A stretch of 51,544 nucleotides of DNA from Candidatus Bathyarchaeota archaeon (GTDB lineage: Archaea > Thermoproteota > Bathyarchaeia > Bathyarchaeales > Bathycorpusculaceae), in contig CAVYRJ010000013.1 of the NCBI GenBank assembly GCA_963770935.1, positions 1 to 51,544 on the forward strand. The letters run 5' to 3'. Position 1 is the first letter of the stretch. Every line of letters starts with the position of its first letter. Shown here piece after piece: positions 1-51,544 of this stretch. The notes under the pieces were generated by a model. That model had not been told where the DNA came from and did not search any database. It was given only the letters and a program-made list of their open reading frames with translations. Position numbers and translations under genes: made by a program.

Positions 1-81
1 AACTTTTTGTCGATGCTTCAAACGCGCTGCAAAGAGTTTATTTGGGTTGAATGCCCTGGGACTTTTTAGAATTCTCCTCAT
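1..81 (-). CDS. N-terminus of a gene running off the window edge (MRRILKSPRAFNPNKLFAARLKHRQKV...)
   Basis: ATG at 81 preceded by GAGAGGAAA, overlapping the end of ORF 38..481; frame open to position 1. Confidence 0.4.
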   Translation of the reverse strand, partial: MRRILKSPRAFNPNKLFAARLKHRQKV

Positions 82-481
82 TTTCCTCTCTTTCCTTTAG
101 CAATTCCGCTTCCAACCCACGATAATCCATGTAATCAACGAGAATATCCTTGTAGGTCCTGGCTAACGTAGCTACAACCTGCAACCTTTGAACCTCAACT
201 TTATCTAAACCAGGTTTGCATGCAGCTTTCAAAGCACCAGCCAACATCAAAAGAGCCTCTTCAACACTTGGCAGCTCTTTTGGCATAACAAGAGAAGTAG
301 TAGTACAAATGTCACTACGTTTCTGTTCTACTACTTCCAAGCCTAATCGCCTAATCTTCTGACGCACAGCTTCCTCAGGCTTACCCAGTTTTGTGGCAAT
401 AACTGTTAATGGAGTCTTGGCTTCAACTAGATCTGCAAGTTCCTTCTCTAACTCATTGCTCCAGGGCTTGCCTTTTACCAA
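38..481 (-). CDS. hypothetical protein with N-terminal HTH and helical C-terminus; possible small-terminase-like viral protein
   Basis: KPW...IATKLGKPEEAVRQKIRRLGL HTH-like segment; lies in a compact same-strand run of small ORFs. Confidence 0.6.
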   Translation of the reverse strand: MVKGKPWSNELEKELADLVEAKTPLTVIATKLGKPEEAVRQKIRRLGLEVVEQKRSDICTTTSLVMPKELPSVEEALLMLAGALKAACKPGLDKVEVQRLQVVATLARTYKDILVDYMDYRGLEAELLKEREENEENSKKSQGIQPK

Positions 482-746
482 TCCAGTGCCTCCAGATCAG
501 CTGAGAAGAACATTTTGAAGCGTCCTTGATGCAACCCGTCCGGGTGTCTACTTTCTTTTTTGCTAGCTTCAAAACTACAAGTTGGTTAAGATAGGCGCTC
601 TCAACTGCCCGGGCTTTGCCGGTAGCTGAACAAATTGATTCAGCAGTTGAAGGTCCCATCTTTATTAGCGCTAAAAGTGTGACCTGCAGCTGCTTAGGCA
701 ACTCCAAAATATGATAGAGCCTCTGAGTCGAGAGAGCAGTCTCCAA
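477..746 (-). CDS. winged-HTH DNA-binding protein, probable 1-nt indel near 555
   Basis: TLLALIKMGPSTAESICSATGKARAVESAYLNQLV wHTH; one extra A in the A-run gives ...GRFKMFFSADLEALDW* with its stop overlapping the next TTG start. Confidence 0.6.
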
Positions 747-749
747 GGT

Positions 750-1578
750 CTACCCCGCCGCTCCGACAACCCCGATATCAAAACTAAAAGAAGTGATGTC
801 CGTGATAGTTGTTGCAACTTTTAAGGTGAAAACCACTGCGACTAGTTGCCCAGGATTAAGAAGTTTGCCATCATAGCTCCAGGTGCAAGATAAGTATCCG
901 TTGCCGCTTGCCGGAACAAAATTGCCCACGGCGATACTCACTGAAACAGCAACATTGCTTGTGCTCTTCATGTACAGGGTCACATTCACATTTTGGCCAG
1001 GCTCAATGGTGCCCCAATCAATCGTAGATTTTAGAGTGGTCCCAGCAGAATTCCCATAAAACAGTATGCCAACTGATTTGATGTTGCCCTGAGTGCTAAC
1101 TGAAGCTTGAAACTGAACAGCTGCTACGGCATAGCTTGCAGGAATAAGCAGCGCTAAAACAATGATAACTAACCATATTTTCTTAAATTTCAATGCGACA
1201 GGCTGATTTAGTTTGCTGACGTCAGCTGCTCGTCTCTGCATAAATCCAGCTGTTCCTGAAGTGCGCCCTCGCCCGGCAAAATACATAACTCTTCCTGCAA
1301 AATAGGCCAGCGGCTTTGAAACAAAATAGTTAACTGCAAGCCCAAAAGCAAAGCTGCTTAGCAATATATATCCGGATCCTAACCCGAAAAGCAACCAAGC
1401 TGGAGAACTTGGAACCCTAAGCGAAACCAGAGAAGCTACGAAGCAACGAGACAAACAAACTCAAAAGGTTAACCCAGCTAAACCCAACCCTCCTTGTTCT
1501 AAAAAGAAATTCATACACAGAATAGCAAACTGCACCCAGAACAATGCCTATCGCTTCTAACAAAAAGATATTAATCAT
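750..1578 (-). CDS. membrane-anchored protein with C-terminal beta-rich (Ig-like) domain; likely frameshift near 1450
   Basis: ORF 750..1454 has TM segments followed by the IDWGTIEPG beta domain; ATG at 1578, directly after the upstream stop, opens a hydrophobic frame (MINIFLLEAIGIVLGAV) ending near 1417. Confidence 0.5.
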
Positions 1579-1833
1579 CTATCTTTTAGCCTCCAAAAAC
1601 CTGCTTGATATGGCACCGACTAATCCGCTGATGACAACTAAGATCTCAACGTTAGCAGTGCCTGTTACTAAGATAAAGCAAACCTCAATCGCCACCAGCC
1701 CAACCAGAGCTACAATCAAGATGACCATTGCCCAAACAAACTTCTCAGAGGGTATGCTTTGGCAACGTTGGCATGCGGATTTTGTTTTTCGAGTAGTATC
1801 TTTAGCACTTAGCTCTTGTAGATGAAGCCTCAA
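1579..1833 (-). CDS. small two-TM membrane protein
   Basis: 84 aa, two hydrophobic helices, abuts the next gene (TAGATG). Confidence 0.55.
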   Translation of the reverse strand: MRLHLQELSAKDTTRKTKSACQRCQSIPSEKFVWAMVILIVALVGLVAIEVCFILVTGTANVEILVVISGLVGAISSRFLEAKR

Positions 1834-1880
1834 TAGCGCATTTAGAAGTGAAGTAGTTGCGGATAAAATCTCTAAGCTTG

Positions 1881-2297
1881 CTAAAAACGCCAGCCATGGA
1901 TGCTTAGCCTCCGCTGAAAAGAAGTTCTTGGGCGATTAGAGCGGCTATGTGAATTCTTTTGCTCGTTATCACATCTAACGAAACTCGCCACTAAACTTCG
2001 CACGGCCTCTTCAGGCGTATAGTGCTGAGCAATAATCTGGACGTCTTCAACCCAGCCCAAAGGAATAGCAGTATAATCCAGATCGCACATGCCATCAGAG
2101 TATTCAAAGCTGTTTTGAGCTAAAATGATATGTTTGCGTTTGCCAAAGACGCCAACGAAAATGCCCCAGCTTCGGACCGGAACATCAATCACTCCGCCGT
2201 TAGTGCTGGTTTTCCCTATGCTGGCATCAGTCCACATACAACAGACCAAATCCCCAGGCTTGCACGACTCCAACTGACTGACCAAATTCTTAATCAC
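1881..2297 (-). CDS. hypothetical protein, virus-like small beta-barrel (W-x-D-A ... IPxGWV pattern)
   Basis: GDLVCCMWTDAS...SWGIFVG...IILAQ...AIPLGWVEDV; GAGGT RBS upstream. Confidence 0.6.
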   Translation of the reverse strand: MIKNLVSQLESCKPGDLVCCMWTDASIGKTSTNGGVIDVPVRSWGIFVGVFGKRKHIILAQNSFEYSDGMCDLDYTAIPLGWVEDVQIIAQHYTPEEAVRSLVASFVRCDNEQKNSHSRSNRPRTSFQRRLSIHGWRF

Positions 2298-2312
2298 AGA
2301 TGAACCTCGAAA

Positions 2313-2456
2313 TCAAGCAGCTCTCTCTAATACAGTTAGCCGATTCTTTGCAGCTGTTGCTAAATCATCAAAGAAAACAAGTTGCATCGCCTTTGGCAAT
2401 TTAGATATTCTGCTTGAGAAGTTCTTTGCGAAATCCTCCAGATTTGAAGTTTTCAC
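2313..2456 (-). CDS. 47-aa helical hypothetical protein (MKTSNLEDFAKNFSSRISKLPKAMQLVFFDDLATAAKNRLTVLERAA)
   Basis: read manually: GTG at 2456 with GGGTG upstream, TGA at 2313-2315; first gene of the minus-strand run. Confidence 0.5.
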   Translation of the reverse strand: MKTSNLEDFAKNFSSRISKLPKAMQLVFFDDLATAAKNRLTVLERAA

Positions 2457-2524
2457 TTTTTAACACCCAAGTACCGACTAATGGTGCATTATCTGAAAGT
2501 AAGCCCTAAAAAGCCATTTTATCG

Positions 2525-2620
2525 AAAAAAAGATACGCGAAAAAAGATAATTAAAACAACGTACGCGAAACAACATAATTAAAACAACATACGCGAAACA
2601 ACATAATTAAAACAACATAA
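2525..2620. repeat. tandem repeat array, 28-bp unit built from alternating 14-bp subunits
   Basis: TACGCGAAACAACATAATTAAAACAACA-like units start at 2534, 2562 and 2590. Confidence 0.9.
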
Positions 2621-2985
2621 CTCAAAGAAACTAAGTGAGCCCGATCGGGTCTATTTCTTCCCTGGGACTGGAGCTGTCAACAGCTGGATCGTCTGTTCTT
2701 TAATATCTGATTTTTATGGTTTGCAGCCCCCTAACAGACCAAAGACGACTATCAATCTAAAAGCAAGCACTAAAAGCTATTTTATTCAATAAAACAATAA
2801 AAAACAAAGTAAATCAATAAACACAACTTAAAATCAGCAACACGCTGAACAATGAGGGTGCTCCCACTTTGCTATGAAAAGGAGTTATCAAAGGGATTTC
2901 TCTACAAGGAACTTTCTTAGCTATGCAGCAAAAGTCTAAAAAGTTATATTGATTCAAGGTTCAATATGTAAGCGCAGACTCGGTA

Positions 2986-4938
2986 TTGGTGAACTTGCAG
3001 ACAAAAAATCTCGCTCTAATTCCATTCGCCGCTTTAGTTCTAGCGATCATTGTTAACTTTCTTTTCGGCTTATCAGAGAGCATTGTCTTTGACCCCCCTT
3101 ATCTTTATCTTGTTTTAAATGTAACTTTTTGGAGCATAGCAGCCATAGCTACAGCCTATGTTTCAGCTAGAAGTTACTTACTTCATGGCTCATTGGCTGT
3201 TTTGTTAATTGGATCATCCATTATGGTCTTTGCATTATCAACAATTGTTGTGGGTTTTGTTTTGACGCTCTCAGCAAATATAGCCATTACATCAGGAGCG
3301 ATTGGCTATTTTGTTAGTGCAGTAATTCAATTTGCTACAAGCATCGTCACAATTTTAGGTAAAGAAGAAACCAATGTTGTAGGTAGAAAGAAAGCGCTAT
3401 TAATAACCTATGTTGGCTCAATAGGTTTCGTCGCCCTTATCACTTCCATTGCTTGGATAGGTGCAATTCCACCATTCTTCGAATCAGGTCCAACGCTTTT
3501 GCGTCAAGCAACTATTGTTTCTGCCTCAGCCTTTTTCATTTTGGCTTCTTTAATATTTTGGACAACCTACTCGCGCTCAAAAAGCACTATGGTTTTCTGG
3601 TACTCGCTTGCAGTTGCTCTAATCGGAGTTGGTTTGGCAAGCAGCTTAGGAATAAAAGCAGTAGGCGACATACCGACATGGTTAGGTCGATTTTGCTTCT
3701 ATCTTGGAACTATTTACCTAACAATTGCTATTATTAAATCCCGAAGGAAAGATACTACTTTGTTTAGTGCATGGACTGAGGCTTTTAAGGGTAGCAGTAA
3801 ACAGTTTGCCGCTTTGTTTGCAAATATGCTAAACGCATTCGTCTACGCTAAAGTTGTTGTTGAGAATGGAAAACCTGTTGATTGGGTTTATCTTGACGTT
3901 AACAACTCTTTTGAAAGAATAGTTGGACTAAAGAAAAAAGACATTATTGGCAAGAAAGTAACAGAGGTGCTTCCAGTTGAACTCAAAGACCCCGCAGATT
4001 GGATTGACAAATTTGGCAAGGTCGCTATTACAGGTGAACCCATCCAAATTGAAAGTTACCGACAATCTATCGGAAAATGGCTAAAAGCCTCGGTTTATTG
4101 TCCAGAGAGAGGATACTTTGTTAGTATTCTTGAAGATATAACTGAACGCAAGAAAGCTGAAGAAGCACTCAATCAAGCGCAAGATAAACTTCAGGAATAC
4201 GCTACGAACCTTGAACGCCTTGTTGAAGAGCGAACCAAACAGCTTAAAGAAACCGAACGTATGGCAGCAATCGGTACTACAGCTGGTATGGTTGGGCACG
4301 ATATTCGCAATCCTCTGCAAGCTATAACTGGTGATTTATTTCTTGCAAAATCAGAGTTAGAAGACCTTCCGGACAATGAGCAAAAGCAAAATGCAATAGA
4401 AAGCTTAGGTGAAATAGAGAAAAACGTTGATTACATTAACAAAATTGTTGCTGACCTCCAAGACTATGCAAGGCCGCTTAATCCACGAGCTCAAGAAACA
4501 AGCATAAAAACATTATTAAATGAAATAGTAACAAAGAATGGCATCCCCCAAAACATCAAGGTGGCGATTGAAGTAGAAGATAGAGCAGAAAGAATCATGG
4601 CTGACCCTGACTACCTCAAACGCATTGCCTCAAACTTAATTTTAAATGCGGTTCAAGCCATGCCTAACGGTGGCAAATTAGCAATTAATGCTTATACTGA
4701 CAAATTGAATCACGATGTTTTGATTACTGTGAAAGATTCAGGTGTTGGCATTCCAGAAAACGTCAAGCCTAAGCTGTTTACTCCTATGATGACAACCAAA
4801 GCTAGAGGTCAAGGGTTCGGGTTAGCAGTGGTTAAACGCATGACAGAAGGTTTAGGGGGAACGGTTACCTTCGAGAGCGAAGAAGGAAAAGGAACAACTT
4901 TCATGATACGTTTGCCCCCCCCCCCAAAAAAGAGCTAA
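2986..4938 (+). CDS. membrane sensor histidine kinase (multi-TM, PAS, HisKA, HATPase_c)
   Basis: ~8 TM helices; H-box GHDIRNPL; N-box NLILNAVQAM; DSGVGI and GQGFGL G-boxes. Confidence 0.93.
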   Translation: MVNLQTKNLALIPFAALVLAIIVNFLFGLSESIVFDPPYLYLVLNVTFWSIAAIATAYVSARSYLLHGSLAVLLIGSSIMVFALSTIVVGFVLTLSANIAITSGAIGYFVSAVIQFATSIVTILGKEETNVVGRKKALLITYVGSIGFVALITSIAWIGAIPPFFESGPTLLRQATIVSASAFFILASLIFWTTYSRSKSTMVFWYSLAVALIGVGLASSLGIKAVGDIPTWLGRFCFYLGTIYLTIAIIKSRRKDTTLFSAWTEAFKGSSKQFAALFANMLNAFVYAKVVVENGKPVDWVYLDVNNSFERIVGLKKKDIIGKKVTEVLPVELKDPADWIDKFGKVAITGEPIQIESYRQSIGKWLKASVYCPERGYFVSILEDITERKKAEEALNQAQDKLQEYATNLERLVEERTKQLKETERMAAIGTTAGMVGHDIRNPLQAITGDLFLAKSELEDLPDNEQKQNAIESLGEIEKNVDYINKIVADLQDYARPLNPRAQETSIKTLLNEIVTKNGIPQNIKVAIEVEDRAERIMADPDYLKRIASNLILNAVQAMPNGGKLAINAYTDKLNHDVLITVKDSGVGIPENVKPKLFTPMMTTKARGQGFGLAVVKRMTEGLGGTVTFESEEGKGTTFMIRLPPPPKKS

Positions 4939-5328
4939 AAAGTAAATACACCTACAAAAACTCAAAGTCTTAGTTCTTACAGAATTCAATTTTTGTTGAC
5001 TGAAAATTTCCTTATTGTCGCTATTCGTCCCTATTCCCGTGAGGGTCAAAACCGCAAGCCAACATAGAAAGATCATTTTTAGGAAAGATCACTTTATCAA
5101 TGTAAGTGAATCATCAATCGAATGTTTGCTAGGTTTTTTTGGGTTTGCAGTTTTCAAATATGAGATTTTACCGGTAACAGAGTCTTTCATAATAAAGGAG
5201 CATTTCTATGAACTAAATCAACACAAATTCTTTAAAGCATCTTTCATGAATTCAAATATTTTTGAAGAGAAACAGGAATTTTAACATAAGAAAAAGAGAG
5301 GATAAAAGGGAGGATTTAATCGTGCAGT

Positions 5329-8022
5329 TTATGGTCGTTTTCTAAGTAAGAGTATTGTTACTGCGAATCCAATTACGATTGCAATGATTATGGCTGTTCC
5401 AATTCCTAAGATGTACATGTCTGTTGGAGGCGATGCCGTTACAGGTTGCTGGGTTGGTGTTGGTGCTGCTGCTTCTACGACAAAAGCGGTTTCAGCATGT
5501 GATGGCCAATAAGACTCAGAGCCTTCAAAATTAGCGATTACAGTGTATTTGCCTTCGATGTCGGGTGTCCATTCAAAGCTGTAGAAGCCGTTTGCGTCGC
5601 TTGTTGTTGAGCCTATATTTCGGTAGTTGCCGTTAGCATCCAAAACGTCTAATTTCACTTCCACGCCAGTTGCATCTGAAGGCATTGCTTGCTGATGCCA
5701 AAGGTATTCCATCCATGGAGTCATGCTTTCATCAGACATTGCTGGAACTCCGTTGGGAAAACGTGATGACATAACATTGTTCTTAGTGCCAGCAGATGTA
5801 TCAGTTACCATGCCTTCAACAAGCACTTTTCCGCCATTCGCTGAAACTTTCGGTGAAGCAGTGACAGTTGTGGCGCTTGGACCTTTGCCAAAGCAATATA
5901 TCTGGCCGTCATAGAAGTTAAGTGCTACCATTACGCCGTCTGCAGGCTTCACAGATCCCCAGTTATTGAGTGTCCATATTTCTGCTCCGTTTGATGCGTT
6001 GATACAGCGTATTCTTGAACCGCGCCATAGAGGCTGAGTAGGTGAGTGCTCGCTTGAGGAAGTGTAGATTTTTCCGTCAACAATACAGGCTAAAGAGAGT
6101 GGGTAAGTACCATACGGAGATTCAAAGCCTTCCTGTTTAGGCGTATATACCCATAATACTTTACCTGTCTTTATATCGTAGGCGGTTATATCACTGCCAG
6201 CGTTACCAGAACCCATTGACAATAGCATGCCATTATAGACCGTGCCGCTCATGCCGTAATATTTCATTTGTCTTTCGCTTTCAGTTGGTCCCCAAAGTAG
6301 CTGACCTGTCTCAAGACTGTAGCCCCACCATTTCCTCGTTATATCTTCGTTAAAGACGAAAACACCGTCTTCTGGATCTACACTAGCCAAGCTAACGCCT
6401 CCACTATAGACCGCACTTGGATCCGCATCGACTGCTTTTGGCGGCGTAAAGGTAATGTTCCACAGCAATTTCCCTTCTTCACCTTTTTTCAGACTCAAAC
6501 ACCACAAATTGCCCAGAGTAATTCCATTTGCCTCACTGTTTAACCCCTCAGTTCCGCCAATTATGAATTGATCCTGACGAATCGCTCTGATGCTGCCTTG
6601 TACTGTCGGCGATATTGTTACGTTTACTGAATATCCTCTGCTACCATCATAGGTCATGCTCATGAAAGGTCTCCAGCACCAGTAATTATTCCTCAGGGGA
6701 TACAGTGATGTTTCGTCATAATTTGCCTCGATCGCATGAGTCGAGTTCCACACTGTCAAACGTTGTGCACTCCCCGCATTCGATTTACCATACATCGACG
6801 TACCTATATTGTAGTATAGTATGCTTCCATCGATACCGTAGACCTGTGTTCCTGCAGTAGATACATTTGCCACGTTAATTAGCCAAGACCCAGTCCATGC
6901 GTCGAACATCATCCAAGTTGCATTGTTATTAGGCCAAGTTTGACCTCCGCTTGATGGTCTACCCGTTGGCATACCAGGACCATAAGTACTCCACAAATAC
7001 GGACGACCCCCGTGCTCGTTGGGCGACTCATAATTAAGGATCTGGCCAAAGTCCAGCCTTTCCTGCATTAAAGCACCCGAAGCATCAGAACGCAAAGCAT
7101 AATTTACTGGACCAGTAGTATTATGGAAGTATAGTGTTTCTCCAGTATACAGATCTAGACAATACCAGCCCTCTTTTGGCTGCCATGGCCAATTATAATA
7201 GATTCTTCCGTTGAGGATTATCGGCGGAGCGAAACTAAGACCGTCGTAGTGTGATGTTTGGTAGCCTGCATCCCCGTAGCGAGCGTCCATTGTGCCTCCT
7301 GGCCCCATCGGTGTTGCCCACAATATGTGAGCGGTTTCTGGTCCTGTACCGTAGCCGTAACTAGTTGGTACGCCACCTGAAGCGCCTGCCGGGTAGGTTT
7401 GTGCGGCACCTGATAGCCAGTTTGCTGCGAGCACATCCCAGTCTCTGTTCATCACATTTATTGGGCGTGTCCAGTATTCTGTTGGAAGAGGAGCTTCTGT
7501 TAATGCTTGTATTGGTTCTTGTTGTGCTATCCAGTGCACTGGGTCGCTTCGGCCGCCTTTTACAGTGTCATTGACGTTGGCAGCGCCGGTTATCTGGCTT
7601 ATTGTCCTTCCTGGGTATAAGGGAAGACCGGTTAGTAAGCAGTCAGCCATTATGGAAATTGCAGAATAATTGCCTAACTGATCACAAACATATGAAATGT
7701 ATCCACCGCCTACTGGATCGGACGTGATTGGTCCAAGTGTTTCATTGGTTCCGTCAGGTCTTGTTACTACCAATGTCCATTTGTATCTGTCGCCATAAGC
7801 GCCTGATGCTGTTGGCGGTAAAAGGTTCGGCCAAAAGACTATCAGTTCGGATTGCCCTACGCCTATGAGTTCATTGTTAACCGATATGTATTGATGGGTA
7901 GGAATCTGCTTTGGAGGAGTACTCGCGTTAGCAAATGGTAGAGGAACTATAGTAAGAGTTATAGTTAACATTAGAAACAAAGCAATCATAGTTGCAATGG
8001 TTTTGTTTTTAAAAAGTTTCAA
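5329..8022 (-). CDS. secreted, C-terminally anchored PQQ-like beta-propeller repeat protein
   Basis: signal peptide; repeated (A/C)xDxxTG...W motifs; PLPTEYWTRPI and EHSP; C-terminal TM + RKRP; paralogue of 23749..26265. Confidence 0.85.
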   Translation of the reverse strand: MKLFKNKTIATMIALFLMLTITLTIVPLPFANASTPPKQIPTHQYISVNNELIGVGQSELIVFWPNLLPPTASGAYGDRYKWTLVVTRPDGTNETLGPITSDPVGGGYISYVCDQLGNYSAISIMADCLLTGLPLYPGRTISQITGAANVNDTVKGGRSDPVHWIAQQEPIQALTEAPLPTEYWTRPINVMNRDWDVLAANWLSGAAQTYPAGASGGVPTSYGYGTGPETAHILWATPMGPGGTMDARYGDAGYQTSHYDGLSFAPPIILNGRIYYNWPWQPKEGWYCLDLYTGETLYFHNTTGPVNYALRSDASGALMQERLDFGQILNYESPNEHGGRPYLWSTYGPGMPTGRPSSGGQTWPNNNATWMMFDAWTGSWLINVANVSTAGTQVYGIDGSILYYNIGTSMYGKSNAGSAQRLTVWNSTHAIEANYDETSLYPLRNNYWCWRPFMSMTYDGSRGYSVNVTISPTVQGSIRAIRQDQFIIGGTEGLNSEANGITLGNLWCLSLKKGEEGKLLWNITFTPPKAVDADPSAVYSGGVSLASVDPEDGVFVFNEDITRKWWGYSLETGQLLWGPTESERQMKYYGMSGTVYNGMLLSMGSGNAGSDITAYDIKTGKVLWVYTPKQEGFESPYGTYPLSLACIVDGKIYTSSSEHSPTQPLWRGSRIRCINASNGAEIWTLNNWGSVKPADGVMVALNFYDGQIYCFGKGPSATTVTASPKVSANGGKVLVEGMVTDTSAGTKNNVMSSRFPNGVPAMSDESMTPWMEYLWHQQAMPSDATGVEVKLDVLDANGNYRNIGSTTSDANGFYSFEWTPDIEGKYTVIANFEGSESYWPSHAETAFVVEAAAPTPTQQPVTASPPTDMYILGIGTAIIIAIVIGFAVTILLLRKRP

Positions 8023-8212
8023 TTTTTTTCTTCTCCTTTAATTATGTTTGGCAAGGAAAACTTTTGACAGGTTCCCTGCCAACAAAAATCAGTATCTTAA
8101 CTAGATGTATATTAAATTAATTGTTTTCGACAAGACGCCATCGGATAAGAAATATAATTTTGATATGTAAATTGTGGTCATAGTGTGAAATTAGCGTATA
8201 AGCGTATACTGC

Positions 8213-8430
8213 TCAGGGGTTTGGAGTGTACTGTAGAGAAACGGTTATTCGGTTTCGGCTAAGTGCTATGCCTTATTTCATCGTTAATCCGTCTGTTACC
8301 TCTTCCTTTGCTTGCATGCCCAAACCGGGCAACTTTACAATTCTTCATGTTACCTCTGATAATTTGAGGGTTGCTCTATAGAATATAGAATGGTGTCTTT
8401 GTTTGGGAAGTATAGAGTTCGGCTGTGAAG
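8213..8430 (-). pseudogene. decayed 3' end of a GNAT acetyltransferase gene (copy 1)
   Basis: translates AELYTSQTKTPFYIL*SNPQIIRGN...RFGHASKGRGNRRINDEIR...RITVSLQY, matching 11437-11660. Confidence 0.75.
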
Positions 8431-8643
8431 CGTACCGCGAAATTATTAGAAAGTTGCGTCATTCATGTTAAATTGCGTTGTATATGTTAAAGTGTAGAAT
8501 TGGTTGGCTGAACTGTTGGAGAGTATTGACAGCGCATTACTAACATCTGTCTTTAAAACTAAAATCAGAGCTTAAATTTGTTGATTAATTGCCTGTTTTT
8601 AGGTTAAAACTGTCTATATCCCACCGTTAATAATATAGTTGAT

Positions 8644-8868
8644 TGTAGGTCGGGAAGTACGCTTTAGAAGCGATGCATTAAGGCAAAAAGCGTATCGATT
8701 AAAACAGCGAAAAATCGGTATGCGACAAATACTTTGCTTTAATGGGCTGGACAGCAATGTTGCAGTGAGGCTTTGAGCAGCATGGCCAAAACGGCGAAAG
8801 ACCATGTAGCGATAAAGACAAGGTCTCAGTGGGCCGTGAACAACATTAAGGCTTAGACCCGACCTGCA
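8644..8868 (+). ncRNA. candidate structured non-coding RNA of unrecognised family
   Basis: 11-bp closing helix 8644-8654/8858-8868 plus at least six internal helices; G-U pairs favour the + strand; TATA-like CTATAT ~28 nt upstream; T-rich tail. Confidence 0.6.
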
Positions 8869-8889
8869 CTTCTTTAACAAATTTTGAGT

Positions 8890-8995
8890 CTTGCACGTCT
8901 TACGCATGCAGTTAAGGTTATTCCTTATTTCACTGTTTATTCTTGTGTTTCTTTTAGTTTGCTGGCGGGTCCATAACGGGTTATCTTCCAATTTT
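8890..8995 (-). pseudogene. decayed 3' end of a GNAT gene (copy 2)
   Basis: NWKITR...NTRINSEIR matches NWKITR...NTRINNEIR at ~11505-11580; near-identical DNA CTTATTTCAcTGTTTATTCTTGTGTTTC. Confidence 0.65.
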
Positions 8996-9487
8996 TTATG
9001 TTGCTTGACAGGATTTAGAAGTGCATTCGTAAATAGCGGGGAGTAGATGAAAAAGAACTATACTTCCAATCATATTGTTAGACGAGTCAAAAGGAAAACT
9101 GCCTCTGAGCCTTTCCTAAGTTCAGTATAGTCTTGTTTGACTTTAATCAGCTAAATTTAGAACCAAGAATTTGAATAAGTCAATTTAACATTCAATATTG
9201 TATCGTGAGAGAGCTGTTTTGGCAAAATATAAGTATAAAATACACTGAAGAGCAATTGAATTGAAAGAAGCTGCCGGTATAGAACCTGCTAAACAAGACT
9301 ACTCTACTGACGTGAACGACCCGTAAACAACAAATATAAAAAAGGGTCCATTGAAAACAGACAAACTCGTTATTTCATTCGTTCAAAATAAGTAGTTTAA
9401 TCTTGAATTGACTACAAGTTATAAGCACAACCTGCAAAGCGATCAGTGCAAATTCTCACAAACTCAAAAAAAGAGGAGGTGAAAAAA

Positions 9488-11221
9488 ATGAATATAGAAA
9501 AACGCAAGACTTTGTTTGTTATAGTACTTGTGCTTGCTTTAGTTGCTTCTTATGCTTACCCTGCTTTCTCAAACAGCCCGAAGGGTTATTCAAAAGATGA
9601 ACCAGAAACAAAAAACGTAATCATGCTTGTACCAGACGGATGCTCTTTAAGTGTACAAACAATAGCTCGTTGGCTCAAAGGCGGACTCTACTTAGACAGC
9701 ATGCAGAAAGGATCTGTTTCAACATGGGCAGCTGATTCCGTCATAACCGATTCAGCATCAGCAGCCACAGCCTTTGCAACTGGTCACAAAACTGATGACA
9801 AATTCATAAGCGTTGGTCCAAAAAATACGCCTGTCCTAACAGGTTTCACGCCGACAGCGCAACCATATGTTCCTTTAGCGACAGTACTTGAAGGCGCTAA
9901 ATTAGAAGGAAAAGCAACTGGTTTAGTTGCTACAAGCACCGTGTCACATGCAACCCCAGCAAGTTTCGGAGCACACACTCCACTGCGTGACAAGGAAACT
10001 GAAATAACAAAACAACTTGTCTATCAGGATATTGACGTGGTTTTCGGTGGAGGCTTCCAAAATCTAATTGGCAACACCGAAACCTACACAACCAGTTTCG
10101 GAGCAACATGGGCTGGTGTTCGTGATGACGGACAAAATCTATACAAGGAGCTGCTTGACCGAGAATATCAATTCGTTGACAGCAGAAGCGGAATGCTCTC
10201 TTTGAGTTCTGGCAAAGCGTGGGGTCTTTTCGCAACAGGTTTGGGAATGGCAGCGGACATCAACCGACAATATTTGGCACCTACACAACCGTCTCTTGCA
10301 GAGATGACCTCTAAAGCTATAGAACTACTATCTCAAGACAAAGACGGTTTCTTCCTTATGGTTGAGGGAAGCCAAGTAGACTGGGGTAACCATTTCTGCG
10401 ACGTAGCTTGGTCAGTAGGTGACTTCATAGCTTTCGATGAGGCAGTTGGTGTCGCCCTTAATTTTGCACAAAACGATGGAAAAACACTCGTAATGGCATT
10501 TCCAGACCATAACACTGGCGGTTTAACACTTGGAAACTACTATCAAGCTACAAACAATATTGGACATGTATACACTAGCACAACATTAGAAGATGTTCTT
10601 AATCCACTTAAAGGAATGAAAATCACAGCAGCAGCATTGACAAATAGCAAACTTGTAGGAGTTACAGATAACACTGCCATCAAAGCCATATTCAAGGAAT
10701 GGTGGAGCCTAGACATAACTGACACGGACATTGCAGCAATGAAAACTGGCAGGCACTATACCGGCACTATATCCAACTATACTAAAGTTGGTGAATACAT
10801 TGACAAGACTTACACAGTCTTCGGATGGACAACTGCTGGGCACACTGGTGATGACGTGCCACTGTGGTCATATGGACCTGAACATGATACTCCAAATGGG
10901 CATTATGACAACACCGAACTTGCCAAAATTACTGCTGAAACTTTAGATTTCAGATTATCTGATATTCAAAAAAAGTTATACGTGAAAGTCTCTGATGTGT
11001 TCAAATCAAGCGAATGGAAAGTTGACTTAACAGACAGCAAAAACCCCGTGTTGGAGATTAACTACCGCGGAAAAATAGCCACTTTACCTACGAGCAAAGA
11101 CCAACTGACAATAGAATGGAAATGGTGGTCTAGGACATATCTCCTTGATGGAATTGTTATCTACTGTCCTGACATAAGCGAGGTTTACATACCAAGAGAA
11201 GCAGTCAATATGATAAAATAG
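9488..11221 (+). CDS. phoA: alkaline phosphatase, secreted or membrane-tethered
   Basis: NVIMLVPDG, TDSASAATA (catalytic Ser), HATPASF, FFLMVEGSQVDWGNH, PDHNTGG, GHTGDDV; GAGGAGGTG RBS before ATG 9488. Confidence 0.92.
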   Translation: MNIEKRKTLFVIVLVLALVASYAYPAFSNSPKGYSKDEPETKNVIMLVPDGCSLSVQTIARWLKGGLYLDSMQKGSVSTWAADSVITDSASAATAFATGHKTDDKFISVGPKNTPVLTGFTPTAQPYVPLATVLEGAKLEGKATGLVATSTVSHATPASFGAHTPLRDKETEITKQLVYQDIDVVFGGGFQNLIGNTETYTTSFGATWAGVRDDGQNLYKELLDREYQFVDSRSGMLSLSSGKAWGLFATGLGMAADINRQYLAPTQPSLAEMTSKAIELLSQDKDGFFLMVEGSQVDWGNHFCDVAWSVGDFIAFDEAVGVALNFAQNDGKTLVMAFPDHNTGGLTLGNYYQATNNIGHVYTSTTLEDVLNPLKGMKITAAALTNSKLVGVTDNTAIKAIFKEWWSLDITDTDIAAMKTGRHYTGTISNYTKVGEYIDKTYTVFGWTTAGHTGDDVPLWSYGPEHDTPNGHYDNTELAKITAETLDFRLSDIQKKLYVKVSDVFKSSEWKVDLTDSKNPVLEINYRGKIATLPTSKDQLTIEWKWWSRTYLLDGIVIYCPDISEVYIPREAVNMIK

Positions 11222-11436
11222 AGAAAATCATTTTTTCTCTCTTTTTTGTATAGGAATTAAAATTCTAATTAACACAATTCGGTCCTGATATGCCTCTGTT
11301 ACATGATTATGAGTTTTTACTTGCGCCTGATTAAACATAGGAGAAGTGAGCAACGGTTTTGTCAGAATGCAAGCAACCCAAACATTTATTCCTCCTACAT
11401 AACTTGGCAAATCATAATTGTCTTTTCCGCTTTTTT

Positions 11437-12030
11437 AGTTAAAAGGGTGACAAGTTTTATTCGCATATTGCAGAGAGACGGTTATGCGTTTTCTGCTTAG
11501 ACTGCTTCTTATTTCATTGTTTATTCTTGTGTTTCCTCTTCCTTTGCTTGCGTGCCAAACGAGTTATTTTCCAATTAATAGGTTTCCTCTTATTATCTGA
11601 GGGTTGCTTGTTAGTATGTAGAATGGCATTTTTGTTTGTGAAGTATAAGTTCAGCGATGAAGTTTAGGAATCGTTTGCCAACACCTATTCCTTGATAGTC
11701 AATGAGCACGACTAAACGACTGACTCGATAATATTTTGCTTTCATTCTTACGCATTCAACGGCTATGAAGGCTATTGGCTTGTCTTGGTAGACAGCAGTA
11801 TAGCATCTAACGCCTGCACCCAATTTTCCGTTTAGATAGTGATAGTTCCGAAACATCTTCCAGAGGTTTGGGCGCACCGATAGACTTGGAATTCAACGGG
11901 CGGCCGACTTCTTTTTTTCGACTAAACTCCATCGTATCAGTGCAGAAAACCCAATCGGTATCTAAGCCAATCGACTACGTCATAGTGGCAGGTAGACGGC
12001 TATGAATTTCTTGGAGCTTCTACGAACTGC
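11437..12030 (-). pseudogene. truncated, frameshifted ABC-ATPase/GNAT acetyltransferase gene
   Basis: CHYDVVDWL..DWVF (ATPase C-terminus), then LWKMFRNYHYL and RVSRLVVLIDYQGIGVGKRFL (acetyl-CoA motif); several frameshifts; 5' part missing. Confidence 0.75.
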
Positions 12031-12230
12031 GATTTACAAAATTTTATAGTTAGTCTTAGTTTGCTAATTACTTACGTTTAAAAGTTAGAAAGTGCAGGGT
12101 TTCTGAGACAACTATTGTGGAAAGGAACCTTTGTGACCAAAAAACATGTCGAATTCGGGGAAATACCTTAAATCTCAGTCTAAAGCATTGTATCAAAGTT
12201 CAAAAAATCGCTACTTAATGGTATGGTTGT

Positions 12231-13349
12231 ATGGCTGAAAAACGAGATTATTACGAGGTTCTTGGGGTGCAGAAAGGCGCTTCCAAGGATGAAATCAAGG
12301 ATGCTTACAGAAAACTCGCCATGCAGTTCCATCCTGACCGTAACAAGGATTTGGGCGCAGAAGAGAAATTCAAAGAAATTAGCGAAGCGTATGCTGTGCT
12401 TTCTGACGACCAAAAACGTCAAACATACGACAACCTTGGACATCAAGGCTTTGACCAACGTTACACCTCAGAAGACATTTTCCGCGGCGCAGACTTTGAT
12501 TCAGTTTTCCGCGACATGGGATTTGGCGATATATTCCGTAGCATTTTTGGAGGCGGAGGATTCGGCGGATTCGCAGAGGAACGTAGTCGAGGACAAGACC
12601 TCGCCTACAACCTTGAAATATCCCTTGAAGAGGCAGCTCGGGGAACAGAAAAAGAAATCGAAATCCCAAGAACAGAACAATGTCAAGTCTGTGGCGGTTC
12701 AGGAGCAAACCCAGGCACATCAGCCAAAACTTGCCCAAGATGCGGAGGCGCAGGAAAAATCCAGAACATGCGCAAGGCAGGTTTTGCCACATACGTACAG
12801 GTTACGCCTTGCCCAACATGCAAAGGAAAAGGCAAAATTATCGATTCTCCATGCATCAATTGCCATGGCTCAGGATTGGTTAGGCAACGACGCAAAATCA
12901 CCGTTAAAATCCCCATGGGCATAGATGAAGGCTTCCAACTGAGGTTGCGAGGTGAAGGCGAAATGACAACTAACGACGGTGAGCCTGGCGATCTTTATGT
13001 TGTCGTTCATGTTAGACAAAACCCTCAGTTCATCAGGGAAGGAGATGACCTCTGGCACGTAGCCATTATTACTTATCCTCAAGCGGCACTTGGCGCAGAA
13101 ATTTCGGTACCTACCCTTGAGGGAACAACAACCATTAAAGCGCATCCGGGAACACAGGTTGGCGAAACTATAACGCTCAAAGGAAAAGGCATGCCAAGGT
13201 TCCGAAGCTACGGCAGAGGAGATTTGCATGTGCGAATAGGCGTTTCGGTTCCAGAAAAACTCACCGCACAACAGAGAACTCTTTTGGAGCAGTTGTCTAA
13301 GGAGTTTGGCGGGGACGTGCAATCGAAAAATCGCAAATTCCGCCTATAA
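12231..13349 (+). CDS. dnaJ: molecular chaperone DnaJ
   Basis: J-domain with HPD, G/F region, four CxxCxGxG repeats. Confidence 0.97.
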
Positions 13350-13399
13350 AGTGGTGATTGCAGAGTTTGCGTTAGAACAAATTTTTAGATACAGTTCTC

Positions 13400-13640
13400 A
13401 TCTGCACAGTTGTTTTTTAATTCTTTAAACTGTTGCTCACAGATGCACTCTCTGGATTCGCCATCATCATATCCTGCAATGTAATGCTCTGGTAATTTGA
13501 CTGGCATAAGTAAACCATTTCTTCGACTACGACTGGCTCAAAGCACTCGCGATAAGAATAATCGCGGCAATCTCAGCTTTAATAATCCTGTTAATCATAA
13601 CCCTAACACAAGCGTTGGTAGAATCAGAGCAGGCTGGATT
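13400..13640 (+). pseudogene. possible decayed small membrane protein gene
   Basis: hydrophobic fragments in shifted frames (LLTDALSGFAIII; HFFDYDWLKALAIRIIAAISALIILLIITL). Confidence 0.3.
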
Positions 13641-13864
13641 CCCACCGAAAACCCATTCAAAATCACCACTATCTTTTGTTATATGACACCCTTTTGAAAC
13701 AAATTAACAAAACTCCGGACCCTCTAAAACTAATGTTGCAAAAGTTAAGGTTTTACTCAATAGCCTTCATTTATAAAAGTAAACAGGCAATTTTTGAAGT
13801 AGAATCCAGATTTAAAGCTTAAGAAAAGTTACTATAATAAAAAAAAAAAAAGAAGAAAGGTTGT

Positions 13865-15823
13865 TTATTTGGTAAAGTGTTTTCGAAGTTCAGCGTATGT
13901 TGCTTTGATGTCTTCGATTGAGCCTTCGTCTTCGATTGTGGATGTGTCGCCTAGAGGTGCACCGGTCAGGACTGCTTTAAGAAGTCTTCGCATGATTTTG
14001 CCGCTTCGTGTTTTTGGTAGCTTGTTAACGATGATAACGGCATCTGGGGTAGCAATTGGTCCAATGGCGGTTCGGACGTGTTTGATGAGTTCTACTCGAA
14101 GTTCGTCTGATGCTACAAATCCGCCTCGCAATACTACGAATGCTACTGGAACTTCGCCTTTAACCGCGTCTTCTTTGCCCATAACTGCTGCTTCAGAGAC
14201 TGCTGGATGAGACACAAGTGCGCTTTCTATTTCTACGGTGCCAATTCTGTGTCCTGCTACTTTTAGGACTTCGTCTGCTCTGCCAAGGAGCCAGAAGTAA
14301 CCGTCTTGGTCGCGGATTGCGTAGTCACCTGAGATGTAAATGCCTGGCCACCTGCCGAAGTAGGCTGATTTGAAGCGGTCTGGGTCTTTCCAGAGGGTCT
14401 GCAACATTCCTGGCCACGGAGACTTGATTACTAAGACGCCTTTGTTTTCGTTTGGCAGTGGTTGTCCTTTTTCATCGAAGATGTCTATGTTTACTCCTGG
14501 CATTGGAAGAGTTGCGCTGCCTGGTTTGAGCGGTGTCAGCTCTAAGCCTGCGGTTGGGGATATCATGAATCCGCCTGTTTCTGTTTGCCACCAAGTATCA
14601 ATGATTGGTAGGCGTTCTTTGCCGATGACGCGGTAGTACCATTTCCATGCTTCAGGGTTAATTGGTTCACCAACTGAGCCGAGTAAGCGTAGGGTGCTAA
14701 GATCATGTTTGTTAACCCAGTCTTCGCCGAATTTCATGAACATTCGAACTGCTGTTGGGGTGCCATAGAGGATTGTGACCCCGTGCGTTTCAATCATCTG
14801 CCACCATCGGTCTTGTGCTGGGAAGTCAGGCGTGCCTTCGAAGAGAAAAGCGGTGATTCCGTGGCTAAGTGGCGCATAAACGTTGTAGGTGTGTCCGGTG
14901 ATCCAGCCGATGTCTGCAACGCACCAGTAGATATCTTCATCGTTGGGGTTAAAAGCCCATTTGAGGGTCCAGTAAGCCCAAACGAGATATCCGCCTATAC
15001 CGTGTTGTACGCCTTTTGGTTTGCCTGTGGTTCCTGAAGTGTAGAGGATAAAAAGCGGATCGGTTGCTTTCATGACTTCGGGCTCAACGTAAGCGTTTGC
15101 GCCTGCATTTGCAAGTGCATCACTATACCATACATCTCTACCTTCTTTCATTTGGATTGCTTGACCTGTCCGTTTAACTACTATGACTTTTTCAATGCCT
15201 GGCATGTTTGGTAGTCCGCGGTCTGCATTGTCTTTAATTGCGACTGGTTTTCCTCGGCGGAACGAGCCGTCGGCTGTAACAAGGATTTTTGCTCCACAGT
15301 CATTAACTCTGTCAGCTAATGCTTCAGCACTAAAGCCTGAAAATACTACAGCGTGGACACCTCCGATTCTAGCTGTAGCAAGTAAAGTTATCGGCAACTC
15401 TGGAATAACTGGCAGGAAAACTGCGACACGGTCACCTTTTTTAACACCAAAGTCTTTTAGTGCCTTGGCAAGTTTGTTTACTTCACGGTATAATTGGTAG
15501 TAGGTGTAAGTTTTTACTTCTCCCATTTCGCCTTCCCAAATGTAGGCGAGTTTGTTTTTACGTGCGGTTTTTATGTGTCTGTCTAATGCATTGTAGCAAA
15601 TATTGAGTTCTCCATCAGCAAACCATTTGTAGAACGGCGGGTTCGAATCATCCAGCACTTTAGTTGGAGATTTGAACCAGTCGATTGCTTTTGCTTTTTC
15701 TGCCCAGAACTCTTGAGGGTTTTTAATGGATTTTTCCCATTCTTGTTTGCGTATTTCTCCAGAAGAAACCTTTGCAATACTTGGACTATATCTTTCGTTG
15801 AAAGGTAAACTAGCTTCTGACAT
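13865..15823 (-). CDS. acs: acetate--CoA ligase (AMP-forming acetyl-CoA synthetase)
   Basis: YTSGTTGKPKG, DTWWQTETGG, PKTRSGKIMRR. Confidence 0.96.
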   Translation of the reverse strand: MSEASLPFNERYSPSIAKVSSGEIRKQEWEKSIKNPQEFWAEKAKAIDWFKSPTKVLDDSNPPFYKWFADGELNICYNALDRHIKTARKNKLAYIWEGEMGEVKTYTYYQLYREVNKLAKALKDFGVKKGDRVAVFLPVIPELPITLLATARIGGVHAVVFSGFSAEALADRVNDCGAKILVTADGSFRRGKPVAIKDNADRGLPNMPGIEKVIVVKRTGQAIQMKEGRDVWYSDALANAGANAYVEPEVMKATDPLFILYTSGTTGKPKGVQHGIGGYLVWAYWTLKWAFNPNDEDIYWCVADIGWITGHTYNVYAPLSHGITAFLFEGTPDFPAQDRWWQMIETHGVTILYGTPTAVRMFMKFGEDWVNKHDLSTLRLLGSVGEPINPEAWKWYYRVIGKERLPIIDTWWQTETGGFMISPTAGLELTPLKPGSATLPMPGVNIDIFDEKGQPLPNENKGVLVIKSPWPGMLQTLWKDPDRFKSAYFGRWPGIYISGDYAIRDQDGYFWLLGRADEVLKVAGHRIGTVEIESALVSHPAVSEAAVMGKEDAVKGEVPVAFVVLRGGFVASDELRVELIKHVRTAIGPIATPDAVIIVNKLPKTRSGKIMRRLLKAVLTGAPLGDTSTIEDEGSIEDIKATYAELRKHFTK

Positions 15824-16132
15824 GCTATCATTTCCTATAGATGCTGGGATGAGTAAACCCTAAAGAATATAAGTTTTGTGAAAACAAAAAAAGGATGCGG
15901 ATATTAGATTTTTTGTTTTATTGGGATATTGAGGTTGCATTGATTTTATATGGGCTTTGTTAGAACTTGGAAATTGAAGTTTGGATATACTAACAGTCAG
16001 GTGTTCGGATGATGAAAATCTTGAACGTTAAATAAGCTAAACAAATAGTTCCAAAAAGAATACTTGGATTTTTGAAGCGAAATGCATTTAATTATGTTCT
16101 ATCAGTGAGGAGAGCTATGAAGGGGTATCTTT

Positions 16133-17477
16133 ATGGATGAAAAAACAGCTGTAGAACCAAAAATAATGAACCGTTGGATTATCGTCATAGGCGGCATTCT
16201 AATTCAACTTGCATTAGGAGCAATTTATGCATGGTCTGCATTCACGACCCCTCTGCAAGGAACATCGACAACCCCTAGTCAATTTGCATTCACAAAAATA
16301 GAAACACAAGCAATCTTTAGCGCCGAACTTTTGGTCTTTGCAATCTTTACAATTATTGGTGGCAGACTGCAGGTTAAACATGGTCCAAAGAAAATTGCCG
16401 CAATAGGCGGTGTACTTCTAGGGGTGGGTTACGTTATGGCCAGTTTTACTGGTGCGAGTTTTATAGGCAAACTTATCTTCATCGGCGTTATAGCGGGCGC
16501 AGGAATAGGTTTAGCATACGTTGTTCCTATTGCTACAGGAGTAAAGTGGTTCCCTGATAAGAAGGGATTAGTCAGCGGGACTAGCTGTTGCGGGATTTGG
16601 ATTTGGCGCTTTCATTTGGATACTTATCGCCAACCCACCCAGTATCCTTGGATTTAGCGGACTAATCAGTAAACAACCTGGAGCATTCGCATATACTATC
16701 GCAAATGTTGACAGCGCATTTCTAATTTACGGTGTTGTGTTCCTTGTCCTTGTCCTGGCAGGTTCTCTTGTTATGAAGAATCCTCCTGTAGGTTGGAAAC
16801 TAGCCGGTTGGACCCCTCCACAAGCTCAGCCTGGCAAAAAACTTGGTTTTTCTCTAAAACCAAAAGAGATGCTAAAGTCAAAGAGTTTTTATCTGCTTTG
16901 GATGATGTTCCTTATCGGTGCACTGGCAGGGTTAATGGTGATTGGAAATGTTCAAAACTTCGCCAAGAGTCCCACCGATGGATTCACAATCAACGGCTTT
17001 AGTGTACAGGAAGCAATAGATTTTGCTGTAATCGGTGCGGCTGTTTGTTTGCCAATTTTCAATGGTGCAGGCAGAATTATTTGGGGGCAAGTTTCAGATA
17101 GAGTAGGACGCAGCAAAGCCCTTATCGGTATGTTTGTGTTTCAAGCGGCTATGATGACAATTTTCTTCTTCACTACATCCAATCCCTACCTGTTCTACGT
17201 TATCGCCGCATTGATTGGATTTAACTTCGGAGGAAATTTTGCGCTATTCCCGGTTGCAACGGCTGATTCATTTGGCTCTGAAAACCTTGCGATAAACTAT
17301 GGCTTTATCTTTACTTCCTATGGAATAGGCGGAGTTATAGGTCCACTTCTTGCTGGCTTCGTGCAAGATGCCGGTTTGAGTTTTCTTTATGCTTTCATTC
17401 CCGCGGCAATCATGTGTGCTATCGCGGCGATACTGGGTTTAGTCTACCACAAAATCTGCCAAAAGAAAAGTATCTAG
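16133..17477 (+). CDS. OFA (oxalate:formate antiporter) family MFS transporter, split by a 1-nt insertion at ~16578
   Basis: GAIYAWS, KWFPDKKG; removing one G restores SGLAVAGFGFG and joins 16737..17477 (FNGAGRIIWGQVSDRVGR). Confidence 0.88.
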
Positions 17478-17487
17478 ACACACAAAA

Positions 17488-17525
17488 TGGGCGTACAATA
17501 ACACGCCCAACATTTATTTTTGTTC
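17488..17525 (+). terminator. hairpin plus T-tract after the OFA transporter
   Basis: TGGGCGT(17488-17494)/ACGCCCA(17503-17509) followed by TTTATTTTT. Confidence 0.5.
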
Positions 17526-17801
17526 ATTTTTTTAGTAAATTCATTCATATATCTTATCTTTCATGTTTTAAGTAATAAAAGATTGGAAGCCAAAAGCGGA
17601 TTGTTTATTTTGCGAGGCTGCTGAACTGGCCAAAGTTGCTTCGTTTAGACCCAAGAACTTTTTGGTTCTTTCAACCTTTTCCTAAACAGATTTTCCATTG
17701 TTTTTCTTACACTTTAGGGGCGCGGATTGATCTGAAAATTTCGTTTTTGTATATATCTATAGTGGCATAGTTATTGTTTGAAATCTTTGAGCCTTTTATC
17801 C

Positions 17802-20618
17802 TTAAGCCGACAATGAGGTGTTTCTTCTTCTGGAAGCTACAAATTTACCGATTTCTATGGTTGCGAACACTATGGCGCCGTACAACGCAGCTACCGCCCA
17901 ATCTATTAGCTCAGGCATGTGCACATCAAAAAGTCCTTGCAGACCTGGCACGTAGAGGATTACTAGTTGCAGCGCAAACGATGAGGCTATAGCATACCAG
18001 AGGTATTTGTTCTTGAATGGACCTACCTTAAATATTGAATACTTCAAGGACCGCATTGAAAGAGCTATAACAAGCTCCATCACTATCATGGCTGTGAGCA
18101 GTTGTGTTCTAGCTTCCAGCAGATTCTCCCCGCTTGTCCATGGTAGATGCGAGTAAAACGCTATTAACAGTAGAACTGTCATGAGTATTGGGATCGTACT
18201 TAGGTAGACCTTGACGTCCTTGCTAAAAATACTCTCGTTAGGTTTGCGGGGTTTACGCTCCATCAAGTCAGGGTCTCCGGGGTCAACGCCTAAAGCGATG
18301 GCGGGTAACCCGTCTGTAACAAGATTCATCCAAAGAATCTGCACAGCTGTCAAAGCGATGGCTGCTTCGTTTATCAAGCCAACATCTGAACCGGGCGAGA
18401 TGATTCTAGCTATGTAGGGCACGCTTACCACAGCGGAGAACATAACTAATATTTCCATAATGTTGCATTGTAACAGAAAGGTGAGGTATTTCTTGATGTT
18501 ATCAAAGATTTCTCTGCCTTCCCTGACAGCTTTGACGATACTAGCAAAGTTATCATCTGCCAAAACCATATCAGCGGCTTCTTTGGTGACTTCGGTGCCT
18601 GAAATGCCCATGGCAACGCCTATATCGCTCATTTTTAAAGCTGGGGCATCGTTGACTCCGTCGCCAGTCATCGCGACGACTTGGTCCTTTTGTTTCCAAG
18701 CTTTAACAATGCGTACTTTATGCTCGGGGGATACGCGCGCATAAATTACGACTCTCTCCACAACAGCGGCAAGTTGTTCATCCGTCATCTGTTCAAGTTC
18801 TTGCCCTGTTAACACGCAGCTTGCCTCTTCGGTTTCAACCAGCAAATTTAATTCTTTGCCGACGGCGGTGGCTGTTAGTTTGTGGTCGCCTGTAATCATG
18901 ACGACTCGTATCCCTGCTTTCTTGCATATACCTATGGCGTCTTTAACCTCCGGACGCGGCGGATCTATCATGCTCATAATGCCAACAAAGACAAAGCCTT
19001 CTTCCATTTCTTCCTTAAACTCTTCTGTTCCATTGGGGAGTTCTTTGTAGGCGAAAGCCAGGTTACGTAAAGCTTGAAGGGCAAATGCTTCAATGACTTT
19101 GAAGTGTTTAATTTGACTTTCTTTGGTAAACGGCTGCACTTTACCGTCTAACAAGATTTTGCTGCACCGTTCTATGACCATTTCTGGGGCGCCCTTCATG
19201 TAAGCAATTCTTTGACCATCTTTAGTATGGATGGTGGTCATACGTTTTCGTTCAGAAGAGAACGGAACTTCAAACACTCGGGGTTCTTGCTCTTCGAGTT
19301 CTTCTTTGCTTAGCCCTGCCTTCTCTGCGGCAACAACTAAGGCGCCTTCCGTTGGGTCGCCTTTAACAAGCCACTTTTTTGTTTGTGTGTCCTGTTCAAG
19401 ACCCGAGTCGTTACAAAGAACTGCGACTTTGAGGAGAGTTTTAAGTTGAGCGTTTGGCAATACTGTTTTGTTTTCAACTTGAAATTCGCCCTCTGGTGCG
19501 TATCCTATACCGGTGACTTTGGTGATTTGTTCGTTAACATAGATACTTCGGACGGTCATTTCGCCTTTCGTCATGGTCCCTGTTTTGTCGCTGCATATTA
19601 CACTGGTGCTTCCAAGCGTTTCAACGGCAGGTAACCGCTTAACAATGGCGTTGACTTTAGCCATACGGTACATTCCTATGGCAAGTGCGCCTGTAACGAT
19701 GGCGGGTAAAGCTTCCGGAACAGCTGCGACAGCTAAACTGATAGCCCACAAAACCATATCCAAAATGGGGCGTTGTTCAACTACTATTCCAACTACACCA
19801 ACGCTTACTGCAACCACCAAAGCTAGAACGCCAATCCATTTACCAACACCACTCAAGCGTTTTTCCAAGGGTGTTTTCTCTTGAGGGGCAGTTTGAACCA
19901 TTTGGGCGATTTTACCAAATTCGGTATTCATACCTGAAGTTGTAACTACGGCTTTGCCTCGGCCGTAAACAACAACAGTTCCGGTGAAAACCATGTTTTT
20001 CCTGTCGTTCAATTGAGTTTGTTCAGGTAATTCAAGAGCGGATTTGTTGACAGCTGACGACTCTCCAGTTAAGGGTGCCTCATCAGTTTTCATTGTAAAA
20101 GCTTCTATGAGTCTACCGTCGGCTGGAATCTTATCTCCTGTGTAGAGAAGAATAATATCCCCAGGGACAATTTGAGAGGCGGGAATTCTGACTTCCTTTC
20201 CATCACGCAGGACACTTGCGGTAGGCGAGGTCATTTTTTTTAGGGCTTCTACTGCTTTTTCGCTTCGGTATTCTTGAGTGAAACCCAATATGGCGCTTGC
20301 GAGTACGATTACTAGGATAATCATTGCGTCAAAAATTTCGTCTGTGGAGCCGGTGTATAAGCCTACTCCGACGGATAGCGCCATGGCGAGTAGGAGTATA
20401 ATCATTAGTATGTCGGTAAATTGGCTTAGAAGGATTTTTAGTGGTGATTTGCCTTTTTCTTTTTTGAGTTCGTTGGGTCCGTACTGTATTAGGCGTTCTT
20501 CTGCTTGCTGAGTAGTTAATCCTGCAGTTGTAACATTTAATTCGATCATCGCTTCATGAGGTGTTTTGCTATGCCACGATTTAGTCACTTCTGTCCCTAC
20601 TCCCAATAATAGGCTCAC
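17802..20618 (-). CDS. cation-transporting P-type ATPase, type IIA (Ca2+-like)
   Basis: TGES, VPEALP, DKTGT, KGAPE, TGDGVNDAPAL, WMNLVTDGLPA. Confidence 0.95.
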   Translation of the reverse strand: MSLLLGVGTEVTKSWHSKTPHEAMIELNVTTAGLTTQQAEERLIQYGPNELKKEKGKSPLKILLSQFTDILMIILLLAMALSVGVGLYTGSTDEIFDAMIILVIVLASAILGFTQEYRSEKAVEALKKMTSPTASVLRDGKEVRIPASQIVPGDIILLYTGDKIPADGRLIEAFTMKTDEAPLTGESSAVNKSALELPEQTQLNDRKNMVFTGTVVVYGRGKAVVTTSGMNTEFGKIAQMVQTAPQEKTPLEKRLSGVGKWIGVLALVVAVSVGVVGIVVEQRPILDMVLWAISLAVAAVPEALPAIVTGALAIGMYRMAKVNAIVKRLPAVETLGSTSVICSDKTGTMTKGEMTVRSIYVNEQITKVTGIGYAPEGEFQVENKTVLPNAQLKTLLKVAVLCNDSGLEQDTQTKKWLVKGDPTEGALVVAAEKAGLSKEELEEQEPRVFEVPFSSERKRMTTIHTKDGQRIAYMKGAPEMVIERCSKILLDGKVQPFTKESQIKHFKVIEAFALQALRNLAFAYKELPNGTEEFKEEMEEGFVFVGIMSMIDPPRPEVKDAIGICKKAGIRVVMITGDHKLTATAVGKELNLLVETEEASCVLTGQELEQMTDEQLAAVVERVVIYARVSPEHKVRIVKAWKQKDQVVAMTGDGVNDAPALKMSDIGVAMGISGTEVTKEAADMVLADDNFASIVKAVREGREIFDNIKKYLTFLLQCNIMEILVMFSAVVSVPYIARIISPGSDVGLINEAAIALTAVQILWMNLVTDGLPAIALGVDPGDPDLMERKPRKPNESIFSKDVKVYLSTIPILMTVLLLIAFYSHLPWTSGENLLEARTQLLTAMIVMELVIALSMRSLKYSIFKVGPFKNKYLWYAIASSFALQLVILYVPGLQGLFDVHMPELIDWAVAALYGAIVFATIEIGKFVASRRRNTSLSA

Positions 20619-20807
20619 CTACAAGATATTTAGGTTTTAATATCTTTCTATTCCAATTTAAAAAACAAATTGGCTAATGAATTAATATAAAAAAGCGTCC
20701 AGGTAATACAGAAATAGCTGAACAAAAATTGTTAATTGTCAAGTATTACCCTAACGTTTATGCAATGAGGTAACTGTAATTTTACATTTTCGCCCAGCTG
20801 AATTTCT

Positions 20808-21353
20808 CTACCTCGAAAGTTGGTGGAATAGTTTACTATGTTTGTATAATGAAATGCTCCCGACCAACAGGACTACGAGGCTTAGGCCGTACAGCGTCCA
20901 AGCGAAAAGTGCTCCGTTGCTAACAATTTGTTTTTGCCATTCCCATGGAAAATCAATCGGGTTCCCGAGGGGCCAAGCCCCAATCACCTGATATATGAAA
21001 CCAAAGGCTGTTAGTAGAATGGCAACGTACTGTTTATCAATTGAGGCTTCAAGACGTATTCCACGTAAACTGTAAAGGCATAATATTGAAGCTCCAATAA
21101 TTAACGCGAGAAAGCTGGTAACGAAAAATATCGGATTTATAAAACTGTTGGGTAGCAGAGGATGGATAAATAACGGCGGATAACTAGTTGCTTCTTTTCC
21201 CCAATCAGCTACCGTCCAGTCGCTAAGAACCACTGATGACAAGTAAAATACTCCATAAGCTGCTAAAAACAAGCCAAGCGACACCTTGTGGCTTTTTACA
21301 TAGTTGGAAACCATGTTGCCGATGGGTGTTTGTCTTTGGCGGGTTTTGTTCAT
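20808..21353 (-). CDS. hypothetical four-TM membrane protein (start uncertain)
   Basis: ORF with four hydrophobic segments. Confidence 0.65.
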   Translation of the reverse strand: MNKTRQRQTPIGNMVSNYVKSHKVSLGLFLAAYGVFYLSSVVLSDWTVADWGKEATSYPPLFIHPLLPNSFINPIFFVTSFLALIIGASILCLYSLRGIRLEASIDKQYVAILLTAFGFIYQVIGAWPLGNPIDFPWEWQKQIVSNGALFAWTLYGLSLVVLLVGSISLYKHSKLFHQLSR

Positions 21354-21513
21354 TGATGCTACCTGGCTTTTGTGCTGCTTAATGTTTCTTTCTCGGTATA
21401 TTAGTTTTTTATCAAACAGCTGCAAGGTCGCTTGCAACACTTTTGCTTATCGGGATCCAAAAAGTTCTAATTGCTAACAACACTACTATAGATGTGATTT
21501 TTAAGGTGCTTTA

Positions 21514-22214
21514 ATGAAGTTTGAAACCAAGTTTCAAGAAATAATTTCACGCACTCACGACATAACAAGCTTCAGGTTTACCCGACCTTCTGAACTAGAA
21601 TACAAGCCAGGACAATTTTTCATTATAACTCTAAAGCAAGGTGGTAAAGAACTAAGCAAACACTTTAGCTTCAGTAGCAGCCCTACCGAAAAAGATCACA
21701 TAGAATTCACCAAAAAAATCACGGACCACGAGTTTTCTTTGGCTCTGAAAACTATAAAAGTTGGGGACTGGGCAAGGATCGAGGCGCCATATGGACAATT
21801 TACTTTTGAAGGAGAATACCCAAAAATTGCTTTGCTCGGAGGAGGTATTGGAATAACCCCTTTCATAAGTTATTGTATAAATGCAGCAGACATGGGCTTA
21901 AGCAGCAAAATAACGCTCTTTTACGGATGCCGTACATCAGAAGACATCGCGTTCAGAAAGGAGTTCGAGGACTTGGCTAAGCAAAACAAAAACCTCAAGA
22001 TTAGTCTTAATCGTTAACCAACCTACTCCCGACTGGAATGGAGCAACAGGTATGATCAATGTCTGACATCGTAAAGCAGCAACTACCAGATTACCAAGAA
22101 AACATGTTCTACACATGCGGACCGCCGCCGATGGTTGATGCAATGGAAAAACTTGTTGTAAGCTTGGGGCTACCGAAAGAAAAGTTGAAGAAGGAGCTCT
22201 TTTCAGGTTACTGA
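21514..22214 (+). CDS. FAD/NAD(P)-binding oxidoreductase (ferredoxin-NADP reductase superfamily), indels near 22000 and 22063
   Basis: YKPGQF, FSFSSSP, GGGIGITP; shifted frame continues FYTCGPPPMVDAM...KELFSGY*. Confidence 0.85.
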
Positions 22215-22227
22215 TAAAGAAAAGGGT

Positions 22228-23514
22228 TTAGGGGTAAAACCTTCGAGTGGTTCTTGGGAAGGGAATCGCGTCAATTATGTTTTCTAAGTCAAGCATCCAA
22301 ACTAGCAGCCGCTCCAAACCCATGCCGAAACCGACATGCGGCACTGTGCCGTAACGCCTTAAGTCAAGGTACCATTCGTAGTCCTCAGGTTTCAAACCCT
22401 GCGCCTTCATACGTTCGGTGAGCACTTCTTTGTTTTCTTCTCTTGCGCCGCCGGTGCTGATTTCGCCGATTCGGGGAACCATCATGTCAACTGACATGGC
22501 AACTTCAGGGTGGTCGGTGTAGGTTTTGCAGTAGAAGGCTTTGATTTCGGTTGGATAATCGTAGACAAAGAAGGGCTTGCCGAAGTCTTCCGCTAAAACC
22601 TTCTCGTCCTCATAACCAAGGTCTGCACCCCATGCTAACGAAGGGTTTTTCGGCTTCAGCCTATCAATTGCTTCTTTGTAAGTTATTCTGGGAAACGGTG
22701 CTTTGACATCTTTCAATTTTTCGATGTCAGCGCCCAATTCCTTGAATTCGGCTTGACAACGCTCGCTGACAGTTTGGCAAACATGCGTCATTAAGCCTTC
22801 TTCGAACTTCATTAAATCGTTCATGTCGGCAAAAGGCCACTCGCCCTCAATGTGCCAATACTCGGTTAAGTGGCGGATGGTTCGGCTTTTTTCAGCGCGG
22901 AATGATGGCGCAATGCAGTAAACGTTTTCTAAAGAATAGATTAGTATTTCAAGGTAAAGTTGGCTACTTTGGGTCAAGTAAAGGTCTTGGTCAAAATATT
23001 TTAAACCGAAAAGTGTTGAGCCGCCCTCCACTGCTGCAGAAATGAACATTGGCGGTGAGACCTCTGTGTAGTCTTGGGTTTTAAAATATTGACGTGCTGC
23101 CTCCAAAACTTCAGCGCGAACCCTCATGACTAAATTCATTTTTCTACTGCGAAGCCAAAGGTGGCGCATGTCACGAATAAATTCTTCACTTTTATCCTTG
23201 GAAATTGGAAAGGTTTCTGCTAAACCGATAATATTGATGGCTTCTGCGCCTATTTCGAAGCCGCCTGGAGCACGCTTATCCTCTTTTGCTATACCTTCCA
23301 ACGAAACTGAGGATTCAATGGTTAGTTTTTGTGCTTCGCTCCAACTGGGGCTGGTTTTTTTTACGGTACATTGGATTACGCCTGTTGAATCTCGGATTAA
23401 TAGAAAGATCAGTTCTTTTCCTTCACGTTTGCGATAAACCCAACCACGAACAGTTACTTTTTTGTCTGTACAGCTGCCTTCTAATATTCCGCTTATTTTT
23501 ACTAAAGCCATCAT
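22228..23514 (-). CDS. asnS: asparagine--tRNA ligase
   Basis: OB-fold VTVRGWV; LTQSSQLYLE; SFRAEKSRTIRHLTEYW; YEWYLDLRRYGTVPHVGFGMGLER. Confidence 0.9.
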   Translation of the reverse strand: MMALVKISGILEGSCTDKKVTVRGWVYRKREGKELIFLLIRDSTGVIQCTVKKTSPSWSEAQKLTIESSVSLEGIAKEDKRAPGGFEIGAEAINIIGLAETFPISKDKSEEFIRDMRHLWLRSRKMNLVMRVRAEVLEAARQYFKTQDYTEVSPPMFISAAVEGGSTLFGLKYFDQDLYLTQSSQLYLEILIYSLENVYCIAPSFRAEKSRTIRHLTEYWHIEGEWPFADMNDLMKFEEGLMTHVCQTVSERCQAEFKELGADIEKLKDVKAPFPRITYKEAIDRLKPKNPSLAWGADLGYEDEKVLAEDFGKPFFVYDYPTEIKAFYCKTYTDHPEVAMSVDMMVPRIGEISTGGAREENKEVLTERMKAQGLKPEDYEWYLDLRRYGTVPHVGFGMGLERLLVWMLDLENIIDAIPFPRTTRRFYP

Positions 23515-23589
23515 GCATCAACTGTTTTCATGTATTAGTTGTTTTCAAACCTAAATGCCTATCGATTTGGTAGCTTTCAACATTTTCTT

Positions 23590-23619
23590 TTATGCTTTAT
23601 TGTTTATGCTTTATTGTTT
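23590..23619. repeat. 14-bp tandem duplication in a divergent promoter region
   Basis: TATGCTTTATTGTT x2. Confidence 0.7.
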
Positions 23620-23748
23620 CAGTTCCATCCTCAGAATAAATATAATTTTGCTTAAGGGTAATTCCAGATCCTAATAAGGAACGAAATAGGAAACTATTAG
23701 AGGGCAAACCCTCATCTGTTAAATCTTAAAATCAAAGGAAATAAAAAA

Positions 23749-26265
23749 ATGAATACATCTAAAAAATCAATAACTATTATGATTTCTTTGTTTCTGACTA
23801 TATCAATTGTTACATCAACGATCATTTTACCCGATGTTAATGCAACAACTCCACCTAGATCTTGGCCCACTTATTCTTATCTCAGCGTTTCGCCAAATCC
23901 TGTTGGCGTCGGTCAACCCGTATATCTAATTATGTGGATGGATAAAGCACACCCCTTAGCGCAAGGTATCTATGGAGACCGCTTCACAGGGTTCACAGTT
24001 AACGTTACTAAGCCTGACGGATCCGCACAAATTTTGGGACCTTTCACCGCTGACGCAATTTCAACTGCTTTTACCACATATATCCCTGACCAAACAGGCA
24101 GCTACACACTTACTTTTAAGTTTCCAGCTCAAATAATTAAAGAAGTAAATAATCCACCTGCTTACCAAGCCTACAATCACCCTGACCAAATCAATGATAC
24201 ATACTCTGAAAGTTACAGTAACACAGTAACACTTGTCGTAAACAATGACCCAGTGCCAAATTGGCCTGAAACTCCACTGCCAACTGACTATTGGACAAGA
24301 CCCATCAACTCATTAAACAGGGGATGGGCACAGGTTGCTGGCGACTGGCTTAATGGAGCCCACACAGCCAACAGCTTTAACCCATATAGCACAGGACCTG
24401 AAAGCGCCCACATATTGTGGACGCGCTCTCTCGGTTTAGGCGGAGTCACAGGCGACACAAGTCAAGATGCGTTCTACCTAAGCACAACAGCCAGCTCCGG
24501 TCGTCCATCACCAATAATTCTCAACGGCATACTATACATCGAAGACCGTGCATCAGTTAACCGAAACTGGGGATGGTCAGCTGTCGACCTCTACACAGGC
24601 GAGACACTATACTACAATACTGCGCTATCTTACCCATCGTTTGGTTCAATTCTAAACTTCGAAACTGGAAGCGCTCACGGAGCATGGGGTTATTTATGGA
24701 GCACATCGGGCACAACTTGGATGGCAATTGACCCATTTACAGGCAACAACATCTACAACATAACCAATGTTCCAAGCACAGGCACCGCTGTCTATGACCC
24801 AGACGGCGCTTTACTGCGGTACGCCATTTCAGGCACAGGAGCAAGCAAACGCCTAACCATGTGGAACTCAACTGCAGCCTCAAGTCAACTATCAGCTACT
24901 GGAGATCCAACTCGCCCGTACGCTTACAATGGACAATATGACGGCACTAAAGGCTACTCATTGAATGTTTCAATTCCCGATGTTGCAGGCAGCATCTTCG
25001 AAGTCATCGAGGGCAAATGGGTAGTTGGTGGTGTTGCAGGTAAACAAAACCTAACAGCCACAGTACTCGGCCACATTTGGACTCTAAGTCTAAAGTCTGG
25101 GGAAGAAGGAAAATTGCTATCTAACATTACCTTTACACCGCCAAAACAAAGCATGGACACAAGCGAATACTACTATTATGCAGCATACACAGGCACTCCT
25201 AGCTCTGGAAGAATGCAAGGACCTTTCATGTACTCTGACTATGGCGTCTTCGTCTTCTGGGAAGGAGAGACTCGGCAATTCTGGGGTTTTAACCTCGCAA
25301 CAGGTCAACAGATTTGGGGTCCAACTGAACCTCAAGATGTGTGGATGTTTTTCGGCATGGATCCGACAGTTGCTTACGGCATAATGTACACATCCAGATA
25401 CTCTGCTCAATCTCCTGGCGGTGAAATCCACGCATACAACATAACAACTGGCGAAACCATATGGAAATATTCTCCTGGAGCAAAAACCTATGAAACTCTT
25501 TTCACCAATACACCAACAGCCATATCCGCGATTGCTGACGGAAAAATATACACAATCTCACAAGAACACTCCCCAAACCCACCTCTACGACGTGATGCAA
25601 AAATAACCTGCTTAAACGCTTTTACTGGGGAGGTAATTTGGGAAATGCCCAACTATATGCGTGCACAACTTGCAATCTCAAGCGGCTACGTAATCGCTAG
25701 TAACCTCTATGACAACCAATGGTACGCTTACGGTAAAGGCCCCAGCGCAACTACGGTGACAGCTTCACCAAAAGTTACAGTTCATGGTTCAAGCGTTTTG
25801 ATTGAGGGTACAATTACTGACCAGTCTCCAGGTGCTTTGGGTACGCCAGCTATTGCCGACAAAGATCAAGAAGCTTGGATGCAGTATGTATATATGCAGC
25901 AGCCTAAGCCCGCTAATGCTAGCGGTGTTACAGTTTCATTAGATACCTGGGATCCAAACGGCAACTTTGTGCACATTGGTGATGCAACGAGTGACTCAAG
26001 CGGTACTTTTAGTTTCGTCTATACGCCTGATGTGGCGGGTAAATACACGATTATTGCTTTGTTCGCAGGCTCAAAATCTTATGGCAGCTCCAGCGCAACA
26101 ACTGTCATCGGCGTTTCAGAAGCTTCAGCTATTACTCCCAGTCCAACAGTTGTTCAACAATCAATCGCAGACACATACTTTGTACCCGCTACCATTGGCA
26201 TAATCGCTGCTATAGCTATAGTTGTTATTCTACAAGCATTGATTTTACTAAAGAAGCGCCCCTAA
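23749..26265 (+). CDS. secreted, C-terminally anchored PQQ-like beta-propeller repeat protein
   Basis: same architecture as 5329..8022 (PLPTDYWTRPI, GPESAHILW, EHSP, TM + KKRP). Confidence 0.85.
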   Translation: MNTSKKSITIMISLFLTISIVTSTIILPDVNATTPPRSWPTYSYLSVSPNPVGVGQPVYLIMWMDKAHPLAQGIYGDRFTGFTVNVTKPDGSAQILGPFTADAISTAFTTYIPDQTGSYTLTFKFPAQIIKEVNNPPAYQAYNHPDQINDTYSESYSNTVTLVVNNDPVPNWPETPLPTDYWTRPINSLNRGWAQVAGDWLNGAHTANSFNPYSTGPESAHILWTRSLGLGGVTGDTSQDAFYLSTTASSGRPSPIILNGILYIEDRASVNRNWGWSAVDLYTGETLYYNTALSYPSFGSILNFETGSAHGAWGYLWSTSGTTWMAIDPFTGNNIYNITNVPSTGTAVYDPDGALLRYAISGTGASKRLTMWNSTAASSQLSATGDPTRPYAYNGQYDGTKGYSLNVSIPDVAGSIFEVIEGKWVVGGVAGKQNLTATVLGHIWTLSLKSGEEGKLLSNITFTPPKQSMDTSEYYYYAAYTGTPSSGRMQGPFMYSDYGVFVFWEGETRQFWGFNLATGQQIWGPTEPQDVWMFFGMDPTVAYGIMYTSRYSAQSPGGEIHAYNITTGETIWKYSPGAKTYETLFTNTPTAISAIADGKIYTISQEHSPNPPLRRDAKITCLNAFTGEVIWEMPNYMRAQLAISSGYVIASNLYDNQWYAYGKGPSATTVTASPKVTVHGSSVLIEGTITDQSPGALGTPAIADKDQEAWMQYVYMQQPKPANASGVTVSLDTWDPNGNFVHIGDATSDSSGTFSFVYTPDVAGKYTIIALFAGSKSYGSSSATTVIGVSEASAITPSPTVVQQSIADTYFVPATIGIIAAIAIVVILQALILLKKRP

Positions 26266-26904
26266 AGAGAGATTCAAAAAATTCCCTTTTTTCTTTTCTT
26301 TTGCTTATAGGCTTAGTACTAAGCTTTTATCTCAAAAAAGAACCAACTTTAGTATTAGGTTTAATTTTATTAGAAAAATTTAGAGGCGCGTATGATTTTG
26401 TTTGGTAGAAAAACATTTGCATTTGGATAAATTTTGAGCATTGCTTAGGTTGCTATTTTTAAATGGCTTTTGCGATGTTTACAGGCTACATTTTTGTCCG
26501 TCTTTACTTTTCTTTGGTTGACGCAGTGCGATTTTGCGTACACAACAAAATAGGGCGGTTGTATTTTGGATTCTAATTTGGGTTTGGGTTGTGGTTTGGG
26601 GTTTGTTAGGTTTTGGTTGTGCATGTGAGGGACGTTTTTTTAACATAGCGGTAGATTGTTTAGGTGAGTTTGCTATGTTGGAAGGTTTTGGGAGAATAAT
26701 TATATTCGGGGATTACTGCTAGAAATGGCTCGGGCTCCATATCAACGGTTGCTTAAACAGCTAAGGCAACACTCCACAAAACGTCATCATGGATTTCAGC
26801 AGGATTAGAAAAACCAATAGCTATTTTTGCGCGACCCGTAGCACTCAACGTTTAGTTCACTGCAAATTTTGCCCGGGTAGTTATTCCCAGTTTAATCTGT
26901 AGGT

Positions 26905-27137
26905 TTGTTGGTTCTTCCCTATGTTAGGTAAGTTGCCGCAGTTAAGCCGTAGTAAGCTGCAGGTCCTGCGAAGGTTTTCGTGATGATGAACAAGTATTGC
27001 CTGGACCTTCGGATCAATATCCGAAGCCATAATTGCAGTTCATGGAGTCCGTGGTTTCGCCGATGTGGATTAAGTTGCCGTTTCGATCAAATATATCTAA
27101 GAGAACTGGAAAACCATTAGCATTTGCCGGATCTCTC
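26905..27137 (-). pseudogene. decayed C-terminal fragment of a third beta-propeller family gene
   Basis: PANANGFPVLLDIFDRNGNLIHIGETT...FAGPAAYYGLTAATYLT aligns with PANASGVTVSLDTWDPNGNFVHIGDAT...FAGSKSYGSSSATT. Confidence 0.7.
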
Positions 27138-27138
27138 A

Positions 27139-28385
27139 TTATGCTTCTTTAACGCTCGGCTCATAAACTTTCCAGAAAACAAAAATGGAAAGAGGTATTG
27201 CTGTTGCCGCCAATAGAAGAAACGGAAGTTGAGGAGAGACAAAAGCGTAAAGTAAACCCACCGCAATCTGCAGAACAGCTTGCATTAGGAACATAAAAAA
27301 CTGTAAGCACCCTGTTACTGTTCCACGTAAACCTCTGGGAACCAAGTCACCCATCAGAACGGTATAGCTATTTAGTTGCAAAAGGTTGCCCAGTCCAAAG
27401 AAGAAGAAAGCTAAAAGTAACATATTAAAATCAGCATTAACAAAAAGAAGCATGCCGGGAACATACAGCAAATAACCCAGTATCAAGAATCGTTTTCTTC
27501 CTAGGACATCCATGCTCAACCCTGCAAGTATGCCCGGGATGGCGATGGTTAGGTATCTGAATGCAACCACAATTGCCCATTGCTCAAGAGACACTTTGAG
27601 GATTGAAGTTGCATAAATAACAAAGTAGGCTTGGCAGCTAACTACCAGCCCATTTATGATTATGATTGCTAAGAAGAGGTTAAAGGCTGATTTGGGAACC
27701 TTTTGCCAAACAGATATTCCTTCTTTTACCGATACAACATATCCGCGGAATGCGTTTTGGATACTGAATCTTGTTTTCTGCGAAGTCGGTGGCAACGTTT
27801 CTTTGAGTCTAAGCCTAAGAATTGATATGGAGAAATACGCAGCAGCGACCATGGTGTATGCAATGCGCATGCCTAAATCGAACTTGAAAGCAGCAACCAA
27901 GTATTGAGCAATAAGCGGTGCAGGCAAGATAATGATGGTTGTGATTACTGATTGGAAACTAAAGCCAGCGCCTCGGTTTTCAGGAGGAAGCGAATCAATA
28001 ACCATTGCCATCAAGGCTGGACCGTAGATGGAACAAACATTCTGCAGAAGTAAGCCGACCAGAATAAACTGCCAGGACGGAGCAAAGATAAAAAACAGAC
28101 TCCCTATAGCTAAACCAAAAGTCATGGTGATAATGAGTCCTCTTCTGCCCATGCTTGTCTGCTAAGTAGCCGCCGGGGAATTGGACAAGCGCGACCGCGA
28201 TGGATCCTGCAAAACCCATGATAGCAATTAGGAATTTGTCTGCTCCTAAGCTTAGGTAGTACAGGCTTGCGTAGGTGTCCGGGATTGGTTGCACGGCAAA
28301 CAGGATAATCCAGCTTAGGGTTATGAGTAGAAAGTTGCCTCTTAAAACGGCTTGATCTCGACGGAAAAGTGCTGAACATCTTCAT
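27139..28385 (-). CDS. MFS transporter, split by indels near 28150 and 28365
   Basis: three overlapping frames join as LRGNFLLITLSW...GGYLADKHGRRGLI...; 12-TM pattern. Confidence 0.85.
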
Positions 28386-28522
28386 TGTGGATAGAAAATC
28401 AGTTTAGAATTATTTAAATTAAGAGCGAAAAACCAAAACTTGGATGTTTTCAAAATCGATTGCATTGTTGCAGCCCACAATTCTTAAATCGCCCTTGCTG
28501 TGAGCTTAATTAGACCAATAAA

Positions 28523-29896
28523 ATGCAAGGCTCCAACTTGACGGCAAAACCAAGCTTAAAGCACTCAAGATTTCAGCTGTTGCAATCTTTAGTGTTGTAA
28601 TCGTTGAGGTTACTGTGGGCTCACTAGTTAACAGTTTAGCCATTATCAGCGACGGCTTACACGCCTTACTGGACGCACTCACAAGTGTCATGTTGTTCTT
28701 TGCTGTTCGAGCTTCAATGAAACCAGCCGATGAAGAACACACATACGGACATGAAAAATTTGAAACTATCGGGGGATTAATCGGTGGAATAATCCTAATT
28801 GTTGTAGCATGCATAATTTTCTACGAAGCTGTATCAAGATTAATTTCTCCACCTGAGTTTGTCGGCGGCATAGAATACGCCGGGTTCGCAGCTATTGCTT
28901 ACGCACTCTTCGTAGCTTCATTAAGAGTTACTGTCTTCAAGAAAAACCAGCATGTAGAGAGCCAATCTATGAAAGCTGGATTATACGATGCAATCGCCGA
29001 TTTAAGCTCAACTCTCATCGCACTCTTGGGCTTCGCTTTAGCTTTGCTGGGTTACTCTGGTGCAGATGCTTTCGCCTCAATCTTCCTCGGCGCCATGTTG
29101 ACATACTTGAGCATAAAACTGGTTAGGTTCAGCATAATGGAATTAAGCGACACCGCCTCAAAGGAGCTTGTTCAAAAAACAAGAAAAATAATCCTTTCGT
29201 GCGAAGATGTTATGAAAACAGAAAACCTTAAAGTTCGCAAGGTCAGCTCCAAAGTTTTCGTCGATGCCTCCGTTCAAGTTCCAAGCGTTATGAGTTTACA
29301 AGACGCACATTGTTTAGCTTCCAAAATTGAAGCTTGCCTTAAAGATGCCTTCGGCAACGTAGACGCAACGATCCATATTGAACCCTCAGATAAAGGACGC
29401 AAAATGGACCAATTGGTCGAAAAGCTTGCAACCGTTGACGGTGTAAAAGAGGTACATGAAATATCTACCATCTACGTCAGCGGCAAACTCTACATTACCC
29501 TACATGCCTACGTTAACCCTGAATTGTCAGTTGAAGAAGCCCATAAAATCGCTGAAACTATAGAGCAGAGAATGCATAGTGAGATTAAGCCACTTGAAAA
29601 CGTCACAGTACACGTGGAACCCGCAGGTGTTGCAATTCCTGCATCTGGAAGTTAATGAAGCTCAACTTAGAAAAGTCGTTAATGATGTCGCCAAGGGCAT
29701 TGCGGTTAACCTGATGATTAAACGGGTTGTAACTTATGCAGCTGATGGAAAACTTTACATCAACATTGACTGTTGCTTTACTAAGCAGGTTCAGATAAAG
29801 GAAGCTCACAGGATAGCGTCGCTCGTTGAGAAGGAAACTAAAGAACGGTTTGCTAACGCTGTGGTTACGGTTCACATGGAACCAGAATGCCCCTAA
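28523..29896 (+). CDS. cation diffusion facilitator with three C-terminal dimerisation domains; indel near 29647, start uncertain
   Basis: SDGLHALLD, PADEEHTYGHEKFE; three AH...IE...TxHxEP repeats. Confidence 0.88.
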
Positions 29897-30135
29897 TTCA
29901 AACAGTACAGTAAATTATAAGAGGAAGTTAAAATTTTGTTGTAGAAAAGCTAGATTTTGAAAAAAGACATCCATATTGCTTAATTCTAATTTGTGAGGAA
30001 TGAGCAAGGTCACAATGGAGTTAAAATATCACTAAGACTAAAGGATTAAACTATAATTATTGCGATAATTACTAAGAATTAGGTGATTTAGCTAAAATCA
30101 AAATCTATAAACAAAAAAAGAAAGAGAGGGGGAAA

Positions 30136-30926
30136 TTATTTCTTTTTCCTCATTGCGAATACGCCGAAAGCGATCAGTACTATGACTATGACAACGACTA
30201 AGGCAATGATGATTACCATTTCCATTGAGAGGCCGCCAATTGGCCTGCAGGTGTTGATGACTGTCCTACTGGAGTTGGTGTAGTGCTGCCTATTGGTACG
30301 AATACTGGCTGGTAGTTGAATTGTGATGCGTATCCGTGATCGACATTGTAGGGGTTGTCTGTTGGAGTTGGTGTGAATGTGTGTCCGCTGATGCTTCCAA
30401 GGTCGCCTGTAATGATCCAGTTTGAAAATTTCCAGCCACTATCTGGTATTGCGGTGAGATCCACTTTGTCAGCATTGGCTAAAGCATAGGTCCCTGGTGG
30501 TGGGTTCGTGGTTCCGCCAGCGCCTTTCAGAACGACGACAATAGCCGCAGTCTTGAAGTCGGTTACAGGTACTCCGCCTGGCACTTGTTGCAGTACATCG
30601 AATATTGGCTGGACAGCGTAATCTGTGCTCGCGGCAACAGTGAGTGTGTATGGATTATCAGAGACGACATCAGAACCGGTGGCGGTTGCAATTACCCATT
30701 GCACGAAAACATAGCCGTCGAGGGGTGTTGCTGTTAATGTAACACCTGTGCCGGCGTCATAGCTAACGGTTGGTCCAGCGGCGGGGTCTGTTGATCCGCC
30801 TAATGAATCTAAGAGAGTGACACTGCCTTGACCTTGCGCAATTGCGATTGGGCTGATTGATAGCAAAAGTATTGCTGATAGTAGAGTTATTACAAAAATT
30901 TTACTGGTTTTTGCTGAAATATTCAT
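30136..30926 (-). CDS. surface protein with two InlB-B-like repeat domains and a C-terminal TM anchor; indel near 30240
   Basis: signal peptide; VTLTATPLDGYVFVQW and VDLTAIPDSGWKFSNW; shifted frame ends IGGLSMEMVIIIALVVVIVIVLIAFGVFAMRKKK*. Confidence 0.8.
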
Positions 30927-31171
30927 TTTTTTTTCTCCTAAATTTACAAATGCTTGCTTGTCATGAATTAGATAAAATTGCTATATTTAGTTATGTGACT
31001 GTCGATACACACCCACAACTTAGCCCTAACCATTGCTTACTATTTGTCATTCACCAATAAGGCAATAAGATTTAAGGAAACTGCTATGTTTGACATCTTT
31101 ATGAAAGAAGTCTTATGCGCAATAACCTTTAATGCTCACCAATAAAATATTGGGTAGGTAGAAGTTCGAGG

Positions 31172-33398
31172 GTGTATGGGAAAATGTTGTCTCGCTCGGC
31201 AATAGTTAAACTGAAAGCAATCTTGATCATCGACTTAATTATTATAGGTGCTGCTGCAGGTGCCTACTTTTATCTCCAGGACCAAGGTTTAGTGTCAGGC
31301 GCACCCAAACCAGCCGAGTTCACCCTGACAGATCTTATTGTAAGCCCACTTGAGGCTTACGTGGGGGAAACGGTGCAAATTTCAGTTAACGTGACCAACA
31401 TCGGAGAAGTAGAAGGTAACGAAACGGTAAACCTTGAAATTAACGGAGCGTTGAAAGATACTGCAAATATTACTCTTGCAGGTAACTCCTCAGACATTGT
31501 AGCTTTTGCAGATATTGAAAATATAATTGGGAATTATAATGTTCAAGTTGGAAGTTTGAGTGGAAACTTTACAATTAAAGAGGCACCACCTGAATCAAGC
31601 AAGATAGTTCTATCTGATCTAAGAGTCAACCCGTATGAAGCATGGATTGATGAGCCAGTTAATGTAACTGCGATTGCAAAAAATCCTAGCTTAATTCCAG
31701 ATAAGTTAATGGTAAAGATTACAGTGGATGATATAGCACTAGCATCCCAAGTTGTTGAGTTGGATGCAGGAGCAAGCAAAACTATATCGTTCGTCGTTAA
31801 TGCAACCACCGAAGGAAAACATACTCTCAAAATGAATACTTTAAGCGGTTCATTCATGATTGTTAAAACAGGCTATCACACCCTTACAATTAACCGTTCA
31901 GGCGGTGGAAGCAAATCCGTACCCTTTAATCTAAACGGTCAAGAATACGGAACTCCTTACACAGAACTTGTTCCCGTTGGCGAATACAGAATAAGCATGC
32001 CAAGCCCCTTTAGTGTTGGCACCGGAGTTTTAGAATTTACATCTTGGAACGATGGCGTCCGTACCTCATCAAGATCCTTTACCCTAGATAAAAGGCTGAT
32101 ACTGGTTGCAACCTACACGTTAATCAGCGGATACGCATCCTGCCCCTCGCTCTACATTTGGAATGGCACAGGCTACTCCTATGTGACTGACGTTTCAAAC
32201 TCCGGCTGGCTGGGATACATAGGCTATATGAACGCTGACGGCTCCATCGTGTTTAAAGACGGCAACCCATGGGACTACGTCAAATTGGACAAGAACGCTT
32301 TGGCTACCAAAAACGGCAACTTCGAAATGACGCTTTCTCAGCAATGGGATGAACTGTATTATCTCGACTCAGCACAACTTCTAGTCGTTGACCACCCAAT
32401 AGGCACTGATGTCTACATGTCAATGACTAGCTACCTCAGTGATGGCTCAACCGGAAAAGTTTACACGGTAACTAACGGAAACTTGTTGTCCCCCGTTAGC
32501 GCCACCAACGAGAAAGGCCAAAGCGTCCTATCGCAGCTTTCAACACAAGACGGAGTATTCACGCCCGGCATCAACGGTTATGACAGCTTATGGAACGACA
32601 TTACCTTAAACCAATTGACACTCGACTTAGGCAATCTGACAGGAGCACCACAAGTTAAAGCTTGTCATTACCGGTATGGTTGACTGGGGCTTAGCTGAAC
32701 CATATTACGATTGGATTGATAGCTTCAAGGAGGCGGCGGCGAAAAATCTTGTCTCCGACGGAACCGAAATTACGCCGGCGCCATACATAGAAGTTAAAGC
32801 TGCAAACGGCAGTTGGGTCCGTGTTCAAAAGGACATACCCTTACCTGCAGACTATAGAGCACGCACATACACTGTGGATTTGACTGGAATATTCCCAAAC
32901 GATGCAGCTGACTTCCAAATTAGATTCAACAACTATTGGAACGTGACCTACGATTACATTGGAATAGACATAACGCAACCGCAGGCAATAACCACACAAG
33001 CAATCAAGCCTACGACGGCAACCTTTGAGCAACTCTGGGATACGCTATCTAATTCTTCTGGAGCCTTCACCCGATATGGCGACGTGCTTACGTTATTGCA
33101 GGATGCTGATGACATGTATGTTGTTGGAAGACAAGGCGATCAAGTGAACATGCAATTCTCAACAGGAAACCTTACAGATACAGCTGATGGCATGGAACGT
33201 GACTACTTCTTTGTTGTTGCCTGCTGGTTCAAAGACCCGCCAGGAGCATGGGGATACGGCTTTGACTTCACAGTGGAACCGATGCCTTTTATCGCTATGA
33301 GCGGATTCCCCTATCCAAGCGGAGAAAGCTATCCGTATGACGCAGCGCACTTAGCCTACATACAACAATATAATACCAGAGTAATAACTAATCCATAA
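31172..33398 (+). CDS. N-anchored extracellular protein: two CARDB/Ig domains plus a large C-terminal domain; 1-nt insertion at ~32658
   Basis: N-terminal TM; VSPLEAYVGETVQISVNVTNIGEVEG CARDB; removing one A gives QVKLVITGMVDWG, joining 32676..33398. Confidence 0.82.
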
Positions 33399-33520
33399 CC
33401 ACCATTTTTTTGCTTCAATCTGCTTGAAAAATTAACACAGTGTCCGTGAGAAAATACCTATAAGATTTAAATTACCTACTTCTCATTATTGACAGTAAAA
33501 AATCTCGTGGGGACTCCTGG

Positions 33521-34216
33521 ATATCATTAACTGAAATATCTAATCCATACCTTGGCGCGTTTACAATTGGAGTATTCTACGGATTAGTGGTTTGCACTGC
33601 ATCATGCCTCCCATATATAACCAGTTATATCGCTGGTACAGGCGCCGGCTTCAGCAAAGGCGTTAAGATTACGTTGATTTTCAACTCAGGCAGAATCCTT
33701 GCTTACACTTTAATAGGAGGGTTAATTGGCTTATTTAGCGGACTAATCACGCTGGCTGCAACCGACGCTATTTCGCCCTTTCAAGTCTATGCTTCATTGG
33801 TTTTTGGCATTGTGACATTGGCTATTGGAGCAAGTATTCTTCTGAGAGCACGAAAACCACACGATTGCAATATTCAAAGCGGCATTATGGTTGCCTCGGG
33901 CAAAATTGGCAGGTTCGGGTTTGACTTTGGCGCTTTTTCGCTTGGCCTAACTAGAGGATTAATTATTTGTCCGCCTTTGATTACACTTCTTGTGGTTTAT
34001 GCGCTACCTTTCTCTAACCCAATCGGAAGCATGACTCTGGCTATGTTGTTTGGTCTAGGAACCACGGTGTCGCCGATATTGGTGCTAGGCGGAGTTACGG
34101 GTTGGCTACTCAACAAGGCGCCTCTTTTTCGCAAGTGGATTTCAATAACTGGTGGCGTCGTGCTGATAGGACTTGGAATAATTACAATAGTCAGTTCGAT
34201 GATTCAATTACCTTAA
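33521..34216 (+). CDS. DsbD_2/TauE-like six-TM membrane protein with CxxxC and CPP motifs
   Basis: GLVVCTASCLPYI, FNSGRILAY, LIICPPL, LFGLGT; frame is open upstream of the 33587 call, start uncertain. Confidence 0.8.
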   Translation: MSLTEISNPYLGAFTIGVFYGLVVCTASCLPYITSYIAGTGAGFSKGVKITLIFNSGRILAYTLIGGLIGLFSGLITLAATDAISPFQVYASLVFGIVTLAIGASILLRARKPHDCNIQSGIMVASGKIGRFGFDFGAFSLGLTRGLIICPPLITLLVVYALPFSNPIGSMTLAMLFGLGTTVSPILVLGGVTGWLLNKAPLFRKWISITGGVVLIGLGIITIVSSMIQLP

Positions 34217-34230
34217 ATGGCTGAAAAGAA

Positions 34231-35232
34231 ATGGATTGGAATATAATTGGAGACCTATTGAGACTTACAGTTCTCGGGGGGTTAGGGTTAGCAGGGATAG
34301 TAGCCATTTTGATTTGGAAGAAGAATATGGCGTCGCGAGTTACTTTTGTCCGATTTGTTATTCAGGCGATTTCTTTTACAGCCATATTCTACATATTTAC
34401 TTATACAATTCCCCTGCTATACGTGTTGATAATTCTTTTGGGGATTACTCTATTTATAGGGAGATTTTTTTGCGGTTGGCTGTGCCCATTCGCCTTAGTA
34501 ATGGACATAGAAAGCGCTGTTAGAAAAGCCTTCAAGAAACGTTATCGAATCATACCTGATAGACTGAACATAAGCCTTCACCGATTGAGATTTGTTATAT
34601 TATTGTTTTTCCTGTTTACTCCATTCGTATTGTGGTTTTTGGAGCCCCCACCTAACATTGATTTCGCAGTATTGGAGGCACAACTTTTGGCGGGTCCATT
34701 CCGCGCCTACAGCGTAATATTAGCGCCCCTCATACCATTAGTGGTATCCTGGACAACTGCTCCCCTAATAATTAACGGAGTGAATTTCAGTTATCCTTAT
34801 GTTCAAGACATTATACTTTGGGCAGGAAAAGACATTGGTCAAGTAATAAGTGTCGTATTTGTCGGTTTGACGCTCGTTGGCTCCTTCTTTATCCGCCGTT
34901 CGTGGTGCCGGTTCTGCCCTACTGGCGTATCGTTGGCCGTTGTAAATAGATTTAAGGGTTTTAAGTGGGCTCCCCTGCTGCATATAGACAAAGATGAAGA
35001 GAAATGCACCAAATGCGGAGTCTGCAAAAGAGTTTGCCCTGTCCAAGTTAACGAAGTATATGAGCAGAAGGGCGGTAAAATAAAAACCTCTCAATGTATG
35101 CTGTGTATACGATGCGTTGAAATGTGCCCATATGAAGGCACGTTAAAAGTAAAGTTTGGTAGTAAGTCAATGTTCGAGTCAAGGAACTGGTTGGAACAAC
35201 CAAAGACAGAAGAGGAAGAGAGAACGAAATGA
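34231..35232 (+). CDS. membrane-bound 4Fe-4S binding protein (NapH/MauN-like)
   Basis: GRFFCGWLCP, RSWCRFCP, CTKCGVCKRVCP, CMLCIRCVEMCP; 4-5 TMs. Confidence 0.9.
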   Translation: MDWNIIGDLLRLTVLGGLGLAGIVAILIWKKNMASRVTFVRFVIQAISFTAIFYIFTYTIPLLYVLIILLGITLFIGRFFCGWLCPFALVMDIESAVRKAFKKRYRIIPDRLNISLHRLRFVILLFFLFTPFVLWFLEPPPNIDFAVLEAQLLAGPFRAYSVILAPLIPLVVSWTTAPLIINGVNFSYPYVQDIILWAGKDIGQVISVVFVGLTLVGSFFIRRSWCRFCPTGVSLAVVNRFKGFKWAPLLHIDKDEEKCTKCGVCKRVCPVQVNEVYEQKGGKIKTSQCMLCIRCVEMCPYEGTLKVKFGSKSMFESRNWLEQPKTEEEERTK

Positions 35233-36557
35233 ACGAAACCGTTGCAAAAAAATACATGCCTGAAGTATCCAGAAAAGAAATTGAAGAACTTAAAACCACC
35301 GTGAAAGCAGCCTCCCTAAAAATAATGGCAGATAACATTGAACGCATGAAAAAAGCTGACCCCCACCGCCCGCAAGCAATGAAGTACTTCGATGACATTT
35401 CTAACCTGTTTGGGCAACGCCAACAGGAAATTCAGGCAGAGAAAGAAAAAGGAAAAAAAGTCATCGGTTACTTGTGCCTTTTCGCACCCACCGAACTGAT
35501 TTTAGCCGCAGATGCCATTCCGGTAAGAGTGAACTCTGGTTGGTATGACACCTCCAAGTTAGGTGACAGGGTAGTGCCAGTGGAGGTTTGCCCAGTTATC
35601 CGCTCAACTATCGGCGCCAAAATGATTGAACTCTCCCCGTTCCTCGAGCAAAGCGACGCATTAATCAGCGTTCTAACCTGCGACGGCATGACAAAACTCA
35701 GCGAAATTCTAAGTGATTATAAGACAATTTGGGGAATGAACGTACCTCGAATAAAAGACTCAACCCAGTCGCTGCGTTTTTGGAACGACGAAATAAAACA
35801 GATGAAAACACAGATCGAACAATTCACCGGCAACAAGATAACTCGCAAAAACCTAAAAGAAGCCATCGAAACAAGCCACAGAGCAACCAAAGCTTTTCGC
35901 CGCTTACAAGAACTACGTAAAGGCAACCCAGTCATTATGGGCAGAGATGCCATGCTGGTAAACCAAGCCTACCAATGGGATGACAAGAAACGTTGGACAG
36001 AAAAAACTGAAGCCTTATGCGATGAACTCGAAGCGAGAGCGCAACGGAAAGATTGGGTTTGCCCTCCAGATACACCAAGAGTAATGGTTACAGGCACACC
36101 AATGTTTTGGCCAGACAATTGGAAACTTCCTAGCTTGGTCGAAGAAAGCAGTCCTCAAGGCATCATCGTAGCCGACGAACAATGCTCAGGCGAACGAATC
36201 CTCAACGACCCCGTCGGTGTCGACGAATGGTCTATGGATGACATGTTAAACGCCATTGGTGAACGTTACTTGATGGCTTCCACTTGCCCTTGCTTCACTA
36301 GCAAAGACGGCAACGAAGACCGAATAAACTGGCTTCTAACCAAAGTTAAAGACTGGAAGATTCAAGGAGTTATCTACTATGTGGTCCGAGGCTGCATGCT
36401 TTACGCTATGGAATATACTCGGGTCAAAAAAGCGCTCGACAAAATCAATGTTCCAGTGTATTACCTTGATACCGAATACACTAGGGAAGATGTTGGGCAA
36501 ATGAAGACTCGTGTTGAAGCTTTCCTTGAGATGTTAACGGCAAGAGTTGACATTTAA
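35229..36557 (+). CDS. 2-hydroxyacyl-CoA dehydratase (HGD-D) family protein, double-cubane reductase-like
   Basis: GYLCLFAPTELI, VCPVIRS, TCDG, PRVMVTGTP, EQCSG, TCPCF, GCMLY, GQMKTRVEAFLEML. Confidence 0.85.
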   Translation: MNETVAKKYMPEVSRKEIEELKTTVKAASLKIMADNIERMKKADPHRPQAMKYFDDISNLFGQRQQEIQAEKEKGKKVIGYLCLFAPTELILAADAIPVRVNSGWYDTSKLGDRVVPVEVCPVIRSTIGAKMIELSPFLEQSDALISVLTCDGMTKLSEILSDYKTIWGMNVPRIKDSTQSLRFWNDEIKQMKTQIEQFTGNKITRKNLKEAIETSHRATKAFRRLQELRKGNPVIMGRDAMLVNQAYQWDDKKRWTEKTEALCDELEARAQRKDWVCPPDTPRVMVTGTPMFWPDNWKLPSLVEESSPQGIIVADEQCSGERILNDPVGVDEWSMDDMLNAIGERYLMASTCPCFTSKDGNEDRINWLLTKVKDWKIQGVIYYVVRGCMLYAMEYTRVKKALDKINVPVYYLDTEYTREDVGQMKTRVEAFLEMLTARVDI

Positions 36558-36558
36558 T

Positions 36559-37344
36559 ATGATAACCATCGGAATGGACCTGGGGACACAAAGGGTACAA
36601 GTAGTAATAGTAAAAGACGGCTGCGTAATTGCAAGAACCACAGCGTTCTCGGGGTTCGACCCCACCAAAGCTGCAGAACAAGCAGTAGATGAAGCCCTAA
36701 AAATAGCCAACCTAAAACTCTCAGATATACACCATTTTGCCGCAACAGGTTCAGCCATGGACATGGCGCCATATGCAAACAGCAAAGTCAGCATGATGAG
36801 CGCAGACGCAAAAGCAGGAGTCTATCTTGTTCCTAAAGCCCGAACAATCATAGATATCGGAGCTGAAGAAGCAAGAGCCGTAAAATGCGACGAGAAAGGA
36901 GTAATGGCAGATTTTGTCCTTAACGAACGCTGTGCAGCTGGCGCTGGCGCATTCATTGAAGCCATGGCAAGGGCACTTGAAGTCAAGATGGAAGATATGG
37001 GTCCACTAGCGCTTAAGGCAGAACGGGCAAGCCCCATAAACGCTTCCTGTGTCATCTTCGGCGAGTCCGATGTAGTTTCCCTTATTCACCGCCAAGAATC
37101 CAAACCTGAAATTGCACGTGCAGTATATGATGCGATGGCTGACCGAGTCTCATCAATGATCCACCGCTTAGGAATAAATCCCGAAGTAATTCTGGTGGGG
37201 GGCGTCGCCAAAGACCCCGGGTTCGTAGCATCCCTAAACCGAAAACTTGGTTTAACTGTAACGATTCCAGAATACCCCGAGTATGTTGGAGCATTGGGTG
37301 CAGCGTTAATAGCTGCTACACGTGCCAAGGAGACACAGAAATGA
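36559..37344 (+). CDS. ASKHA ATPase activase, BzdP/BcrD-like subunit
   Basis: GMDLG, DIGAEEARAV, NERCAAGAG, ASCVIFGESD; lacks GYGR. Confidence 0.88.
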   Translation: MITIGMDLGTQRVQVVIVKDGCVIARTTAFSGFDPTKAAEQAVDEALKIANLKLSDIHHFAATGSAMDMAPYANSKVSMMSADAKAGVYLVPKARTIIDIGAEEARAVKCDEKGVMADFVLNERCAAGAGAFIEAMARALEVKMEDMGPLALKAERASPINASCVIFGESDVVSLIHRQESKPEIARAVYDAMADRVSSMIHRLGINPEVILVGGVAKDPGFVASLNRKLGLTVTIPEYPEYVGALGAALIAATRAKETQK

Positions 37345-38252
37345 CTCCTACCCAACCGGTTGCCAAAATGGTGGAGTTCTGGCGTTGGCAGGAATACCAC
37401 CGAGTAATGCCCAACATAAAATGGACAAACAAAGACATTATCACAGCAGGCGTTGACGTTGGCTCAGTTGGTTCCAAAGCCGCCATAATGGTAAACGGCC
37501 AAGCCTATAGCTGGGGCATTACCCGCACAGGTTCTAATAGTCCTGAAAGCGCCAACAAAGCACTTGACTACGCCTTAGAAGGAACAGGGCTACAAGTAAG
37601 CGACCTCAAATATATCGTCGGCACAGGCTACGGACGCGTCAACGTGCCCATGGCGAACAAAGCCATAACCGAAATCGCCTGCCACGCAAAAGGCGCCAAC
37701 TACATCTGGGGACCAAGAGTCAGAACCGTCCTCGACGTCGGCGGACAAGACATCAAAGCAATACGCATCGACGAAACAGGCAGAGTCGTCTCCTTTCTCA
37801 TGAACGACAAATGTGCCGCCGGAACAGGCAGAGGAATGGAAGTCTTCGCGGACCTGCTACAAATTCCCATCGAACAAATCGGCGAAATCTCGCTTAAAGT
37901 CGAAAAAGAACCAGAACCCGTAAGCTGCACATGCGTTGCCTTTGCCAAAACCGAAGCCATGGGTTTATTGCGTAAGGGCTGGTCTAAGGAAAAAGTTTTG
38001 GCGGCTTATACTAGGGCTATGGCTGTCCGCATGGCTAACTTAATCAACAGAGTTGGCCTCGAGAAGGAACTTGTCGTTACTGGAGGACAATCAAAAAACA
38101 TCGGCATCGTCAGCAGAATCGAAACTATTCTTGGCGTCAAATGCCTCCCTATGCCTCAATGGCGAGAAGGCGGGCTAGATCCCATGATTGCCGGCGCATT
38201 GGGCGCTGCTTTGCTGGCCAAAGCGTTGTATGACAAATCTCAAAGGGGATAG
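37341..38252 (+). CDS. ASKHA ATPase activase, BzdQ/BcrA-like subunit
   Basis: N-terminal EFWRWQE extension, GVDVGS, GTGYGR, EIACHAKG, NDKCAAGTG, CTCVAFA. Confidence 0.88.
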   Translation: MTPTQPVAKMVEFWRWQEYHRVMPNIKWTNKDIITAGVDVGSVGSKAAIMVNGQAYSWGITRTGSNSPESANKALDYALEGTGLQVSDLKYIVGTGYGRVNVPMANKAITEIACHAKGANYIWGPRVRTVLDVGGQDIKAIRIDETGRVVSFLMNDKCAAGTGRGMEVFADLLQIPIEQIGEISLKVEKEPEPVSCTCVAFAKTEAMGLLRKGWSKEKVLAAYTRAMAVRMANLINRVGLEKELVVTGGQSKNIGIVSRIETILGVKCLPMPQWREGGLDPMIAGALGAALLAKALYDKSQRG

Positions 38253-38262
38253 GAGACTTTTC

Positions 38263-38556
38263 TTGATCACGCATTATGGCTATTGCGATGGTTCAGGCGA
38301 ATACTACATAATTATCGACTCGGACAAGTGTAGTGGCTGTAGCAAATGCGTCCAAAAATGCCCTCAAAAAGCGCTTCGAGTCGAAACCGAGTTCATTGAC
38401 TTAGAAGACAAAACTGTGGCAGCGGTCACGGAAGAACACTGCAAAAAAATAAAGTACACTTGCGCATCGTGCAATCCAGAAAACAACCTTACACCGTGCG
38501 TTTTGATTTGCGAAGCAAGAGCGATTAAATGCGTTTGGAACCCATCTAAAAGTTAA
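38263..38556 (+). CDS. ferredoxin-like protein
   Basis: YGYCDGSGEYYIIIDSDKCSGCSKCVQKCP and CASC...PCVLIC; AGGAG RBS before TTG 38263. Confidence 0.85.
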   Translation: MITHYGYCDGSGEYYIIIDSDKCSGCSKCVQKCPQKALRVETEFIDLEDKTVAAVTEEHCKKIKYTCASCNPENNLTPCVLICEARAIKCVWNPSKS

Positions 38557-38718
38557 CCATGATTATTATTTTATACAAATCATGGGTAGCTGTTAGATTC
38601 TCAACTGCAAGAAAGCTATGGTCTTACGCTCAAAGCAATTTAGTATTGAGTATTGCTAATCAATATACCTAATGCTACTTGAAAATTCGCTAGCTTTATT
38701 TATCGACAAAATCAATCA

Positions 38719-39309
38719 TTGTCAGACAGTGGGGATAGAAGTTTGACAAAGAATCCGCAATCAAGAGATGACGCACTTGAGGCACTAGACTTCATAGTAA
38801 ACGTCCTCAAAGAACATGAAAAAGATTTAGACAAACTCATTGGCGAATTAGCCACAGTTACAGAGCAAATGGGGGACACTGGCGAGTTAAACAGCAAAGT
38901 TGAAAAAGTAGAAGGGAAAATTGACGCACTCCAAAAAGAAGTAGCAAACCTGATAGGTGCCTTATCTGGTGCGCCAAAACAATCATTGGCGGGGACGGGG
39001 GTGGTTGCTTTTGAGCAGCCAAGTATTTTGCCTTCTTCATCTGTTGAGAGTTTGCGGAATGGTCCGTCGATTGTTTTGCACTGCAAACAGTGGGAAGATT
39101 TCCAAATTTTAGCAGCAAAAACTCAAACGTTATCTTTCAGCTATAAAGAAGAGGAAAAAGTCTTTCAAGCGAACGCACTCAAGGGCAACCAAATAATAAC
39201 CTACAGCGGAGTACTACCGAAACTTTCGGATATCCTTAAGATGTGGCTCTCAAAGCATCTTGATGTTCCCGAACGCAGCATTCTTGAGGGTGCTTTAGCA
39301 GTAGGCTGA
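38719..39309 (+). CDS. conserved hypothetical protein with N-terminal coiled coil
   Basis: 196-aa ORF with heptad pattern. Confidence 0.75.
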   Translation: MSDSGDRSLTKNPQSRDDALEALDFIVNVLKEHEKDLDKLIGELATVTEQMGDTGELNSKVEKVEGKIDALQKEVANLIGALSGAPKQSLAGTGVVAFEQPSILPSSSVESLRNGPSIVLHCKQWEDFQILAAKTQTLSFSYKEEEKVFQANALKGNQIITYSGVLPKLSDILKMWLSKHLDVPERSILEGALAVG

Positions 39310-39747
39310 ATCCATATTTTCTGTTCTGTTTTTTGTTTCATAACGTTTATAACTATTTTTAGAATATCTTGAGTCTTGTTAGTGATTGGAGGGAATGGTT
39401 GCGGTTGAAGGCTAAACCACTAAGCCAGAAACATTTTCCGTTTTCGAAGCCTTCTCCTTTCTCCTCGATACGGATGGCTATTGGACAGCCAACACACATA
39501 ACCAGCACCCTCCAAACAACACTAACAAAAAGTTCTCAAAGAAGAAAAGCTCAACTTTTTAAGCCTGTTTTCTAAGTTTTTTTCAATTGGTTAATTTTTT
39601 TAAGTGTTAAATACTAGTTTCCTGCTTATTTTTGAGAAACCAAGATTTTTATAGAGCCGAAAACAGCGAATTAAATCCAGTTTAGAATTTGAGCAAATTT
39701 ATCTATAGCCCAACTAAAAAGCATGGAAATAAACAAAGAAGGAAGGT

Positions 39748-40716
39748 TTAGGTTGGCTCGCATTTCTGCAGGAGTTTTTGCCAGCGTTCGTCGGTTGCTT
39801 GTTGGATCTCATTGATTATGTGTGAGTTTTGCGGTGTAAACAAGTGTCTGAACCTGCCTTGTCCAACAAAATAATCTTTCACGGGCTTCTTTTTCTGGGG
39901 TGCCAACGCAATTACTTTGCTCGGTATAGATAATTGTCGTTTGCCGTTAATTGCTTCCCAGATTGGAAACACGCAGGATTCAACGGAGAGTTTGCTATAT
40001 TCCATGGTTTTTCCAGGTTCGCTTCTCCATCCACGTGGACAGGGCGCAAACACATGTAGAAATGCTGGTCCCTCAACTTCCAGGCCTTTGCGTACTTTTG
40101 TAAGCAGGTCTTTCCAGTAGTATGGTGTTGCGGTTGCTACGTATTGCATATCGTGGGCTAACATGATTTCTGTTATGGGTTTCTTCTTCTCCAGTTTACC
40201 AGGCATTACTGAGCCGGCAGGAGTTGTTGTGGTTGCCGCGCCAGTTGGAGTTCCGCCGCTTCGTTGGATTCCGGTGTTCATGTAGCCTTCGTTGTCGTAG
40301 AGTACAAACAAGAAATCGTGTCCACGTTCAACTGCACCCGATAGCGCTTGCAAACCGATGTCGTAGGTTCCGCCGTCGCCAGCCAACGCGATGATGTCGA
40401 TATGTTCCTGCTTGACTTTTCCTTTTTTGCGCATAGCCTTTAGTGCGGCATCAATACCTGAAGCGTTCGCGGCAGCATTTTCAAAAGCAGTATGCAGCCA
40501 AGGCAGAGCCCAAGATGTGTAGGGATAAATTGACGAGACTACTTCCATACAGCCTGTTGCTTCAGTTACTATCGTTGGTCCCCTGGTAGCCTTCATTATT
40601 AAGCGAAGTACAGTGGCTGGTCCGCATCCTGCGCATGCACGGTGTCCTGAAAGGAAAAGGTCTGGTTTTGATGCAATGTCTTTGGCTGTGAATTTCCATT
40701 CTTGTGTTGTTGTCAA
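39748..40716 (-). CDS. porB: pyruvate/2-oxoacid:ferredoxin oxidoreductase beta subunit
   Basis: GHRACAGCG, GDGGTYDIG...YDNEGYMNTG TPP motif, APCPRGW. Confidence 0.93.
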   Translation of the reverse strand: MTTTQEWKFTAKDIASKPDLFLSGHRACAGCGPATVLRLIMKATRGPTIVTEATGCMEVVSSIYPYTSWALPWLHTAFENAAANASGIDAALKAMRKKGKVKQEHIDIIALAGDGGTYDIGLQALSGAVERGHDFLFVLYDNEGYMNTGIQRSGGTPTGAATTTTPAGSVMPGKLEKKKPITEIMLAHDMQYVATATPYYWKDLLTKVRKGLEVEGPAFLHVFAPCPRGWRSEPGKTMEYSKLSVESCVFPIWEAINGKRQLSIPSKVIALAPQKKKPVKDYFVGQGRFRHLFTPQNSHIINEIQQATDERWQKLLQKCEPT

Positions 40717-40730
40717 GATGTTTTCCTCCT

Positions 40731-41963
40731 TTATTCCCTTAATCCGAAATAATTGATTTGATTTTCAACGTGACCAGTTTTAGCCACAAGCAAAAGGTCT
40801 TCGAAAATACCTCTAAACGCAATTGGATTTGTGTCTCTTCCGCCTAACCCGTAAATGTAGTTAACTGTTGGCGGATGTGTCTTTTCATCGTATAGCGCAT
40901 GTCTAACTTCATGGTATACTGCGCCTCCGAACCCGCCAAAGCTCATGCTTTTATCCATAACAGCTATTGCTTTAGCATTCTTAAGCGCATTTCGAATCTC
41001 TTCGACGGGTAGCGGTCTAAACGTCCGTAATCGTAGGAGCCCGGCTTTGATTCCTTCTTGCCTCAATTCGTCTATTACCACTTTAAGCGTACCAGCTGTT
41101 GATCCGACACATACTACTGCGACTTCAGCGTCGTCAAGTTTGTACAATTCAATAAGTCCATTACCGTAGCTTCTGCCGCTTATCTGTGCGAATTCACTGT
41201 TGATTTCTTGGATTTTCTTTAACGCGTTCTTCATTGCTTCATCTTGTTGTCTTTTGAACTCAAAATAGTAGTTCTGCAAAGCAATTGGCCCCATTGTCAT
41301 TGGATTGTCTGGGTCAAGTTTGAAAGGCACCATTTTGCCTTCATGCGTTTGCACGTTTGGCAGTTGTCGTTCTCCAACGAACGTTTTCACCATTTGATCT
41401 GACAGAGTATCGACTCTTTCAAGGGTGTGGCTTAAAGTGAAACCGTCTAATCCAACAATTATAGGCAAAGAAACACCCACATCTTCAGCGATTTTGAAGG
41501 CTTGAAGGATCGAGTCGTAGGCTTCTTGTGCATTTTCAACATAAATATGAATCCATCCGCTATCACGTTCAGCCATGCTGTCCGATTGGTCACCATGAAT
41601 GTTAAGCGGGGAAGATAGAGCCCTGTTAGCAACAGCCATGACTACTGGCGCTCGAGAACCAGAAGTCACAGTTAACATTTCATGCATCAACGCCAAGCCA
41701 GCTGAAGCACTTGCGGTGAATGTTCTTGCGCCAGTAGCTGACGCTGCAAGGCAAGCAGTGATAGCGCTGTGTTCAGATTCGGTACAAACGAATTCTGTTT
41801 GCACCTCACCGTTGGCGACGTATTCGCTGTATTTCTCAACTATGATTGTTTGTGGAGTAATTGGGTAGGCAGCAACGACGTCAACATCTGATTGTTTAAC
41901 TGCGTAAGCAACTGCTTCGTCGCCGTTTAGTGCCAAGATTTCCTGTTTAACTGTTTTTTGCAT
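40731..41963 (-). CDS. porA: pyruvate/2-oxoacid:ferredoxin oxidoreductase alpha subunit
   Basis: AAYPITPQT, ESEHSA, ANRALSSP, YGLGGRD. Confidence 0.93.
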   Translation of the reverse strand: MQKTVKQEILALNGDEAVAYAVKQSDVDVVAAYPITPQTIIVEKYSEYVANGEVQTEFVCTESEHSAITACLAASATGARTFTASASAGLALMHEMLTVTSGSRAPVVMAVANRALSSPLNIHGDQSDSMAERDSGWIHIYVENAQEAYDSILQAFKIAEDVGVSLPIIVGLDGFTLSHTLERVDTLSDQMVKTFVGERQLPNVQTHEGKMVPFKLDPDNPMTMGPIALQNYYFEFKRQQDEAMKNALKKIQEINSEFAQISGRSYGNGLIELYKLDDAEVAVVCVGSTAGTLKVVIDELRQEGIKAGLLRLRTFRPLPVEEIRNALKNAKAIAVMDKSMSFGGFGGAVYHEVRHALYDEKTHPPTVNYIYGLGGRDTNPIAFRGIFEDLLLVAKTGHVENQINYFGLRE

Positions 41964-41969
41964 ATGTTT

Positions 41970-42254
41970 TTACTCCTGTTCCATTTTCATAGTTATCGCT
42001 TTAGTTGGGCATTCGTTGGCACATATTCCGCAGCCTTTACAGAAGCCAAAGTCAAAATCGATTTTGCCCAACTCGGGACGCCAGTTTATTGCTCCTTCAG
42101 GGCAAAACATAACACAAGTTAAGCATACCGTGCATTTCTCTATGTCTCGAACTGGCATGTACGTCTTCCAGTCACCAGTCATGAATCCAACGCTGGATTT
42201 TGAGCAGACTCCGCCTAAAGATATTTCTTTCCAAGTTTTTTCTTTACTACTCAT
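41970..42254 (-). CDS. porD: pyruvate/2-oxoacid:ferredoxin oxidoreductase delta subunit
   Basis: TGDWK, two CxxCxxCxxxCP motifs. Confidence 0.92.
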   Translation of the reverse strand: MSSKEKTWKEISLGGVCSKSSVGFMTGDWKTYMPVRDIEKCTVCLTCVMFCPEGAINWRPELGKIDFDFGFCKGCGICANECPTKAITMKMEQE

Positions 42255-42814
42255 TCTACCTTTGCCTCCTTATAGGCTTCTTTGATGACTGAAAAGTTTT
42301 TCTCAGCCAAGTCAGGTCTGAAACGTCCCTTCAAAGTTTTTTCAATACCCTCCAAAGACACTATTCCAGTAGCCTTAGCGACAACTCCCAACAGCGCCGT
42401 GTTAGTAATTGGAGCACCCAAGACTCTTAGGGCAATCTCAGTGGCTGGAACCGTCCAGACTTTGCCTTTAGTCACCCGAAGGTTTTCTTTCAAAACTGAA
42501 GGTTCTTCACTTGAATTAATAATTAAAACGTCTTCATCCTGATTTAATCCAGCAGTAACAGGTACACTTTTCAGCAAAGTATTATCTAAAACGATCACAA
42601 CGTCTGGATCATAGATTGCACAGTGTAACCGTATTGGTTCAGTGCTGATTCTGGTGAAGGCAGTCACTGGCGCACCCATTCTCTCTGGCCCAAACTCTGG
42701 AAAAGATTGAATGTACTTGCCCTCATCAAGGGCTGTCCTTGCCAAAAGTTCGCTGGCTGTCCAAGCGCCTTGCCCGCCTCTTCCATGCCACCTAAACTCC
42801 ACCATAGTTTTCAA
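42251..42814 (-). CDS. porG: pyruvate/2-oxoacid:ferredoxin oxidoreductase gamma subunit
   Basis: HGRGGQG, FPEFGPERMGAPV; start placed at TTG 42814. Confidence 0.92.
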   Translation of the reverse strand: MKTMVEFRWHGRGGQGAWTASELLARTALDEGKYIQSFPEFGPERMGAPVTAFTRISTEPIRLHCAIYDPDVVIVLDNTLLKSVPVTAGLNQDEDVLIINSSEEPSVLKENLRVTKGKVWTVPATEIALRVLGAPITNTALLGVVAKATGIVSLEGIEKTLKGRFRPDLAEKNFSVIKEAYKEAKVE

Positions 42815-43269
42815 AGCAAATCCCTTCTCTTCTCTAAAGTCTTTTCTGAGTAAAATGTCGAATACCTTGATATACATTTTTCTACTAAAACGCAAAAACA
42901 CTCCAATTTAATGTAAAAAGATCCCCAATTAACGTTGACATAAATATCTTTGTTTTAATGTCTTTTATTTGAAAAAAGATTCGTTTTGCATATCTCTGAA
43001 CTGAGAGGGCAATAGAGGTATATCTTTATTTTGAGACTAAGATTTTCCCCAACGAGTTGTTTTAAGGGAATATTGAGCAGTAGGAGTAAAAGCAATTGGC
43101 AGATGTGCTTTTAACGGTCAGATAGAACTTTGATGAGTATTATAATAATAACTAGTTTCTAGGGTTAGGTATATGTGCCCCTCCAAATTTAGTTCCTGAA
43201 TGGCTCTACAGTTACCTTTTCTTTCCTCCACTACAAACTAGCAGCGGTCACCCTTGGACTGCATCGCAC

Positions 43270-43425
43270 GGACTTAGAAAGACTGAAGCGCAACTTCTAA
43301 AAGAGGGACTACTAGACACTGACTCAAGGCTAAGAAAGCTATGCTTACTCAAACCCCAAGAGAAAGGTTACACAAGAAGCGTTCTTAGCAGATTCACAAA
43401 AAGGATTGGCCAAGAAATATAAAGT
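43270..43425 (+). pseudogene. possible transposase N-terminal remnant
   Basis: LDTDSRLRKLCLLKPQEKGYTRSVLSRFTKRIGQE resembles the S-x-(L/F)SRF segment of IS4/IS5-clan transposases. Confidence 0.4.
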
Positions 43426-43461
43426 TAGACAAATAGATAAAGCGTTTTTTCGACGACTATC

Positions 43462-43470
43462 CTTAAATAC
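43462..43470 (+). promoter_or_regulatory. TATA box upstream of tRNA-Asn
   Basis: CTTAAATA ~40 bp upstream of the mature tRNA. Confidence 0.5.
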
Positions 43471-43509
43471 TTTTATTGAGGTGAAAGAAGGCAGAAGCAT
43501 CAGTGCTTT

Positions 43510-43586
43510 GCCGCCGTTGCACAGCCCGGTAGTGCAACTGACTGTTAATCAGTAGGTCAAAGGTTCGAGTCCTTTCGGCGGCGCCA
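43510..43586 (+). tRNA. tRNA-Asn(GTT), intron-less, CCA encoded
   Basis: acceptor GCCGCCG/CGGCGGC, D stem GCAC/GTGC, anticodon arm ACTGA-CTGTTAA-TCAGT, T arm AAAGG-TTCGAGT-CCTTT. Confidence 0.96.
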
Positions 43587-43648
43587 CTTCTAATCAGAAA
43601 AACTACCGTTTTTGGAATCAAGCTGAGACCTCTTTTTTAATTACTTTA

Positions 43649-44668
43649 GGGGTGTGCAGAATTTAAGCTGCTTCCCAATCATGTTCTTGTATGGAAGCCT
43701 GTGAAGTTGTCAGGCTTTTCGTCAACAAAGCAATCGTTTCTGTGGAACCTAAAAGACGGGGAAATCCAGGATACGGACGCCTAAGAGCGCTCAGAGTTCT
43801 CGTATACGCAAGACTAAAAGGATTAGAGAACGACACGCGCATAGTTGAACATCTAAAGAAGCATTCGGATGCTGCTAGAACAATTGGTTTGTGCAAAATA
43901 CCCGATAGAACTACAGTTGGAAGATGGTGGAGACGCTACCTTAGCCTTCTTGAAGAAACTTTTAAGAAGATCTCTGGGATGCTTCAGCTCGTGTCGCCAA
44001 CAACTTTTTTAATTGTTGACTCAACGCCGCTGGCGGATCTCTACGACATGGAAGCAGGATGGGGTCACACAAGCAGGGGAAAATTCAGAGGATTCAAACT
44101 TCACGCAGCTGTAAACCAACTGGGATTGCCTCTAAGAGCAGTTGTCACGCCAGGGAACCGTTATGACTCACCGTTTCTTCCCGGGCTCATTGAAGATTTG
44201 GAGGCAGATTACGTTTTAGCTGACGCGGGCTACGACTCGAAGACAAACTACAGAGCCGTCAAGGAAATTGATGCTAAGCCGGTTATTGCTTCTAACCCTA
44301 GACGAGGGAAACGCAAGAAGACAAAACATGCTAAATTCTTGAATACTAGGCGTTATGTGGTTGAGCAGTTTAACGGGCACATTAAAGCTAACGTTTTGAA
44401 GCAATGCTGGGTAAGGCCAAGGGGTTTGGTGAAGAAGGCGTCGATGGTGACGGCTGGGCTTATAAGTTACGATGCAGAAGCAATCAAATCTTTGCTACTT
44501 GACGAATCGAGCTTGAAGTGCGTGAGCAAGTACTGGGCTTGACCCAATAGTTTAACGGTTATGGCGCCTGCAAGACACCCAACCAATGGCTTTTCAGGGT
44601 TCCAGCCCAAGACCTGCTCAATAGATTAATAGGAAACAAAACTATAAAAAACGAATTGTGCACAGGTC
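43649..44668 (+). mobile_element. insertion sequence, ~1020 bp, IS5/IS4-clan
   Basis: imperfect TIRs GGGGTGTGCAGAATT / reverse complement GACCTGTGCACAATT; TA on both flanks. Confidence 0.8.
43691..44542 (+). CDS. DDE transposase (DDE_Tnp_1-like)
   Basis: LIVDST, GFKLHAAV, VLADAGYDS, RYVVEQFNGHIK. Confidence 0.92.
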   Translation: MEACEVVRLFVNKAIVSVEPKRRGNPGYGRLRALRVLVYARLKGLENDTRIVEHLKKHSDAARTIGLCKIPDRTTVGRWWRRYLSLLEETFKKISGMLQLVSPTTFLIVDSTPLADLYDMEAGWGHTSRGKFRGFKLHAAVNQLGLPLRAVVTPGNRYDSPFLPGLIEDLEADYVLADAGYDSKTNYRAVKEIDAKPVIASNPRRGKRKKTKHAKFLNTRRYVVEQFNGHIKANVLKQCWVRPRGLVKKASMVTAGLISYDAEAIKSLLLDESSLKCVSKYWA

Positions 44669-45025
44669 TAAATAATTATTTAAATTTCTACGCGAAAATA
44701 AGTCTTTGTGGCTAGTAAATGGCTACCACAAAACTCTCCATTAATGTCTCCGAAAAGGAGGTTTGACGGAGCAGCCATCGTTAACTTGATGCGGAACTTA
44801 AAACCTGGAAGAGAGAGAGGAGAGAGATTCAACCGCATTTTGGTTAACTGTTACACCGCCAAACGTTACTCGCGGGTTCATTACGTATATCATATCAACT
44901 CAAAAATAAAATAAAAGAATATGTGATTGCACAATGATGCCAACATTGCAAAACAAACACAAAGAAAAATCACTTGGAACCCGTCAACTTAAATAATAAA
45001 ACAGACAAAGAACAAGGCGGTACCA

Positions 45026-45805
45026 ATGAGTCTGCGCTTAAATCCCGAATACGACAAACTCCTGCCAAAAATGAGCGAAGAAGAATTCGCTGAACTTAAA
45101 AACTCAATAAAAACCGAAGGACAACATTACCCGATAATCGTGAATGAAGACCTAGAAGTTTTAGACGGACACCACCGCTTCCGCGCCTGTACCGAACTTG
45201 GACTTGAACCAGACTTTGAAGTCCGTAAATTCGACGAAAAGCTTTTAGAAAAAAAATTCGTTATAGAAGCAAATCTAAGACGACGCCACCTCAACAACTT
45301 CCAGCTTATAGAATTAGCTATCCCGCTACTGGAGATTGAAAAAACGCTCGCAAAAAAAAGACAATCAAAAGGCGGCAAAAACGGGCGAGATATGCAGTTG
45401 GGGTTAGCGTCAGACGACGCAGAGCCAGAGCCTAAAGCGAAAGCAACCGAAGAAGTAGCAAAGAAAGCGGGCGTTTCTACCCGAACATTGGAACGCGGCA
45501 AAAAAATAATTGAAAAAGCAAGCGAAGATGACAAGCAAAAACTTCGGGACGGAAAAACCAGTATCTCCAAAGTCTATCAAGAAATAGTAACCGCAGAAAA
45601 TCCACAACCAAAAAAAGAAAATACTGAAGCTAGAGGACAAGAATCCACACGTGAGGTTCAGAATAGAACCGAGTTGCTTGCGCTCTTGGATCGGATGATA
45701 AAGCAAGAATTGTTCTGTCCATCATGCGGCACCTCAATGTTTGAGTGCAGCAAATGCCATAAGACCCTTCACGAATTGTCCCATCATAAAAATCTGGTTA
45801 AATAA
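45026..45805 (+). CDS. ParB/Srx N-terminal domain protein with HTH and C-terminal Zn ribbon
   Basis: LKNSIKTEGQHYPIIV...LDGHHRFRAC, EANLRRRHL, VAKKAGVSTRT, CPSC...CSKC. Confidence 0.85.
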   Translation: MSLRLNPEYDKLLPKMSEEEFAELKNSIKTEGQHYPIIVNEDLEVLDGHHRFRACTELGLEPDFEVRKFDEKLLEKKFVIEANLRRRHLNNFQLIELAIPLLEIEKTLAKKRQSKGGKNGRDMQLGLASDDAEPEPKAKATEEVAKKAGVSTRTLERGKKIIEKASEDDKQKLRDGKTSISKVYQEIVTAENPQPKKENTEARGQESTREVQNRTELLALLDRMIKQELFCPSCGTSMFECSKCHKTLHELSHHKNLVK

Positions 45806-45917
45806 ATTGAAATAATGATATGCGATAAAAACTGATTAACAATAAGACATTAGTATATTTCTACGAGCGCAAATAATATAGCCCTAAGTGCAGCAACAAT
45901 ACAGTAAGTGAATTGAA

Positions 45918-47147
45918 TTGTCAATGCAAAAATCCTATTCGCGTTTACTTGGTGTAATTGGAAAACCAAACACGGGAAAATCTACATTTTTTAGCGCTGC
46001 AACCTTAGTAGCGGCAGAAATTGCCAATTACCCCTTCACTACAATAAAGCCAAACCGAGGTGTCGGCTACGTTCGAACAAAATGCGTCCACGAAGAATTC
46101 AAGGTTAAAGACAACCCCCGAAACTCGCTCTGCCTTGAAGGCACAAGGCTTGTCCCAGTAGAACTAATCGACATAGCAGGCATCGTTCCTGGAGCTTGGG
46201 AAGGACGGGGTTTAGGCAACCAGTTTTTAGATGAAATCCGGCGAGCAGACGCTCTCATCCATGTAGTTGATGCTTCAGGCGGAACCGACTGTGAAGGAAA
46301 AACCTGCATACCCGGCGAACATGACCCTATGGAAGACGTAAAGTTTTTGGAACGCGAAATAACCATGTGGATGGTTACCATCCTTAAGAAAGATTGGTCC
46401 AAAATCGCCCGGACGGCTGAAGCGGACAAAAAAGGCATAGCCCATCATCTTGAGGACCGTTTAACTGGTTTAAGCATAAAACGCCAATGCATAAATGAAG
46501 CTGTTCGAAGAGCAAATTTGAACCTTGATAAACCTGCCTCGTGGACTGATGAAGACTTTTATCGGTTTGTAGATAATTTACGGCGCATTTCTAAGCCACT
46601 CTTAATTGTTGCCAACAAAATTGATTTGCCAACCTCCCAAGCAAACGTTGAGAGAATGAAAAAACTAGATTACATCGTTATCCCCTGCTCGGCAGAAGCT
46701 GAGTTGGTGCTAAGACGCGCAGCAGAGAAGCAACTGATTGATTACAAGCCAGGCGATAAAGACTTCAAAATAACGCAGCCTGAGAAGCTATCAACTGGTC
46801 AGACTAAAGCGCTCGAACAAGTTAAAGAAAAAATCCTTAAAACCAACGGATCAACAGGCGTGCAAGAAGCCTTAAACACTGCATATTTCAAGCTTCTCGA
46901 TATGATAACTATCTACCCCGTCGAAGACCTTGAACATTTAGCCGATCATAACGGACGTGTCCTGCCCGACACATACCTTGTTCCCAAAGGAACAACTGCT
47001 CACCTATTTGCTTACATTATCCACAGCGAACTCGGCGAAAGCTTCCTCTACGCCATAGATGCAAGGGACAAAAGAAGAATCGGTGAAGACGCTATCCTAA
47101 AAGACCGCGACGTCATCTCAATAGTAAGCGCAAAAAAACGCTCTTAA
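45918..47147 (+). CDS. ychF: archaeal YchF/Obg-family NTPase with TGS domain
   Basis: GKPNTGKST, NYPFTT, DIAG, NKID. Confidence 0.92.
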   Translation: MSMQKSYSRLLGVIGKPNTGKSTFFSAATLVAAEIANYPFTTIKPNRGVGYVRTKCVHEEFKVKDNPRNSLCLEGTRLVPVELIDIAGIVPGAWEGRGLGNQFLDEIRRADALIHVVDASGGTDCEGKTCIPGEHDPMEDVKFLEREITMWMVTILKKDWSKIARTAEADKKGIAHHLEDRLTGLSIKRQCINEAVRRANLNLDKPASWTDEDFYRFVDNLRRISKPLLIVANKIDLPTSQANVERMKKLDYIVIPCSAEAELVLRRAAEKQLIDYKPGDKDFKITQPEKLSTGQTKALEQVKEKILKTNGSTGVQEALNTAYFKLLDMITIYPVEDLEHLADHNGRVLPDTYLVPKGTTAHLFAYIIHSELGESFLYAIDARDKRRIGEDAILKDRDVISIVSAKKRS

Positions 47148-47157
47148 CTTCCTTGTT

Positions 47158-47952
47158 TTATGCTCCGAAGCGTCGTTTGCGATGTTGAAAAACCCTGATT
47201 GCCCTCAAAAGATCTATCAAACGAAAGTCTGGCCAGTAAACATCCAAGAAAAGAAGTTCGCTGTACGCTGCTTGCCAAAGTAGGAATCCGCTTAAGCGTT
47301 CCTCGCCAGATGTGCGTATAATCATGTCAGGGTCCTGTTTAGTCATATGCGACGTGTACAAATACTTTTCAAAGGTGGCTTCAGTGACTTCATCAACGTT
47401 TAATTCGCCGCTCTTCACTTTCAGCGCGATATTTTTGGCTGCATCAACAATTTCTGCTCTACCGCCATATGCGAAAGCAAAATTCCAGAAGTAACAATCA
47501 TAATTCTCTGTAGCCTTTTCAACATCTTCAATAGCAGCCTGTAAGCTTGCAGGTAAAAGGTTAGTTCGACCTATAACTTTAACATGGACCTTATTTTTAT
47601 GTACCCGTTCATCTGTAAGCAATTTGCGGAACCTTTCTTCAGCAATCTGCATAATTTTCGATATTTCTTCAGGTTGGCGACTAAAATTCTCTGTGGAAAA
47701 TGTGTAGAGTGTAACATATTTGACGTCAACCATCTGGCACCAGTCCAGTAGTTGTTCAACCGTATCAGCACCTTGCTTGTGACCCCATTTGTCCCCAAGC
47801 CAAGGGTTACTTTCCTGGTCGTTTGCCCATCGCCTATTTCCATCAAGAATAATGGCTATGTGCTCGGGTTTAATGCCGTTTCTAACTTGGAGCCACAGCC
47901 ATTTCTCATAAATTTTGTAGGCGCCGATGACGGAAAGAATTCTCTTAAGCAA
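47158..47952 (-). CDS. uppS: cis-polyprenyl diphosphate synthase
   Basis: HIAIILDGNRRWA, FSTENF, YGGRAEI, IRTSGEERLSGFLLWQ. Confidence 0.95.
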   Translation of the reverse strand: MLKRILSVIGAYKIYEKWLWLQVRNGIKPEHIAIILDGNRRWANDQESNPWLGDKWGHKQGADTVEQLLDWCQMVDVKYVTLYTFSTENFSRQPEEISKIMQIAEERFRKLLTDERVHKNKVHVKVIGRTNLLPASLQAAIEDVEKATENYDCYFWNFAFAYGGRAEIVDAAKNIALKVKSGELNVDEVTEATFEKYLYTSHMTKQDPDMIIRTSGEERLSGFLLWQAAYSELLFLDVYWPDFRLIDLLRAIRVFQHRKRRFGA

Positions 47953-48082
47953 TACTTGAACCTCTCTTGTTTAAGGATTTACACCTGTGCTCTTGACGTT
48001 TACTATAGCTAAAGCCTTGGTAGTTTCAATTAAAGCTTCCTCCTACCGAAAACAAAACACTAAAAAAACTTTTCTTGAATTT

Positions 48083-49318
48083 TTAGGGTTCATCTGGCTT
48101 TTCTGTGTCTTTTTTCTTGAAGAAATCTTTAGCTGACCTGTTAACTATGTAAATCAGCAAAACAGAGGCGACACCGATAAGGATACCGACTATAATGGTG
48201 AAGAGGAAATTTGAGAAAAATGGGTCGTTTAAGCCAACGACAGCGGATGTGTCTTTGTAATAATGGATTATTACGTTTGCGGTTCCAACCAGAACCCAAC
48301 GTGACCAAGCAACCGTAACTATTAAAGCAACATTTCGCAGTAACCTTGAATCTCTTTCAAAATATAGCCGTACACTTCTTCCTAAAAGAACGATAATTAT
48401 ACCTGCAACTAAGAGATCCACAATTCCGGTAATAAAGTAGTACACTACTCTTGGAGTTATGTTAAGCCAGCCTGCTAAATCTGAGGCAGGTGCAACATTA
48501 ATGTTAACATTAGCAATACCAAGATAAACGCTAACAGCAATGCAGAGTATTCCAGCGATAACGGTATAATTTGAAATCTGCATTGGAAGCGGCGGAGGCG
48601 AATAATCTCTTGCCCACTTGTAGGCGTCTTTGGTTGCTTTGTCAACCCCAAAACCTTTGAGCAGCAAAAAACCGCCAAGGATTATTACAAAGGCAATTCC
48701 GTAGTAGTAAATAGCGCCAGGATAGATCTTTAGATTGTCGATTGCCCAGAGAATCCCGAAAATTAAAACTAAAACTCCGGGTAAACCCAAAGCCATACGC
48801 GCATACCTTGGATTATCCACAAGTAGACGAACATACTTTCCGAAGACCGCAGCGGTCTCTTCGATTGATTCACTATGCTTTATAACTATGCGTCTGACTG
48901 AAGAAACGGGCACTCTTGACTCAACCAGCGGCAAAACTGCCTCATCAGAATACCCATCAGAGACCAAAATGACTTCGTTTGCATTAAAAGTGTCAAGGAG
49001 ATTGTTTAATTCTGAAACCAGTTTCCTGTCAGCGCTAACTCCTCCAAGCTCGGAACCTGAAATCGTGGCAACCTCAAAGGTTTCTTCTGGTTGTTTCTCG
49101 TTCTGCAGCCTATCATGGAGACGGATGGCTTCAAACATCGCATTTGCGTCGGGTTCTTCCGGATCCTTCAACGCAAGGGCGACTGCACCATCCAAGTTGG
49201 CGGTTCTTCCCAGAAGCGGCGTCTTTATGCCTGCTTTAACTTCTAGATCTCCATCTCTATCTACACATAAAATTAGGATACGCTTTTGCATCTGGGGATG
49301 CGTTTCCTTTTTAGACAT
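48083..49318 (-). CDS. DUF373-like archaeal membrane protein
   Basis: LILCVDRDGDL, DPEEPDANAMF, LVSDG, LGLPG; next to uppS. Confidence 0.85.
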   Translation of the reverse strand: MSKKETHPQMQKRILILCVDRDGDLEVKAGIKTPLLGRTANLDGAVALALKDPEEPDANAMFEAIRLHDRLQNEKQPEETFEVATISGSELGGVSADRKLVSELNNLLDTFNANEVILVSDGYSDEAVLPLVESRVPVSSVRRIVIKHSESIEETAAVFGKYVRLLVDNPRYARMALGLPGVLVLIFGILWAIDNLKIYPGAIYYYGIAFVIILGGFLLLKGFGVDKATKDAYKWARDYSPPPLPMQISNYTVIAGILCIAVSVYLGIANVNINVAPASDLAGWLNITPRVVYYFITGIVDLLVAGIIIVLLGRSVRLYFERDSRLLRNVALIVTVAWSRWVLVGTANVIIHYYKDTSAVVGLNDPFFSNFLFTIIVGILIGVASVLLIYIVNRSAKDFFKKKDTEKPDEP

Positions 49319-49355
49319 CGCGAATCTCTATCTCTTTAATATTGGGCACTTAACT

Positions 49356-50306
49356 TTAAGCTTGTGTTTCTGAATCATCCTCTTCTTGGTCGCCAAGCAT
49401 AAGCTGGAATTCTTCCCAGTTTACCTTTTCACCACGCTGGAGTCTTTCTTTAGCCTCTGCACCAATTTTTTCTTTAATTTCCTTTTCCTTAACTTCCCGT
49501 TGCGCTTGTTCCTCTTTTCGCTTTGATTGATCCTCGCTTCTTTTAGCCTCTTCCTCTGCTCTTCGACTTTGTGTTTGCTCCCTAAGAGTTGTTCTAATGC
49601 TTTTTGATTGCCCAATCAACATACCTATTTGTCCATACCAAAGATTATTTTGTTCCTTTGCATTAACAAACGCTTGATGGAGGCTATCGGCTTCAGCCCT
49701 GTCCTTTTTGACGGCAATTAGTTTGTCCATCATTGTGGCGTGTAATTCTTGGCTTTTCTTAGCTAAATCCGTCAATTCCTTATGGAATACATCTGCTTGG
49801 TCATCAATTATCTTACGCTGGACAAGTAACCCTTTGATTTTTTGATGTTTTTTATCGATTTTTTTGTAACCTTTAAGCTGCAACTCAAGCTCTTTCACTT
49901 CGCCAACGAGCCTTTTCTCTTCCTGGGTATCAAGTGAAGTTGTTGAAATTTTCCATTCAATTGCATCAAGTTCCTCCTGCAATTCACGTTGGCTCACACG
50001 CGGAACCTTTTTCTTAAGTTCAGCAATTTGCCCATCTATCACATTTACTTCTTCCATAATTGGTGTTGCCTTGGCTCGGATGATGTCTCTTTGTTCCTTG
50101 AGCAACTTTACCTTCTCATTGAGGGCGTCTCTTTCAGTTTTAATCTGGTTGATTTCCTCGCGGGACTTTCGTACTTGCTCGTGTAATTGGTTTCTTTTCT
50201 CTATGTATTTTTTGATTTGAGTGTTGGCTTCACCAATTTGCTTCTTTATTTTGTCTATTTGAAGGTTAATGTTTCCTTCTTGGCTTATTTTTTGATTCTG
50301 TGTCAC
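49356..50306 (-). CDS. archaeal long coiled-coil protein
   Basis: K/E/Q-rich heptads; LEWKIST-like segment; C-terminal RGEKVNWEEFQLM. Confidence 0.8.
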   Translation of the reverse strand: MTQNQKISQEGNINLQIDKIKKQIGEANTQIKKYIEKRNQLHEQVRKSREEINQIKTERDALNEKVKLLKEQRDIIRAKATPIMEEVNVIDGQIAELKKKVPRVSQRELQEELDAIEWKISTTSLDTQEEKRLVGEVKELELQLKGYKKIDKKHQKIKGLLVQRKIIDDQADVFHKELTDLAKKSQELHATMMDKLIAVKKDRAEADSLHQAFVNAKEQNNLWYGQIGMLIGQSKSIRTTLREQTQSRRAEEEAKRSEDQSKRKEEQAQREVKEKEIKEKIGAEAKERLQRGEKVNWEEFQLMLGDQEEDDSETQA

Positions 50307-50468
50307 GTGTTAGCCTCTGTACTGTTATGTCGAGAGTTGATACTTAGCTTTGCTTTCGGAATTTATATTGGTTTACTTTAGAAAACCTCAGCAAAGCCAT
50401 AATAATCCTGTTTTTGGGCATTATAATTTTAAATATGTGCTGGCACCATGTTTGGGTGGGATGGAAAC

Positions 50469-50877
50469 ATGACCTTCAACTACGATGACCTACTAAAGCG
50501 AGCTTGCGCTCAAATGCCTCAAGTCTCCGAAAAACGTGAACGTTTAGAGATGCCAAGATTATTCGTTAATACCGTTGGTATGCGTACAATAATTTCAAAT
50601 TTTAAAGAAGTCGCTGATGCCTTAGACCGCGACCCACAACACATCTTAAAATTCTTAACCCGAGAAATGGCTACGGCGGCAACTTTCCATGATTCACGAG
50701 CTATTTTTCAAGGAAAATTCCAACGTGATAGCTTTGAACGCTTACTGCAGAGGTACTAGAAGGTTATGTTACTTGTCCAGTTTGTAAACGCCCTGACACC
50801 AGAATAGTTAAAGAAGAAAAACGCTTGTCTTTGGTTGTAACGCTTGCGGTGCAAAATCATCTATTAAACAGTTATGA
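50469..50877 (+). CDS. eif2b: translation initiation factor aIF-2 beta, with indels in the 3' third
   Basis: YDDLLKRA, TIISNF, LDRDPQHILKFLTREMAT; shifted frames give YVTCPVCKRPDT...CNACGA. Confidence 0.9.
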
Positions 50878-50888
50878 GAGAGCTGAAA

Positions 50889-51180
50889 TTGGAAGTTTAC
50901 CTTAACATAAAAAAAATGGGGCAAAACGTGCTCTTGGCTGTTTGCGACTGCGATTTGTTGAGCAAGTTCGGGAAGGCAAAATTGTTTTTAAAATAAAAGA
51001 CGAGTTTTATAATGGACAAAAGCAACAGTTGATGAGGCTGTTGGTTTGATTAGTAATTCAACTATTGTGAACCTTGTTGGGAAGACCTGCGTGGAAACAG
51101 CCATTGCTCAAGGATATGTTCACCCTGAAGCAGTAATAAAAATAGAAGGCATCCCTCACGCCCAGATAGTAAAGCTTTGA
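50889..51180 (+). CDS. DUF424-like protein, with indels
   Basis: VLLAVCDCDLL...EFYNG...NSTIVNLVGKTCVETAIAQGYVHPEAVIKIEGIPHAQIVKL*. Confidence 0.8.
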
Positions 51181-51213
51181 CAATGCTTTTGGACAAATAG
51201 TTAAAATCTGGGT

Positions 51214-51544
51214 TTATCTTCGCTTTCTGAATACTTTAGCCTCTCCTATGTCACATACGTATTCGAATCCGGCTTCTATTAGTTGCAGTGCTTCTGTTTC
51301 AGTTTTTATAGCTGTTTTTGCGTGGTATTCGTCGCCGCCTTTTGAGAAGCAGGCTATCTCTAGGTCTATGTAAATCAGCGTGTTTTTTACGTCTCGGTGG
51401 CCCAGAAACTTCATAACATAGAGAATGTCTCGCGTTTGATGGTATAGCTGTGTTGCCTTATAGTGTCGGAAGGTGTGGTAATGAATTTTAAGTATTCGAG
51501 GGTTTTTTAGTTTCTCAGCTACTCTTAGTCGTTGATGGCTTAGT
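51214..51544 (-). CDS. tyrosine recombinase/integrase, C-terminal part (runs off the window edge)
   Basis: IHYHTFRHYKAT (HxxR), LGHRDVKNTLIY (H...Y). Confidence 0.88.
   Translation of the reverse strand, partial: LSHQRLRVAEKLKNPRILKIHYHTFRHYKATQLYHQTRDILYVMKFLGHRDVKNTLIYIDLEIACFSKGGDEYHAKTAIKTETEALQLIEAGFEYVCDIGEAKVFRKRR

Follow-up and report, generated by a model that had tools for sequence, protein, structure and literature searches.

The window analysed here, 51,544 nucleotides from a Candidatus Bathyarchaeota archaeon (assembly GCA_963770935.1, contig CAVYRJ010000013.1), carries on its plus strand a gene for a surface protein followed by six tightly packed genes, in the following order:

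31172..33398, + strand: surface protein gene (CARDB, N-terminal membrane anchor), split into 31172-32683 and 32676-33398
33405..33472, + strand: T7 run and TTTAAAT box, read from the letters of the sequence, a putative terminator/promoter
33521..34216, + strand: DsbD_2-family membrane protein (Pfam DsbD_2, conserved cysteines)
34231..35232, + strand: NapH-like membrane polyferredoxin (Fer4_5 twice and a C-terminal dicluster domain)
35229..36557, + strand: double-cubane cluster protein (DCCP) of a divergent subfamily (HGD-D; NF040772; 6ENO)
36559..37344, + strand: ActA, BzdP-type activase subunit (BcrAD_BadFG; TIGR00241)
37341..38252, + strand: ActB, BzdQ-type activase subunit (BcrAD_BadFG; TIGR03192)
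38263..38556, + strand: small ferredoxin (Pfam Fer4)

The gene order, common orientation and short gaps described in an earlier note on this DNA agreed with the window sequence, as did the ATGA overlaps at 35229 (AAATGAACG, stop of the NapH-like gene and start of the DCCP gene) and at 37341 (AAATGACTC, stop of the ActA gene and start of the ActB gene). The DsbD_2 gene ends with TAA at 34214-34216, 14 nt ahead of the ATG at 34231, and the DCCP gene with TAA at 36555-36557, leaving a gap of 1 nt before the ATG at 36559. The count of seven genes given in that note held for the six packed genes, but the surface gene is present in the assembly as two overlapping open reading frames. The window has a 1-nt frameshift near 32660, since orthologues form a single open reading frame of about 745 amino acids in 45 of 50 related loci; an intact orthologue was read. 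The surface protein has one hydrophobic segment (residues 10-28), CARDB repeats (Pfam CARDB, 34.6 bits) and a long all-beta C-terminal region, whose fold model (pLDDT 76) gave no clear match in the PDB. Its gene was less constant than the rest: 47 of 67 related genome loci had it upstream. A T7 run (33405-33411) comes right after its stop codon, and a TATA-like TTTAAAT box (33466-33472) lies 49 nt ahead of the DsbD_2 start position. These may represent a terminator and a promoter of archaeal type, and because they follow the surface gene, it may form a transcription unit of its own, apart from the six-gene group. A bacterial-type scan was uninformative for archaea.

The first of the packed genes encodes a member of the DsbD_2/CcdA-like family, as judged by a Pfam DsbD_2 match above the cut-off (72.1 bits, cut-off 24.9) and by cysteines in the first and a later helix. 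In these two respects it resembles other members of the family, but it has extra cysteines, the first helix carrying CxxxC and the later one CPP, mostly with a CxC loop as well (65 rows); C26, C30 and C151 were invariant in 31 orthologue rows. The ArsG-family model (an NCBIfam permease) scored 29.8 bits, far under its cut-off of 200, a sequence search against solved structures gave no significant match, and the best PDB row for the fold model (pLDDT 69) was a weak one to CcdA (5VKV, TM 0.38, E 0.28). The listed reading frame starts with GTG at 33587; the ATG of the orthologues lies 22 codons earlier, where the window has ATA (33521). The second membrane protein has about 5-6 hydrophobic segments, matches to Fer4_5 in two stretches (47.6 bits) and to Fer4_10, two CX3CP motifs (C81/C85, C226/C229) and, at the C-terminus, a ferredoxin domain of the 2x[4Fe-4S] type, with all 12 cysteines invariant in 57 rows. 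It shares with NapH, NosH and MauN the CX3CP pair after membrane segments and the 2x[4Fe-4S] C-terminus, but falls far below the family cut-off (NapH model TIGR02163, 73.4 bits against 213), and the Nap, Nos and Mau partner genes are absent, with no Nap or Mau gene in the window. Oxidation of quinol by this protein is doubtful because a search of the 91%-complete genome gave no menaquinone gene of the MqnA type. The description of the pair in the earlier note, as a NapH-like membrane polyferredoxin and a cysteine-bearing DsbD-like protein, was borne out.

Double-cubane cluster proteins are characterised by an [8Fe-9S] cluster and by ATP-dependent reduction of acetylene, azide or hydrazine. The HGD-D protein at 35229..36557 (Pfam HGD-D, 318 bits) scored 343.7 bits with the DCCP model NF040772, just under the NCBI curated cut-off of 350, and 97.3 bits with the next-best model, BzdN. 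Among PDB entries, 6ENO was matched with an E value of 5.2e-80 (273 bits, residues 44-436) and BzdN (8S02_B) with 3.8e-23; identity to archaeal BzdN was 29%. In the tree the protein fell into a clade of its own (100% support), in a major clade separate from that of 6ENO. The phylogeny that had been proposed as a check agrees with the model scores and the PDB matches in making the single HGD-D subunit DCCP-type and not BzdN/O.

The cluster ligands of DCCP are represented by C83, C121, C151, C319, C353 and C389, which match those of the 6ENO motif in the alignment and were invariant in 77 rows; given a 3-residue insert, their spacing fits the motif CX19CX18-19CX29CX166-170CX32-34CX32C of the DCCP review. 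Seven motif cysteines had been claimed for this protein and only six are present, the second motif position being Asn102 (in RVNSG) where the non-ligand Cys94 sits in DCCP. Asparagine occupied position 102 in 72 of the 77 rows and serine in the other 5, and a residue other than cysteine was found there in 31 of 96 DCCP-family representatives. According to the review, Cys94 is a seventh conserved, non-ligand cysteine above the cluster in classes I and II, and class III likewise lacks it. The substitution that the earlier note had flagged is thus confined to a non-ligand position, and all six [8Fe-9S] ligands are conserved. The window protein also has an N-terminal extension that aligned to DCCPCh, a feature tied in the review to narrow channels and small substrates.

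Compared with DCCP and DCCP-R of Carboxydothermus hydrogenoformans (6ENO, 7YYL; Jeoung and Dobbek), the HGD-D fold family, the six ligand cysteines and the N-terminal extension are common, and both systems include genes for ASKHA-type, [4Fe-4S]-bridged ATPases. The window protein is the more distant relative (273 bits to 6ENO, against 513 bits for the other paralogue of the genome), and the Bathyarchaeia operon differs in having two BzdP/Q-type activases, not one homodimeric DCCP-R, together with a dedicated ferredoxin and fixed NapH-like and DsbD_2 membrane genes. Assignment as a 2-hydroxyacyl-CoA dehydratase, an enzyme in which alpha and beta HGD-D subunits with [4Fe-4S] clusters are served by a single homodimeric activator, was rejected; the locus has a single subunit, which scored 92.8 bits with HadC (cut-off 700) and 28.4 bits with HadB (cut-off 750).

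The two activase subunits are 30% identical to each other. ActB scored 358.2 bits with TIGR03192 (cut-off 380.2) over profile positions 9-292 of 293, matched MbdQ (9GAI_D) in the PDB with an E value of 1e-56, and has a BzdQ-like N-terminal extension as well as canonical ATP-binding motifs conserved in 72 rows. ActA (TIGR00241, 201.8 bits) keeps both cysteines that bridge the [4Fe-4S] cluster, as seen in alignments with PDB sequences, but its phosphate-binding motifs are altered, with DIGAEEAR for DxGGQDxK, TGSAM for TGYGR and GTQR for GSTx, all invariant in 77 rows. The remodelled loop falls on the residues of DCCP-R (S9-N11 and Q92-D94) that bind the phosphates according to the structure paper on that protein. 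The ATP loop DxGAEExR is common to ActA and the archaeal P genes, where it reads DVGAEEGR. The ferredoxin (Pfam Fer4, 31.4 bits) combines a single canonical CxxCxxCxxxCP motif with a second group of cysteines that are spaced out; its start is probably TTG at 38263, which has GGAG ahead, or ATG at 38230, and not 38188.

Identity to the P, Q and ferredoxin proteins of archaeal BzdN-BzdO clusters is 47-51% for ActA, 61-64% for ActB and 47-57% for the ferredoxin, and all three group with these homologues at 100% SH-aLRT; the counterparts of the ferredoxin are 94-amino-acid ferredoxins encoded behind BzdQ in two such loci (L171 and L173). The earlier assignment of the activase genes to the BzdP/Q type is upheld by the ActB score with TIGR03192, these identities and this grouping. 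The P-Q-ferredoxin module is therefore homologous to that of Bzd-type benzoyl-CoA reductase, BzdNOPQ (8S02 and the archaeal L171 and L173 loci), in which BzdN carries a double cubane as well and is joined by a second, different HGD-D subunit, the catalytic BzdO. The Bathyarchaeia operon, however, lacks a BzdO-type catalytic subunit, its HGD-D protein is DCCP-type, and it has membrane proteins in place of downstream genes of the ring pathway. ActA and ActB presumably form a heterodimer, as BzdPQ does in the bacterial models.

A survey of related loci demonstrated that the operon arrangement is conserved far beyond chance. The DCCP gene and activases recurred in all 80 related genome loci, which are mostly from one order of one class, and both activase genes lay 3' of the DCCP gene in 73/73 genome loci and in 28/28 metagenome orthologue loci. 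The ferredoxin gene was downstream in 68 of 70 genome loci, and no second HGD-D gene was present inside the operon at any of the 80. At 63 of 77 loci a NapH-like gene immediately preceded that for DCCP, and from the other 14 it was absent; DsbD_2 was absent from 9 of 76, and one or the other was found upstream in 75 of 76, in line with the suggestion that the membrane genes are conserved with the reductase. The outer flanks (a CDF transporter and Por genes) varied while the core stayed constant. Among distant DCCPs (28-46% identity to the window protein), a NapH-like gene was directly upstream in 15 of the 24 metagenome loci whose upstream DNA was long enough, and the same adjacency occurred in another Bathyarchaeia family (L169) and in another class (L174). 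One metatranscriptome contained identical contigs over the NapH/DCCP junction and in ActB, a weak indication of expression given that DNA carry-over is possible.

The genome, 91% complete, contained two HGD-D matches, both DCCP-type, and two activase genes, both within the operon. The second DCCP, on another contig (C10), is canonical (503 bits with the DCCP model, 513 bits to 6ENO) and has no activase gene beside it and no NapH gene nearby. The BzdO model gave a best match of 20.6 bits (cut-off 448.6) over the genome, while BzdO from the archaeal clusters with homologous P, Q and ferredoxin genes passed that cut-off with 548 and 583 bits. A partner subunit encoded elsewhere, which the earlier note had named as evidence against its reading, was consequently not found in the 91% of the genome covered. 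Searches of the same 91%-complete genome for the ring hydrolase Oah (TIGR03200) gave no match, and for benzoate-CoA ligase (TIGR02262) a best match of 284 bits, under the cut-off of 375.

We propose, with a probability of about 0.6, that the locus encodes a membrane-linked, ATP-driven and ferredoxin-fed low-potential reductase of two modules with a small, non-CoA substrate. The first module, ActA, ActB and the ferredoxin, would be the unit that activates electrons in archaeal Bzd-type reductases. Its ferredoxin might be reduced by, for example, the pyruvate:ferredoxin oxidoreductase encoded next door and would pass electrons to the [4Fe-4S] cluster bridging the ActA/ActB heterodimer, where ATP turnover would greatly lower the potential of the electron; turnover probably takes place mostly at the canonical ActB site, because that of ActA is remodelled. 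The second module would be the single DCCP in place of BzdN/BzdO. It is most likely homodimeric, each subunit holding one [8Fe-9S] double cubane that would accept the boosted electrons. Along the electron path that we infer, the NapH-like polyferredoxin, translationally coupled to the DCCP gene, would act as the partner for docking at the membrane and for relaying electrons, and the Cys-lined DsbD_2 protein may transfer either a small thiophilic substrate or reducing equivalents from one side of the membrane to the other. Our guess at the substrate class is a small, non-CoA compound, and the likeliest reaction would be the reduction of such a substrate, probably inorganic or a metal(loid), at or near the membrane. 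The idea of a hybrid machine, put forward in the earlier note, gains support because the P-Q-ferredoxin module is homologous to that of the BzdNO clusters and yet the HGD-D protein is a DCCP, accompanied by conserved membrane genes. One electron-activating module appears to serve either BzdN and BzdO or a DCCP with membrane proteins. In these sediment archaea, a Bzd-type booster joined to another Fe-S enzyme and two membrane proteins would therefore not be the aromatic-degrading enzyme of the usual label.

By analogy with BzdN, the double cubane could instead be a non-catalytic, ATP-charged electron store, with the NapH-like protein replacing BzdO and the chemistry being carried out at the membrane or across it, jointly with the DsbD_2 protein, for instance metal(loid) capture or release by reduction, or reduction of an extracytoplasmic acceptor. 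We regard this as a tentative and unlikely variant; if true, a novel type of ATP-boosted reductase bound to the membrane would have originated by a swap of the acceptor module of a benzoyl-CoA reductase.

It is unlikely that the DCCP system is soluble and cytoplasmic, with the NapH-like, DsbD_2 and surface proteins as functionally unlinked neighbours by descent. Synteny may be inherited, because most of the 80 loci belong to one order of one class; either membrane gene is individually absent from some loci, three further NapH-like genes occur in the genome in unrelated contexts, and the canonical paralogue does without a NapH gene nearby. Against this stand the constancy of the core between variable flanks, the overlap of the NapH stop and DCCP start, and the NapH-DCCP adjacency at distant DCCPs, in another family and in another class. 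The membrane-linked reading is likewise preferred over one in which ActA and ActB are separate homodimers serving the operon DCCP and the canonical one, which we regard as improbable. The DCCP reductase known so far is homodimeric, DCCP-type genes and activase genes each number exactly two in the genome, and the canonical DCCP gene has no adjoining activase; but a second DCCP-type match was present in just 9 out of 39 genomes that carry the operon DCCP while both activases were present in 73/73 loci, the P/Q pairing recurs in BzdNO clusters, the ActA and ActB genes overlap by ATGA, and an ActA homodimer would carry two remodelled phosphate loops.

That the locus encodes a standard but incomplete class I benzoyl-CoA reductase ('BcrACD') that dearomatises benzoyl-CoA, its partner unassembled or encoded elsewhere, is very improbable, even though the activase pair and ferredoxin are truly Bzd-type, part of the genome is missing and the source annotations name the HGD-D protein BcrC/BadD/HgdB, since that protein is far closer to DCCP than to BzdN (344 against 97 bits), a BzdO/BcrB-type partner was found neither in the genome nor at related loci, and the Oah and ligase searches gave the results above. 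A 'BcrACD' cluster without BcrB is reported in the Bathyarchaeum tardum paper, and benzoyl-CoA reductase is cited for Bathyarchaeia in a 2025 review. The true BzdN-BzdO-P-Q-Fd clusters of related archaea differ in look from the operon, however, and growth of B. tardum was inhibited by benzoate according to the paper on that organism.

Judged from its sequence, the conserved operon at 31172..38556 (+) is predicted to encode a reductase of the double-cubane cluster protein (DCCP) type together with a Bzd-type, heterodimeric activase and ferredoxin module (the booster), fixed beside membrane proteins. The host genome is 1.98 Mb in size and 91% complete, the window being its contig C13. Eight open reading frames (ORFs) were identified in the region:

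31172-32683 (+), CARDB surface protein by family assignment
32676-33398 (+), ORF without a family in the family search
33587-34216 (+), DsbD_2 protein (72 bits)
34231-35232 (+), NapH-like membrane polyferredoxin with two Fer4_5 stretches and a dicluster ferredoxin domain (NapH model 73 bits, cut-off 213)
35229-36557 (+), DCCP-like HGD-D protein (HGD-D 318 bits)
36547/36559-37344 (+), ActA, BzdP-type activase (BcrAD_BadFG)
37341-38252 (+), ActB, BzdQ-type activase (BcrAD_BadFG)
38188-38556 (+), ferredoxin (Fer4)

The junctions described in the earlier note were confirmed by the sequence, with ATGA overlaps at 35229 and 37341 and gaps of 14 nt 5' of the NapH-like gene and 1 nt 5' of the ATG at 36559; its surface-gene frame and its starts of DsbD_2 and ferredoxin had to be revised. 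The first two ORFs correspond to a single gene of ~745 amino acids in 45 of 50 related loci, and in the window this surface gene is broken by a 1-nt frameshift near 32660. The N-terminus of DsbD_2 orthologues (MSLIPEISNPY...) lies 22 codons 5' of the GTG at 33587, where the codon in the window is ATA (33521). For the ferredoxin, the most likely start is TTG 38263, preceded by GGAG. The interval between the surface gene and DsbD_2 contains seven T in a row (33405-33411) and the box TTTAAAT (33466-33472), so the surface gene may be a separate transcription unit. A promoter and terminator scan of bacterial type, which is unsuited to archaea, gave counts at shuffle level. Expression was represented by a single metatranscriptome run with 8% of the sampled words, whose short contigs give partial coverage of the surface gene, of the NapH/DCCP junction and of ActB, too sparse to trace an operon transcript. 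Many genes were seen as adjacent ORFs in different frames (window 16133-17477, 27139-28152 and 21514-22017; L166:2251-5040 and L005:6241-7261, loci fetched from the same genome). They include MFS transporters, an FNR-like reductase, two ammonium transporters, SelD and the surface protein, a pattern more suggestive of indel errors in the assembly than of genuine pseudogenes. At 43691-44542 (+) there is a gene for a DDE transposase (DDE_Tnp_1, DUF772).

The HGD-D subunit is predicted to be a double-cubane protein and not BzdN or BzdO, the two HGD-D subunits of class I benzoyl-CoA reductase. The NF040772 double_cubane model matched it with 343.7 bits (cut-off 350), compared with 97.3 bits for BzdN (cut-off 453.8), 92.8 for HadC (700), 63.5 for BcrC (421.15) and 28.1 for BzdO (448.6). 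Its best matches among solved structures were DCCP 7YYL (E 3.7e-80) and 6ENO (E 5.2e-80), with BzdN 8S02_B at E 3.8e-23. A representative search (E <= 1e-30) returned 242 clusters, and a phylogenetic tree was based on 99 rows, leaving out P0162, P0184, P0225, P0236 and P0265, in which ligand cysteines are missing. This placed the protein inside the DCCP family: the Bathyarchaeia proteins formed one clade (100% SH-aLRT, branch of 0.4) nested among DCCP-family representatives, closest to P0127, P0123, P0124 and P0125 (42–45% identity to the window protein, support 80–94). Nearest relatives outside Bathyarchaeia had generic cluster names, plus one Omnitrophota label. At an identity of at least 65%, the DCCP of the operon was present in 39 of 301 genomes of the class sample, including the window's own, spread over three families of one order. 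The whole operon was also seen on contigs titled Methanocella sp. (L057, DCCP 87% identical) and Limnocylindrales bacterium (L085, 73%), titles that are more likely to reflect binning errors than gene transfer.

As described in PMC7317905, six cysteines of the seven-cysteine DCCP motif ligate the [8Fe-9S] cluster and Cys94 merely adjoins it. Alignment with the solved DCCP showed that C83, C121, C151, C319, C353 and C389 are retained, with Asn102 (RVNSG) at the position of the cysteine in GLCGG of DCCP; the latter was equated with Cys94 via N111 of the paper, the numbering of which is one below our count. The seven motif cysteines reported earlier therefore comprise the six ligands, which are present, and a seventh position occupied by Asn102. 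Across 77 rows (window and 76 orthologues) the six cluster cysteines were invariant (77/77), while the substituted position, that of the non-ligand Cys94, was Asn in 72 and Ser in 5. Lack of a cysteine there is not rare, with 31 of 96 family representatives by our own count, and the 'class III' DCCPs of the review are likewise described without it (PMC7317905).

The two activase genes of the operon are the only ones in the host genome. The match of ActB to the BzdQ model was almost full-length (358 bits, cut-off 380), with MbdQ as the best solved relative of ActB, and the matches of ActA initially looked generic (HadI 173 bits, MbdQ 158, MbdP 104). ActA as query gave 48 matches at E <= 1e-40 in 401 genomes of the phylum, of which matches 25 had at least 64% identity, including G320 and G449, genomes outside the window's class, and 8 had 49–54%; among the matches listed, most had a second, ActB-type match ~100 nt away. 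The G320 locus (L174) is a full operon encoding DsbD_2, a 441-amino-acid NapH-like protein, DCCP (333 bits), ActA, ActB and ferredoxin. Two other loci, L171 from the same order (G077:C24:24500-32500) and L173 from the same phylum (G377:C6:9000-18000), are Bzd-type clusters in which the BzdO model passes its cut-off of 449 (548 and 583 bits, respectively), with BzdN (442 and 388 bits, cut-off 454) and BzdQ (377 and 369 bits, cut-off 380) below theirs. Both encode a P-position activase and a 94-amino-acid ferredoxin, with a Had-like dehydrogenase upstream in L171 in addition; ORF sizes in L172 (G124), compared by BLAST alone, were the same as in these clusters. Unlike that of the window, the lineages of L171 and L173 may be capable of true reduction of aromatic CoA esters.

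Compared with the archaeal BzdN-BzdO clusters, ActA was 47–51% identical to the P-position proteins, ActB 61–64% to BzdQ and the ferredoxin 47–57% to its counterparts, whereas the DCCP-like protein was merely 29% identical to BzdN. In an activase tree of 40 rows, ActA-type and BzdP-position proteins formed one clade and ActB-type proteins and BzdQ another, each with 100% SH-aLRT. The BzdP/Q-type activase and ferredoxin, the strongest point of the earlier note, are thus upheld by identities of 47–64% and full tree support. Because P, Q and ferredoxin are homologous in Bzd clusters and DCCP operons, this electron-activating module is paired in related archaea either with BzdN/BzdO or with DCCP and membrane proteins, and it represents a clean natural case of module exchange in ATP-driven reductases.

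Both cluster cysteines are present in ActA (NERCAAG, NASCVIF), and its nucleotide-site motifs are altered, with DIGAEEAR for canonical DxGGQDxK, TGSAM for TGYGR, SMMSADAKAG for SE[LI]xCHAxG and GTQRVQ for GSTxxK, in columns that were invariant or nearly so over the 77 rows. ActB has the canonical form of each motif. The DCCP-R structure paper assigns the binding of the three phosphates to S9-N11 and Q92-D94, which coincide exactly with two loops altered in ActA. That the altered ATP loop is unique to this operon was rejected, as archaeal BzdP-position proteins have DVGAEEGR and the metagenome relative L093 has DVGAEEAR. Since both share the GAEE loop, the remodelled site is a conserved trait of the P lineage and not decay, a feature brought out by the module being shared between BzdNO and DCCP. 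We infer poor ATP binding or hydrolysis by ActA. Two separate activase homodimers, each serving one of the two DCCP paralogues of the genome, are an unlikely arrangement, given that a second DCCP-type match is present in just 9 of the 39 genomes that have this operon's DCCP and that both activases are found 3' of the DCCP gene in 73/73 genome loci and 28/28 metagenome orthologue loci. Two activase genes also occur beside the nearest non-Bathyarchaeia DCCP relatives in L086, L087, L090 and L091, the first gene of the pair with another deviant loop, D[AI]GGQG[VL]R; because these activases fall outside the BzdP/Q clades, the asymmetric pair may have had a second, independent origin there.

Conservation of the predicted operon was assessed in 80 related genome loci, all with at least 60% identity, which are kin and so do not give independent counts. 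The membrane genes proved to be conserved with DCCP: NapH-like or DsbD_2 was upstream in 75/76 and both in 55/76, with NapH-like directly upstream in 63/77 and DsbD_2 within 1.5 kb upstream in 67/76. The ferredoxin followed downstream in 68/70 and the surface gene preceded in 47/67. More telling on the NapH link are distant relatives, for which the closest representatives outside Bathyarchaeia were aligned and the alignment was used to search metagenome contigs. This yielded 33 loci with a DCCP just 28–46% identical to that of the window. Upstream DNA of 1.1 kb or more was available for 24 of them, and in 15 of the 24 a NapH-like gene was directly upstream on the same strand (two of the 15 confirmed by NCBIfam). 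Of the 18 loci with enough downstream DNA, 4 had two activases, 7 had one and 7 had none. NapH was also directly upstream in G059, a Bathyarchaeia genome of another family (DCCP 47%). A limited literature search found nothing linking NapH-like proteins with double-cubane proteins.

The host genome has three more NapH-like (Fer4_5) genes (G000:C8:~29300, C16:~20430 and C17:~68000; L166-L168), none beside a DCCP; split Amt transporter genes, hypotheticals and a NosD-like fragment, which follows one of them, surround them without a functional hint. The outer flanks of the operon (CDF transporter, Por genes) vary among related loci. A CDF cation-efflux transporter (28615-29655, +) and an InlB-B-repeat (Flg_new_2) protein (30213-30926, -) are syntenic upstream in about half of the related genome loci, and a 196-amino-acid coiled-coil protein of no family (38719-39309, +) recurs downstream in many, at +3.4 to +10 kb.

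In DsbD_2, cysteines C26, C30 and C151 (orthologue numbering) are invariant and in helices, and a loop cysteine is nearly invariant. This pattern, for which we take MerT- and ArsP-type transporters as comparison, would fit either a CcdA-like thiol-based electron shuttle or a thiophilic metal(loid) channel. Foldseek gave the fold model (pLDDT 69) no match at E <= 0.001, with CcdA 5VKV reaching TM 0.38 outside that threshold, and phmmer against the PDB gave nothing below E 0.69. The C-terminal 511 residues of the surface protein (orthologue L023) were modelled as all-beta (pLDDT 76); Foldseek against the PDB returned only TM 0.10–0.23 to glycosidases, capsid and other beta-sandwich proteins, indicating no function, and Pfam (to E 1) and ESM Atlas searches only CARDB and Bathyarchaeota hypothetical clusters.

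Published descriptions of the activase family have a reduced [4Fe-4S] cluster bridging the dimer that reduces the acceptor's cluster in an ATP-driven reaction, DCCP being a homodimer with both double cubanes reachable from the activase cluster, and the double cubane of BzdN an electron store feeding BzdO. By analogy, ferredoxin would reduce ActA/ActB, which with ATP would reduce the DCCP double cubane. Genes for PorB, PorA and the gamma subunit of pyruvate:ferredoxin oxidoreductase are found a short way 3' of the operon, on the other strand (39748-42901, -), an adjacency that most related loci lack; this enzyme is a plausible source of reduced ferredoxin. Feeding of quinol electrons through the NapH-like protein is unlikely because no MqnA-type gene was found in the genome (91% complete) and quinol potentials are far too high for reduction of the activase cluster; the NapH-like protein is more likely a docking or relay partner. 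The DCCP-like protein has an N-terminal extension, a feature linked in PMC7317905 to narrow channels and small substrates. The most likely function of the operon is to reduce, at the membrane and driven by ATP, a small non-CoA substrate, whose class is the weakest link. As double-cubane proteins are described in that review as having no known physiological role, the conserved context of Bzd-type booster, NapH-like polyferredoxin and cysteine-lined membrane protein provides concrete, testable hypotheses on the site and substrate of these very-low-potential reductases.

Among archaea of anoxic soils and sediments, Bathyarchaeia belong to the most abundant. The routine label for genes of this operon is benzoyl-CoA reductase, and hence they are taken as a sign of anaerobic aromatic degradation, a reading that sequence evidence does not support. 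A 2025 review names benzoyl-CoA reductase among Bathyarchaeia aromatic-degradation genes (PMC12694404), and we infer that the genes labelled 'BcrACD' in the Bathyarchaeum tardum paper (PMC10477458), a cluster without BcrB, are this operon. A standard benzoyl-CoA reductase was rejected and is excluded by genome context: in the host genome (91% complete) the BzdO model reached merely 20.6 bits, leaving the HGD-D subunit without a BzdO-type partner elsewhere, the Oah ring-hydrolase model had no match and the benzoate-CoA ligase model stayed below cut-off.

The only other HGD-D match in the genome, on contig C10, is a canonical DCCP (NF040772 503 bits, 6ENO 513 bits) that belongs to the second major clade of the tree. 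Its gene (L005:7342-8640, -; L005 is G000:C10:2000-18000) has no adjoining activase, and its neighbours are SelD split into two ORFs, MobB, a DsrE/TusD-like protein and a LysR regulator whose best model, 'selenium metabolism-associated', scored 61 bits, below cut-off. These neighbours recall the association of DCCP with selenium that the Haft preprint proposes.
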